Shown here piece after piece: positions 1 through 64,000 of a DNA stretch of 64,000 nt. Both the position numbers and the translations under genes were made by a program. Below the pieces are notes generated by a model, which searched no databases, was not told the DNA's origin, and saw nothing but the letters and a program-made list of their open reading frames with translations. The DNA is from Flaccisagitta enflata (taxonomy: Eukaryota), in NCBI GenBank assembly GCA_965153355.1, contig OZ231126.1, positions 35,898,001 to 35,962,000 of the forward strand. The letters are read 5' to 3'. Positions within the stretch are counted from its first letter, which is position 1; every line of letters begins with the position of its first letter.

Positions 1-171
1 ACATTTTTTCGGTTTGGTAATTGTGGAAGTAATGATATCGATTTTGGTGACAAAAACGTTCATCAAAGAAAAAACTCTTTTCGTCGTGAATTGATGATGA
101 ACAGACGATAATCACGAAGCGAAGGCTATTAACGATAATTGATATGGAATGTAGGGGCGCCGGTCTCAACA

Positions 172-268
<97 letters not shown>

Positions 269-934
269 TCGATGACGATGATGAGGAAAATCATCAAATA
301 GGGTTGTATGAAATTGTGTCTCTTTTGATTCCCCCCCTGCCTTTTATTTTCTTCCGCAAGACGCATTACGTTGCATTTCAAAATCTAAATAATAAAAAAA
401 AACAGTGTAGTTAAGGTTTAAATAGTGTTCAGTAAATTGTTTTCTAATCAGTTTTTATGATTTGGTACTGCCAATAGTTATATTTTCCCCAAATTTTCTT
501 TTTTTTTCTTTTTTCCTTCTTTGATTTCCTTCCCCATCTCTAAACCCTTTGAAAGAAAGAATAGATGAAGAAAAATAAGTAGTATGTCTGTGTCTTATGC
601 ATTGTGCGAGCATTTGTTGCATGTTGCCTGCTTTTCTCGTGTCCTTTAAAACAGCAAAAGGTTGTTCTCATTCACGCCGAATTTGTTTTTCTTTCGGTAA
701 CAAAGCTTTGCCATTTGTAAAAAGACAAACAGACAGACAAGCCGCTGAAAAGGCAGATCTAAAAGGCCCTGGAGGGACATTTTCATAAACGTCATTTTCT
801 TTTTCTTTTTTTCAATAAAAGAGGATGAAAAGAAGCGAAGAAGAAATGAAAATAGAAAATATTTCATCTCAATTCTAGATACCGAGTGCGGGAAGGAAGA
901 AACGAGTGACAAAATTGTCGCAGGGATGGGGACA

Positions 935-1033
<99 letters not shown>

Positions 1034-1167
1034 CGTTGTTGCTGCCGTTATCCTTGATTTTTTTTTACAGAATTGTCTTCATCGTTATCGGAAAGCGCAC
1101 TGGAAAGAGAACCTGTTGATTGGACGCTTTCAAAAATAACAATTTGGTTTAAATAGTAACAGGAAAG

Positions 1168-1249
<82 letters not shown>

Positions 1250-1727
1250 GAGGATAGGAGAAAGAGAGAGCCAACTGATAGAAAAGAAAAGATTGAGATT
1301 TTGGGCAAGGAATCAAAAAGATAAGAAAAGGAGGATTGAGGAAAAGAGAAAACTTGAGGATTGAGGAAAAGTGAAAAGTTGATTGGGTTATAAAACTTAT
1401 AATCACATGATGATATTTCTCTATTTAGGACACGCCGAGGAGGAACAAAGTTGGAACAAACAGTTGGTAGAGGTAATGATCGGGAAAGAGTCACCATACT
1501 TGTCATTTACTTTTCGAATGAAAAACCTACGAGAAGTATTGCATGTACATCGAATATAAAGATTGAGGAAAGATTATACCAATGCATTGCACTTGCACGA
1601 TGAATGAATGCGTCTTATCCATTTTCCTGATCCCAATAAAGAGGCACAAGGTCTTAGCGTGACATGACCTCTGCAAAATCAACTTTAACTAGAACACGTC
1701 AATGATACTATGCAGTACCTACGACCC

Positions 1728-1865
1728 TTTTTAGTCGCGTGCACACGACTCTACAACCCGCTCTGTCCGTCTGTCTGTCTGTCGGTCTGTCAGTCACACT
1801 TTGCTTTTTTTCGCCGCCCCTGCCCACCCGCACGCGACTAAGGTAGCCGTGTATCCGGCCTTGTT
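1728..1865 (+). mobile_element. HINE/DINE-1-like non-autonomous Helentron, family A (representative copy)
   Basis: T-run, AGTCGCGTG...CGACT hairpin, (GTCY)n tract, subterminal GCACGCGACT, GCCG...CGGC stem-loop, TTGTT end, no TSD. Other copies: 10876-11085, 13396-14613, 14630-14805, 20641-21060, 27525-27736, 31019-31390, 38393-38592, 46190-46545, 47013-47215, 47710-47915, 51627-51871, 60448-60615. Confidence 0.75.
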
Positions 1866-2090
1866 TGATCATCACCTCACTTGCTGGCTCGCGGGCCTAA
1901 AACGGTTCAAGATTTGCCGTAAAAGCACCTCAGTTTTTTTTGTGGCAACCTTTCCGGTCCTTTCAAACGATTTCGCCCTAAATCATTAGATATCGTCGCA
2001 GTGTGGCATGAGAAACTACTTTTACGACCCTGATGAAAAATTGAAGAGAATGAGCTGTCTCAAATGTGCGAGTTATTCTACATCTACTGC

Positions 2091-2375
2091 CAGGGGCGTA
2101 TGGGAGCCAAAGTTTTAGGGGTAGCCACCCCCAGTTTGTGTCCCAACAAATTTTATGACCTGATGAAAACTATTTGCCTAATCTTTATGTATCTTTTAAA
2201 AAAAATATTAATTAATATATATTTGAATTAAAACAATGAAAAAAACATTGCTCTTTCTTTCTTTTTCTCTCTCTTTTTCTTTCTTTCTTTTTTTCTCTTT
2301 CTCTCTTTCTTTATATTTTGTATCCCAACAGGGGTAGCCATGGCTACCCCGGCGACCCCTTCTAATACGCCCCTG
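2091..2375. mobile_element. hAT-type MITE
   Basis: TIR CAGGGGCGTA...TACGCCCCTG; 8-bp TSD TCTACTGC/TCTACTGG. Confidence 0.85.
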
Positions 2376-3004
2376 TCTACTGGGATGGCATAAGTGGGAA
2401 ATAATGAATTGAAAATATGCGACGCGAGTGTTTGGATGAGCGAGTGGGTGGAATTCTCCGCAGATCTAACGATTTTTTTAGATAAAAAAAAAGTTTTAAG
2501 GAAAAGAGGATATGGCTAGAAAAGAAGAAAGGGGGAAAAGAGCCCTTTTTTTTTGCTATTTTTTTTCCATCTTCATCTAAATCGAAAAAGAGAAAGAAGG
2601 TTGTCCCAGTGATGGAAGCGAAAAGAACCTCCAAGAGTCTGAATGGAATTCCAAAGATGGTAAAACAGCAACGAATGGCTCGCTTAATCTTCTAAGCAAA
2701 CATGTTCGACAGAATTAACCCACAAACTCGGGAAAATAAGAAAAAAGATAAGATTTCGAGAGAAATACCCAAAGATGAAATAAAAAAGAATTCAAAGGGA
2801 AATGAAAGATAAATAATAAATGCATAGAAAGGGAGAATTAAAACACGGAAGCCGCGAAGAATAACGACAAAATTTTCTCTTGCTTGCGAATTATATAAAA
2901 AAAACGGAATTCCTGCTTCTACTTTCTCTTCTTTTCACACAAGTATTTGTCTGTCTGTCTTTCTGTGTGTCTGTATGTCTGTCTGTCTTTCTGTCTGTCT
3001 AAGC

Positions 3005-3068
<64 letters not shown>

Positions 3069-3121
3069 CTCTATCTATCTATCTATCTATCTATCTTTCC
3101 TTATATCTTTCCTTCTATCTA

Positions 3122-3883
3122 CACCGTCTTTAAATCGAAATGGCAAATAGTAAACCTTTACAGCTCCAAAACTACTGGCCCAAAAGCTTTAAAATTTTCA
3201 GTGAATATCGGTTACAACTGACCATTTTGTCATGCCAAATTTCAGATTTTTATACTGAATAGTTTGGGTTCAGTGAAACAAACAAACTTTGCCCAATTTT
3301 TAGGGCAGAAACTTTTTTTTTTGCTTTATTTGAGAACACTTGTCTTTATCAATATACAGATGACAAAAAAATTGAGTCAGAACTCCGGGGCTGGTCTCAA
3401 ATGATAGGAAATTTTACAGAGACAACACATTTACCAAAGAATTGAAAAAAGTTGGAGATATTATGAGGCTATCATTGATTTTCGACAATCATTGTTAAAA
3501 TCCAGATTGTCAATCATTTGAAAATCATTCAAATCTTAATAAATACAATAAAATAATGGAAGTTTCAAGCAGAACATATATTCATGATTTGTAACTCATT
3601 ATTTAAGACCACCCCCAGGGTTCAAGCTTGCTTAATCAGGGAAAAAACAATAAAAAAAAAAAAGATTCTTCCAAGTATAGCTGGGACAAATTGATTTTTT
3701 CCATAAAATTGATAGCTTTTCAATGCTTTAATGACTCCCAAACGATTCAGTGCTAAAATCTGAGTTTTAGCAAGACAAAATGGTCAGTTGTTACCAGCAT
3801 TCACTGAACATTTGAAAGCTTTTGGGCTAGTGGTTCTGGAGCTTCGAAGGTTTACTATTTGCCATTTCGATTCAAAGACGGTG
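3122..3883. mobile_element. Long-TIR MITE inserted in a (TCTA)n microsatellite
   Basis: CACCGTCTTTAAATCGAAATGGCAAATAGTAAACC... is inverted at the other end as ...GCCATTTCGATTCAAAGACGGTG. TA flanks both ends and (ATCT)n lies on both sides. Confidence 0.85.
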
Positions 3884-3968
<85 letters not shown>

Positions 3969-4049
3969 ATCTATCTATCTATCTATCTATCTATTTGGTT
4001 GTGTGTCTGCCTGCCTGTCTGTTTGTCTGTTTGCCAACCTATCTGTAAA

Positions 4050-4188
<139 letters not shown>

Positions 4189-4627
4189 GCCCTTGTCCGC
4201 CTTTCACTCTTTTGAGCAAAATTAAAAGAGCTGAAAACGAAAATGATATCAAATAAATGAAACCTCTCCTTTTCTTCCTCTCTTTTCTTTTCACGGTTTC
4301 CCTTTGGAAGAATCATAAATTCAAGGAAAGTTAAAAGGTTAAAAATGATATTTTTTCCGTCTTTTTTTTCAACCCCCTCCCCGTGTTTTACTCATCTTTT
4401 ATACTTTTTCATTCCTTTTTTAATCTCGCTTTTTATCCTCAACCCAACTATAGAAATTTTCACTCGAGACTTTTTTCTCTTCCTCTCTTACTTTTTTTTC
4501 TGCTTTCACATTTGTATTTTTCTTCATTCCGACAATTTTAATGTCGTTGTAAAATTGAAGATTGAATTGGCGATGGAGACTGCTAAAAGGCCCAAAGGGT
4601 CTCACGGCCACGACATATCGCCTTTAG

Positions 4628-4749
<122 letters not shown>

Positions 4750-6959
4750 TGTACAGAGTACCGTGTACAGAACAGAACAGACAGACAGGTAAACGAAGGA
4801 ACAGAAACGACGGAACGAGAATGGGACATGATAGAATGATAGAAACAGAGACTGGCAGAAAAACTTGCAGACGAATCGAGAATCAGAGGTTCCGGAACAG
4901 AAAGACAGAGGAGAAAGATAGCGAGGATCACATAATCGGCGCGGCAGTAAGAAGCAGAAGTGAAAACTTAATCTGAATGAGGGAGCCTCTCTCTTTCCCT
5001 CTTTCTCGAAGCAACTTCCCGGCCAACTTTGCTCATTAGGCCCAACCAATAAATGTACCACACGGAACGGAAGTGAATCGACGAGGGCGGCCCACTTTGG
5101 CCTAGCCTGAAAACACGATGAGTGAGAGAGACGGAGACAGAGATAGAGACAGAGACGTAGACAGTGAATGGCATTTAGTCAGGAGGAGGAATGCGAGAGA
5201 TTTGTTGGCAACTCACGTCATGATGGTAGTCTCGGTTGGAAGCGAGCGAGAGGGGTAATGAAACTAATGATTGAGGCTGGGTTGCCGGTGTTTTTCAAAT
5301 CTTGTCTGGGCTCTGAGAGAAACCATATGGTCAACAGACGGTGACTTATGGAAACTGACTATTTTGTTGACATTGAATTTCAGTGGAATCTCTTTGGTGG
5401 CATACGGAAATCTCTCGTGTCGTGCCTTGTGTTATGTAATGGCGACGATGCTGACGCGTGGCTTTAGATCCCGCCTTATTAGCACCTTCACTTATACTTT
5501 TGTTTCTAATGAAACATTATAGATCTGCCTCGTTCATTTAATAACTTAAGAGGACTAACGTTGGCAACAACCTACTAAGCTCTGAGTGTTAAAGAATACC
5601 GCCAATAAGGCAGTGGCGCTGTAAGCCCGAAAGGCATTTGGACACACACAAATAGGAAGAAAAAAGATATTTTTCCTTTTAAACCTGAGTCGTTTGAGGA
5701 ATTTCAAACCCGTTAATCTGTTTGTATACTTTTACAAAGCGACGTCTCGCAGAGAAAAGTCGGTGTGTCAGGTTATGCCACAAAGAATAGTCGCAAAAGC
5801 GTTAGATGGTCAGCGGTACCCGTCAGCGGATTTGAGCCTCGAGGCTGATATTCAAACTGGAGGCTTCAAAGGGGGTGGATAGATGGAGGAGGAGAAGAAG
5901 GAGAAGGAGGGAAGGAGGCGAAATTTGCTATATGTGTGAAAACATAGGTCATCGGCCCCTTTTGGGCCGCTGCCCAAAAAAAGGAAAAGAAAGAAAAACA
6001 AGTGATGCAGGGTCACAATATCGTTGCGGACGGGTGGCCAGGGGCATCCATCCCCCAACCACACCCCAAACCCCACTCCACACACAAACATACAAACATA
6101 CAAAAAAAATATCCAAAACGCTCATTTCAACTCGATCACCTCTATGGACCGATGGACCGATGGACGGACCAACGGACCAATGGACCAACAGACAAAGTCT
6201 CTTATAGAGTTGCGTGTCCGCAACTAAAAAGTCGCAAAAGCGTTTGATGGTCAGCAGTGCACAATGCCCTTCAGTCAATTTATGTAGTGATGAGATGGCG
6301 AGAGGGGCAGTGCGGCAGCCCCTAAGGACCAACAATTTATACTGAGATTTGGGTCTGAAGGCTTTGGGTATCTAGGCAAAAATTCAGTCATTGAAACTGG
6401 GATTTGGTTCATGAACCTGGCATCTGGACTTTGAGGCTGGGAAAGTCTTTGGCTTAAAGATTGGTATTTAAGCTTAAGGCTTTGACTTGAGCCAAGGATG
6501 TGGGATTTGGAACTTGAGACTAAGATTTGGTTTTGGAGGCAGGGATGCAGGGCCGCTGCCTAAAAGGAGAAATGGCTTTGAATGAGTTCTTATGTCAGAA
6601 TCCGCCACATTTGAAAGAAAATCCATTGGTAAATAGCAAAGTAAGGCCTCGTACAAATAAAGACTCCCACAAAACGTCAGTGAGTACGAGTCAACCTGCC
6701 CTGGCTAAGAGTGTTTTGAGGGGAAATCTACTTGTACACCGAACCACACGCGTACATGTGCTGATATTGAAATAGGCGCTTAAAAATATTTGGGCCCCAA
6801 TTAACAAATGTTCCCAACTAAGTATGTTTATTCATACTTAAAACAGTAGCGTGGGTACAAAAGCACTGCAGATAGAATTCAAAACAACAAAGAAATAGAG
6901 TAAATGAAACGCAAGGCGAGCATCAATGTTAATAGTACCCATAATCATGGCAAGTTCAC

Positions 6960-7160
6960 GCATTCGAATGACATTATAAAAGAGTTTCGAAAATGCGACT
7001 ATCTCTATTCGACGTTGGACGCTGAAGGTGGTGCTGAAGTGCAGGGACGCTTTCACGATATGCGCAGCCGAACAATTTTCTGTATGGAACATTCTATTCT
7101 ACTCTTATATCAGTCCCTCATATGAACAATCACAATTCTATATGACAGAATTGGAATACA
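6960..7160 (+). mobile_element. Decayed RTE/CR1-like LINE reverse-transcriptase fragment
   Basis: FRKCDYLYSTLDAEGGAEV...LLLYQSLI*TITILYD resembles FKYLGS...GG..E / LYxxxVxPILLYG. Confidence 0.45.
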
Positions 7161-8044
7161 ATGTGCTTCAATCAGCCTCAACGTTATCCTGTCGTTGAAT
7201 CTTCCTTCGATTCTTAGAAAAGATATACAATAATCGATGATATTTAGCAATGAAATGAAATGAAATGAAATGACATCATCATCAAGACTTCAAGAGCGTG
7301 ATTAAGAAAGTGTTGGTAATTGACAGAAAGGTGTTAAAATTGAGCAAAAATGCCATAATCAAAGACATAGATAAGGCATTAGCAGCGATAAACATCATGT
7401 CCAATCTGTCATGTAAATTGTAATTCAGAAGAAATTATATTTAACTCAGTTAAGTTTCAATGTTAATCACGTGATACCTCAGTGCCAACGCCGAAACTGC
7501 ATTGGTTGCAACAAAGAAGAAGCCAAAAAGGATGACGGTGATGAGACTCAACTGACAAGTCAAACAACGAATAGACATTGGAATAAATAACTATGGTGAT
7601 TGGAGGCTGGGAGGCGTGAAACGAAATGTTGACAATAGCAAGAGAGAAAGAGGAAAGACTTTGACGGCAGTTGAAAGGAAGTGTTTGTAAAGTCACAAAG
7701 AAAAACTGTTGGAGGCAGAAAAAGGAAACGATTAAATTCTAATTATCAAGAAAAATTCCATGTGCTCAAAGAGGGAATGACTGACGGAGAAAATGAGAGG
7801 CGAAGAGAAAGAGAGAAATACGGAGAGGCAGTCAAAAAGCCGGATGTTTTGCAGACAGAGTGATGATGGACAGACAGACAAGAAGATAGTGAGAAAGCAA
7901 GTAGACGAAAAAAACAAAAACAAAACTAGACAGAAAACCACATCGACAGATACGCGGAAAGATAGACGGACAAACAGATTGGGTAGGTAAGCTTTTTGCT
8001 TTGAATACCGACAAGCGACGGACAGAAAAATGACAACATCGAGA

Positions 8045-8162
<118 letters not shown>

Positions 8163-9280
8163 AACAGACAGACAGACAGAGAAAGAGTGACGAGAGTCGT
8201 TCGTTGAAGGGTTTTCGTAGGCGATGTTAATTGCGAAAAAAGGTAAAAATTTTCCCAGGAGAAAAATGAGTTTTTTTCGTCGAAACTTAACTTCAACTCT
8301 TGTTCCCTCCTGCTTCCGATCGAACGTAGATTAGCGCGCTAAACATTCGCCACCTGCCGTCCCGAAGAAAAGGTAATACACAAAGAAAAAACGACCAAAG
8401 TTGTTGTTTATGTTTCCTTTTTGAAATCCAAAAGGGGAAACGAAGAATAAAAACATTACGAGGTATCGAATGTCGATTTTAACAGAAGCAATATTTCATT
8501 CTTTTTTCTTGAATTTGTTTTTCCATCATTGTTTTTGTTTTAACGATTTTGAGACTGTTTTTGTTAAAAAAGATTTTCAGACTTTTTCCGCTCTCCAAGG
8601 CCACAAACCTGATGAAAAGATTCAAAGAAAGCATTCAAATTGAAAAAAACAAGGCCAAGTGAAGGCCAATAAGTGCGCCTCGCTTGATTAAGAATTTGTG
8701 AATGAACGTTTTTTATGAATGAACGTTTTTTTATGAATGAATGAAAGAATGAATGAATGAATGAATGAATGAATGAATGAATGAATGAATGAATGAATGA
8801 ATGAATGAATGAATGAATGAATGAATGAGGCATGAAAGGTGATAGGAATGAAGAAATACGTCAGAATCAGCCGTTTTGCGCATTTCAAACGTTTGCGTGA
8901 CCGACCAACCGACCGACCGACCGACCGACCAACCGACCAACCAACGGACATAACCTCTTATAGCAGTGCGAGGACGCACTTAAAAATGTGATTGGGAAGA
9001 GTCCAAAACAAACAAGGTTTTCGATGCATCTTGTAATGTTTGGATGTCAGTAATTCAGCGTGATAGATTTTTTTTAGACTTTTGTGACAATTGTCTTGTA
9101 TAAAAAAATCCAAATTAGAAATACTGCAACAGTGCGCCTGAGGACAAATAGACAGACAGACAGACACAGACGACGATGAGATGCGGGAGCGTCACTAAAA
9201 AGAATAAGACCTAATAAACTGGTTGGAAACGTTTTTTATTTTTCTCGTTCTTGCGTGTGTGGAATTGTAGAATGAAGTGA

Positions 9281-9466
<186 letters not shown>

Positions 9467-10536
9467 AATACAGATAAAGAAAGGCATGTAGAAACCGTGT
9501 GACAGAGAGAGACAGAGATATAGACAAAGTCTAAAACAGAGAAAGAGAAGAAGAAAAAAAGTCATAAAAACTTGAGAGAAATCAACAAAAATGCAAATGC
9601 GATATCGTCGTTTCGCGTCTGCGAATCAAGAAGGGAAATCATCAAAACCAGAGCTGCTCCATGGAAATGAATGTGTTCGAAAACAAAAATGAAAAGGAGA
9701 AAACCAAACTTGTCTCCAATTCCACAAAGACCCGAGGAAAATTTTGAATACGGGGTTGTTTTTTCTCTCTCTCTCTCTTTCTCTCATTATCTTTTTTTAT
9801 TCATTTTTTTTTTGTGTGTGTGAAGAGCGTGTTGCAAATTAATGCAGATGCGAATTGAGATGGCAGTGTTTTTAGAGTTGGTGCCCAAACACGCTCACTC
9901 TGAATGTTTTGATTTGTGACTCCGTTATCCATCAATGCCCGACATATTTGAACTAGATTTTTCTCCGTCCAGATAGTTGATTATGTTTTTCAATGTCCAT
10001 TCTAACGTAAAGTGTGTATTAAAGCTTTATGAACAGGATGTGTCTTAACCGGTTGTCGGTTTATTCATTCAATTGGATGAGGCTTCAGAGGCGCAACTGA
10101 CAAGCCGGAAAATGAGCAAGTTTGAATGATATTTCATGGCAAACTACTTAAAAAGCCGTTTCCAGTCTTGTAAACATGGTGGTCATCGTTAATTGTACGT
10201 CGACATCAGTAAACGACTTTCGTTATCTTCCTCTGGATGACACTCAATCATGGAAAGAGCGACACTATCACGAAGAGAGGTGGTCTCCCTTGCATGGACA
10301 CGCTCAATCAAGATCGTGTCAAAAATGGGCTAAGTAGCGTCAAAAGGGTGATATGGCATATGTGGAGTGAGAACTTCAATCAATGAGGACTAAACCGTGA
10401 CTAAATATGATCATATGTAAATTGTCGGATGTTGATTAGTGACAAATCGAACACATTCGGCCAAAAAAAGCGGTTAATGATTGAATTTCAACGCCAAAGT
10501 TGGATGCAGTTGTTGGCAAGATGAATTGAAGGGGGT

Positions 10537-10662
<126 letters not shown>

Positions 10663-10762
10663 TGAGTGGAAAAATAAAGCTAAAAACTTCGGCGTTTCAC
10701 GACGGCTCTTGATTGTGTAATTGGTGTCAATCTGAAGTAGTCACAAGTGGAGGTCAGAGAGA

Positions 10763-10858
<96 letters not shown>

Positions 10859-11306
10859 AAGTACGGATGCAAAAGACAAGGCCGGATACACGGCTACCCC
10901 AGTCGCGTGCGGGTGGGCAGGGGCCATATTTGAGGTCACTTGATCATTTGGGCAGGAGCAGTGAGGCCAAAGAGCGCAAAAAACAAAAAAAGTAAAGTGT
11001 GACGGACCAACAGACAGACCGACAGACCGACGGACGGACGGACCGACAAAGCGGGGTGTAGAGTGGCGTAGCACGCGACTAAAAAACTAGCCAAAGACCG
11101 AAAAAACATACAAAGACACTGACTTTTAAAAGGCCCATGCACTACATGTCTACAGAATCAATACAAAGTTTTATATGAAGATTGTTAGGACATTTTTTTT
11201 CCTTGAGCTGAACGCGCTCTTCCCCGTGGAAATTCATCCACTAATTCGCCGAAATATAAACTTCATCTGTATTCATTTTCGTTTTTTTCCTCACTGAAAA
11301 AAGGAA

Positions 11307-11374
<68 letters not shown>

Positions 11375-11711
11375 CATTCCCTTTCACCCTCTTTATTCAT
11401 TTCTTCTTTTTCTCTCTCTCCTTTGGCGCGTGAAAGAATAAGGGGCCAAAGAAAAGGAAAAGGAAAAGGAAAAGGGAAAAAAAGGAAAGGATACTCAAAA
11501 AAGAAAATTGCGAGTGAAAGGATCCAATTGAGAAGCGCGGGCAGCCGCCAACAAGATAGATGGAAGGAAGAAAAGGTGGACTGCTGTTGAAGAGAGTTTT
11601 GAGAGGCGCCGCAGCGAATAATTGGAAAAACATGTAACATCTGGGAGCTGAAGCCTCGGAAACGACCGCTACAAATCGCCGTCGTGCATTCATCGAACAC
11701 TCGCGAATAAT

Positions 11712-11820
<109 letters not shown>

Positions 11821-12039
11821 CAAGATGGTAGACATGCAGAAATGGACAGACAGACAGGCACATGCGTTTACAGCATTAAAATGAGCGATAGGCGTGAGTA
11901 TAAGTTGGAGGCACTAACATGATACAGGTACATTTTCATAATGAAAGCGAACAGGATTTGATCAAAAAACATTCAAAAGGGGACACGTCGATTTATCAAA
12001 GTGGAAAAGTACCAGATGGTAACTTTGACGAATTTCCTG

Positions 12040-12858
12040 CAGGGGTATATATAATTGAGCGGCTTTTGATTTCATTTCCCCCCTGCCTTGGATTTTTTTC
12101 CCCGTGACACATCACGTCACATTTTAAAACCTTTTGATTTTCTTCCCCAAAAAGCAATAAAAGAGTATATATTAGGTTTAAGTAGTGTTAAATTGTAAAG
12201 TAGTAATCAATATTCCTTTTTGGGCAGCGGCCCCGAAGGGGTCGATGACCTATGCTTTCACAAAGGGGAATTTTCTCCTCCTCCTTCTCCTCCCTCTCCT
12301 TCTCCGTACCCCCCCCCACCTCCAGGCCTATATCTCAGCCTTGAAGCCCATATCCCAGCCTTGAGGCCCAAATCCCAGTCTTGACGTCCAAATCTCAACC
12401 TCAAGACCCAAATCCCATCTTATAGCCAAAATCCTATCTTTGAGGCCCTAATTCCAGCCTCAAGGGATTTGGGCCTCAAGACTGAGATTTGGACCTCGAG
12501 GCTGGGATATGGGCTTCAAGGCTGAGATATGGGCCTGGAGGTGGGGGGGGGGGCATGGAGAAGGATAAGGAGGAGAAGGAGGAGAAGGAGGAGGAGAAAA
12601 TTCCCCTGTGTGAAAGCATAGGTCATTAACCCCTTTGGGGCCGCTGCCCTGCTCCCCCTTCAACTTCAACCACAACCTACTAAGGCAGGGCACGGGTACC
12701 GCTGACCATCTAACACTTTTGCGACTATTGGTTCTACCAAAAGTGTTAGATCTTTGAAATTTTTTTTTTTCAAGCTTTTGATTTTTTCCCCCTCTCCAAA
12801 CCCTTTGATTTTATTCCCCCCCCCCACGGGGGGGGATGTTCAACTTTACACATGCCTG
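12040..12858. mobile_element. hAT-type MITE with a nested HINE-like element (12217-12731)
   Basis: CAGG...CCTG ends and a perfect 8-bp TSD ATTTCCTG; a related degenerate copy lies at ~299-550. Confidence 0.8.
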
Positions 12859-13097
12859 ATTTCCTGCGATGCAGTCAAAGAAACGAAAACAGAGACGCGA
12901 GAGAGACATTACATCATCTGATATAAAACAGCATGGTGGATTATGGAGCTGTGTTAATTTGATTGAAAACATAAAAGAAAAAAAAATAAAGACAGACGGA
13001 TGGAAACAGTAAAAGGTTTTGAGTGAGAAATGGATGTTGGCGAAAGGCACGTGGCAAAAACAGATCCAGGAGGCGGAAGTTTTTTTACTTTTTTGTT

Positions 13098-13285
<188 letters not shown>

Positions 13286-13624
13286 GGGGGTAATTAAAAA
13301 AGGGGTTGTTAAAAAGAAAGTCAGAGATAGAGTGAGGAAAGGAGGGACAGTGAGACAGTTTCAAGCCTTAAGGTGGGGGGAGAGGAAGGAATAGAAACAA
13401 GGCCAACGCGTTGCAAGTCGCGTGCGGTCTTGAAGACTAAAAGACTAAAAGACCTAAAGACCAAAAGACCAAAAGACAAAAAACTGAAAGCAGGAGCAGT
13501 AAAGCAAAAAAACGCCCAAAAACGCCGAAAAAAGCTAACGGAGACCGACCGACCGACTGACAGACCGACCGACCGACCGACCGACCGACCGACCGACGGA
13601 CACAGCGGTTCATAGAGTCGTGTA

Positions 13625-14596
<972 letters not shown>

Positions 14597-15319
14597 TGTA
14601 GCACGCGACTAAAAACAGATATGACAAAAAACAAGTCACGTGCAGTCGTCAAGACTAAAAGACAAAATGACGTAAAATGACTTAAAACGACGTAAAACGG
14701 CGAAAAAAGCTAAGCGTAACGGACTGACTGACCGACAGACGGACCGACGGACGGACCAACAGACAGACAAAGTGGGTCCTAGAGTCGCGTGTACGCTACT
14801 AAAAATGGAGAAGCACGAAAAAAATAAGGCAGAGTAGAGGAAGGTAATAAGAAGAAACGAAAAACGTTCGATTCGTAGAGCATTGGCGGTAAGAAGGAAG
14901 GATAATGCAAAAGCAAGAGACTCAATGTACACTGAAGAGGGAATAAAGGAAAATAAGGAAGAAGCGGAAGTAAGTGGAAGAGTTGATACTTAAAGGTTTG
15001 GTGGAGCAGACCAGAATGTTTCATGATATGATTAATGAGGTAGAATACCGGATGGAGGAAAAGAAGGATAACGAAGGAAAAAAGAAAAAAGAAGGGAAAA
15101 TGAAGAAAAAACTTGAGCAAAAAAGAGAAGAGAAAAGAAGGAAAAGAAGGTAAAGTTCCGTTTTCCTCGTTCTGGCGGATTCCATTATTGCCAGACAAGC
15201 AGAAAGGGCAGGAAAGATGTTTTTTTGCCCCATTCACTTAATTTAGATTGAGATTAAGTGACCTTTTAACATTGGAGAGACTTAACAATAGACACAGAAG
15301 ACGCAAACGTTACTGAGAA

Positions 15320-15428
<109 letters not shown>

Positions 15429-15774
15429 TGAAAATCTCTCGAATTTCAAGGACAAAAGGAAACACGGTCAAAAGGTATAAAGATTAAGATCTTGAGCTTA
15501 GGTTGAACACGGCAACCATCCATCAGCGACAAAAACAACCGAACCTAAAGGCAATGACAGATTTGCATCATTACCAGTAATGGCACTTATCGCTGACCGG
15601 AAAAAAATTCGTAGAAAATTTTGGTTTCTTGTGTTTGTCTGATAGATTTTTGGTTTTCTTTTTCACTTATCAAAAATCACGTATCAAATTTGGCTGGCTG
15701 GTTAGGTAAGAGGCTGCATAAATCTTCATTTGGAAAACGTATCAAAGATCCCTCTGAATAGGGTGAATAGGGTG

Positions 15775-16105
15775 AATGGGCTGAATTCCGCTGAATTCTG
15801 CAGAATATTCTGCTGATTTCTGCTGAATATTCTGCGGGATTCTGCCAAACTCTGCTGAATTCTGCTGAAATCTGCTGAATTCTGCCAAAATCTGCTGAAT
15901 TCTGCCGAATTCCACTGAATTCTGCTAATTTATGCTGGATACTGCTGTATTCTGCTGAATTCTGCTGCATATTCTGCGGGATTCTGCTAAACTTTGCTGA
16001 ATTCTGCTGAATTCTGCTGAATTCTACTGAATTCTGCTAATTTATGCTGAATGCTGCTGTATTCTGCTGACTTCTGCTGAATGTTATGCTAAATTCTGCT
16101 GAATT
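15775..16105. repeat. 10-bp satellite (TCTGCTGAAT)n abutting a HINE
   Basis: Read directly; a HINE body follows at 16105-16230. Confidence 0.9.
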
Positions 16106-16443
16106 GGGCAGGAGCAGTGGAGCCAAAAACCGCAAAAACATAAAAAAAGGTTAAATGTAATAAATGTAGTAAAAAGTAAAATGGACCGACGCACTGACGG
16201 ACAGACAGAGCGGTGTGTAGAATATAGAATTTGCTTAAAATGGTGTGAAAATGTTTCCTCGTTCACCCTGTATTAGTTTCAACCCAGCCCCTGCCCTGGC
16301 AAGCCTAGTTGTATTTTACTTTTCTTGAATTGGCTGAAGCAAAAACGGAAGACATTGATTCCAAAGCGGAACCTAAAAATCGAGAGACATTCTTCAATTA
16401 TTTCCAACAACAGCAACAACAACAAAAGCCAACAACCACAACG

Positions 16444-16552
<109 letters not shown>

Positions 16553-16553
16553 G

Positions 16554-16654
<101 letters not shown>

Positions 16655-16906
16655 CCAAAACAACAATGACGACATCAGCGACAACGACAACGACAACAGC
16701 GACGACGACAATGATAAAAACAACAACAAGAGTCTTAGCGAGGATTATAAAAGGAAACGACCATGAAGGAAATAAAGAGGATGAAAACACGAAGTCTTGT
16801 CAACTGATGGACACGAATGAGTTCCGTCTGTGGAGAGCCAAGAATAGACGCCAATGGCAATGCAACATGACGTTGGGAGTATATATACCCACTGGTAGAC
16901 CCCTGG

Positions 16907-17001
<95 letters not shown>

Positions 17002-18419
17002 GGGTGGTTTTCTTTTCCGTTTCTTTGCTCGGATAGAAGGTCAAGACGCAGATAAAATGGAATGAAAAAAGAAAAAAGAAAAAGAAAACAGAGGAACAGA
17101 AAGGACACACACGAACAAAAAAAAAAAAGAAAGTTCTTGGAAGGTCAATCAGGAGAACTTATCTTACCGCCTAAGGGACATTAAATGAAAGCGGTTTTTC
17201 TGTTTCTTCCATAAAAAGGTGAGACCGGGAGACGAGGGCCGAGAGGCTCATTTTCTTTCCTTTTTCCCCGGCAAACGACTTTTCGACCAACACCACCAAA
17301 ACGAGCGCGGGGGCTAATTTCGTCATTCTACGTGACACGGACCAAGGGCTCTTCTTCCTTCCTTTCTCTCTTTCTCTCTTCTTTTTTTTGTTCTCTATCA
17401 CGACTATTTAATCTCTCTAACGTTTCCTTCACTAACTCGCTAAGAGCTCTAGAGTAGAATCATTTTATATCCTTGTTGACAATCTAGGCTTTTCTAAGCT
17501 CATTGACGCCTTCCTCGCCTTTACACTACCACCAGGATCATAAGTTTGTCACCATATCACTTTGATGATAGTTTTACTGAAATAATTTTGATCAATAAAT
17601 AAACAATAGAGTTTTGAAATGATAATAAAGATTCAATCTTTTTGACTCTACCATTTATCTTCAAGCCTAATATTTTGAGATCAAAAAATGATGGGTCCCA
17701 AGATGGTGACTAACTTTTGATCAAGATAATAATAGACTCCTTCCTCCCTTTTCACCCACGGTCCCACCTCTTTACGCACCCAATCATTCCTACCCCCTCC
17801 CCCACCTCCACAGACACTCATTTTCACCCTCTTTCCAATACTCACTCTCTCCTCCACCATCCTCCACACTTAACTTGTTCATTCCAGTTCTTTTTTTACC
17901 ACACTGCGAGTGAATGGTATGTTCAAACATTCTTTTTATCTCCTTTCATGTGCAAACTGCAAACTTAAATCAGGCTGGATAGCTTTTTTTCTTTTTTTTT
18001 AACGTACGTGATTCTGAGTCAACATCGGAGATATTCAACAAAGTGCCGCCTTCATTGACTAAGATAATTCAATTTTATGCCAGTGTCCTTGGTGACAGAA
18101 CCAGAACCTTTCAAAGTCGGCTTTGATGTTCGTTTGATGGGAGGAGGGAGGATTTAGAACCACAAAGATAGATTAAGACAAATATAATGGAGAGTAGCAT
18201 AGCCAGTGATTCTCCTTATTGCGACTTAACGATAACGACAAAGACTCCAAAATATATAGCAACCGACATCCTTTCTATTAGTTTATATTCCAAATATCCG
18301 TTCTTCATGTTTATTTTTCTTCCCAATATGAACTCCCCCATATTTCCAATTCTAAAAGACATCTACTGTACATAGTAGATGATGAAATGAGTGAATGGGC
18401 AAAAAATAACACAATAGGC

Positions 18420-21400
18420 TGTCCATTAAGCTGTAGTGTAATGAGTAATTCACAGCACATTGATCTCATGGCCCATTTTTATGACGGTTATGGGTCTTAG
18501 GAATGGGTAGAAACTCTTTTTTCATTACTAGGGGTAGTTTTAGGTACTCGCGATTTGACCGTAATATGCAAATGAGATTTTGCTGATTTTGCCTTTATTT
18601 CATTATTAGCGTATGTTTCGAAAGACAAAGAGAATTCAAAAATTCTTCAAAAAGGTGTTTTTTTGGGGGGGGGAAAGCATACATCACACAAGAATGAAAT
18701 AGAAAACTTTATGATGTCTCAGGGAGTAGGAGAGGGAGGAGGAGGATAGTGAGGAGGAGGAGGAGGAGGAGGAGGAAGAGGCGGCAGAAGTGGCGGCACA
18801 TTGAAATCGCTCTCTTTGGGCGATTTTCTTACAGATAAAAACAAGTTTTGCAAGCTCTAGGCTTTTATGTGCTTCCCTCTACTTCATTGACAGGTAATGT
18901 CTGTCTTTTGGTTGGTTGATTAGTTGGTTGGTTAGTTGGTCAGTTGGTTAGTCTGTTGGTTGGTCAGTCAATTCATCGTTGATTCATGCAAATGTTTAAA
19001 TTGCACAAAATGGTCATTTCCGGCGTTATTCTTGTACATGTTACCTATCGTCTTGCCCTCCCGTAGAACACAGAGGGACATTTTTATTCGTCCATGCGTC
19101 TGTCCGTTCGTTCATCCCCCCTCATCTTGACTTTTCAGGCCCAAAATCAGGCCTTTCAAACCTCAAATCAGGTCACTCAGGCTACAAATTGGGCCTCTCG
19201 AGTCTCAAATCAGACCTCTCAGGCGTCAAATCAGCCCTCAGACATCAATCTGCTCTTTCAGGCCTGAAATTTGCCCTCACAGGCCCTGAATCAGCCCTTT
19301 TGGGCAGCGGCCCCGAAGGGGTCGATGACCTATGCTTTCACACATATGGGGAATTTTCTCCTTCTCCTTCTCCTTCTCCTTCTTCTTCTTCTTCTCCGTC
19401 CCCCCCCTCAAATTACAGTCTCAAGGTCCAAATCCTAGTCTCAAGGCCTAAATCCTAGCCTAAAGGCCCAGATCCTAGCCTGGAGGCCCAGATCCCAGCC
19501 TTGAGGCCCAAATCTCAGCCTTGAAGTCCAAATCTCAGCCAAGAGGCCAGATCACAGGAGGAGGAGAAGGAGAAGGAGAAAATTCCCCATATGTGTGAAA
19601 GCATAGGTCATCGACCCCGTCGGGGCCGCTGCCCTGCTCCCCCTTCAACTTTAAGCACATCCTACTCAGGCAGGGCACGGGTACCGCTGACCATCTGACG
19701 CTTTTGCGACTATTAGACTTCAAATTAGACCTCTCCAGTCTCTTATAAGCCCTCTCAGGCCTCTAATTATCCCTCTTGCTCCACCCACTCGGGCTTCAAA
19801 TCATGGAAGGACAGACGGACTGGCAGACAAATGAACGAACAAACGAAAGTTCCCCTGTGTTCTGCGGGACTTTGTCCCCTTTGGGGCCGCTGCCCTGCTT
19901 CCCCCCTCAACAACTGGACAATTGAAGGTCCCCTTGAACTCAACGGGGCTTTAGCCACTGCCCTGAGTTGGCAAACAATTTAATTGCTGATGGCTACCCC
20001 ACCCAGAAAAATCATAACGGTCAACTGCTTTCAGATCCTATCTTTTTAGGCCAAAATATTGTTTTATCAATCAAAGTCCTTGCTTTAAAGCTTTAAATTT
20101 GCCCTCTATGGCCTGAAAATCGTCTCAAGGATCCCCATAAGACTGTTCAACCTTGAATCAGGCCCCACAGGCATCAAATTACTCTGATTTAAAACCAGTT
20201 AAAGAGGTGCTTTGGTGCACCTAAAAAGCTTAATTACTTAAAACTGTCCTGTACAGTAGGGACTGACGGATTTACCAATGTCTGGAGACAAAAAGTTAAA
20301 AATGCCTGTAAACGACATAAAAATTGACACAGGGTAAAAAAATAGTATAGGATGGGTGGGCTGGGGAGTACAACCCCTATTCACAATCTCGCCCACCCCA
20401 CTCACAAAGACGGACCCAACTGCAGCTTCATAAATGCGCATTTTCGCACTTTTAACATAAGAGTGGCCCGCAGACCAACAGGCTGATTGACGGACCGACA
20501 GATGGACTGATGGACGGACGGAGAGGCGGACTGATGGATGGAATGACGGGCGGACTGATGGATGGACCGACGGGTGGGCTGGACTGTCCAGTCCTTAAAG
20601 AGGTAATTGTCCGCAACTAAAAACAGATTCTCTTTGTGTGATTTTTAGTCGCGTGCACGCAACTCTTTACCCCACTTTGTCTGTCCGTCCTTCCCTGCGT
20701 CTGTCTGTCGGTCTTTCACACTTTTCCTTTTATAATCTTTTTTTTTTCTCTAAGTCATTTTCGGTCATTTAAGGGTACACTACGTCATTCTAAGTCATTC
20801 TAAATGTGTCTCGCAAGCGACTTTTGGGATTTGACCTTGTTAGTCAAGAAGCCTCTCAAGTCTTCTACACAGCCGATTTTGCTAGAAAATTCAATACTTC
20901 TAGTCACGTGCACGCGGGTATAATCCTTCATGTCTTCCCGTTTAGTAGACTGTTGGTCCATTTTCTGCATCACTGCCCCTGCACAAATGCTTGGTAACTT
21001 TATTTATCACTACCATTGCCAACCTACACCCGACTTGGGAAGTCCTGTCTCTGCCCTTGTTTAACTAGGAAGCAGTTTTTCACTTTTTCCTCATTTCTCC
21101 TGCCGCCTCCTCCTCCTCCCCCCCCCTTTGACCACATTTTCAACCACTGACAGCTTCCATCGATCTCCTTCAAGCCTTTTGCCCCTCTCCACATCATTCT
21201 GAAGAGCGCAAAAACAATTTTTAAACAATTGATGGGCCTATTTCAATACCGAGAAGTGAAAAATCGCGAAAATCAGCAGGAATCTCATTTGCTTATTGTG
21301 GTCAAATCGCGAGTACCAAAATGTTATCCCACCACCAAAAAACGAGTTACTGTCCATACGCACGGGACTAAAAGTGACAACCAATAGAGGGAAAGGAGAA

Positions 21401-21445
21401 ACACATAACTAGTAGTGAATTAATACCTAGCTGTCTCGCTTAAGG
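18420..21445. mobile_element. Old TIR element with diverged arms and nested HINEs
   Basis: GGTACTCGCGATTTGACC...AAATGAGATT...GCTGATTTT (18543-18590) is inverted at 21269-21317. Outer ends are uncertain. Confidence 0.5.
19298..19713 (+). mobile_element. HINE-like family with ~60-bp inverted repeats, internal ~21-bp repeats and a 3' tail
   Basis: GGGCAGCGGCCCCGAAGGGGTCGATGACCTATGCTTTCAC, its inverted copy, and the tail ...GGGTACCGCTGACCATCT..CTTTTGCGACTATT. Other copies: 12217-12731 and 5787-5980. Confidence 0.7.
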
Positions 21446-21961
21446 AGAACTTACGTACCGAATAAGTGATCGACCTGCACAGTGCCCTATACGATCCCAT
21501 GTACGCGACTAAAATCCAATGCATCATGTGATGGCAGCCGGTGGCTATTCTCAGGTTGTTTTCGCCGGTGGATAAGAAAAAAAATCTATGGCTCGTTAAC
21601 TGAGGTTGGTGAGTTGGTGCGAGCCAGACGGCTTAATCACATTCAACCTGCTCCCCAGAGATCAGGGGAAAAAACAACTGACGCCAGTCGCAAAGAGTGT
21701 GTCTGAACCTTCATGTCAAAACCAGTTTTTTTGTGTCCGTCGGTTGGCCAGAGCGTTGGCGGTCAGTTTTCATCCGTCCAATTTTCCATACAGTCCGTTA
21801 TTGAGCGATCATAGTTTTTAAATTGGTTCAGCGCGTTCTGCGAGGGTGATTAGGCGAACTGGAAACATGATCAAAATTGAGAGCAAAAATGGATCGGGAA
21901 GGTTGAAATTTGACACAGTGATAGCTCATATGTAGTACTGTTCACAAACCGAGGCCAAATA

Positions 21962-22010
21962 CAGTATGTTTTTTTTCGTTTGTAATATTCTATGACGACG
22001 TAACTCTTAA
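21962..22010 (+). repeat. Left TIR of the giant element
   Basis: 49-bp inverted match to 50861-50910, preceded by TA. Confidence 0.85.
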
Positions 22011-22293
22011 AGTAGGGATGCTATCGGTCAGCCGAGGAGCGTGGGACAACTTGCTCAATAGATTGTTAAAGCCTGAAATGGCCCAAAATCGTGGGGCTTC
22101 GTTGGAAGTTGTTATCATATACATTCTATAAAAAATCACTTGTCTGGGGTTTTTGGCACACCGTAGTTCACTCCCCGGGCCCTAAGTAATAAATTTGATG
22201 TTTATAATGAGTTAGTAAGGGATTACTTCGTTTTTCGCAAGCCATTACCGCATTACTACCAAGGTTCTCTCATCGCGTTGCAAAAACGAAAAA

Positions 22294-22387
22294 GCTATTG
22301 TGATTGGTTAGCAGAATCAGGATCTAGCTGTTGTGATTGGCTGACGCGGTAACTGCCAGAGATCTTTCGGTGAGGTGTAATTTTGAA
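22294..22387 (+). promoter_or_regulatory. Candidate promoter: two reverse CCAAT boxes 33 bp apart plus TTTGAA
   Basis: GCT(A/G)TTGTGATTGG occurs twice (GATTGG at 22302 and 22335), with TTTGAA at 22382. It lies ~340 bp inside the left TIR, upstream of the transposase exons. Confidence 0.35.
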
Positions 22388-22544
22388 TTCTCACGGTCAG
22401 AGTTCTGCAGAGCTGATCTTTTGTTTCGAAAAAACTTGCGACAGATCGAGCCAGGAACTCCAGTCAAATTCAGAGACAACGGAGAAGGCGACTCGACAAT
22501 CAACCACTATCAGACTTGGTGAAAACGTGGTCCTGAAACTAAAT

Positions 22545-22709
22545 TTCAATCATCACATGTTGAAGGACATTGCCCGCCTGAAAGCTCGTCGATGAGGCAA
22601 AGACCCAACGATGGAAATCAAACATTTCTTTCAACGCTTATCCATTACCTCGCAACGTGGAAATGCCGCCCTGCTACTTGATCGGGACATAGAGCCCATA
22701 TCTCAATGA
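22545..22709 (+). mobile_element. 3' fragment of a CRE-like restriction-endonuclease-type non-LTR retrotransposon
   Basis: The translation MLKDIARLKARR*GKDPTMEIKHFFQRLSITSQRGNAALLLDRD* matches the FQRLSxxLQRGNAA C-terminus typical of CRE-clade ORFs. Confidence 0.7.
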
Positions 22710-23529
22710 ATCGTTTTTAAGCCTTTCCTACGAATAATTCTTCTCCTCTTTGTTGTCTTTATTCTAAAGAAAAACATTGATACAACTGCTCATATTGTTA
22801 TCACTGCATAGTAATTGTTGTTGTTTTTAATCGCGGACACGCGACTCTATAAGCCACATTTCAGTTGGTCGGTTGGTCCGTAACAAAGTGGTTTTTTGAG
22901 GTTTTCCGCTCCTGCCCACCCATCCGCGACTAATGCTGCCGTGTATACGGCCTTGTTCTCCTCTCTCTACAGAAAAAATCATCACATTCCCACTGGAGAA
23001 GAAACATAGGTTCGAAGATATAAATATTTTGTTTAGAGATTCTTCATGATTTTTAGCGCAGAGAGACAGCCCTAGTTATTGATCAGGATGTCAAAGGCGC
23101 CGCATCGCATCGCATCGCATCGCATCGCATCGCTTTGACAGGGGATCGCAATGTTCTTAAATCGTTGTTGTGGGCGATTAAGACTCATTACAAATGTTTC
23201 ATTACCATCCTTCCGAGTTCCGACCATGGACACTCATTCACGCTTAATGTTTCGCCGTGGATTAGTTGTGTCTATCCGTCTGTCTGTCAGCTTGAGTCGA
23301 AAAGAATAAAAACAAGCATTTTAGATTCCTTTGGTGTGTTTGGGGAGTAGAGTGTGGAAGGGGGTTGGATGCCCCTGCCCACCTGTCTGCGATGATTTTG
23401 AAACCCGGCGTTACTAGTTTATTCACGACTCATTTATTAGCGAATTCCTGCAAATGAGATAGCGGTCTATGTTTACAAGAGGACTGATTTTTTTATGATT
23501 GCTGACATCTCTCCGCTTAGGATTCTAGT

Positions 23530-23890
23530 ATGGGGTAGGGGTTAAGTTAGGGGTAGGGGTTGAATAAAGGGTAAGGGATGAGTTAGGGGTAGGGGTTGAG
23601 TTAGGGATAGGGGTTAATTTAGGGGTTGAGTCAGGGGTAGGGGTTGATTGAAGGGTTCAGTCAAGGTTACGGGTTGAGTTAATTAGGTTCAGTTAGGGGA
23701 AGGAGTTTGGTCAGGGGAGGGGGTTTGGTCAGGGGTAAGGGTTGAGTTAGTGGTAAGGGTTGAGTTAGGGGTAAGATTTGAGTTAGGGGTAAGATTTGAG
23801 TTAGGGGTAGGGGTTGACTTAGGGGTAAGGGTGAGTAAGGGAGGGGTAGGGGTGAGTCAGGGGTAGGGGTGAGTTAGGGGTAAGGGAAGA
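23530..23890 (+). repeat. G-rich, telomere-like ~18-bp degenerate tandem repeat (GGGTTGAGTTAGGGGTAG)
   Basis: Read directly from the sequence; a more degenerate tract lies at ~25470-25620. Confidence 0.85.
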
Positions 23891-24984
23891 TTGAGTGGTG
23901 TCAAACACATAATAGGAGGAAATAATTGCCAATACAAGTGAGGTTCTCTTGTAAACATTTACCGAGATAGCAACAAATAGATGGGTATAGGTGCATTTGT
24001 GGACGTTTGTCAAAAAATCCATTACAGATGCTTGAAAAAAGTGGAATATCAAAGTGAACCTTTTTCATCATTCCAAAAGATTTCTTGTCAAGCTCAGTAT
24101 ACTTAATTGAAATTTGGTATTTCATGAGATACTCTTCTTATTTTCCCTACAGATCTTCACTGCGGTTTCATGCCAATCGGTGTACAGAATTTTATTGGGA
24201 TATATTGCTGGTCAGCCCAAGCTCTGAAGAAAAGACTTGCAATTTTACTGAAAGGAGGAAACCCTAGAGTAAAAACAATGGACCTCCCGGATACGGTTTA
24301 ACAAGAAAAGTAAACCAACGCATTCAAATCCGCGTACCTACAATGATTGAAAGAAGAAAAACTAAACCAAAGTGTAGCAGTGCCACGAAAAGGAAAATTG
24401 GAAAAAGACTTGAGATAAAGAACTGGCAAAACATTACGTCCCCGTCATTTGGACATAGTCTGCATAGGAACACTCACTCTCATTTCATCTCTAATTTGTC
24501 ATCTAAGCATCAAAACTTTTGGCGGTTGGGACAAAATCTGTCGTCTTTGTCGGGAAAGAAGATATGTAAGAAGTGAGGAGATGGAACTGTGCAAACCCAT
24601 AACTGTGCAAACCCAGGTAAAAGAGTACTTGTAGAGAATCTGTTTTTTGAATCATGGACATGCACATTAACACAGTTGCTTTGTTGATTGGTCCATATGC
24701 ATATGGTTGGTTCTTCCGTATCACTTATGAAGTTACCGCGTTTTTAGACTTTTCAGATCAGTAAATGCTTGGGGTGCATGTTTTAAGAGGATTTTATATT
24801 TCTGCCCACGCCCAACTGTCCATGACTGTCATTTTATATTGAGTTTGTAGTTTTACATGCTTTGTAAATCGTCAAGAGGAGCTACAGTTCGGTCTAGGAA
24901 TGAGGTCAGTGATAGGGCTGTGACAGGGTAGAGGTTGAAGTTAAGAAAAATTAGTTGATCGGAACAAGATGGCCAAACTACATA

Positions 24985-25405
24985 CACGCTTTTCTTTTTA
25001 TAAGAACACTGTTTATAAGAACATCAGCCTCAGATTTGGCCAAAAAATAAGAACATCTTAAAAACATGTCGAACCTTGAAATTGAAGATAAGAATAATTT
25101 TTTTTTCAAAAACTAGTAAAATTAGATAAAAAACCCTTTGATAGATATTTTCATAATGATTTTTAAAATAATAATTCATTATCCATCAAATAACAATCTT
25201 ACATTTCTCTTAATATGATAAAAATGTTTTTTTTTATAATTGCTAAAAGTATACCATTATAATAATACAAACATATAATCAAAAAGAAATTATCTCATTC
25301 AAAAATAAGAACATGTTAAGAACGCTTGAGCCTTAAAATAAGGCTAAAAGTAAGAACGCTTAGGCTCATTTCAAAAATCCATGTTCTTATAAAATGAAAA
25401 GCGTG
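24985..25405. mobile_element. TA-TSD MITE family CAC...TTTTATAAGAAC (other copies at 28814-29232 and 43829-44319)
   Basis: TA|CAC...ATAAGAAC and GTTCTTATAAAA...GTG|TA ends in three copies. Confidence 0.8.
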
Positions 25406-26096
25406 TATTTCAACTGTGTTCACTTTAAATAATGTGCACTTATGTCCGGTCACCAATTCTATGGGCTCAAGGCGTTTTGGTGTTGGGTTGCGTTTTGGGG
25501 TAAGGTTGCTTATAGGGATAGGGTTGCTTTTAGGGTAAGGGTAGGGATATGTTTGAGCCAAGAGGTAGGGTAGAGAGCAAAGGTAGAATGATGCATAGGG
25601 TATGAGTGTAGGGGTGGGTTTAAGTATTGTAGCATTAATTATTTAGGTAGCACAAACAGGAACAAATGATTAAACAACTGACGTCTTGTTCTCCATTGTG
25701 TTTACCATTTTATTTATGAAAGTTATCATCTTAGTATCATGCCCGCTAACCAAAAAGCTTTACCTTAATCCTTTCTCGTTTCACCCTTAGGTTCCTGTGC
25801 ACTTGACAGTCTTGGATCCAAACATGTTGCTTATTCATTTCAAACAGCACAATGAGGTAAGTGTAATAGTTTCACGTATGTTTACATTAATATTGACAAT
25901 ATATTTCTCTTCCGTAATAACAGACGGGGAGGGACTGACAATGACAATCGAAAATTGTTAAAGACGAGATTGTACTCGCACAGAAATGTAAAAAACAAGG
26001 CCAAGTAGGCCAATAAGGTGCGACGTGTGGATCGTCGAACGTATGCATCATTACAGACAAACAGACCGAAATTTGACCTCTAGATGCCACCCCCCT

Positions 26097-27254
26097 CTGG
26101 ATAGCCCCCCAAAGAAAAACCAAAAAACCCATTCTGGGGACCCCAAGAACTATCATCTAAGATGTCTTGGCTACACAGAACAACATCAGACTAAATCATT
26201 TGAAGGCAAAATTTTGGAAAAAGTCACTTTTTATACAAAAATCAAGCATTTTTTGCCAAATTTTGCACTTTCATGGTTCATACAGCTTCCAAAACTTTAG
26301 AAAATATTTAGAAAGTGTAAGATTAGCTAATGTGTAACTAGTTTTACCTTTTCAAGTTAGTTTGGATGGATATTTCAAAGATTAGAGCAAAAAAAATCAC
26401 TTAAAACCAGAAAATCAAATTTTTTTCAGCATTCTTTTGGCTAAAATCATTCAAGCTACATCAATAAGCCTGTAAACTATAAAAAATGTGTGGTAACAGT
26501 TGAAATTTATATGGTTTTACCATTTTAAGTAAGTTTGAAGAAATACTTAACTCTCAAAAGCTAAAAAAATGACTTTAAAAACAATAAATTTAAGTTTTTT
26601 TTAGTATTTTCATGCTGAAATGTTATCAATCCTTAAAAACTATTTCATGCAAGTAAAGTATATATATTATATACAGAAAGTACATAAACATATATCTCAC
26701 TATTACATATATTCTTATATATATGTCAATATTCTATATTTTTGATTATATTTGAAATCAGATTAAATCTTCAAAATATTGAAAAAATCTTATTTCATTA
26801 GTTTTTTTTTGGCTTTTGAGAGTTAAATATTTCTTCAAACTAACTTAAAATGGTAAAACCATATGTATTTCAACTGTTCCCACACACTTTTTATAGTTTA
26901 CAGGCTTACTGATATAGCTTGAATGATTTCTGGCAAAAAAATGCTGAAAAAAGTTCCATTTTTTGGTTTAAAATGATTTTTTTTTGCTCTAATCTTTGAA
27001 ACATCCATCTAAACTAACTTGAAAAGGTAAAACCAGTTACACATTAGCCATCTTACACTTTTTAGATATTTTCTACAGTTTTGAAAGCAGTATGAACCGT
27101 GAAAGTGCCAAATATAGCAAAAAATGCTTGATTTTTGCATAAAAAGTGACTTTTTCCCAAATTTTGCCTTCAAATGATTTATTCTGATATTGTTTTGTGT
27201 GAGCAAGACATTCTATGATAGTTCTTTAATGGCTGGTTTTTAAGGGCTATCAGG
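26097..27254. mobile_element. Foldback element with ~500-bp arms, apparently inside a HINE (~25995-27520)
   Basis: AAATCATTTGAAGGCAAAATT...AAAGTCACTTTT (~26194) is inverted at 27140-27180, and symmetry continues inward. Confidence 0.75.
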
Positions 27255-27321
27255 AAGATGCGTCTTTTCATTCCTGCGACAGAGCTTTTTATCGCGCATA
27301 GGTAAGACAATAAGACACGAT

Positions 27322-27394
<73 letters not shown>

Positions 27395-30043
27395 TGAGTG
27401 AATCTTGCTTGATCTTGCCCGATTTAACTTGATTTTAAGTAAAAAAAAAACCGCCTCAGACAAACGGACGAACCAACAGCCGGACAAGGCATCTTATAGA
27501 GATGCGAGGACGTATTTAAAAAGTAACAAGGCCAACACCTATAAGTCGCGTGCGAGACTTACATTTAGAATAACTTAGACTTAGAATGACTTAGAATGAC
27601 TTAGTATACTCTTATATGACCTAAAATGACCTAAAGAAATAAAATTGATAAAAAAAGTAAAGTGTGACTAAACAACCGACCGACGGACGGACGGACGGAC
27701 AAAGCGGAGTGTAGAGTCGCGTGCACACGACTAAAAAGAATTCACTGAAGGGACTAAGAATTTGTTTGTGATAGGGAAATTTTAGTAAAAGCGTGATTGT
27801 TGTAATGTGATTCCACTGCGCTACTCATTCCAGCTACAGCAGAATGATCATCAATGTGATCAAAACAAGCCCAATTGGGCATCTAGATCTAAACAGACCA
27901 ACCAATAGTTCCTTAAAAGCAATGACAAATCTAGCTAGGCCGGATACACAGCAAGACAATCTCGGATGATTGGGCGGGATCTGTAAAGCAAAAACCGCTT
28001 GTAAATCAAATATATTTCAGACAGACAAACCAACCGACATGGCAAGGTGTAGTCTCATGTCGGCAACTAAAAATTTTAAAATTGTGTCACAAGCATTATT
28101 AGCAGACCAACAGATAGATTCATGGATGCATACAATGTGGATGAAATTGCTTAATTCTATTTTCTCATTTATTTCCAGTGTGGTGCGATGGGCGCGAAGT
28201 TTAAATCGATGAAAGCACGGTTTACGCTCCTAAAGAATTAAACAAGAAAATCCAAAAGAATAGCAAGACATTTTATGCTGACTGAAACAATGAATTAAGA
28301 TCAAGTGCAGACTTTTGTAATGTTTATTTATTGCAATAAATAACTTATGCAAGAGAAATACTTATTAGTCACGGAACTGAATAATGTAGCTGCGCTCCGG
28401 TGTTCTTCCAGAGGAGTCAACGTCTGCAGTAACCTTCCAGTCAAGATTTGAATTACCAGTTAACAAGATAGTTGTATAAATTATGTATTGAATGCAATTA
28501 TCCAATCATGATGCACAAACTTTTGAGAGACATAAGCCTGAGATTTACCAGAACTTAGAGAATGTTGTCTCTTCTTTTTAATCATAGTAAGAAGGTTGTC
28601 TCTTCTTTTTAGTTGCGGACACGCAACTCTATAAGAGGCTTTATCCATCTGTCCATTGGTCCGTCGGTCCGTTGGTCAGGGCTCGTGGAGTTGAAAAGTG
28701 GGAAAACGAGCTTTTCAGATTGGGGATAGGGTGTGTATGGGGGTTGGATGCCCCTGCCCACCCATCCGCAATGATATTGTGACCCCGCGTCTCTTGTTTA
28801 TCATAGTGAGATACACTTTTTTTAGAAGAACCTAGTTTATAAGAACATCAAGGCTTCGAATGGCCCCAAAATTTGGAACTTCTTAAGAATATGCAAAAGC
28901 TTCAAATCTTTAGAAAAATTTTTTGCCGATGATATTTAAGAAACATTAAAAATAGACTTGAATTTTAGTATAATTAAGATATTTAATTTCAAAATAAATA
29001 TCATGAAAATATTATGAAAATATCCCCAAACTTTAATGATTGGCATTTGTTTTAACGGCATTAAATAAAAATATATTTAGTACAATTGAGTAATAATATA
29101 TTATAAGGTTTCTTGTAGTTTATACAGTATCTTAAATTCAGAATGTTTTAAGAACGTTAAAAGCTTTATTCGGCCTTGAAAATAAAAACATGAAGCCTTC
29201 AAAAAAAAAAAGACGTTCTTATAAAAAAAGTGTATACAAAATTTTACCTCAAAGCTGAAAAACGTACTACACCCAGGCCGAGTAAAACAGGGCTAACACC
29301 AATAAGTTGCGCATGAGATGTATATGGCCAAGTTGACCTGACTCCTTTGTCAGTCTGTTGGTCCGCCACACTTCACTTTTTCTTATACTTAAGATGACTA
29401 TAAAGTTATTTCAAGTCATATAAGGTTATACTAAGCCAGATTTATTCACTTAAACAATTAAATTGACCTAATTGACGACGCATTTAACAACTTTCTAAGA
29501 CATTTCAGGTCCTCATTAGTCATTTAAAGTCAGCTTAAGTTATCTATATCTTGCAACTTATAGATGTTGGCCCTGTTCATGTTAGCGACTGAGTCAAAAG
29601 TGCAGTGACTACAATGAAGGCGGCTGATTACCGTAGGAAAAAAGTCGTAAATGCTGTGAGAGAGAGAGAGCATTTAGAACATTTATTGTCCATAGACCAT
29701 AGGACAATAAACACAATCATACAATGAGAGGCCATTTGTTCATCATCAAAAACCATGAGCAAGCAGGGTAAAACGCGAGTGACTTGAAAGTGACTTGAAA
29801 GTCATTAGAGTTAGGCAATGTGCGTAACATGATGAATTTTCCTTTTTGTCACATAGGGCCCAAAATAAGGATGAATGAATAATGTAGATCTATGGGAAAG
29901 ATAAAAAAAAAGATAAAAAACATTTAAAAATCATAGCTCAAAAATTATTGATTGTGATGAATTCTGCTATGCGCCATCTGAAAGAAAAGAATTAGCTTTT
30001 TTTTAACTATCAATTTCATAGGTAGTCCCATGGGTACCCCAAA

Positions 30044-30661
30044 CACTGCCCTCTCATAGCAAGATCAGGTGAAAAGTAACATTACTGTAGGTTTTTTCAT
30101 TGTTTTGTATAGAATCTGAGCTCTATTTACTGGAACTAATGAAGATAAAATCTTGTCAAGAGCGCTTTTGGAGATTTTCATAAAAATTGGTGGTTTTAAG
30201 CCTTCTTTTTCCTGTAGATTCAACTGGGTATTTCAGAAATACTTTTTGTCAGCAAATTTGTATTCCTGGTGAAATTTCCATTCATTTGATAGGTCGCAAC
30301 ATATACTTTTACATAGAAATAAGATTTTCAGTTTTTAAGCCACCGTTGCAAAATTGTAACGGTGGCTTAAAAATGGGAAATTGCATTTTTGGATAAAATT
30401 ATATAGTGCGACCTATCAAATGAATGGAAATTTCACCAGGAATTCAAATATGCTGTCAAAAAAGATTTTCAAAATACCCAGTAGAATCTACATTGAAAAA
30501 AAGGGTACAAACCATCAATTTTTATGAAAATCTCAAAAAGCGCTCTTGACAAGATTTTATCTTTATTTGTTCCAGTAAATAGAGCTCAGATTCTATACAA
30601 AACAATGAAAAAACCTACAGTAATGTTGCTTTTCTCCGGACCTTGCTGTGAGAGGGTAGTG
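30044..30661. mobile_element. Palindromic MITE with CAC termini and 4-bp TSD CAAA (Chapaev/CMC-like)
   Basis: CACTGCCCTCTC...GAGAGGGTAGTG; almost fully palindromic about ~30352. Confidence 0.8.
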
Positions 30662-30846
30662 CAAAGCTTATTAACTTTCCTCATGAAAAAGGGATATCCA
30701 AAAACCTCTGCAGGACTCAAAAAGACCAAAGGAACTTTGACAATAGAACAGCCGTAATTGTTGACCATAGTCATGTCAGATGCTGCTATATTAGTTTTCT
30801 TTTTGACATTTCAGCTGCATAGCGGATATTGCAGTTGCTCCCACTG

Positions 30847-31881
30847 CACGGCGTCCAGGAACAAACCATAGGTCGAAAAAAATGATCAAGACTCCTGATC
30901 TAGGAAAAAGTTTTTTTTTATGCATTAGCTATTAATTTATGGCAAAAATAAAAAAATCGGCTTGGAAATATAGAATTCAAAGCTTAAAGATAGCAAAAAT
31001 AAAGCATTTTTATATATTTTTAGTCGCGTGCATGCAACTCCACCTTGGTCTGTCGGTCAGTCCTTCCGTCCGTCACAAATATTTTTGAATTTTTGATCGC
31101 CTTAATGTTTTTTAACATGTTTTAACATTTTTTAACATTTCTCAACATTTTAAAGATTTTTTTATATTTCTTAACATTCTTTAACATTTTTAACATTTTT
31201 TAACTTTTTTTAAAAATTTACCTTTTTTAACATTTCTGATTTTTTTAAACACTTTTTAACATGTTTTAACATTTTTTAACATTCTTTTACATTTTTTAAC
31301 ATTTTTTAAACATTTTTTAACATTCTTAACATTTCAACATGTATTTGTAATTTCCAGACGCACGCAACTGTTGCCCTCTTGGGCTTGTTTATTAGGATTG
31401 TTTATTAGGCTTGTTTATTAGGATTGTAGCTTTAAGCTGTTTGAAAAAATATCTGAAAAGTGTGGCAATAGTTGCTGTAATAATGCTTTTACCTATTTGG
31501 TAAATTTAGAGGGTTATTTTATAAATAAGAATTAAAAAGATTATTTCAAACTATCAAATTGATTTTTTTTCAGCCTATTTTCGTAATTACTTCTTTAAAA
31601 TTCTTGAAGACTATGAAAAGTGTATAAATATTGTTGAGATACACAAAGCCAAACTTTTCATACATTTCTACATACTTTTAGAAGCCATGAATAAAATTTT
31701 TAATCTAAAATATGCTTAAAAATGCCTTTTTTGGTTACTATTTGACCATCTATTCTATATTTCTTAGCAGACTTTTTTATTTTTACCATTAATTTGTAGC
31801 TAATGCATCAAAAAAGACATTTCCCCAAGTCAGGAGTCTTGACCATTTTTTTAGACCTAGGGTTTGTTCCTGGACGTTGTG
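30847..31881. mobile_element. MITE with CAC termini and 4-bp TSD ACTG; interrupts a transposase exon and contains a HINE (31019-31390)
   Basis: CACGGCGTCCAGGAACAAACC...GGTTTGTTCCTGGACGTTGTG. Confidence 0.8.
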
Positions 31882-32240
31882 ACTGTTGATGTAGTTTTTG
31901 GTGCAGTTGTTCCCGGTGTTACGATGATGCCACTGCTGTTACTGCTTCCGTTGCCTTTTCCACTGCTTTTTTTTGCAATTACCGATGTCGCAGATCATAC
32001 CAAGTGCCAATGTTCCAAAGTTTCACAGTTACATGGAGTCAAATTTGCAGGAATGATGTTGATGCAGCCGTTATTGCCGTTGTCACTAGAAATAGAAAGA
32101 ATAAAAAGTATTCTGTTTGGCAGTTTACCAGTAATGGCGGCTGTTGCTGTGAGGAAAAAAGTTGTAAGCATTGGCCACTTTTAACTAAGCTTCTGTATCA
32201 AGTCACTGCAATCTTTTTTGTCAATTAAAAGCAACATGTA

Positions 32241-32837
32241 CAGTGGGGTTCATGGAATAACAGCCTAAACTGGAGTATTTAAGTGTCTTAATTTCATTTG
32301 ACAGACTTGATATTTGAAATATAAATTGTTCCATTGATGCTTGTCTCCTTGAGTTTTTTGGTTGCTATAGAAACCAAAATTATTTTTTCGAACAGTCATA
32401 ACTACTAAAATATAAATGTTTTCACACATGTATTGAGGGAACATTGCTAAAAATTGAATTTACAACAACTTTCCCACAATATGTTCTGTAAGAATATTGC
32501 TCGTTTGGCCGTTGCTAGGGAGCATCACACATAGCAACCAGCAAATGATGCTCCCTAGCAACAGCTAAACAAGCAATATTCTTACAGAACATACTGTGGG
32601 AAAGTTGTAGCAAATTTAATTTTGAGCAATATTGCCTGATCATATCTGTCAAAATATTGATATTCTAGCAGTTATAATTACTAAAAAAAATAATTTCGGT
32701 TTCTCTAGCAACCAAAAAACTCAGGGACACAAGCATCAATTGATCAATATACATTTTAAATATCAAGTTAGTCAAATGAAATGAAAAGACTTAAATACCT
32801 TCCTCCAGTTTAGGCTGTTATTCCATGAACCCCACTG
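32241..32837. mobile_element. Palindromic TA-TSD MITE
   Basis: TA|CAGTGGGGTTCATGGAATAACAGCCTAAACTGGAG...CTCCAGTTTAGGCTGTTATTCCATGAACCCCACTG|TA. Confidence 0.9.
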
Positions 32838-34993
32838 TATTGATTGCAATGAAAATCTGAGAAAATTAGGATTTGCCAAATGAGCTACATTACATTCCCA
32901 GCAAACCCAACTAAATCTGGGGGATGAATTTGTGTTAACTTGAATTATTCCCTTAGCTTAATCTTTAGTATTCAAACTAGTTAAAAGGACACTTACTTCT
33001 TTGAACATATTTGGTTACAAAAAAAAAATCATTCAAAGTAACTGAAATCAAAGTTAATGAAGACATCATTTTAGAGTGTTCTAGACAAATGTCCCAAAAA
33101 ACTTTAAATGACTAATATCTGTAAACATTGTCAGATTACGCTGATTTTTTTCCCGAGGATATGAAAAATTTTTCTGCTGAATCCAATAGTCTCGGTTAGA
33201 ATGCTCTAGAATGTGGCCTTCATAGACTTTGATTTTAAAATGACTTGAAATACAAAACGGACTTAAATGAATCAAGTGACATAAATGACTGAGAATGACT
33301 AAAAATGATGTAAAATGATTTCAAATGACTAAGAAAGACTTAAAATGACAAAGCGACTTGAAATGACAAATTTCCATATAATATCTTTTATTTGTCATGA
33401 GCGACAGAGCACACGCCAACATACATAGCTATAAACTACTACATGAAGAGATAGATGAAAAAAAAAGTTAGTTAGAAGGTCGCTTTGATGACACAATCTG
33501 AACAGTAATTGGGTCCGCGAGGGGGGGGGGGTAAAAGACCTGTTCTATAAAATCGATACGACCAAAAGATCACAAACCCTACAAAAGGTATATAAAATTA
33601 TAAATCAGGTGCATATGTGGAGACTTTCAATTTTGAGTCTATTCCAAGTTTCAAGCAAATTGGTTGAAAAATGGCAAAGTTATCCCAGTTTTTATTTCGG
33701 GCTGATAAACTGGTTGGGTGGTAGGCTGGTTGGATGGTAGGCTGGTTTGACAAAATCAATAGTGTGCATATGTTGAGTTCTTCCATTTAGAGATTATACC
33801 AAGTATCAACCAAATTGGTAGAAAAATGACAAAGTTAAACAAGTTTTCCACTTTTGGGCTGGTAGGCTGGTTGGGTGGTAGGCTGGTTTGGCCAGTTAGC
33901 ATGCTCAAACGCATATAAATCATATACATATGTTAAATTATTCCATTTAGAAACTCCATAACAAATTTCAACCAAATCAGTTGAAAAATTCCAAAGATAT
34001 GCACGTTTTTCACTTTTAGGCTGAAAGGCTGGTTGGGTGGTAGGGTGGTAGGATGGTTTGACAGGATACATAGTAGGCATCTGTTGAGTTCTTCCATTTA
34101 GAGACTTCATACCAAGTTTCAACCAAATTGGTTGAAAAATGTCAAAGTTATGCAAGTCTTTCACTTTTAAACCGGTCGGCTGGTTGGGTGGTAGGTCGGT
34201 TTGGCCAGTTAGCATGCTTAAATGCATATAAATTACATACATATGTTGAGTCCTTCCATTTAGAGACTCCCTACCAAATTTCAACCAAATTGGTTCAAAA
34301 ATGGCAGAGTTATGCATGTTATTCACTTTTAGGCTGGTAGGCTGGTTTGGCCGGTTGGGGTGGTCGGCTCACAAAACTCGGATAGGATATTAAGCGCCTT
34401 ACCTTTGTTCATCTTCCCTCCTAATATGAAGCAAATTGGTCAAAGCACAAAAAAGTTATCCATTTTTTAAAATCTGTTACGACAACAACGACAACGACCA
34501 GCGGCGTATCTGAGCCAAGACTATAGCAGCTGCCGCCTTCAATCTATGTCCCAACATAGTTCCTGTCCGACCTATGCATAACTATCTGTTACTATCAATA
34601 ACTGTACATGACTATCTATCACTATACATTACTATTAGATACTATATATGACTGAATATAAGACTACTTCTTTTTACATCAGTGTGTGACCACTAAGTAC
34701 AACTGTTTATAACTTTAAAAAAGTGTAATTGAGTAGTAGTAGAGTCTTTGCTAGTCATCAAGTAAACAATAAGTTCAAGATGTGATGCTACATACACGTA
34801 TCAAAATTCTTTGAAAAGCAATGAAAAAATTCAATTTTTCGTGTTTGTCTTGCCATCATACAATCATTTCTCAAATCACTCATAATAACTGGATTCTTGA
34901 CAAAGACTAGGTGTAAATCTGAAATGGTTTGTTTTTGTGCTGTTTTTGATCATTTGATGTTCTGTTTCTTTCGCTCAGACACTTGGTTGTGAG

Positions 34994-35025
<32 letters not shown>

Positions 35026-35430
35026 CTTTTTTTTCTTCTTCTCTCTTTTCTTGGCTATCCTGCTGTCCGACAATATTCCTGTCCGACATTTTACAGCTGC
35101 CGCGGCAGCGGCGGAAGCCCCTTCATATACGCCGCTGACAACGACACCCACCCGACTCGAATTAAAGTCCGCATCAGAATGATATTCCGTCGCAGACAAA
35201 AATGACAAATTGACTCATGACTTAAAATGACTTAGAATGACTTAAACTAACTTAGAATAACTTAAATGATTTCAAATGACAAGGAAACGCTAAGCATTAC
35301 CTTCAGACCAACCAACCGATCAACCGACGGACAGTGCGGGTCAGTCATGTGCATGTGACTAAAAAGTAACAAACCATTAGGGGGTTGGATGGATTGACCA
35401 GAGGAATATCGGCCAGACAAAGAGACCTAT

Positions 35431-35957
35431 CAGTCAACGGACAAAACACAATAGGTATATATATCACTCCGTTGGTTTTGATCCAACCCACTGATGTTGA
35501 ACAAAATGCTGTTAACAACAACTGGTTGTTGAAATTACAGCCGGCTGTAAAGTTACAAAGTTGGCAAAAATCCAATTTTCACCAAATAGAATGAGACCTG
35601 CAGATTCATAATCCTGATCAAATTCTGAGAAGTTTGATATGTCACAACATATACTTTTATCTGAAAATAAAATTTTTTATCAATGTTTAATTCAATTATA
35701 ATACAATGTTAAAAAAAATATTTTTCATAAAAAGTGTTAAGTGTGACATATCAAACTTCTCAGAATTTCATCAGAATTATGAATCTGCAGGTCTCATTCT
35801 AATTGGTGAAAGTTGGATTTTTGCCAACTTTGTAACTTAACAGCCGGCTGTAATTTCAACAACCAGTTGTTGATTACAGCATTCTGTTCAATATCAGCGG
35901 GTTGGATCAAAACCAACTGAGTGATATATATACTTATTGTGTTTTGTCCGCTGACTG
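35431..35957. mobile_element. Palindromic MITE with CAGTC termini and 4-bp TSD CTAT; interrupts a transposase exon
   Basis: CAGTCAACGGACAAAACACAATA...TATTGTGTTTTGTCCGCTGACTG; second copy at 55277-55804. Confidence 0.9.
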
Positions 35958-36199
35958 CTATGATGCCGCTTTGCACGCTAGTAAAAATTGAAAATATGGA
36001 GATATGTACAGTAAAGAAGAAGACCATGGCTCTGTCTGTTGGCGAATGGAACGAAAAAATAAAACATGAGTTTGTCGATTAATCATCAAAATCAAAAGCC
36101 CATGAGCGTCATAGCTGTACACCGCTGGAATTTTTCTGCTATATGGCAGCTTTTCAGAATTGGCACCCTGGCTAGAGAGCCTGTTGGTTGGTCGGTCCA

Positions 36200-36550
36200 A
36201 ATGGCGTGGTTGAACGGCGTTATGGCATTGTGAAATGCCGTTGTGAAATGGCGTTGTTAAATGGCGTTGTCAAATGGCGTTGTCAAACGGCGTTGTCAAA
36301 CGACGTTGTCAAACGGCGTTGTCAAACGACGTTGTCAAACGGCATTGTCAAACGGCATTGTCAAACGGCATTGTCAAACGGCATTGTCAAACGGCGTTGT
36401 CAAACGGCATTGTCAAACGGCATTGTCAAACGGCATTGTCAAATGGCGTGGTTGAACGGCGTTACGGCTTTGTGAAATGCCGTTGTGAAATGCCGTTGTC
36501 AAACGGCGTTGTCAAAAGGCGTTGTCAAAAGGCGTTGTCAAAAGGCGTTC
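36200..36550. repeat. 13-bp tandem repeat (AAACGGCGTTGTC)n
   Basis: Read directly; explains the ORFs at 36188-36582. Confidence 0.9.
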
Positions 36551-37705
36551 ACAGTCTGAATAGTTACAACCAAATCAATTGAAAAATACCTAAGTTTTGC
36601 TAATTTTTTACTTTTAGATAGTAGGCTGGTTAGGTGGTAGGCCAGTTTGGCCATTTAGCATGCTAAAAGCTTTATGAATGACAAACATATGTTGAGTCCT
36701 TCCATTTAAAGATTTCATATAAAGTTTCAAGCAAATTGGTTGAAAAATGCCAAAGTTATGCATGTTTTTCACTCTTAGGCTGGTAAGCTGGTTGGGTGGT
36801 AGGCCGCTTTGGTCGGTTAGCATGCTAAAACCTTTATAAATCAAATTCATATGTTGAGTCCTTCCATTAAGAGACAACATACCAAGTTTCAACCAAATCA
36901 ATTGAAAAATGCCAAAGTTATGCTCATTTTTCACTTTTAGGCTAGTAGGCTAGTAGGCTGGTTGGGCCGGCTGGGATTGTTCGATCTTAATATAGATATA
37001 GGCTGCAGAGCGGCTTACCCTAGTTTAACTTCCCTCCAAATATGAAGCAAATTGGTCAAGGCGTTCAAAAGTTAGCCCATTTGTGGACGATGAAAACAAC
37101 ATCGACACCCATCCGCCTAAAATTATAGTCCGCGTCAGAATGGTATTCCTTCGCGGACAAAAAAAAAAGACTACCTTTTGATATTTTTTTGCAAGGATTC
37201 AGAATCTGCCATCAGATTTTCAAATTTCCTATTTTGAAATTTTGACCTGAGATATGCTGCTGCAGCGTCCCAAACCTTGATCAGAGAAAAATTTTGATGG
37301 ACTGAACTGATCCCCCACCCGTTAATTAGTCTAGTGATCGGTAGATGAATTATATCACACTTTCTACATATTTCTGGACCCTGTTAGTGTGAGTGTGACT
37401 ACTTTCTGTAGTACAGCGTCAGTTGGTTGGTTGATCTGTCTGTCCATCCAAAATAGTTTTAGGATATAAACTTCTTCATAGTGTTCTAGCCTTTAAATGC
37501 ATTGAAAGGCTGGTAGATCTATGTGAAATACGGTTGTACATAAGCTTCCCAGTAATGTTGTACTCCCTGCCCAACTGTCCGTAACTTTTGACCTGTTTCG
37601 GGCTTATCACTGCCCCTGCTCAACCACATGCGACTTGAGTAGCCATGAATCTGGCCTAGTTAACATGATGAAACTTTTAATACTTTCACGGCTAATTGGA
37701 TATGA

Positions 37706-38106
37706 AGGTCAAATATCCTGGCGCTCCTGAAAGTTATTGTGGCTGCATTCCTTCATACTTTGGAGACTCAAGGAGAAGCATTGCTTGAGGGTGGACATTG
37801 GTTCGATCGGCGAGAAGACACCAGTCTCCGGGAAAAAACTACAAGTGTTCCCATCACCAATCAAAGGGGCGAGGGCGACTTTGGTGCCTTACGGCAAAAA
37901 ATTGACACTCAACCATCCGCTAGTCCAGCTACACTCGAAACACAATTAATGCTGAAGTACAACCGACCAGTGAGCAAATTTTTAATGAAGAAGACAGATG
38001 CTGAAAAGAAAAACATTTGGAAGATTGCCCGCGGTTCTTATCCTGAAAGAAAAGAGGAAGAGAAAAAGGAAAAAGAAGAGTTTTTTGACGGCCTTACTTC
38101 TCATAG
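37706..38106 (+). CDS. Stop-free transposase exon containing the candidate catalytic E (PITNQRGEGDFG)
   Basis: Lies in ORF 37739-38179, whose frame is open from 37706. The PxTNxxxExxFGxL motif resembles the hAT-type ERxF segment. A candidate phase-2 donor sits at CAT AG|gtcatt (38106/38107). Confidence 0.65.
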
Positions 38107-38209
38107 GTCATTGATCAAATATAGCAGAAGTAGCGAGGGCAATTTGAAAACGGAAATTTACAAATTGAGCCTCAATTAGATACAAGTTTAAAGAAATCCC
38201 CATTCTTAG

Positions 38210-38798
38210 TGACTGCATAAGCGGGTACATTTTATGAGGAAGAATTGATGTTGACCCTAAAATAATTTCCCTTGAGAGATGAAGCAAAAGTCACAAAATT
38301 GTTTCAAATTTTTCAAATATTTGATATTCAAGATTCATACTTCTGGTAAAATTTCCAATCATTTGATAGGTCGCACTATATATTTTTAAGAAAAACAAGG
38401 CCAGATACACAGCTACCCCAGTCGCGTGCGGGTGGGCAGGGGCTGTATTTTAGGTTGCCTAATCATTTGGGCAGGAGCAGTGAGGCCAAACACCGCGAAA
38501 AAAACAAAAAAGTAAAGTGTGACAGACGGATGGACAGACGGACGGATGGACCGACAAAGCGGGTTGTAGAGTTGCATAGCACGCGACTCAAAATTTCATT
38601 TTCTATGCCACCATGATTGGAAATTTCACTAGGAATATATATTGAATCAGAATTTCAAAACAAAAATCCATAAGTTGTTAGATCAAACAAATTTGAAAAT
38701 ATTTGAGTGATTTTTTTGCAAATAATTTTCATAAGACATATTTTTTACAAGGTAAGCATCAATTTTCTACTTTGAAATATACCTACTTGTGAAAGTCA
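38210..38798. mobile_element. Degenerate foldback MITE with a nested HINE (38393-38592)
   Basis: GTGACTGCATAAGCGGGTA is inverted to TACCTACTTGTGAAAGTCAC. It shares the GATAGGTCGCA core with 30044-30661 and 51430-52277. Confidence 0.6.
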
Positions 38799-39329
38799 CA
38801 ACCATTTGAAATTTTTTTGAACTTGTATCCGATTTGGGCCCACTGAAAACTAGGTAGTTGCAAATACAGTAAAAATCCAGATTTCAAGGGCCCAACAAGC
38901 CTTTCTGTCTCCAGCAGAATTCTATTATTACCAAAACAGGAAACACCCGACAACCCAGTAACTTCCAATGTCTGTCACACATTCTCATGACACTCTCTTG
39001 ATAAGCGTAAACGATTGAACACTACTGATGGTCGAAGGCGGAATGAAATTTAAGTTAGGGTGGAAAATGTGGCAGCGGCAGCTTTTGCCTCATTTTCCAT
39101 GCTATAAGGCAACTTAGCAAGATCAGCACCTCTGCATATAACCCAGAATTTACAAATATCACATAACCCAGAATTCGCCAAATGTCACAAAACCCAGAAT
39201 TCACCAAATACCTGACACACAACCTGAATCTCTCTGAATGTCTGTTGCACAACACAGAATACTCCTCTAATCTGTCGCAGAGCCAAAAATCTGAACAGTA
39301 TCTGGGTCTGAGACAGAGGGGGGTTGAAG

Positions 39330-40178
39330 ATCACCAATTCCATGAGATCGCTATGACCAAAAGATAGTTAACCCCGTAAGTTCGCTAAAACTATAAGTCT
39401 TTACATTCAAACCGACATACAAAACTTCATGCAAATCCTTTCAAATAAAAAATGACAAAGGTATGCACGTCTTTCACTTTTGGGCTAGAAGGGTGGTTGG
39501 GTGGTAGGCTGGTTTGGATAAATAGTGTGCGTATGTTGAGTTCTTCCATTTAGAGACTCCATTCCAAGATTTAACCAATTTGGTCAAAAAATGTCCAATT
39601 TATGTAAGTTTTTCACTTTTAGGCCAGTAAGCTGGTTGGGTGGTAGGTCGGTTTTGCTGGTTGGCATGCTCAATGTAAATAAATCACATACATGTGTTGA
39701 GTCCTTCCATATAGAGACTATACCAAATTTCAACTAAATTGGTTGAAAAATGACAAAGTTATGCAAGTTTTTCACTTTTAGGCCGATGGCTAGTTGGGTG
39801 GTAGGTCGGTTTGGCCGGTTAACATGCTCAAATGCATATAAATCACATACATATGTTGAGTCCTTCCATTTAGAGACTCCATACCAAATTTCAACCAAAT
39901 CGGTTCAAAAATGCCAAAGTTATGCACGTTTTTCACTTTTAGGCCGGTGGGCTGGTTGGGCCGGTTGGGTTGGTTGGATCATAAAAATCGGATAAGATGT
40001 AAAGCGCCTTACCCTAGTACAACTTCCCACCAAATATGAACCAAATCGGTCAAAGTAGAAAAAAGTTATCCATATTTTAAAACCCGTAACAATGACAATG
40101 ACAACGACAACGACAACGACACTCACCCGCCTTGAATTATAGTCCGCGTCGGAATGATTATCCATTGCGGACAAAAAT
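39330..40178 (-). mobile_element. HINE-like family D carrying ~160-bp tandem units (other copies at ~33400-35200 and ~36570-37165)
   Basis: Repeated unit AAATTTCAACCAAATTGGTTGAAAAATG...GGCTGGTTGGGTGGTAGG...CTTCCATTTAGAGAC; shared terminal hairpin GTCCGC...GC(G/A)GACAAAAA. Confidence 0.7.
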
Positions 40179-40660
40179 TCTCTGAATGTCACACAACCTA
40201 GAATTCTCCATACGAGAACTGCAAATTAACGAGCTGTGGTTAGGAGGGCAGCGGTTATGAGGGCAGCATGTGTAAGGGTAACAATTGTAAGGGCTTCGGT
40301 TATGAGAGCTGCGGTTATATGTGTGCAGTAAAGTTAGTCCACCACTATTGATCACTTATCGTTCAACCTTGAGGATACGACGCATGCAAATCAGTTCGTC
40401 AATCAATTTGTGGTCAGCCTCCATTTGTCAGCCTCCATTCGTCAGCCTCCATTCGTCGATCGATTTACGGTCAGCCTCCGATTGCTTTCGATTTGTCTCC
40501 AACTCACGTCTCCAACCCGTGATTTGAGCTGTTTCAAGACAAAGGGAGAGTTTCCTGTGTCATATTCGGCAAGTTGATATTACCAAGTTGAAATTGTCTT
40601 TGCATTTTTTTGTCCCAAACACTCATTCCTTTCCAACTTGCAAACAGCTTGACGAAGATA

Positions 40661-42131
40661 CAGTAGATCTCGTCTAGACTTGAGATAGGGGAGGCAAGCA
40701 TTATGGAATAGCATAACAAGAGTTCATGCAAAGTCATAGGAAAGTTCTCTATCAAAGGAATATGACTCAAAATCATGTACACAGATAACCCAAAACAAAA
40801 AATTGGTCCTGGGACCTCTAGAAAATACCGCCGCCACCCCCCTCATATCCCATAGAAAATGTACAGGAAATATTTTTTTGCCTATATTTTATTATGGGAA
40901 AGGGGGCAGGTGGCGGCGCCAATTTATAGGGGTTCCAGGGCTAAATTTTTTTCATGGACCACCTGTAAACATGATTTTGGGCCATATCCCTCTGATAGAG
41001 AACTTTTCTATGACATTGCATTTTTTGTTGTTAAGCTATTATGGAAAGATAAAAATTAAAGGAACGATATTTGGATAAAAGATTAATAAGAGGATACTTC
41101 AATCCTTATAATAGCTGGTTGCCATAGATATACATTTCTTCGCTAAAGTATCAATATTTAGAGAGATTTTTTAAGGGAACATTGCCTAATATCAAATTAA
41201 CTATAATTGTCATACAATAAATTCTGTAAGATTGTCGCTCAAATAGCAGTTGCTAGGGAGCATAACAGGGTTGTTACATATGGATACGCTCTACAGCAAC
41301 AACTAAACAAGCAATATATTTACAGAACATACAATAATAAGCTTGCATTAAATTTTATTCTAAGCATTGTTCCTTGAAAAATCTCTCAAAACATTTATAT
41401 TTTAGTGAGAATATATGAAAGTGTGTTTACATAAAAAACAATCATCATGGGCAATAAATCATTCTTTTATTAATTTATACAGTAGATATCATCTAGACTT
41501 GGAAATATGGGGGAATTCATTACAGGAAAACAAATTAACTTAAGAGACTGATATTTGAAATATAAACTAATGAAAGGATGCTCAATTGCTTATGGGTGTT
41601 GTTTGTCATGGAAACACTTTCATGTATTCGCGCTAAAGTATCAATATTTCAAGAAATTTTTTGAAGGAATATTGTTTAAAATAAAATTTGTAATAATTTC
41701 TTACAATATGTTCTCTAAGATTATCGCTCATTTGGCGGTTGCTAGGGAGCATCACAGGGCTGTCACACATAGTTACACTCCCTAGCAACAGCTAAACAAG
41801 CAATATTCTTACAAAACATTTTGTGGGAATGTCATAGCAAAATTTTTTTTAAAAATTGTTCCTTTAAAAAATTTCTCAAAACATTGATATTTTAGCGTGA
41901 ATACATCAAAAATGTATGTCCATAGCAACCAATACCCATGGGCAATAAAGCATCTTTTTATTAGTCTATATTCCAAGTATAAGTTTCTTAGGTATATTTG
42001 TCTTCCTGTAATGAAATCCCCTGTATTTCTAAGTCTAGACGAAATCTACTGTATTTCAAATATCAGTCTTTTAGCAGTATTTCTCTTCTCATACTTGCCC
42101 CCGTCATCTCAAGTCTAGACAAGATCTACCG
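40661..42131. mobile_element. TA-TSD MITE (CAGTAGAT termini) with a related element nested at 41480-42051
   Basis: Outer: TA|CAGTAGATCTCGTCTAGACTTGAGA...TCTCAAGTCTAGACAAGATCTACCG|TA. Inner: TA|CAGTAGATATCATCTAGAC...GTCTAGACGAAATCTACTG|TA. A remnant lies at ~18260-18370. Confidence 0.8.
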
Positions 42132-42138
42132 TATTCAA

Positions 42139-42773
42139 TAGCTTGTACCTAAATGACTAAAAGCAATAAAATCAGAATTCTACAAGTAGTTCTTGTTGTG
42201 GGGCTGTCTTGGGCTTCTAATGGCATCAACTTTGGTCTGAAAAATTTGCATCTTGCTGTCCGCGCCTTACCTTGAATTTTCCTTTAGAAACCAAAAATTT
42301 CAAAGTAAATCTCTGTTTTGACTGCAGATTTGAAATCTGCAGCAGAAAATACTGTTAATTGAAAGTGCTTTCCTTTTTTCAATATTCCTTCGGGATCATA
42401 GTCAAAATTCATCTTAAAGATATAAAAAAAGGTAAGTTTGGCGATTTCACATATAAATAAAAGAGAAAGGTAAGTTTTGCAAACTTTGACACTTATTTTG
42501 AGCACCTTCTAGTTGGAATATTGAAAAAAGGAAAGCACTTTCAATTAACAGTTTTTTCTGTAGATTTCAAATCTGCAATCAAAACAGAGATTTAAGGACT
42601 TTGAAATTTTTGGTTTCCCATAAGCTGAAGGAAAATTCAAGGTAAGGCGCGGACAGCAAGATGCAATTTTTTCAGACCAAAAGTGATGTCATTGGAAGCC
42701 CAAGACAGCCCCACAATAAGAACTACTTGTGGTGTTCTGATTTTATTGTTTATTGTCATTTCGGTACAAGCTA
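42139..42773. mobile_element. Palindromic hAT-type MITE with 8-bp TSD GTATTCAA
   Basis: TAGCTTGTACC...GGTACAAGCTA; TSD at 42131-42138 and 42774-42781. Confidence 0.85.
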
Positions 42774-43136
42774 GTATTCAAACTGAACAAATACATCTAT
42801 GAAGACAATGCAATATTTGAAGCCACGAAATGAAAAATTCATGCTACATGCCCACATCATATACTGAATTACTTCAAATGTCTAAGTTAGAGCTAATACA
42901 ATATTCATAATACACAAAAAACAAGGTCGGACATTGGTAGCGGATGGGTGGGTAGGGGCGGAGATGTGCATTTAAACACTTTCCAACTCAATCATCACAG
43001 ACCAGCTACCTAAAGGACCAACAGACGGACAAAGCTTCTCATAGAGTGCGCGACTAAGAATGAGAATTTAAGAGAATTTATGATAATTTAGATGAAAATC
43101 TTACACTACTTCTGCTAAAAAATGGTCTACCCAAAG

Positions 43137-43821
43137 GCTATCGATTATTGAGGCCCAGAAAGCAAAACGTGTTGCTGATGGCAAAAAAATCAACAGCATC
43201 TGCTCTAGGTTTACTAATGAGTATGGACCGCCGTGGAAAAAGATGGAAATTGCCAAGAAACTCCGCGCCATTCCAGAAAAGAAAAAAATTGATGCTGTTC
43301 ATCTTATGATAGAATATTTAGCAAAAGTTTGCCGAGCAGAGTTGCCCAACAAGGACTGCACAAAAAAATCCAAGGGAAAGCGTACATACAACTTGGAGGA
43401 AAAAATTGTCCACTTACATCAAATATTTGACCACAATCCTCACTTGAACACGAATGATGCCCCAGCGCCGATGGAGATGGACGAAAATCCTCCGGCACGA
43501 GTCCCGCCACGTTCAATTGCTGATAATGCAACATCAATTATTCGTAATATTAAAAAAAAAACCGAGATTGGATTACAGAAGATAGCAGTTCGTCGCTCAA
43601 AGAAACGGTTAGATGCTGTCACTGAAAACCCCGATTCTCTTACTGGTGCCGCGTTCAAACGAAAGATGGTCTCCAGTCCAGAGGCAGTTTGGAAGAAAGG
43701 CACGGTCATGAAACCTGTAAAATCCAAGAAGACGGTTTTATTCAGAGTGAAAATTGGTAACCAAACTACGGAAATAAACCTGCTTAGAGAACTCAAAACA
43801 GGTCACATCATTCTCATGTGA
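43137..43821 (+). CDS. Stop-free terminal exon: helical region plus Spin/Ssty (Spindlin)-like Tudor domain
   Basis: The frame is open from 43096 to the stop at 43819-43821. A phase-2 acceptor ccaaag|G joins the previous exon as ...SHR|LSIIEAQ. The C-terminus SLTGAAFKRKM...WKKGTVMK...LFRVKIG...INLLRELKTGHIILM* resembles the remembered Spin/Ssty pattern LVGK...WxGxV...YxIxY...LLxDYxxGDLxI. Confidence 0.6.
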
Positions 43822-44853
43822 TTGAGTACACCTTTTTTTTATAAGAACATCGTTTTTTGAGCAAGCCTTCAATGTTCCTAAATTTTAACACTTTCAAGGT
43901 TTGAATGTTCTTAAATTGTTCTTAATTAAAACGCACTCCTTAACCTTCAATTAAAAACGTTCTTAAGTAGTTTTAAGTTTGTTGTTAAAGAGAAAATGAA
44001 GAAAAATGTTAATAGAACAACAAAGTAGCAGATTTAAACGTTTTGAATAAATTAAGATCAATGAAAATAAAAAAATATTTGCTATATAAAGAAAGAAATG
44101 ATTGGCTGAACAGAAAAGATATAGAGTCTATCATTTACAAAGAACAATTGATTAAAAAAAAGCCCAGAAACAAAATGTTCTTAGATTTTGAACATTTTAA
44201 GCCTAGTGTTTTTAAATTTTCAAAGGAATGAAGCCTTCCAATGTTCTTAGCATGTTCTTATATTTTTGACAATTTGAAGCCTAACGTTCTTATAAACTTG
44301 GTTCTTATAAAAAAAAGTGTATCTAGCTGCGGACTTAACTGTTATGCTTAAGGTAAAATGTTATGCTTAAGTTAAAAAGTGTAAACTCGAATTTTGCCCC
44401 TTCCCCCCCCCCCCCATCTGCTATCATGTTTAGAGGTGCTCTGAGGGATGATATGTCCAATCGTCAAGTCCAGTCCTTCAGTCTTTTTTTACTCTTTTCA
44501 GTTTAATGTATTTGATAAATTCAATCTGCTCTCTGTTACCCAGCGTTACTGTCTTTTTCACAAAAGATTTGATAGCTTTCTCTGCTGTGACCACACGGCA
44601 AAATACAATAATCATTCATAAAAGCGCTCACAATCTTTCAGTAGGACTTGGTAGGTACTAGGTTGGTAGGACTGTTAGTATTTTACGCGTCATTTCAAAA
44701 GAGGCCCAAATTCTAGCCTTGAAATTCCAATTCTTAAAGTAATTCAGGTCTTGATAAGGCCGGATACAAGAAAAGACAGCCAAAGACGGTTGGGCAGGGG
44801 CAGTAATGTAAAAACCGTTAAACAGACGACTGCAGAAAATATGCACACAACAT

Positions 44854-45370
44854 TTGGGTGCTTCACATAGCAAAAGTTTTTTATTTCTTCTTGCCCTCTT
44901 TACCTAATGTGGAGTGGCTAATTTTAGGACCCTTACCATTTTTCTTTTATCAAAAATCGTTCATCTTCCGTTTTCTAGAAAATTGTTTTCTGAGGGCCTA
45001 ATTTGCATAATGCAGTGGGATAAAACAATATGCTGATATTGTTTGAATTAGCTTTTGCAAATTTCTTTTTTTTTAAAGAATTACACTTCTGCCCTTTCAT
45101 AAGCTTTTTCATAGCCTATGTTCTAAGATTTTAGTTTATTTTTACAAGCATCATGATTTTTTAAAACAAATAATTGTTCTTTTTGTAACAAAACCACACA
45201 GGATTTTGCTGAATTCGGGGAAATCTGTGGAAACTTTAAGGCCAAAACAAAAACAGAAGATGAAGGAATTTTGAAAAAAGAAAAATGGTCATCTTCATGA
45301 TTTTTCTACCTCCACATTACATAAATAGGGTGAAGGGATACTCCCAACTTTTGCTATGCGAAGCACGCAA
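44854..45370. mobile_element. MULE-like MITE with 9-bp TSD ACACAACAT (second copy at 47317-48000, TSD ATCCCACAT/C)
   Basis: TT(G/T)(G/A)GTGCTTCAC...AGCAAAAGTT is inverted at the other end in both copies. Confidence 0.8.
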
Positions 45371-48300
45371 ACACAACATAGGTCACAGTGCAAATGAAGG
45401 CAAAATTAGACAACCATAAACATTCATGACCTACTGAGCTGAACCTCAAAGATTGTAACAAATCAAAGCAGGCTTTGTTTTTTTACTTACATTATCCTCA
45501 TACAAAATGCTTAAAAGTAAAAAACTAAGAAACTTGATATTGCATTGATGAAAAACAGAATTCCTTGAAAATACAGTTGCAAGAATTTATAAAAGCAGTC
45601 AGGAGAAATTCTAAGATTGTCTTCAGCTTCAAATTTTGGCATTTTTAAAAACAAAGCCCTATTTTCTTGTGTGTTAAGAACAAGGCTATGTTTATGGAAA
45701 TGCAAATCTATCAAATTGAAGGCTGGCTTAGAATTTCACCTAAGACAACTCATATTTCAAAATCAAATTTTCTTTATTAATCCACAATTTTTACATCATT
45801 TATCTTTATTCTTTTACATTTAAGTGAGATATAAATTATCTCTCAAGCAAAAATATCATTAACAGAAATAAATAAACCTATTTTTAGTTTTAAAAATCAT
45901 CATTCTAGGAAATTAAGAATTATCAAATAAATGTGTTGACTCATTAAATTTTGTCCAAATTCTATTTGTGACATAAATTGCGTAGGACTAGTCAAGTCAT
46001 GGCATAAAAAGGGTTGTGTGTCTCTTACTAAGAATAACATATCCACAATCAATGCAATAATGACAAAGAGTTACAGTTCAAAACTTTTGTTAAATCGACA
46101 TTCTACCTTGACAATGACATCAAGTGGTTGGGTGTGTCAATACGAAGAAGTCAGTAAAAGTATTTTTGATCAATTCATTGATATAAAAAAAACAAGGCAA
46201 GATACACGGCTATTTCAGTGATGTGCGGGTGAGCAGGAGCAGTGCTCGAGGACATCACTAGAACATTTGGGCAGGAGCAGTAGGCTCAAAAAGCTCAAAA
46301 ACTCAAAAACGCCAAAAAAAGAAAAAAAAAAAACAGACCAACAAACTGACCGACATAGTGAGGTGTAAAGTCGCGTAGCACGCAAAAAAATACATAAACT
46401 TTTTATTTTCTTTTAATTTCAGAAAGCTCAAAAACGCCAAAAAAATAAAAAGGGGACCAACCAAGCAACCGACCGACCAACTGGCCAACCAACCGACGGA
46501 CCAACATAGCAGGGTGTAGAGTCGCGTAGCACGCGACTACAAAAGTCAAACTTTACATTTTAAAATTCTGATTTTGCCATGTTTTTTTAGTTGCGGACAA
46601 GCAACTCTATTAGAGGCTTTGTCCATCCATCCGTCTGTTGGTCCGTCGGTCCGTCTGTTGGTCTGTCGGTCCGTCTGTCCAAGGTCATCGAGTTGAAATG
46701 TTAGAAAACGAGCATTTTTGATACTTTTTGTGTATGTTTGGATGTTTGGGGTAGGTTTGGGTGTGGATGGGGGTTGGATGCCCCTGCCCACCCGTCCGCA
46801 ATGATATTGTGACCCCGCGTCACTTGTTTATTCAATTTTCAATCACATCATTTTGTATATTATCGCTGATAAGAATTCATTAAAAATCCTTTTTATTTTC
46901 TACTTCATAAAAAAAAAATAAAGAAAACACACAAAAAAAAACTAGAAAAATATAAGATTGGGGTATCTGCTAGGACACCAAAAAAGTATATAATGAAAAA
47001 TATAAAGTAATAAAACAAGGCCAATATACAGCTACCGAAGTCGCGTGCGGGTGGGCAGAGGCCATATTTGAGGTCACCAGACCATTTTGGCAGGAGCAGG
47101 GAAGTCGAAGTAATAAAATCATAAAAAAAAGTAAAGTGTGACCGACCGACCAACTGACCAACCGACCAACCGACGGACAAAACGGGTTGTAGAGTCGCAT
47201 GCAAGCGACTAAAAACATTTAATATTTCATATGGTTTAATATTTAATAGTCCCATCAAAAAACCATTTGCATATTGACACACCCAAATTGTTATCAGCAT
47301 CTTATCTATCCCACATTTTAGTGCTTCACAAAGCAAAAGTTTGGAGTATACCTTCACCCTATTTAAATAATATAGAGGAATGAAAATCATGAAAATGACT
47401 GTTTTTCCTTTTTTTTAAATTCCTTCATCTTCCATTTCTATTTTAGCCTTAAAATTGCCACAGAAATTCCAGAAATCCGCAAAATCCCAATTAGTTTTAA
47501 AAGGACAAATCTTGGTAATATTGAAAATTGAGTAAAATGTTAGAATGTAAACTGTAAAAGAGCTCACTTAAAAAGCAGATTACCAACTCTATAAAAAGAA
47601 AGAATTAATAATGGCTAATTCAAAGATTATCAGCTTATTATTTCATCCCACAACTTAGTCTTCAAAATGAAATTGCTAAAAAGCAGAAAATGAATGATTT
47701 TTAATAAAAGAACAAGGCCAACATCTAGAAGTCGCGTGCGAGACTTACATTTAAAATGACTTAGAATGATGTAGAATGACTTAGTATACTCTTATATGAC
47801 CTAAAATGACCTGAAGAAAAAAAATTGACTAAAAAAGTAAAGTGTGACCGACCGACCAACCGACCAACCGACCGACAAACAAAGCGAGGTGTAGTCGCGT
47901 GCACACGACTAAAAATTGTAAAGCTCTTAAAATTGACCATCCCCTATTAATTAAAGAGGGTGAAAAGAAATAACCAACTTTTGCCATGTGAAGCACCCAT
48001 ATCCCACACTCAGCTTCTGAAGAATCCAACCCACAGCCTTTCAATATTGTCCTCTCCCCCCTTTAGCCCCCTTAAGCTCAACCTTCACTTCCTTATACTC
48101 TCATCCCCACCTCCCCCTCAGCCTCTCTTCCATCTCACAATTCACAAATGCTCAAACACATTCCTCCCTCCGCATCACACCTTCTTTGCTCTACCCCACA
48201 CATTCCTCCATTTCCTTCTTACCCATATCCCTCATCCTCTCACCCATATCCCTCATCCTCTCACCCTTACCCCTTTAACTTTTTGCTGGACAGCCCCCCT

Positions 48301-48784
48301 TCAGCTTCTCACCCAGCCCCCTTGCGCTTCTTATCTTAGCTTACCCAGCCCCTTCCCTCGAAAGCTTCTCACCCCCTTCATCCTTTCACCATACCTAAAT
48401 TAGGCCTTTCCCCCCCCCCTCCCCCAGCCTCTCTCGACGTACAATTTTCTCTACCCACCTTGATCACTTACCTTTACTTTCAAAAGATGTTACTTCTCAC
48501 GCAAAAGTCAACAAACAGCGACGGCGTGGTCCTTTTCCAACTGTGACAGAGGTTGAGCCAAGCAGCTAGACTGAGCAGATTAAATCGTCTGGCAGATAAT
48601 CACGGAACTGTTGGATGGTAGTGCGCGACCAACTTGAAAATGCGCTTAAATTAGCAAGTTTTTGTTAACAACATTTTTACATAAGCTGGCTTAGGTGTAG
48701 GAGCCAGCCGGACATGCGTAAGCACATATCTTAGGATTTTTTCATGCGATACTGCCCCAACATAGAAGTCAGTAGCTAACTCGG

Positions 48785-49205
48785 ACCCTACACCCTTAAA
48801 CCTTACCCCACACCTACCCCTAAACCCACACCTACCCCTAAACCTATCCTTAACCCTAAACTCAACGGCCAACCCTACACTTAAAACCCAACCCTACACT
48901 TAAAACCCAACCCTACCTATTAACCCAACCCTACCTATTAACCCAACCATCCATAAATCTACCCCTACCCCTAAACTCAATCCTACCCCTAAACTCAACC
49001 CTACCCCTAAACTCAACCCTACCCCTAAACTTAACCCTACCCCTAAACTCAACCCTACCCCTAAACTCAACCCTACCCCTTAACTCAACCCTACCCCTTA
49101 ACTCAACCCTACCCCTTAACTCAACCCCACCCCTAAACTCAACCCTACCCCTAAACTCAACCCTACCCCTCAACCCGACCCTAGCCCGAAACCCAACCCT
49201 ACCTT
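48785..49205 (-). repeat. The same ~18-bp repeat on the opposite strand (AACCCTACCCCTAAACTC)n
   Basis: About 20 units; source of the spurious RGRVEF-repeat ORF 48931-49311. Confidence 0.9.
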
Positions 49206-49540
49206 TAGATACGACCCTATGTTCTAACTGTACCCCCACCCAATGTTCTACCTCATTGAAACCAGCGATAAAAGTAAGGTTGGACAACTGCAATGTAAGT
49301 CCACGAGGCACGACCAGCCGTCTCCTACACGTTGACCCGTTTGGTCAATCGTCCAGAGTCTCCAAAAGTCAGCGGAGCGTAGCGAGTGACACGCTTTCAG
49401 AAGATGCAACTTTTTTTTCCTTTTTTTTTCCTGTAAATTATTTACCCCCCTACGAAAACTTCCGAGAATAATAATCAGCTGGCTGATTAATGATTCGCTC
49501 AATGTAGGTTGATCTCGATTCCCATTGGTCATCGGTGGCA

Positions 49541-49607
<67 letters not shown>

Positions 49608-50317
49608 GCACACACACACACACACACACAATCATAATGAGACAGAGACAATGAGTGAGAGTGTGCACGAGTGGTGGCGCCAACTCATGGATAGAATGAG
49701 GTAGCCTGAGGACAGAGAAAACAAAAAGTAGGGGATAATACAACTTACTGCCGTAGATGGCGTCCCCACTTTGTCGGAGATGCGACCAGATATCCCCTTT
49801 GTTTATGAAATATTCAATCCAAAGTTAAAAATTATCAAAAGCTCACTGTAAACCAAACTACAATCTAACCTGATCTTAAAAGTACGGAAAATCCTATAGA
49901 ATCTAGAATATTTACATGAAACGTCGATGGTTGAAGTTATATGCATAACTCCTATTTCTCATTCCCCACTCCCTTGCTTCGAAAACAGCTCTGTATTTAC
50001 CACCTCTAGCGTAAAAGCAAAAATGAAACTGATGAGCTAGCTTTTTCAGTACCGAGTACGGTAAGCCCGTTTTTTAATCAAGAACCATGAACAAAGATAT
50101 TCATCCGCGCTGGCCGCCGAATCCCTAGAAATTGAGCTTTAGATGGTCCCAACATTTCCAGCAGAATAGGTGACAATTTTGGCGATTACTTTTGAATGGA
50201 TGAATGGATTTGAATTTTTTTTTCTGCATTGGACTATTGCTACAGAACCGCTTCGGTATTAATAGTCAATGAAAATGAAAGTATTCGGGATAAGATTCAG
50301 CCGGCCTACCCACTTAA

Positions 50318-50860
50318 AGTAGTTGAGATAATTGATTTCCGTAAAAAGTTCCTGAAAGGTATGGTGGATGCATTTTATGATGTGTAACTCCCAGGATTTT
50401 TTTACGAAAATCTGAACCTCTTGACACAAGGAGAAATATCAATCAAAAATAAAAAAAACAAACATTATTTTCGGTTTTTGGCTGAACAATTTTGTTTGAG
50501 TTGATCTTATTTCCGGATGAATTGAGCTACAGATACCAGATTGGTCTCAAATCAAAGCTAATTTACAGTGGTTTTAAGAAATACAATGAGGAAAACTTTT
50601 TTTAATAGTACGTAACATTACCTGCATCGTCACGTCACATTAGGTGTTAAGAAAATCTATTTTTCACTCAAACTTTTTATCAAGAGTTGATTCATTGTTC
50701 ACACAATTGTCAAAAATATCACATGAGCCTTTCAACTGAAGTTTTCCCAAAAACTACTACAAAAAACCTTCCATCTGAGACCAATCTGGTGTCAGTATTT
50801 CAAACTGCATCTACCATACCTTTCAAGAACTTTTTACGGAAATCAATTATCTCAACTACA
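50318..50860. mobile_element. TTAA-TSD MITE (Kolobok-like AG terminus) at the inner edge of the right TIR
   Basis: TTAA|AGTAGTTGAGATAATTGATTTCCGTAAAAAGTTC...GAACTTTTTACGGAAATCAATTATCTCAACTACA|TTAA. Confidence 0.8.
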
Positions 50861-50910
50861 TTAAGAGTTACGTTGTCATAGAATATTACAAACGAAAAAA
50901 AAACATACTG
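50861..50910 (-). repeat. Right TIR of the giant element
   Basis: 50-bp inverted match to 21962-22010, followed by TA. Confidence 0.85.
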
Positions 50911-51429
50911 TAGAGCATCTACTCAAGCCAGAAATTTAATTATTTCAGAAATATGAAGATTTCGACTGATTTTGACAAGAATTTTTTCGATGATGAAAAG
51001 GTACAAATATCATTATTTTCCTCCAAATAAAGGGGAAGAAAGCTGCCATTCCCGGGTTATTATGTAACCCCCGGGCCAAAATGAGGCAAGGGAGCAAAGA
51101 TACGGCCAGTGACAGCCCTACAAAATAAGAGAATCCTTTTAAGAAAAGGATGATCTCAGCAATCAATTTTGTACTTCTTTCAGAAAACATTAGCGTGGTA
51201 ACAATTAACAGAAGACATAAGGAGCCGTTTGTGAACACGCATTGGACATTATTTCTGCAAAACCATGATTTTAATAACATATTCCAAAGTTATCATTCAA
51301 CCTGGACTATTGGCAAATGATTTATTAAGCATTTAAGGACAAGCTCTATCCTAGTACGCCTAATTTTGAGAGGGGTGTTAGAATGACAAAACATAATTTT
51401 GCTTCATTCAAGTCGCGCTGATTCTCTGA

Positions 51430-52277
51430 CACTGTGCTTTTAAAAAAATTCTCAGTGGAAAGTCATATAACTGTGGGTTTTTTTGCATTTTTGAGCAGTA
51501 TTGGGATGTAATAGCATGTAACTAGCAAAAAAAAAATCATTCCCCGAGCGCTTATTGAGTAATCTTCAAAATAAAAAAAGATTAAACCTTTTTGTAATGC
51601 AGATTCTAATGAGTTGTATTGGCTCATTTTTAGTCGCGTGCTACGCGACTCTACAACCCGCTTTGTCGGTCCGTCCGTCGGTCTGTCGGTCGGTGCGTCA
51701 GTCCGTCGGTCGGTCCGTCCATCCGTCGGTCCGTCAGTCCGTCACACTTTACTTTTTTTTGCTTTTTGCGGTTATTAGCCTCACTGCTCCTGCCCAAATG
51801 ATCATGTGACCTAAAATACAGCCCCTGCCCACCCGCACGCGACTGGGGTAGCCGTGTATCCGGTCTTGTTTGATTCCATATTGTTATTCTATACAAAATT
51901 TCCTTTCATTTGATAGGTCGCACTATATGGTTTTATATAGAAATTAGGTTTTCATATTTTGAGCTACCGTTACTTTTTTGTAACAGTGTCTCAAAAAATG
52001 AAAATTTTAATTCTTTGCAAAAGTATATAGTGCGACCTATCAAATGAAAGTGTATTTTGCATAGAATAACAATATAGAATTTACTCAACACATCCCAGAA
52101 GAATCTGCATTAAAATTAGGTCTATTTTTTTCTGATTTTGAAGGTTACTCAAAAAGCGCTCAGGGAATGATTTTGTTTTTGCTAGTTACATGCTCTTACA
52201 CCCCAATACTGCTCAAAAATGCAGAAAAACCCACAGTTATATGACTTTTCACTCAAAATTGTTTTAAAAGCAAAGTG
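51430..52277. mobile_element. Palindromic MITE with CAC termini and 4-bp TSD CTGA; nested HINE at 51627-51871
   Basis: CACTGTGCTTTTAAAA...TTTTAAAAGCAAAGTG. Confidence 0.85.
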
Positions 52278-52636
52278 CTGAGATTAGGGTCACTGTTTCC
52301 AGTGAGAATGTTTGATTTCGGCAGACATTCATAATGTAATGATGATGATTCATTGAAAGATATGAAAATAGGAATATAATCGACTGAGGCCTCAAGGAAA
52401 CTATCAGTAAAAGAAAAAAAGAAAAAACTTACAATTTTGCTTTTTTTTTTCGGTTTCCATAAAGACAAGAAAAAATGGTTTCTTGAACAAGAATCGATTT
52501 GATGTCAGCCAGAAATTGTGAAAAAAAAGTCGGCGAAGACAAAAACGAAGAAAGCAAAAGGGAGTGGAAATGATATCGGAAACATAAAGGAAGAAAAAAT
52601 CGACGGATAACTAAATTGGAGAGGAAGGAACTGAAA

Positions 52637-52728
<92 letters not shown>

Positions 52729-53531
52729 AGACAGACAGACAGACAAACAAAGACAGAGACAGAGACAGAGTCAAAGAGAGAGAACGGAAGGACCGACAAA
52801 TGTGTACTTTTTGTGACCGGAAAAAAAAAAGAAGACAAGTTAGTTTTGTCAAGTAAGGCTGACTTACACAAACAGGATATATATCTATTCAGCGAGCGAA
52901 CGTGGAAAGGCAGGAGGCGGTGGAAAAAAGAATAAGCCTGAATAAAGGAAAAAATTCAAAAAAATACAGACGACGAGAATTGAAAAGCATAAACAAGACA
53001 TGAATATATGAATGAAATAAAAAGAGTGCCATGAACTAAGGCGTAAGAGTGAAGGAGTGGGACCGTGTGATGTAGAGAAGAGCGCTGGATATTTTTTTGT
53101 CATGATACAAGGATCTGGGAATTGAGCAAAGGGGAGGTAGGGGCTTGGGGATCAGGATGGTGGGGACATGAACAACGCCATTCTTTTTGTAAACAATTTA
53201 ATGAAAAAAAATAAATGAATTAGTAGATAAATAAATCAATCAATCAATAAATCAATGACAACAAATCTAACTTGATGAGAGGATACAGTAACTGTCATTT
53301 AAAAACATAGAATGATAAAAAAATACCACTTAAAGATTCGGCCCACACCAGTCACGTGTGAGTTGGCTAATAACCTAACTGAAGTTGTAGGATGACAACC
53401 AGAACAGAAACGGTGAGCAAAAAGTAAAGTGGAAACCATCTCAAGGAAACAACGCAGACAATCATAAAGGAAAGATTCAATGAAGGGGGTTTCCACTCCA
53501 CTGCACTGGGTGCTACGTTAGCCGCAGACTA

Positions 53532-53624
<93 letters not shown>

Positions 53625-53625
<1 letters not shown>

Positions 53626-53847
53626 AGTTGCGGACACGCAACTCTATAAGAGGCTTTGTCGGTCCGTCGGTCCGTCTGTTGGTCCGTCCGTCCATTGGTT
53701 CGTAATGATCGAGTCGAAAAGTGGGAAAGCAAGCAATTTTGATACTTTTTGAGTATGTTTGTGTGTGGAGGGGGATCGGGCTGTAGATGGGGGTTGGACG
53801 CCCCTGTCCACCCGTCCGCAACGATATTGTGACCCCGCGTAACTTGT
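53625..53847 (+). mobile_element. HINE-like family B (representative copy)
   Basis: TAGTTGCGGACACGCAACT hairpin, (GTCC/GGTC)n, then CCCGTCCGCAACGATATTGTGACCCCGCGT.ACTTGTT. Other copies: 5996-6230, 20330-20620, 22828-22957, 23260-23420, 28608-28797, 46565-46828, 55856-56012. Confidence 0.75.
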
Positions 53848-54677
53848 TTTTCTCTTTCTCTCTTTCTCTTTCATTTTCTCTTTTTCTCTGTCCTTCTTTT
53901 CAAAGATGAGAGTCTGGACAACAAGGATGGGTTTTTATTGGGTTGTCATCGGCCTGTCAGAGTGGGCGAGAGAAAAGAAGAAAAAAAACTGTGTTGAGGT
54001 GCGATATTCGCGTGTGGACGTCTTCCAGCGTTTGCCACGCTTGAGGCTTCGTGCCATTCTGTAACCGGAACCGCGCGCCATCTTTCAACACCGCCGAGAG
54101 GGCTAAAGTGCCATTACAGGAATGAAAGAGCTCGAGAGACAGATAAAGAGAGTGCATTAACATTTCCAGGCCAAAAGATATCAAATATCATTTTGGATCT
54201 GAGATTACCATGACTGGATGTTATTTCAGAACAGAATGTGATGGTATATTAAATCTTTCGGGTTTCAGCTGCGGCATTCTGAAAAGGAAACCTCATTGCT
54301 AAGTGCTATACTTTCAAAAAGAAGTTGTATTAATTCAGACCAGATACGCCAAACTCTGGTCACTTTTGCCTAGATCTTATCGACGATTTCAGATATTTAG
54401 CTACGAAGTGAATATTGTATTCATATCTTTGTCATGAATTGAGTAATTAAGTCGTCATTACGGAAATTACATCTCACGAGATGTTTTAAGGATTTCCCGC
54501 TTCATAAATCCAACCCGCCATATTTGCCATTCATTGTGTGGTGACTCAAAGGATTGTGGCGATCGAGGAGAAATACAATTTTAAGAATCACTGGGAAGTG
54601 AAATACAGAAAGACTTTGGAGAATAAGGATCCTGATGAAGAATGAAAAGAAGCAGTTGAAGTGCAAAGTCTCAGGGT

Positions 54678-54970
54678 AAGAACAGTAAAAGAAGCACAGG
54701 GAGTGCAAAGGCCCAGAGCAAGAACAGTAAAAGAAGCACAGGGAGTGTAAAGGCCCAGAGTAAGAACAGTGAAAGAAGCACAGGCAATGCAAATGCCCAG
54801 AGCAAGAACAGTAAAAGAAGCAAAGGGAGTGCAAACTCAGCAAAGGCCCAGAGTAAGAGCAGTAAAAGAAGCACAGGAAGTGCATAGGCCCATAGTAAGA
54901 ACAGTAAAAGAACCACTGGGAGTGCATAGGCCCAGAGTAACAACAGTAAAAGAAGCACATGGAGTGCAAG
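54678..54970. repeat. 42-bp tandem repeat, ~7 units
   Basis: Unit AAGAACAGTAAAAGAAGCACAGGGAGTGCAAAGGCCCAGAGC; one unit has a 9-bp insertion. Confidence 0.9.
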
Positions 54971-55276
54971 GGCGCGAAGGGACTCTGAAGACGCATTTAA
55001 AAAGTCGATAATAATAAAGAGAAGTCCCTCGCCGCGAGTCTTAGTCAAAAAGCCGTTCAAAGTGGGCGAGGCAAGTGGACTGTAAAAAGACGAGCGAGAT
55101 TTGAAGAGCGAAATGAAGGAAGAGAGTGAGAAAGGGAGAAAAAGGTGGTGGAGTGGAAAGATGAAGAGGGATAAAGAAGAGGGATGAAGGACAGGAATAA
55201 AGAGAATGTAGGTGAAAAGTTGTGGTGCAGTTGGATAAAGGAGAGGGATGAAGGACTTACTTAATTACTTAATGTA

Positions 55277-55804
55277 CAGTCAGCGGACAAAACACAATAG
55301 GTATATATATCACTCGGTTGGTTTTGATCCAACTCACTGATGTTGAACAGAATGCGCTAAACAATAACTGGTTGTTCAAATTACAGCCGACTGTTATGTT
55401 ACAAAGTTGGCAAAAATCCAACTTTCACCAAATAGAATGAGACCTGCAGATTCATAATCCTGATGAAATTCTAAGAAGTTTGATATGTCACAACATATAC
55501 TTTTACATGAAAATAAAAAATTTCTATCATTGTTTAATTTAATTATAACGTAATGTTAAAAAAAATATTTTTTACAAAAAGTGTTAAGTGTGACATATCA
55601 AACTTCTCAGAATTTCATCAGGAGTATGAATCTGCAGGTATCATTCTATCTTAGAAAAATTTTATTTTTGCCAACTTTGTAACTTAACAGCCGGCTGTAA
55701 TTTCAACAACCAGTTGTTGTTTACAGCATTCTGTTCAACATCAGCGGGTTGGATCAAAACCAACGGAGTGATATATATACCTATTGTGTCTTGTCCGCTG
55801 ACTG
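55277..55804. mobile_element. Second copy of the CAGTC palindromic MITE, TSD TGTA
   Basis: Nearly the same length (528 vs 527 bp) and closely similar sequence to 35431-35957. Confidence 0.9.
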
Positions 55805-56619
55805 TGTAGGTGAAAAGATATGCGGTAATGAGGAAGTTGTGGTGGAGTTGGATGAACAAGGCCGGATACACGGCCATACCAGTTGCGGACGGGTGGGCAC
55901 TGGGCAGGGGAGGATATTCACGTTTTCACACTTTTTGACTCGTGCTCACCAACGGACCGACCAACCGACGGACGGACAAAGGCTCTTATAGAGTTGCGTG
56001 TCCGCAACTAAAAAGGGGACGAAGGAGGTGAAGAGAATGTGTTGAAGCGAAACAGTCGGTGGGAGCGACGTAGAGGCTCAATAGTCAATACAGACGAGGA
56101 AGTGAAAAAATGAATAAAAGAGCAACAAGCTGACACAGACAGAAATAATAGAAAAACAAACAGACAAAATAACTTTGTGCAAAAATTTATCTTAGTAAGT
56201 GAAAGAATCTTAGGTTTCATATCCCTTTTAATCATCTCATCGCGTCATTTGAACGATTCTCTGTCAAGCGCACGAGTGAAACCAACGCCATCTTACTATC
56301 AACATCCCTTTCCATAGTGTCACAATTCATACTGTCAAAAACTGTCACATCGCAAATCATACTCTCAGTCTTACTCACACCTTCACAAACTATAAGGCTA
56401 CGCGGCGCATCTTAAGCACAAGCTAAAAGGGAAGTCGTAGCAGCAAGACAAGGGTAGGCATGGAGCAGGAACGATAGGCGGGGAGGTCTTTCATGTTTGT
56501 AGAAGTTAATAAAAGACTGAAGTTGATGTAGAGCTGTTTGTCATAATGAAAAGAGGGATAGAAGGAAGATAGAGGCAGTCATTACAGTGTTACCATTTGA
56601 GGCATAAGAGAAAGTAGAA

Positions 56620-56741
<122 letters not shown>

Positions 56742-57129
56742 TTCCTTCAATAAGAACGGTCTCCCTCTAGACTATCTCTCTTTCTCTCTCATACGCATAC
56801 CAGGCGCGGCGTAGGGATTCGCATACAAATGAGTTCCTTACCTAAAGTGAGGTCGAAGCGACTCTAAAAAAAAAGAAGAGATGCCACCAATGCGATTCTT
56901 TCCCTGTCAAAACACTTAGTGTAAAAACTCTCTATTTTTCCATTCTCTCTTTCAGTCTTTCTCTCTGCCACTTTGCCTCTTTTTAAAGTCCCACATTTTA
57001 GCGCTTTATTGTGTATCTCTTCTTTTCACTGTTTCACCGCATTGCCATGTTACTATTTAGCTCAAAAGTATAGACACAAGATAAGCATTGATTGATTTAT
57101 TCAATAAATGATAAATGATTTAATTCCGT

Positions 57130-57230
57130 AATACATTTGATACTAACTGTGCCCCCCTGGGCAGTAACAACCACCTTCATACGCCTTGGCAAGCTTTTGT
57201 AGAGAGATTTTAGGGAAATTGGCAAGATTG
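57130..57230 (-). mobile_element. Tc1 transposase C-terminal remnant
   Basis: ISLKSLYKSLPRRMKVVVTAQGGT matches the Tc1 end LxxSMPRRLxAVIxAKGG. Confidence 0.7.
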
Positions 57231-57664
57231 TAGTGGCGCAATATGCTGAAACACCATTGATTATTATTGAACTGCATTTTTTTTGCCATTTTTTATTCAG
57301 AGTAGCAATCTTGTTATGTCTGTCATTTCTAAATGCTTTGACCAAGAAGAACGCGGTTGGTGCCACTCAATCAGAAATTTGATTTTATGTCTGGATCTCA
57401 CCCATTTTCCTATCAATTTTTTAAAATCAGAGATATTGCCCAAAACGCTTGGGTCTATACAATTAGGCTAGATAGTATATACCGCTCCGTTTCTAACTCT
57501 TTATATATCTATTTCAATGTCTATAATACACATCCCCTTTCTTCTCTCAGGTCTGTCTGTTCTCTGTTTATATGACTTTTTGTCTCTGTTATCACTTAGT
57601 TTTGCCATATTTATCTGTCTGCATGTCTGCCTTTCTACAGTGAAAACCAATCTACATGAAAGCC

Positions 57665-57711
<47 letters not shown>

Positions 57712-57748
57712 GAATAAAATTGCGACTGGGTGGTTTCAAGAAAAAAAA

Positions 57749-57930
<182 letters not shown>

Positions 57931-58089
57931 GGACACAGAGAGAAAGAGATTCTCCATTTTGAAAGGAAGAATGTCCGCCCAAAGCGTCGCGACGTTTGCG
58001 GCTTTGCCTCGCATTCCTCAGAATGTCGCCGAATTAAAAGAAATGTTCATTGGAGAAAAGATCAATTGAAATGAACATATCCTCGACAG

Positions 58090-58203
<114 letters not shown>

Positions 58204-59897
58204 CAAAACAAAACAGACAGACAGCCGGACAGACAGTCAGAAAAACAGAAAGTCAATCAGACAGACAGACAGACAGACAAACTTAAAGAGAAAAAGAGAG
58301 GCAGATAGACAGATACACTGACTAACAGAAACAGAGACAGAGACAGAGAGAGACGGTGATTTTGTGTTCCGTGGATGTGAATCGGGCTTTTAAGGACATT
58401 CCGAGAAATGACGGTTTATTTTTTTTAGAGGAGACGAGTGACAAAAAAAAGGAATGGAGCAAAAGAAAGAGTAAAAAAACAAAGGCCTACGGAAACCACG
58501 GGCAGAGGGGTGGACGGACGGACGGACGGACAGATCGATGGACGGACGGACGGACGGACGGACGGACAGATGGATGGATGGACGGACGGATGGACGGAAG
58601 GACTAATGTTAGAACTTATTGAATGATTGGACATATTGAACAGCTAAGGGGAGGGTGACGAGGGTGACAACGGGAAATAAGACCCGAGGGAAAAATTGAG
58701 GAAGTTTGAAAAAAGTCCGATGCAAGAAGAAGAGGGCCAAAGGATTGAAAGTGGGGAGGAAAAAGAAAAAAAAAAGTTTTGTGCGCAAATGAGAGAAAAA
58801 CAAACAAAAACATTCAAACTCACTTAATTACGGTGGGTAAACAAGAGAATGTTCTCGCTTGCGTGTCGTTGCACGCGAGTAAAGCTTCTGTGCATGCGGC
58901 TATGGACGTGTGAATCGAGTACGCAAACAGAATAAAAAACTGTTAATCAATTCAAACGCCTTAATTCTCTATAGAATTGCCGAGGGAAGTGAGAGTAAAG
59001 GACAGAGCGAGGTTAGGGTGTGACACTGTGTGTGGTGAGGAATTAACAACATAGACTGCGGACATGAGAGTGACAATGGTTGAATCGCAGAGAAAAACAG
59101 AAAAAAAGGGAATGAGAAGGATTTGTAAAGCTGAGAGAAAACCATTTGAATCAAACAAAAAACAAAACAGTTTTTTGAAATGGCCATATTGTGGAAAATG
59201 ACAAGGTCTAAAATGACAGCAAGACAAAGTCGGAGACAGTGACAAAGTTGCTGGCAAAGTCCAAGTTGAGCAATGAGCCCTGGGTCTAGAGCGACGTTGA
59301 AGACAATGACGTTGACGACAACTAGTTGGACTTGGAGTTGTTGTTAAATGAAGGACAAACATGATGATCAAGAAGAAGTTGACGAAGGAGAAAAAAAGTT
59401 GACGACTATGACGACGTTGAAGACAATCAAGTTGACGACAGAGACGAAGTTGATGAAAAGGATTTAGTCGAGGACAAAGACGAAATTGATGAGTGTTAAT
59501 GATTTAATAAGAAAAACAAAGTTGAGGACAAAAACGAAGTAGACGACAAAAACTCAGTTGATGAGAAAGACGAGGTTGACGCCGAGGTAATGACGAAATG
59601 GCGATAACTGGAGGAGAGCCTCGTAAAACAATCTAAAGCGAGCTCAAGCCATTAAACGAACAAGACGAAGAAGACTCAATTGGTATACGAATGTGGCCAT
59701 TGTGTGGCTATACTTATGGTGTCGGTAGGGCCGCAAGGGGGTGTAGTTGCGACGGCGTTTATGTTCTCGCTGCTACACCAAGAAACGGGTTCGGAGAGAG
59801 AAATCATTGGTACTTGTAGAAAATGGTAACCATCAATGTTACTCAACATTTGTCCAGCTGAAACGCCTATGTGTTTGACAAACAAAAAGACAGACAA

Positions 59898-59932
<35 letters not shown>

Positions 59933-61403
59933 TACAGACAGACAGACAGACAGAAAGGAAAAACAATTGAGTGTACCAACAGAGAAACAAACCAATTTTT
60001 CTAATAGACAGACAGACAGACAGACAGAAAGACAGATAGACAAACAAGTAGACAGACAGATAGACAGATAGATAGACAGACAAATCTGCAGACAGATATA
60101 CAGACATACAGACCGACAGAGAGACAGAGGGACAGAGAGACAAACAGACAGACAAAAAGACAGATGCACATACAGAGAGACGGAGAGACAAATGACAAGC
60201 AACTCGATCTAAAAAGACCCAAGAACGGGCAAAAACACGTGCAGACAGACATCATCGGAAGGACAGAATAGAGAAACTGACATTCTAAAGACAATGACAA
60301 ACGCAGTCTTTTTTAAAGTCGGTTGTTTGCGTCTTAAAATGACTTTCTCGAGTTGGTTTTAACGAGGGCGCGACTTGGCAGAGAGGCAATGGCAATGGCA
60401 ATGGCTTCTTGAGTTCTAGTCCTAAGACCGGATTTTAAAAGTAAAAAAAAAGGCCGGATACACGGCTACCCCAGTCGCGTTCAGGTGGGCAGGGACAGTG
60501 ATAGAGAAGGTCATTATGGTATTTGGGCTGGCAGTGAAGGCAAAAAGCTAAAAAACGCCAAAAAAGACGGACGAACCGACAAACAGATTGTTGAGTCGCG
60601 TGGCACGCGACTGAAATGGGAAGATAGGACAGAAAAAGAAGAAGTAGAAGAAGAAGTAGAAAAAGAAGTAGAAAAAGAAAAAGAAAAAGAAAAAGAAAAA
60701 GAAAAAGAAAAAGAAAAAGAAAAAGAAAAAAGAAATAGAAAAAGAAAAAGAAAAAGAAAAAGGAAAAGAAAAAGGAAAAGAAAAGAAAAGAAAAGAAAAG
60801 AAAAGAAAAGAAAAGAAAAGAAAAGAAAAGAAAAGAAAAGAAAAGAAAAGAAAAGAAAAGAAAAGGAAAAAGAAAAAGAAAAAGAAAAAGAAAAAGAAAA
60901 AGGAAAAGAAGAAGAAATAGAAAAAGAAGAGGAAATAGAGAAAGAAAGAGAAAAAGAAGAAGAAATAAGGAAGAAATGATGAAGAATAACACGAAATGAA
61001 AAAAAAGATGAAGAATAAAAGAAAAAGAAGAACATGGTGACAGCGTGGGCAGCGGCTGTATCCAGGGCTGCAGAAAATTTTTTGCTTCCTACAAGCGCAA
61101 TTTCCCCATATCTACCTTCCTACTGAAGTGCGTAGAATTTTCATGTTATTTTGATCATAAATTTCCATTTAGTATCAAAAATGATGATAAATTGATTGGC
61201 AATAACACTGGCATAGTACTTCTTAAAAGAATAAAGAAATGTCTTTAATATCTATCAAAGGTTTAAACAATATATGAAAAAGAGAATTATTGCATTATTT
61301 TTCAACCTAATTTCTTTCCACCTGATACCAAACTACTTTCTATTAGCAAATTTGGAAGGGTTTCATTCTTTAAAGTAAGAAACAAAAAGAGGGAGAGAGA
61401 GAA

Positions 61404-61526
<123 letters not shown>

Positions 61527-61527
61527 G

Positions 61528-61621
<94 letters not shown>

Positions 61622-62052
61622 ACACACATACAAAGAATTCTAGAAAAATAGTGTCAAATACAGAGAGAAACAGAGACAGACAAATAACTTGTTTCCTATT
61701 TCCTTTATTTATTTTTTCCTCTAAAATGTTTCTTTTACTTGTTTTTCTTCTTTTTCTTTTTCAACTTCTTTCTTTCCCTTTCCTCTCCTTCCTACTGGCC
61801 AAGCTTGCTTCCTACGAGCGCCGCTCGCATGCTCGGCCACTTTCTGCAGCCCTGGCTGTATCTGCGCCCATCGAGCGCTTATGCGTGCGTGCGTGTGGAA
61901 ATATTTTTTTCTTTTCATATTAGAAAATGTCACATTTGAACCTACTAAATGCCCCGGGAGGAGAGATAAGGGAAACCATCGGAGGGGGAAAAACAAGACT
62001 TGAGGGGAAATATTTTTTGGCTCTTTTTTTCTCTTCTGTTACGCTCTATGGG

Positions 62053-62110
<58 letters not shown>

Positions 62111-62318
62111 TTTGTCGATTTCCTCTTCGTTACCCTTCTCACACACCTACTTTCAATTCTCGACAGCACCTATTTTATCACAGAATCTTTTTTTTATTTT
62201 CATTTCCCGTGCAGGCTTTCTCACTGGCTCGCTCCGATGCGCGGTGATGACGACGCTTGACAAAACGACAACAACTTCTTTATCAACATCATCATAATCA
62301 TCATCATCATCATCATCC

Positions 62319-62419
<101 letters not shown>

Positions 62420-63114
62420 CCAAAACCAAAAAAAAAACAAAAACAAAAAACAAAAACAACAACAAAAAAAAAAAAAAAACAACCAAAAAAAAACAAAAAC
62501 AAAAACAAAAACAAAAACAAAAACAAAAACAAAACAAAAAACAAAAAACAAAAACAAAAACAAAAACAAAAACAAAAACAAAACGAAAAACAAAACGAAA
62601 ACGAAAAACGAAAAACGAATAACGAAAAGAAAAAAGCAAAAAGCAAAAAGCAAAAAAACAAAAAAGAAAAGAAAAGCAAAAAACAAAAAACAAAAAAAAC
62701 AAAAAAAACAAAAACAAAAACAAAAACAAAAAACAAAAACAAAACAAAACAAAAAAAAACAAAAACAAAAACAAAAACAAAAAACAAAAAAAACAAAATG
62801 GGAAAAACAAAAAAAAAAAAAAAAAACAAAAAAAAAAAAAAAAAACAAAAAAAAAAAAAACGAAAAAGAAAAAACGGAAAACAACGAAAAAAAACCCGAA
62901 AAATCGAAAAAAACGAAAAAAAAGAAAAAACAACGAAAAAGAAACAAAAAAAAAAAACAAAAAAACAAAAAAACAAAAAACAAAAAACAAAAAACGAAGG
63001 AAACCAAAACAAAACAAAACAAAACATAAGAAGCCAAACTCAGCGACAAAGGCAAGTACCGATACAGCGTAAGGAAAACAAGCCCAACAGGCCAACAGTC
63101 GCGTGCTAAGTTAC

Positions 63115-64000
63115 ACAAAACTACACAACTTCATACTACACACAACTACATAACTTCATACTACATACTTAACATACTACATACTTACTACATACTTACA
63201 TACTACATACTTACATACTTACATACTTACATTATTACATACTTAACTAATTACATACTTACATATTTACATACTTACATATTTACTTACATACTTACAT
63301 ACATACTACATACTTACATACATACTACATACTTACATACTTACATACATACTACATACTTACATACTTACATACATACTTACTTACATACATACTTACT
63401 TACATACTTACTTACATACTTACATACTTACTTACATACTTACATACTTACTTACATACTTACATACATACATACTTACATACATACATACATACATACA
63501 TACTTACATACTTACATACATACATACTTACATACTTACATACTTACATATTTACATACTTACATACATACTTACTTACATACTTACTTTCATACTTACT
63601 TACATACCTACATACTTACATACTTACATACTTACCTACATACTTACATACTTACCTACATACTTACATACTTACCTACTTACATACTTACATACTTACT
63701 TACATACTTACATACTTACCTATATACTCACATACTTACGTACTTACATACTTACATTCTTACATACTTACATACTTACATACTTACATACTTACATACT
63801 TACATACTTACTTACATACATACTTACATACTTACATACTTACATACCTACATACTTACATACTTACTTACATACTTACATACATACTCTCATACTTACA
63901 TACTTACCTACTTTCATACTTACATACTTACTTACTTACATACTTACCTACACACTTACATACTTACCTGCACACTTACATACTTGCCTACATACTTACA
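63115..64000. repeat. (TACA/TACT)n compound microsatellite, probably the central array of a HINE whose end is at 63077-63110
   Basis: Preceded by AACAAGCCCAACAGGCCAACAGTCGCGTGC. Confidence 0.85.

What the first reader, a model, noticed from the sequence alone, without database searches (positions are those of the whole stretch)
43633..43821. Spindlin/Spin-Ssty-like Tudor domain at the transposase C-terminus
Seen: the last ~62 aa (DSLTGAAFKRKMVSSPEAVWKKGTVMKPVKSKKTVLFRVKIGNQTTEINLLRELKTGHIILM*). Established: Spindlin Tudor-like repeats read methylated histone H3 (e.g. H3K4me3). Inference, by eye: the segment follows the Spin/Ssty pattern, so the transposase may carry a chromatin reader that biases insertion. 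Several aromatic positions look substituted, so binding may be lost or altered.
Basis: inference. Interest (0 to 1): 0.75.

Follow-up and report, generated by a model that had tools for sequence, protein, structure and literature searches.

The report
Transposase with worn Spindlin-like domain
This is the tail end of a broken copy of a large jumping gene whose cutting enzyme ends in a domain related to Spindlin, a reader of methyl marks on histones; in this lineage the domain is kept but has lost its reading pocket and turned positively charged, so it more likely grips DNA or nucleosomes than reads histone marks.

Summary
The 62-aa segment is there, and it is a Spindlin-type Tudor domain. A 20-sequence family profile hits only Spindlins in the PDB (E 3e-11, best on Tudor 2; next hit 0.18). 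AlphaFold gives a confident barrel whose top Foldseek and VIA matches are Spindlins. It is the last exon of a DDE transposase in a 28.3-kb element (22013-50312) with a 7-bp target-site duplication. The splice that joins it is gap-free against four paralogues without that intron. A sister copy splices to an open 1365-aa frame. The window copy has lost 10 kb with two of three catalytic residues, so it is dead; no RNA covered its exons in 4 runs. Net charge is +9, against -2 to -13 in 14 of those 15. The domain is still under purifying selection (dN/dS about 0.13). Best reading: an ancestral reader module turned into a basic DNA/nucleosome-binding one. I did not find the fusion in print; this scan noted it four times on other genomes.

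The parts
22006..22012 (.). Left target-site duplication (7 bp, CTTAAAG)
   Evidence: same 7-mer at 50313-50319; the two sister copies also have 7-bp duplications (one exact, one with 1 mismatch)
22013..50312 (+). Whole DNA transposon copy, 28.3 kb, full of nested repeats; 5' end TAGGGATGCT, 3' end (reverse complement) TGGGTAGGCC, 6 of 10 bases alike
   Evidence: collinear with the 38.5-kb copy on G000:C9 at 91-99% per block, both ending at the same bases; a 4.2-kb derivative on C3 shares both ends
36199..36224 (.). Junction of a 10.2-kb internal deletion relative to the C9 copy; it removed the first four transposase exons (start codon, coiled coil, D, D, CxxH, most of the helical insertion)
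37708..38106 (+). Second-last transposase exon; carries the putative catalytic Glu (NQRGEGDF motif, Glu codon 37871-37873)
   Evidence: Glu invariant in the family consensus; catalytic role inferred from motif order
38107..43136 (+). GT-AG intron, 5030 bp, filled with nested repeats; present only in this subfamily
   Evidence: in-frame, gap-free junction against four paralogues in which this stretch is one open frame; splicing not seen in RNA
43137..43821 (+). Last transposase exon: helical region, flexible linker, long helix, Tudor domain, stop codon
43633..43818 (+). Single Spindlin-type (Spin/Ssty, Tudor-2-like) domain, 62 aa, net charge +9. Cage equivalents: F141=Met (43666), W151=Trp (43690), Y170=Ile (43753), Y177=Thr (43768); D184=Glu (43789), D189=His (43804)
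   Evidence: Spindlin-1 numbering from PMC7878818 and the 7e9m match at 131-193
50313..50319 (.). Right target-site duplication (7 bp, CTTAAAG)

Best explanation
The segment is a true Spindlin-type Tudor domain, a standing C-terminal part of a family of hAT-like DDE transposases (shown). Outside relatives have an acidic domain with 3 of 4 cage aromatics (shown), so the family's ancestral domain probably bound a methylated histone tail and tethered the transpososome to chromatin (inferred). In the lineage of this genome the cage was lost once, yet the domain was kept under purifying selection (shown). In the window's sub-branch it became strongly basic (shown). It most likely now works as a non-specific DNA- or nucleosome-surface-binding module that helps capture target DNA, not as a methyl-lysine reader (inferred). 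The window copy itself is a non-autonomous deletion derivative (shown), which the intact-looking C9 copy could move in trans (inferred).
For: Homology and fold: first 22 listed Foldseek rows are Spindlins, TM-score 0.71-0.77 over the query; Spindlin-4 Z 8.5, rmsd 2.7, 65 aligned. Fusion: one open frame holds catalytic Glu and domain in 4 of 4 other own-genome subfamilies; 15 of 23 relatives of P0007 end in the whole domain; the C9 copy splices to 1365 aa without stops over five GT-AG introns. Cage: 1 of 4 in 5 of 5 own subfamilies, 3 of 4 in 13 of 15 outside relatives, 2 of 4 in the other two. The five own subfamilies form one branch, 100/100. Charge: +9, +9, +8 in window, C3 and C2a, against -2 to -13 in 14 of 15 outside relatives. 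In 12 of 12 outside relatives checked the domain is acidic while the region upstream is mostly basic. Selection: C3 vs C2a, both cage-less, dN 0.28 and dS 2.15 in the domain, against dN 0.79 and dS 1.72 in the linker. In Spindlin-1, F141A alone costs about 40-fold affinity (PMC7878818).
Against: No binding data of any kind. DNA binding rests on charge alone, and the C-terminal region of the window clade is basic throughout (+7 and +11 in the two upstream stretches), so the charge may partly reflect composition. Two own subfamilies (C2b, C1b) lost the cage without becoming clearly basic (+3, +1). Cage loss is one event, so the cage-charge correlation (rho -0.75) is not independent evidence. No outside relative has all four cage aromatics, so the ancestral reader role is itself unproven. 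dS is near saturation. Foldseek E-values are only about 0.01, and the plant RDM15 Tudor (Z 7.8) is tied with Spindlin-4 in VIA. The tree root is only a midpoint, so the direction (loss rather than gain of the cage) is inferred from Spindlin having it.
Confidence: 0.5

Rival explanations
1. The domain is kept for a protein-protein or structural job (oligomer contact in the transpososome, or docking a host factor), as Spindlin-1 Tudor 3 docks C11orf84 by strand pairing. The cage and the charge are incidental.
For: Hydrophobic core positions, the Pro-x-x-Leu start, Trp, Gly and the Leu-Leu helix are the conserved columns, not the cage. Selection persists without the cage. Charge varies from +1 to +9 among cage-less copies. 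Tudor 3 precedent in PMC7878818, section 7.
Against: Outside relatives keep 3 of 4 cage aromatics and both acidic H3-contact positions (D184, D189 equivalents acidic in 14 of 15), which a purely structural role would not need.
Confidence: 0.27
2. One reading: the domain still reads a histone mark (perhaps a lower methyl state or unmodified tail) through a remodelled pocket and biases insertion.
For: Closest to Spindlin Tudor 2, the H3K4me3-binding repeat. The W151 equivalent is invariant, and the D184 equivalent is acidic in 20 of 20.
Against: The window domain has only three aromatic residues in all, two at core positions. There is none in the loop that carries Y170 and Y177, whatever the register. 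D189 is His. Net charge +9 would repel a basic histone tail.
Confidence: 0.15
3. The domain is a decayed relic in this lineage, or the Spindlin likeness is convergence among small SH3-like barrels.
For: The single sequence has no Pfam or PDB hit. The domain evolves about twice as fast as the catalytic exon (dN 0.28 vs 0.145). Many unrelated barrels score Z 5-7. The window copy is dead.
Against: dN/dS about 0.13 between cage-less subfamilies; open to the same stop region in 6 of 6 own-genome copies. The sequence profile, without structure, picks only Spindlins with a gap of over six orders of magnitude in E.
Confidence: 0.08

Closest known systems
Spindlin-1 to -4 (Spin/Ssty repeats, Pfam PF02513), Tudor 2 (PDB 4H75, 4MZG, 7E9M, 4UY4)
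   Same: Sequence profile and fold; strand order plus C-terminal short helix and last strand; W151 and an acid at D184 kept.
   Different: One repeat, not three; fused to a transposase; F141, Y170 and Y177 replaced by Met, Ile, Thr; D189 by His; basic. No PF02513 hit for the window sequence, weak hits (best E 0.01) in 2 of 20 family members.
hAT superfamily of cut-and-paste transposons, groups with non-8-bp duplications (hAT5, hAT6, fungal hAT7: PMC12730594, passages seen; hATw with 7 bp: recalled, not found in any call)
   Same: D...D...CxxH...long helical insertion...E motif order in the C9 copy (use of CxxH as a hAT/P/MULE mark is recalled); short imperfect ends; target-site duplication.
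   Different: 7-bp rather than the usual 8-bp duplication; ends only 6 of 10 alike; 28-38 kb with five introns; no Pfam transposase hit and no sequence hit to a solved transposase; C-terminal Spindlin-type domain.
Transposons carrying chromatin readers: chromodomain Gypsy elements (MAGGY), hAT-chromo fusions in a sponge, PHD fusions in cnidarians (bioRxiv 10.1101/2021.11.30.470311, section 10 read), Tudor-bearing Gypsy-10_Ec32 (PMC12477816, one passage seen)
   Same: A Royal-family reader fold at the C-terminus of the integrating enzyme.
   Different: DNA transposon with a Spindlin-type Tudor ('spin' 0 times in the main text of the bioRxiv survey; 'spindlin' 0 in the Ectocarpus paper); in this lineage the methyl-lysine cage is gone.

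Membership tests
Spindlin Spin/Ssty Tudor repeat | Sequence homology to Spindlin repeats | tested here: met
   Family profile A2 vs PDB: 17 Spindlin sequences at E 2.7e-11 to 8.5e-8, next hit 0.18; window domain belongs to the family by leave-out test, 27.6 bits vs best shuffle 9.9
Spindlin Spin/Ssty Tudor repeat | Pfam PF02513 at its curated cut-off | tested here: not met
   No hit for the window sequence; 2 of 20 members hit weakly, best E 0.01
Spindlin Spin/Ssty Tudor repeat | Tudor-like barrel of four strands, short helix, last strand | tested here: met
   AlphaFold2 pLDDT 86 for the domain alone, about 95 in context; Foldseek TM 0.71-0.77 to Spindlins, E about 0.01; VIA Z 8.5, rmsd 2.7, 65 aligned, tied with RDM15 Tudor Z 7.8
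Spindlin Spin/Ssty Tudor repeat | Aromatic cage F141/W151/Y170/Y177 of Tudor 2 | tested here: not met
   Met/Trp/Ile/Thr, 1 of 4; cage definition from PMC7878818
Spindlin Spin/Ssty Tudor repeat | Acidic H3 N-terminus contacts D184 and D189 | tested here: not met
   Glu at 184 (kept), His at 189 (lost)
Spindlin protein family | Three tandem repeats in a stand-alone protein | tested here: not met
   One repeat at the end of a transposase
Spindlin Spin/Ssty Tudor repeat | Binds methylated histone peptides | not testable with these tools
   needs peptide array or ITC
hAT superfamily | DDE triad with CxxH and a long helical insertion before the Glu | tested here: met
   By motif in the spliced C9 copy: D near 658, D near 738, CKMH at 782, E near 1060 of 1365 aa; conserved in the family consensus. 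The window copy keeps only the Glu. The core was not folded here.
hAT superfamily | 8-bp target-site duplication | tested here: not met
   7 bp at 3 of 3 copies with both ends known. PMC12730594 says hAT groups with 5, 6 and 7 bp exist, so this does not exclude a hAT subgroup.
hAT superfamily | Short terminal inverted repeats | tested here: inconclusive
   Sharp, shared ends, but only 6 of the first 10 bases are alike, and no longer inverted match between the terminal kilobases
hAT superfamily | Detectable similarity to known hAT transposases | tested here: inconclusive
   No Pfam hAT domain in 24 proteins; no transposase among the listed PDB hits (the lists of 35 and 109 are cut at 60 rows and crowded by coiled coils); no Repbase or Dfam at hand

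The most novel reading that the evidence does not exclude
A widespread, apparently undescribed family of animal hAT-like transposases uses a Spindlin-type Tudor domain to choose insertion sites by reading histone methylation, and is the sister or source of vertebrate Spindlins. The lineage in this genome is a natural 'reader-off' variant that swapped mark reading for plain DNA/nucleosome binding, giving a matched pair with which to test what the domain does to target choice. The origin of Spindlin was not tested here.
Probability: 0.2. Interest if true: 0.8.

Novelty: new variant of a known kind. Interest (0 to 1): 0.5.

Why it matters
Reader-guided insertion is established for chromodomain retrotransposons but hardly for cut-and-paste transposases. 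A compact Spindlin-type module on a DDE enzyme would be a natural targeting part and a clue to where Spindlins came from. This locus adds a lineage in which the cage is gone but the domain is still conserved. That argues against assuming that the fusion always reads histones, and it supplies a ready negative control and an intact-looking 1365-aa copy with defined ends for transposition assays. The window copy itself is a dead derivative.

Tried and rejected
Pfam on the window exon and domain: nothing relevant. PF02513 search of the own genome: 0 of 10 candidates, and the control rang nowhere, so it says nothing about whether the host has a Spindlin. ESM Atlas: no usable hit for the exon; only unnamed clusters for P0007. 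Two wider homologue searches added nothing: one search looked only at proteins over 2173 aa, and one search returned 6 proteins already held. RNA: 4 runs laid on 37300-44100 gave no reads in the bins wholly within either exon, only on repeats. Three are marine metatranscriptome contig sets; the fourth, about 6% read, matched only simple repeats and may be another organism. Expression and splicing are therefore unshown, not excluded. Superfamily by sequence against the PDB: no transposase hit. The idea that the last intron is an introner-type insertion (a 12-bp inverted motif lies near both ends) found no support: its two ends occur only in the window and C9 copies. A second gene in the left half of the element: exon-like stretches, no convincing frame or Pfam hit. 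Right ends of 12 related left-end loci were not within the 1.5 kb held, so no further duplications could be read. One search read the F141 column one position off; one search corrects it and is the one quoted for cage counts. Paper searches for the hATw definition failed, and the original Spin/Ssty paper is not held. No complex was predicted: the tool takes no methylated peptide.

Full report
Observation. On its own it matches nothing useful in Pfam, among PDB sequences or in the ESM Atlas.

Gene context. A search of the own genome (794 Mb, 9 contigs) gave 6 matches among 11 candidates: the window, a 98% copy on C9, and four subfamilies at 28-48%. In all four subfamilies the domain lies in the same open frame as the putative catalytic Glu motif. 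In the window that motif sits in an exon at 37708-38106. A GT-AG intron (38107-43136) joins it in frame to the last exon, and the junction aligns without a gap to the four paralogues. The C9 copy splices over five GT-AG introns to 1365 aa without internal stops, with D near 658, D near 738, CxxH at 782, E near 1060 and the domain from 1304 (splice sites chosen by me from homology, not seen in RNA). Outside this genome, phmmer found 7 relatives. The longest (P0007) found 23 proteins among 7999 scored candidates, some named from echinoderms. 15 of the 23 end in the whole domain, 1 in part of it, and 7 stop earlier or end in other sequence. 13 of the 15 were in the profile used, so only 2 are independent tests.

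The element. The window and C9 are collinear from window 22013 to 50312 (91-99% per block) and end at the same bases. A 4.2-kb derivative on C3 shares both ends. All three are flanked by 7-bp duplications, two exact and one with a mismatch. The ends are only 6 of 10 alike. The window copy landed in the arm of a palindromic repeat, whose other arm near 50800-50920 shows the empty site (read by eye). Each copy has gained its own nested repeats since. The window copy lacks C9 bases 13493-23697 of my contig (10.2 kb): the first four exons with the start codon, both Asp and CxxH. It cannot encode an active enzyme; I could not exclude an assembly error at that junction, which abuts a 13-nt tandem array. 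The last two exons differ from C9 at 10 of 356 codons (6 non-synonymous), none in the domain.

Is it Spindlin-like? Yes. A whole-protein profile (22 sequences) hit Spindlin-4 with its last 67 positions (E 1.4e-5) amid coiled-coil noise. A domain-only profile (A2: 5 own-genome and 15 outside sequences; two close relatives of P0018 and the truncated proteins left out) matched 23 PDB sequences at E<=10. The first 17 are Spindlins (2.7e-11 to 8.5e-8), best on Tudor 2 (residues 131-193 of Spindlin-1), and the next hit is at 0.18. Whole-protein E-values gain from Spindlin's repeats; the best single repeat has E about 1e-4. A profile of the 15 outside sequences alone scores the window domain at 27.6 bits against at most 9.9 for shuffles. 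AlphaFold2 gives four strands, a short helix and a last strand (pLDDT 86 alone, about 95 in context). With the domain model the first 22 listed Foldseek rows are Spindlins (TM 0.71-0.77; best E 0.0099, none below 0.001). VIA over 48,161 chains ranks Spindlin-4 first (Z 8.5, rmsd 2.7, 65 aligned), tied within 1 Z with the plant RDM15 Tudor. The models lean on the family alignment.

Does it read histones? In Spindlin-1, H3K4me3 sits in F141, W151, Y170 and Y177. D189 binds the H3 N-terminus, D184 binds H3R2, and F141A costs about 40-fold (PMC7878818, section 7 read). The window has Met, Trp, Ile, Thr, with Glu at 184 and His at 189. All 5 own subfamilies keep 1 of 4 aromatics; 13 of 15 outside relatives keep 3 of 4, two keep 2, none keeps 4. 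The 177 position was placed by offset from the conserved Leu-Leu pair, but the window loop has no aromatic in any register. Net charge is +9, +9, +8, +3, +1 in the own subfamilies, and -2 to -13 in 14 of 15 outside relatives (one is +4). In 12 of 12 outside proteins checked the domain is acidic while the upstream region is mostly basic; in the window clade the whole C-terminus is basic. The own copies form one branch (100/100; midpoint root; long branches flagged), so cage loss is one event. Between the cage-less C3 and C2a subfamilies the domain has dN 0.28 and dS 2.15, the catalytic exon 0.145 and 2.16, the linker 0.79 and 1.72 (NG86, near saturation). The domain is still constrained, at about half the strength of the catalytic exon.

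Expression. Six runs were listed and four laid. There was no coverage in the bins wholly within either exon and no joint at the predicted intron; all signal is on repeats. This neither shows nor excludes expression.

Mechanism. Shown: Spindlin-type domain, standing fusion to a DDE transposase, bounded element, dead window copy, intact-looking sister, cage loss with continued constraint, charge reversal. Inferred: an ancestral methyl-histone tether in the family, and in this sub-branch a basic DNA/nucleosome-binding module for target capture (0.5). Rivals: structural or protein-docking role (0.27), still a reader (0.15), relic or convergence (0.08).

Known systems and print. Reader domains on transposons are known: chromodomain Gypsy elements, hAT-chromo fusions in a sponge and PHD fusions in cnidarians (bioRxiv 10.1101/2021.11.30.470311; passages and section 10 read; 'spin' absent from the main text; its supplements were not seen and may list such fusions). 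A Tudor-bearing Gypsy element was called the first TE with a Tudor domain in 2025 (PMC12477816, one passage). Searches for the fusion found no paper on it: transposase + spin-ssty, 0; transposase + spindlin + tudor, 1 review without 'transposase' in its main text; spindlin + transposon + evolution + invertebrate, 3 unrelated by listing; spindlin + transposase + fused, 0. The library lacks most subscription journals, and Repbase was not searchable. For superfamily, PMC12730594 (passages) states that hAT usually makes 8-bp duplications but has 5-, 6- and 7-bp groups. The hATw label and the CxxH mark are recalled and come from no call; PMC5718144 and PMC12905397 (passages) did not settle them. 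I call the element hAT-like, not a tested member.

Earlier notes of this scan. Four unchecked notes report the same kind of fusion on other genomes, two in sea urchin and one probably in sponge. I had reached the reading before opening them. Two report a Hermes-like or hAT-like fold, which I did not test. None of the lines shown mentions a cage-less, basic lineage.

Verdict. Observation confirmed; interpretation partly supported; a new variant of a known kind; interest 0.5.

Noticed in passing
window 22006-22012, 50313-50319; L028-L042: The 7 bases left of 15 related left ends are AT-rich, with C first in 8 of 15 and G last in 9 of 15 (read by eye; L030 and L031 share a flank). This suggests a loose sequence preference at the target, independent of any chromatin reading.
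   Followed up: partly
window 38107-43136 and L007, L009, L012, L013, L014: Intron positions differ among subfamilies of the element: the last intron is only in the window/C9 subfamily, and C1b has one 587-aa frame where others have one or two introns. This points to intron gain or loss inside a transposon. A 12-bp inverted motif lies near both ends of the last intron (38122 and 43107-43118), but the ends were not found elsewhere.
   Followed up: partly
window 24150-24760, 28150-28460, 30660-30900, 31860-32240, 35955-36200: Non-repetitive, exon-like stretches in the left half of the element, shared with the C9 copy; possibly a second gene or cargo. No convincing frame or Pfam hit.
   Followed up: partly
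L014:114-1394 (G000:C1, downstream of the C1b copy, opposite strand): Exons with C2H2 zinc fingers (Pfam E 1.6e-13) converge on the C1b transposase; not checked whether they lie inside that element.
   Followed up: no
L031 (G000:C5:78017222-78017276): The left end plus the same 25-base flank as the C3 derivative occurs again on C5, cut after about 55 bases: the C3 insertion or its host repeat was itself duplicated.
   Followed up: no
L032-L042 and further rows: At least 18 further loci carry a 68-81% alike left end, a related family whose right ends lie more than 1.5 kb away or differ.
   Followed up: partly
window 36172-36575; L007:2550-4034: A 13-nt tandem array borders the deletion junction; it is about 1.5 kb in the C9 copy and 0.4 kb in the window.
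   Followed up: no
P0001, P0008, P0009: About 98% identical last-exon proteins occur on three 0.9-1.3-kb ENA contigs; P0008 has a different last 14 residues, which cuts the domain's final helix.
   Followed up: no
window 30044-30661, 32275-32798, 35428-35960, 42139-42773, 43828-44323: Many palindromic MITE-like repeats are nested in the element; several are present in only one of the two long copies, so both have aged in place.
   Followed up: partly
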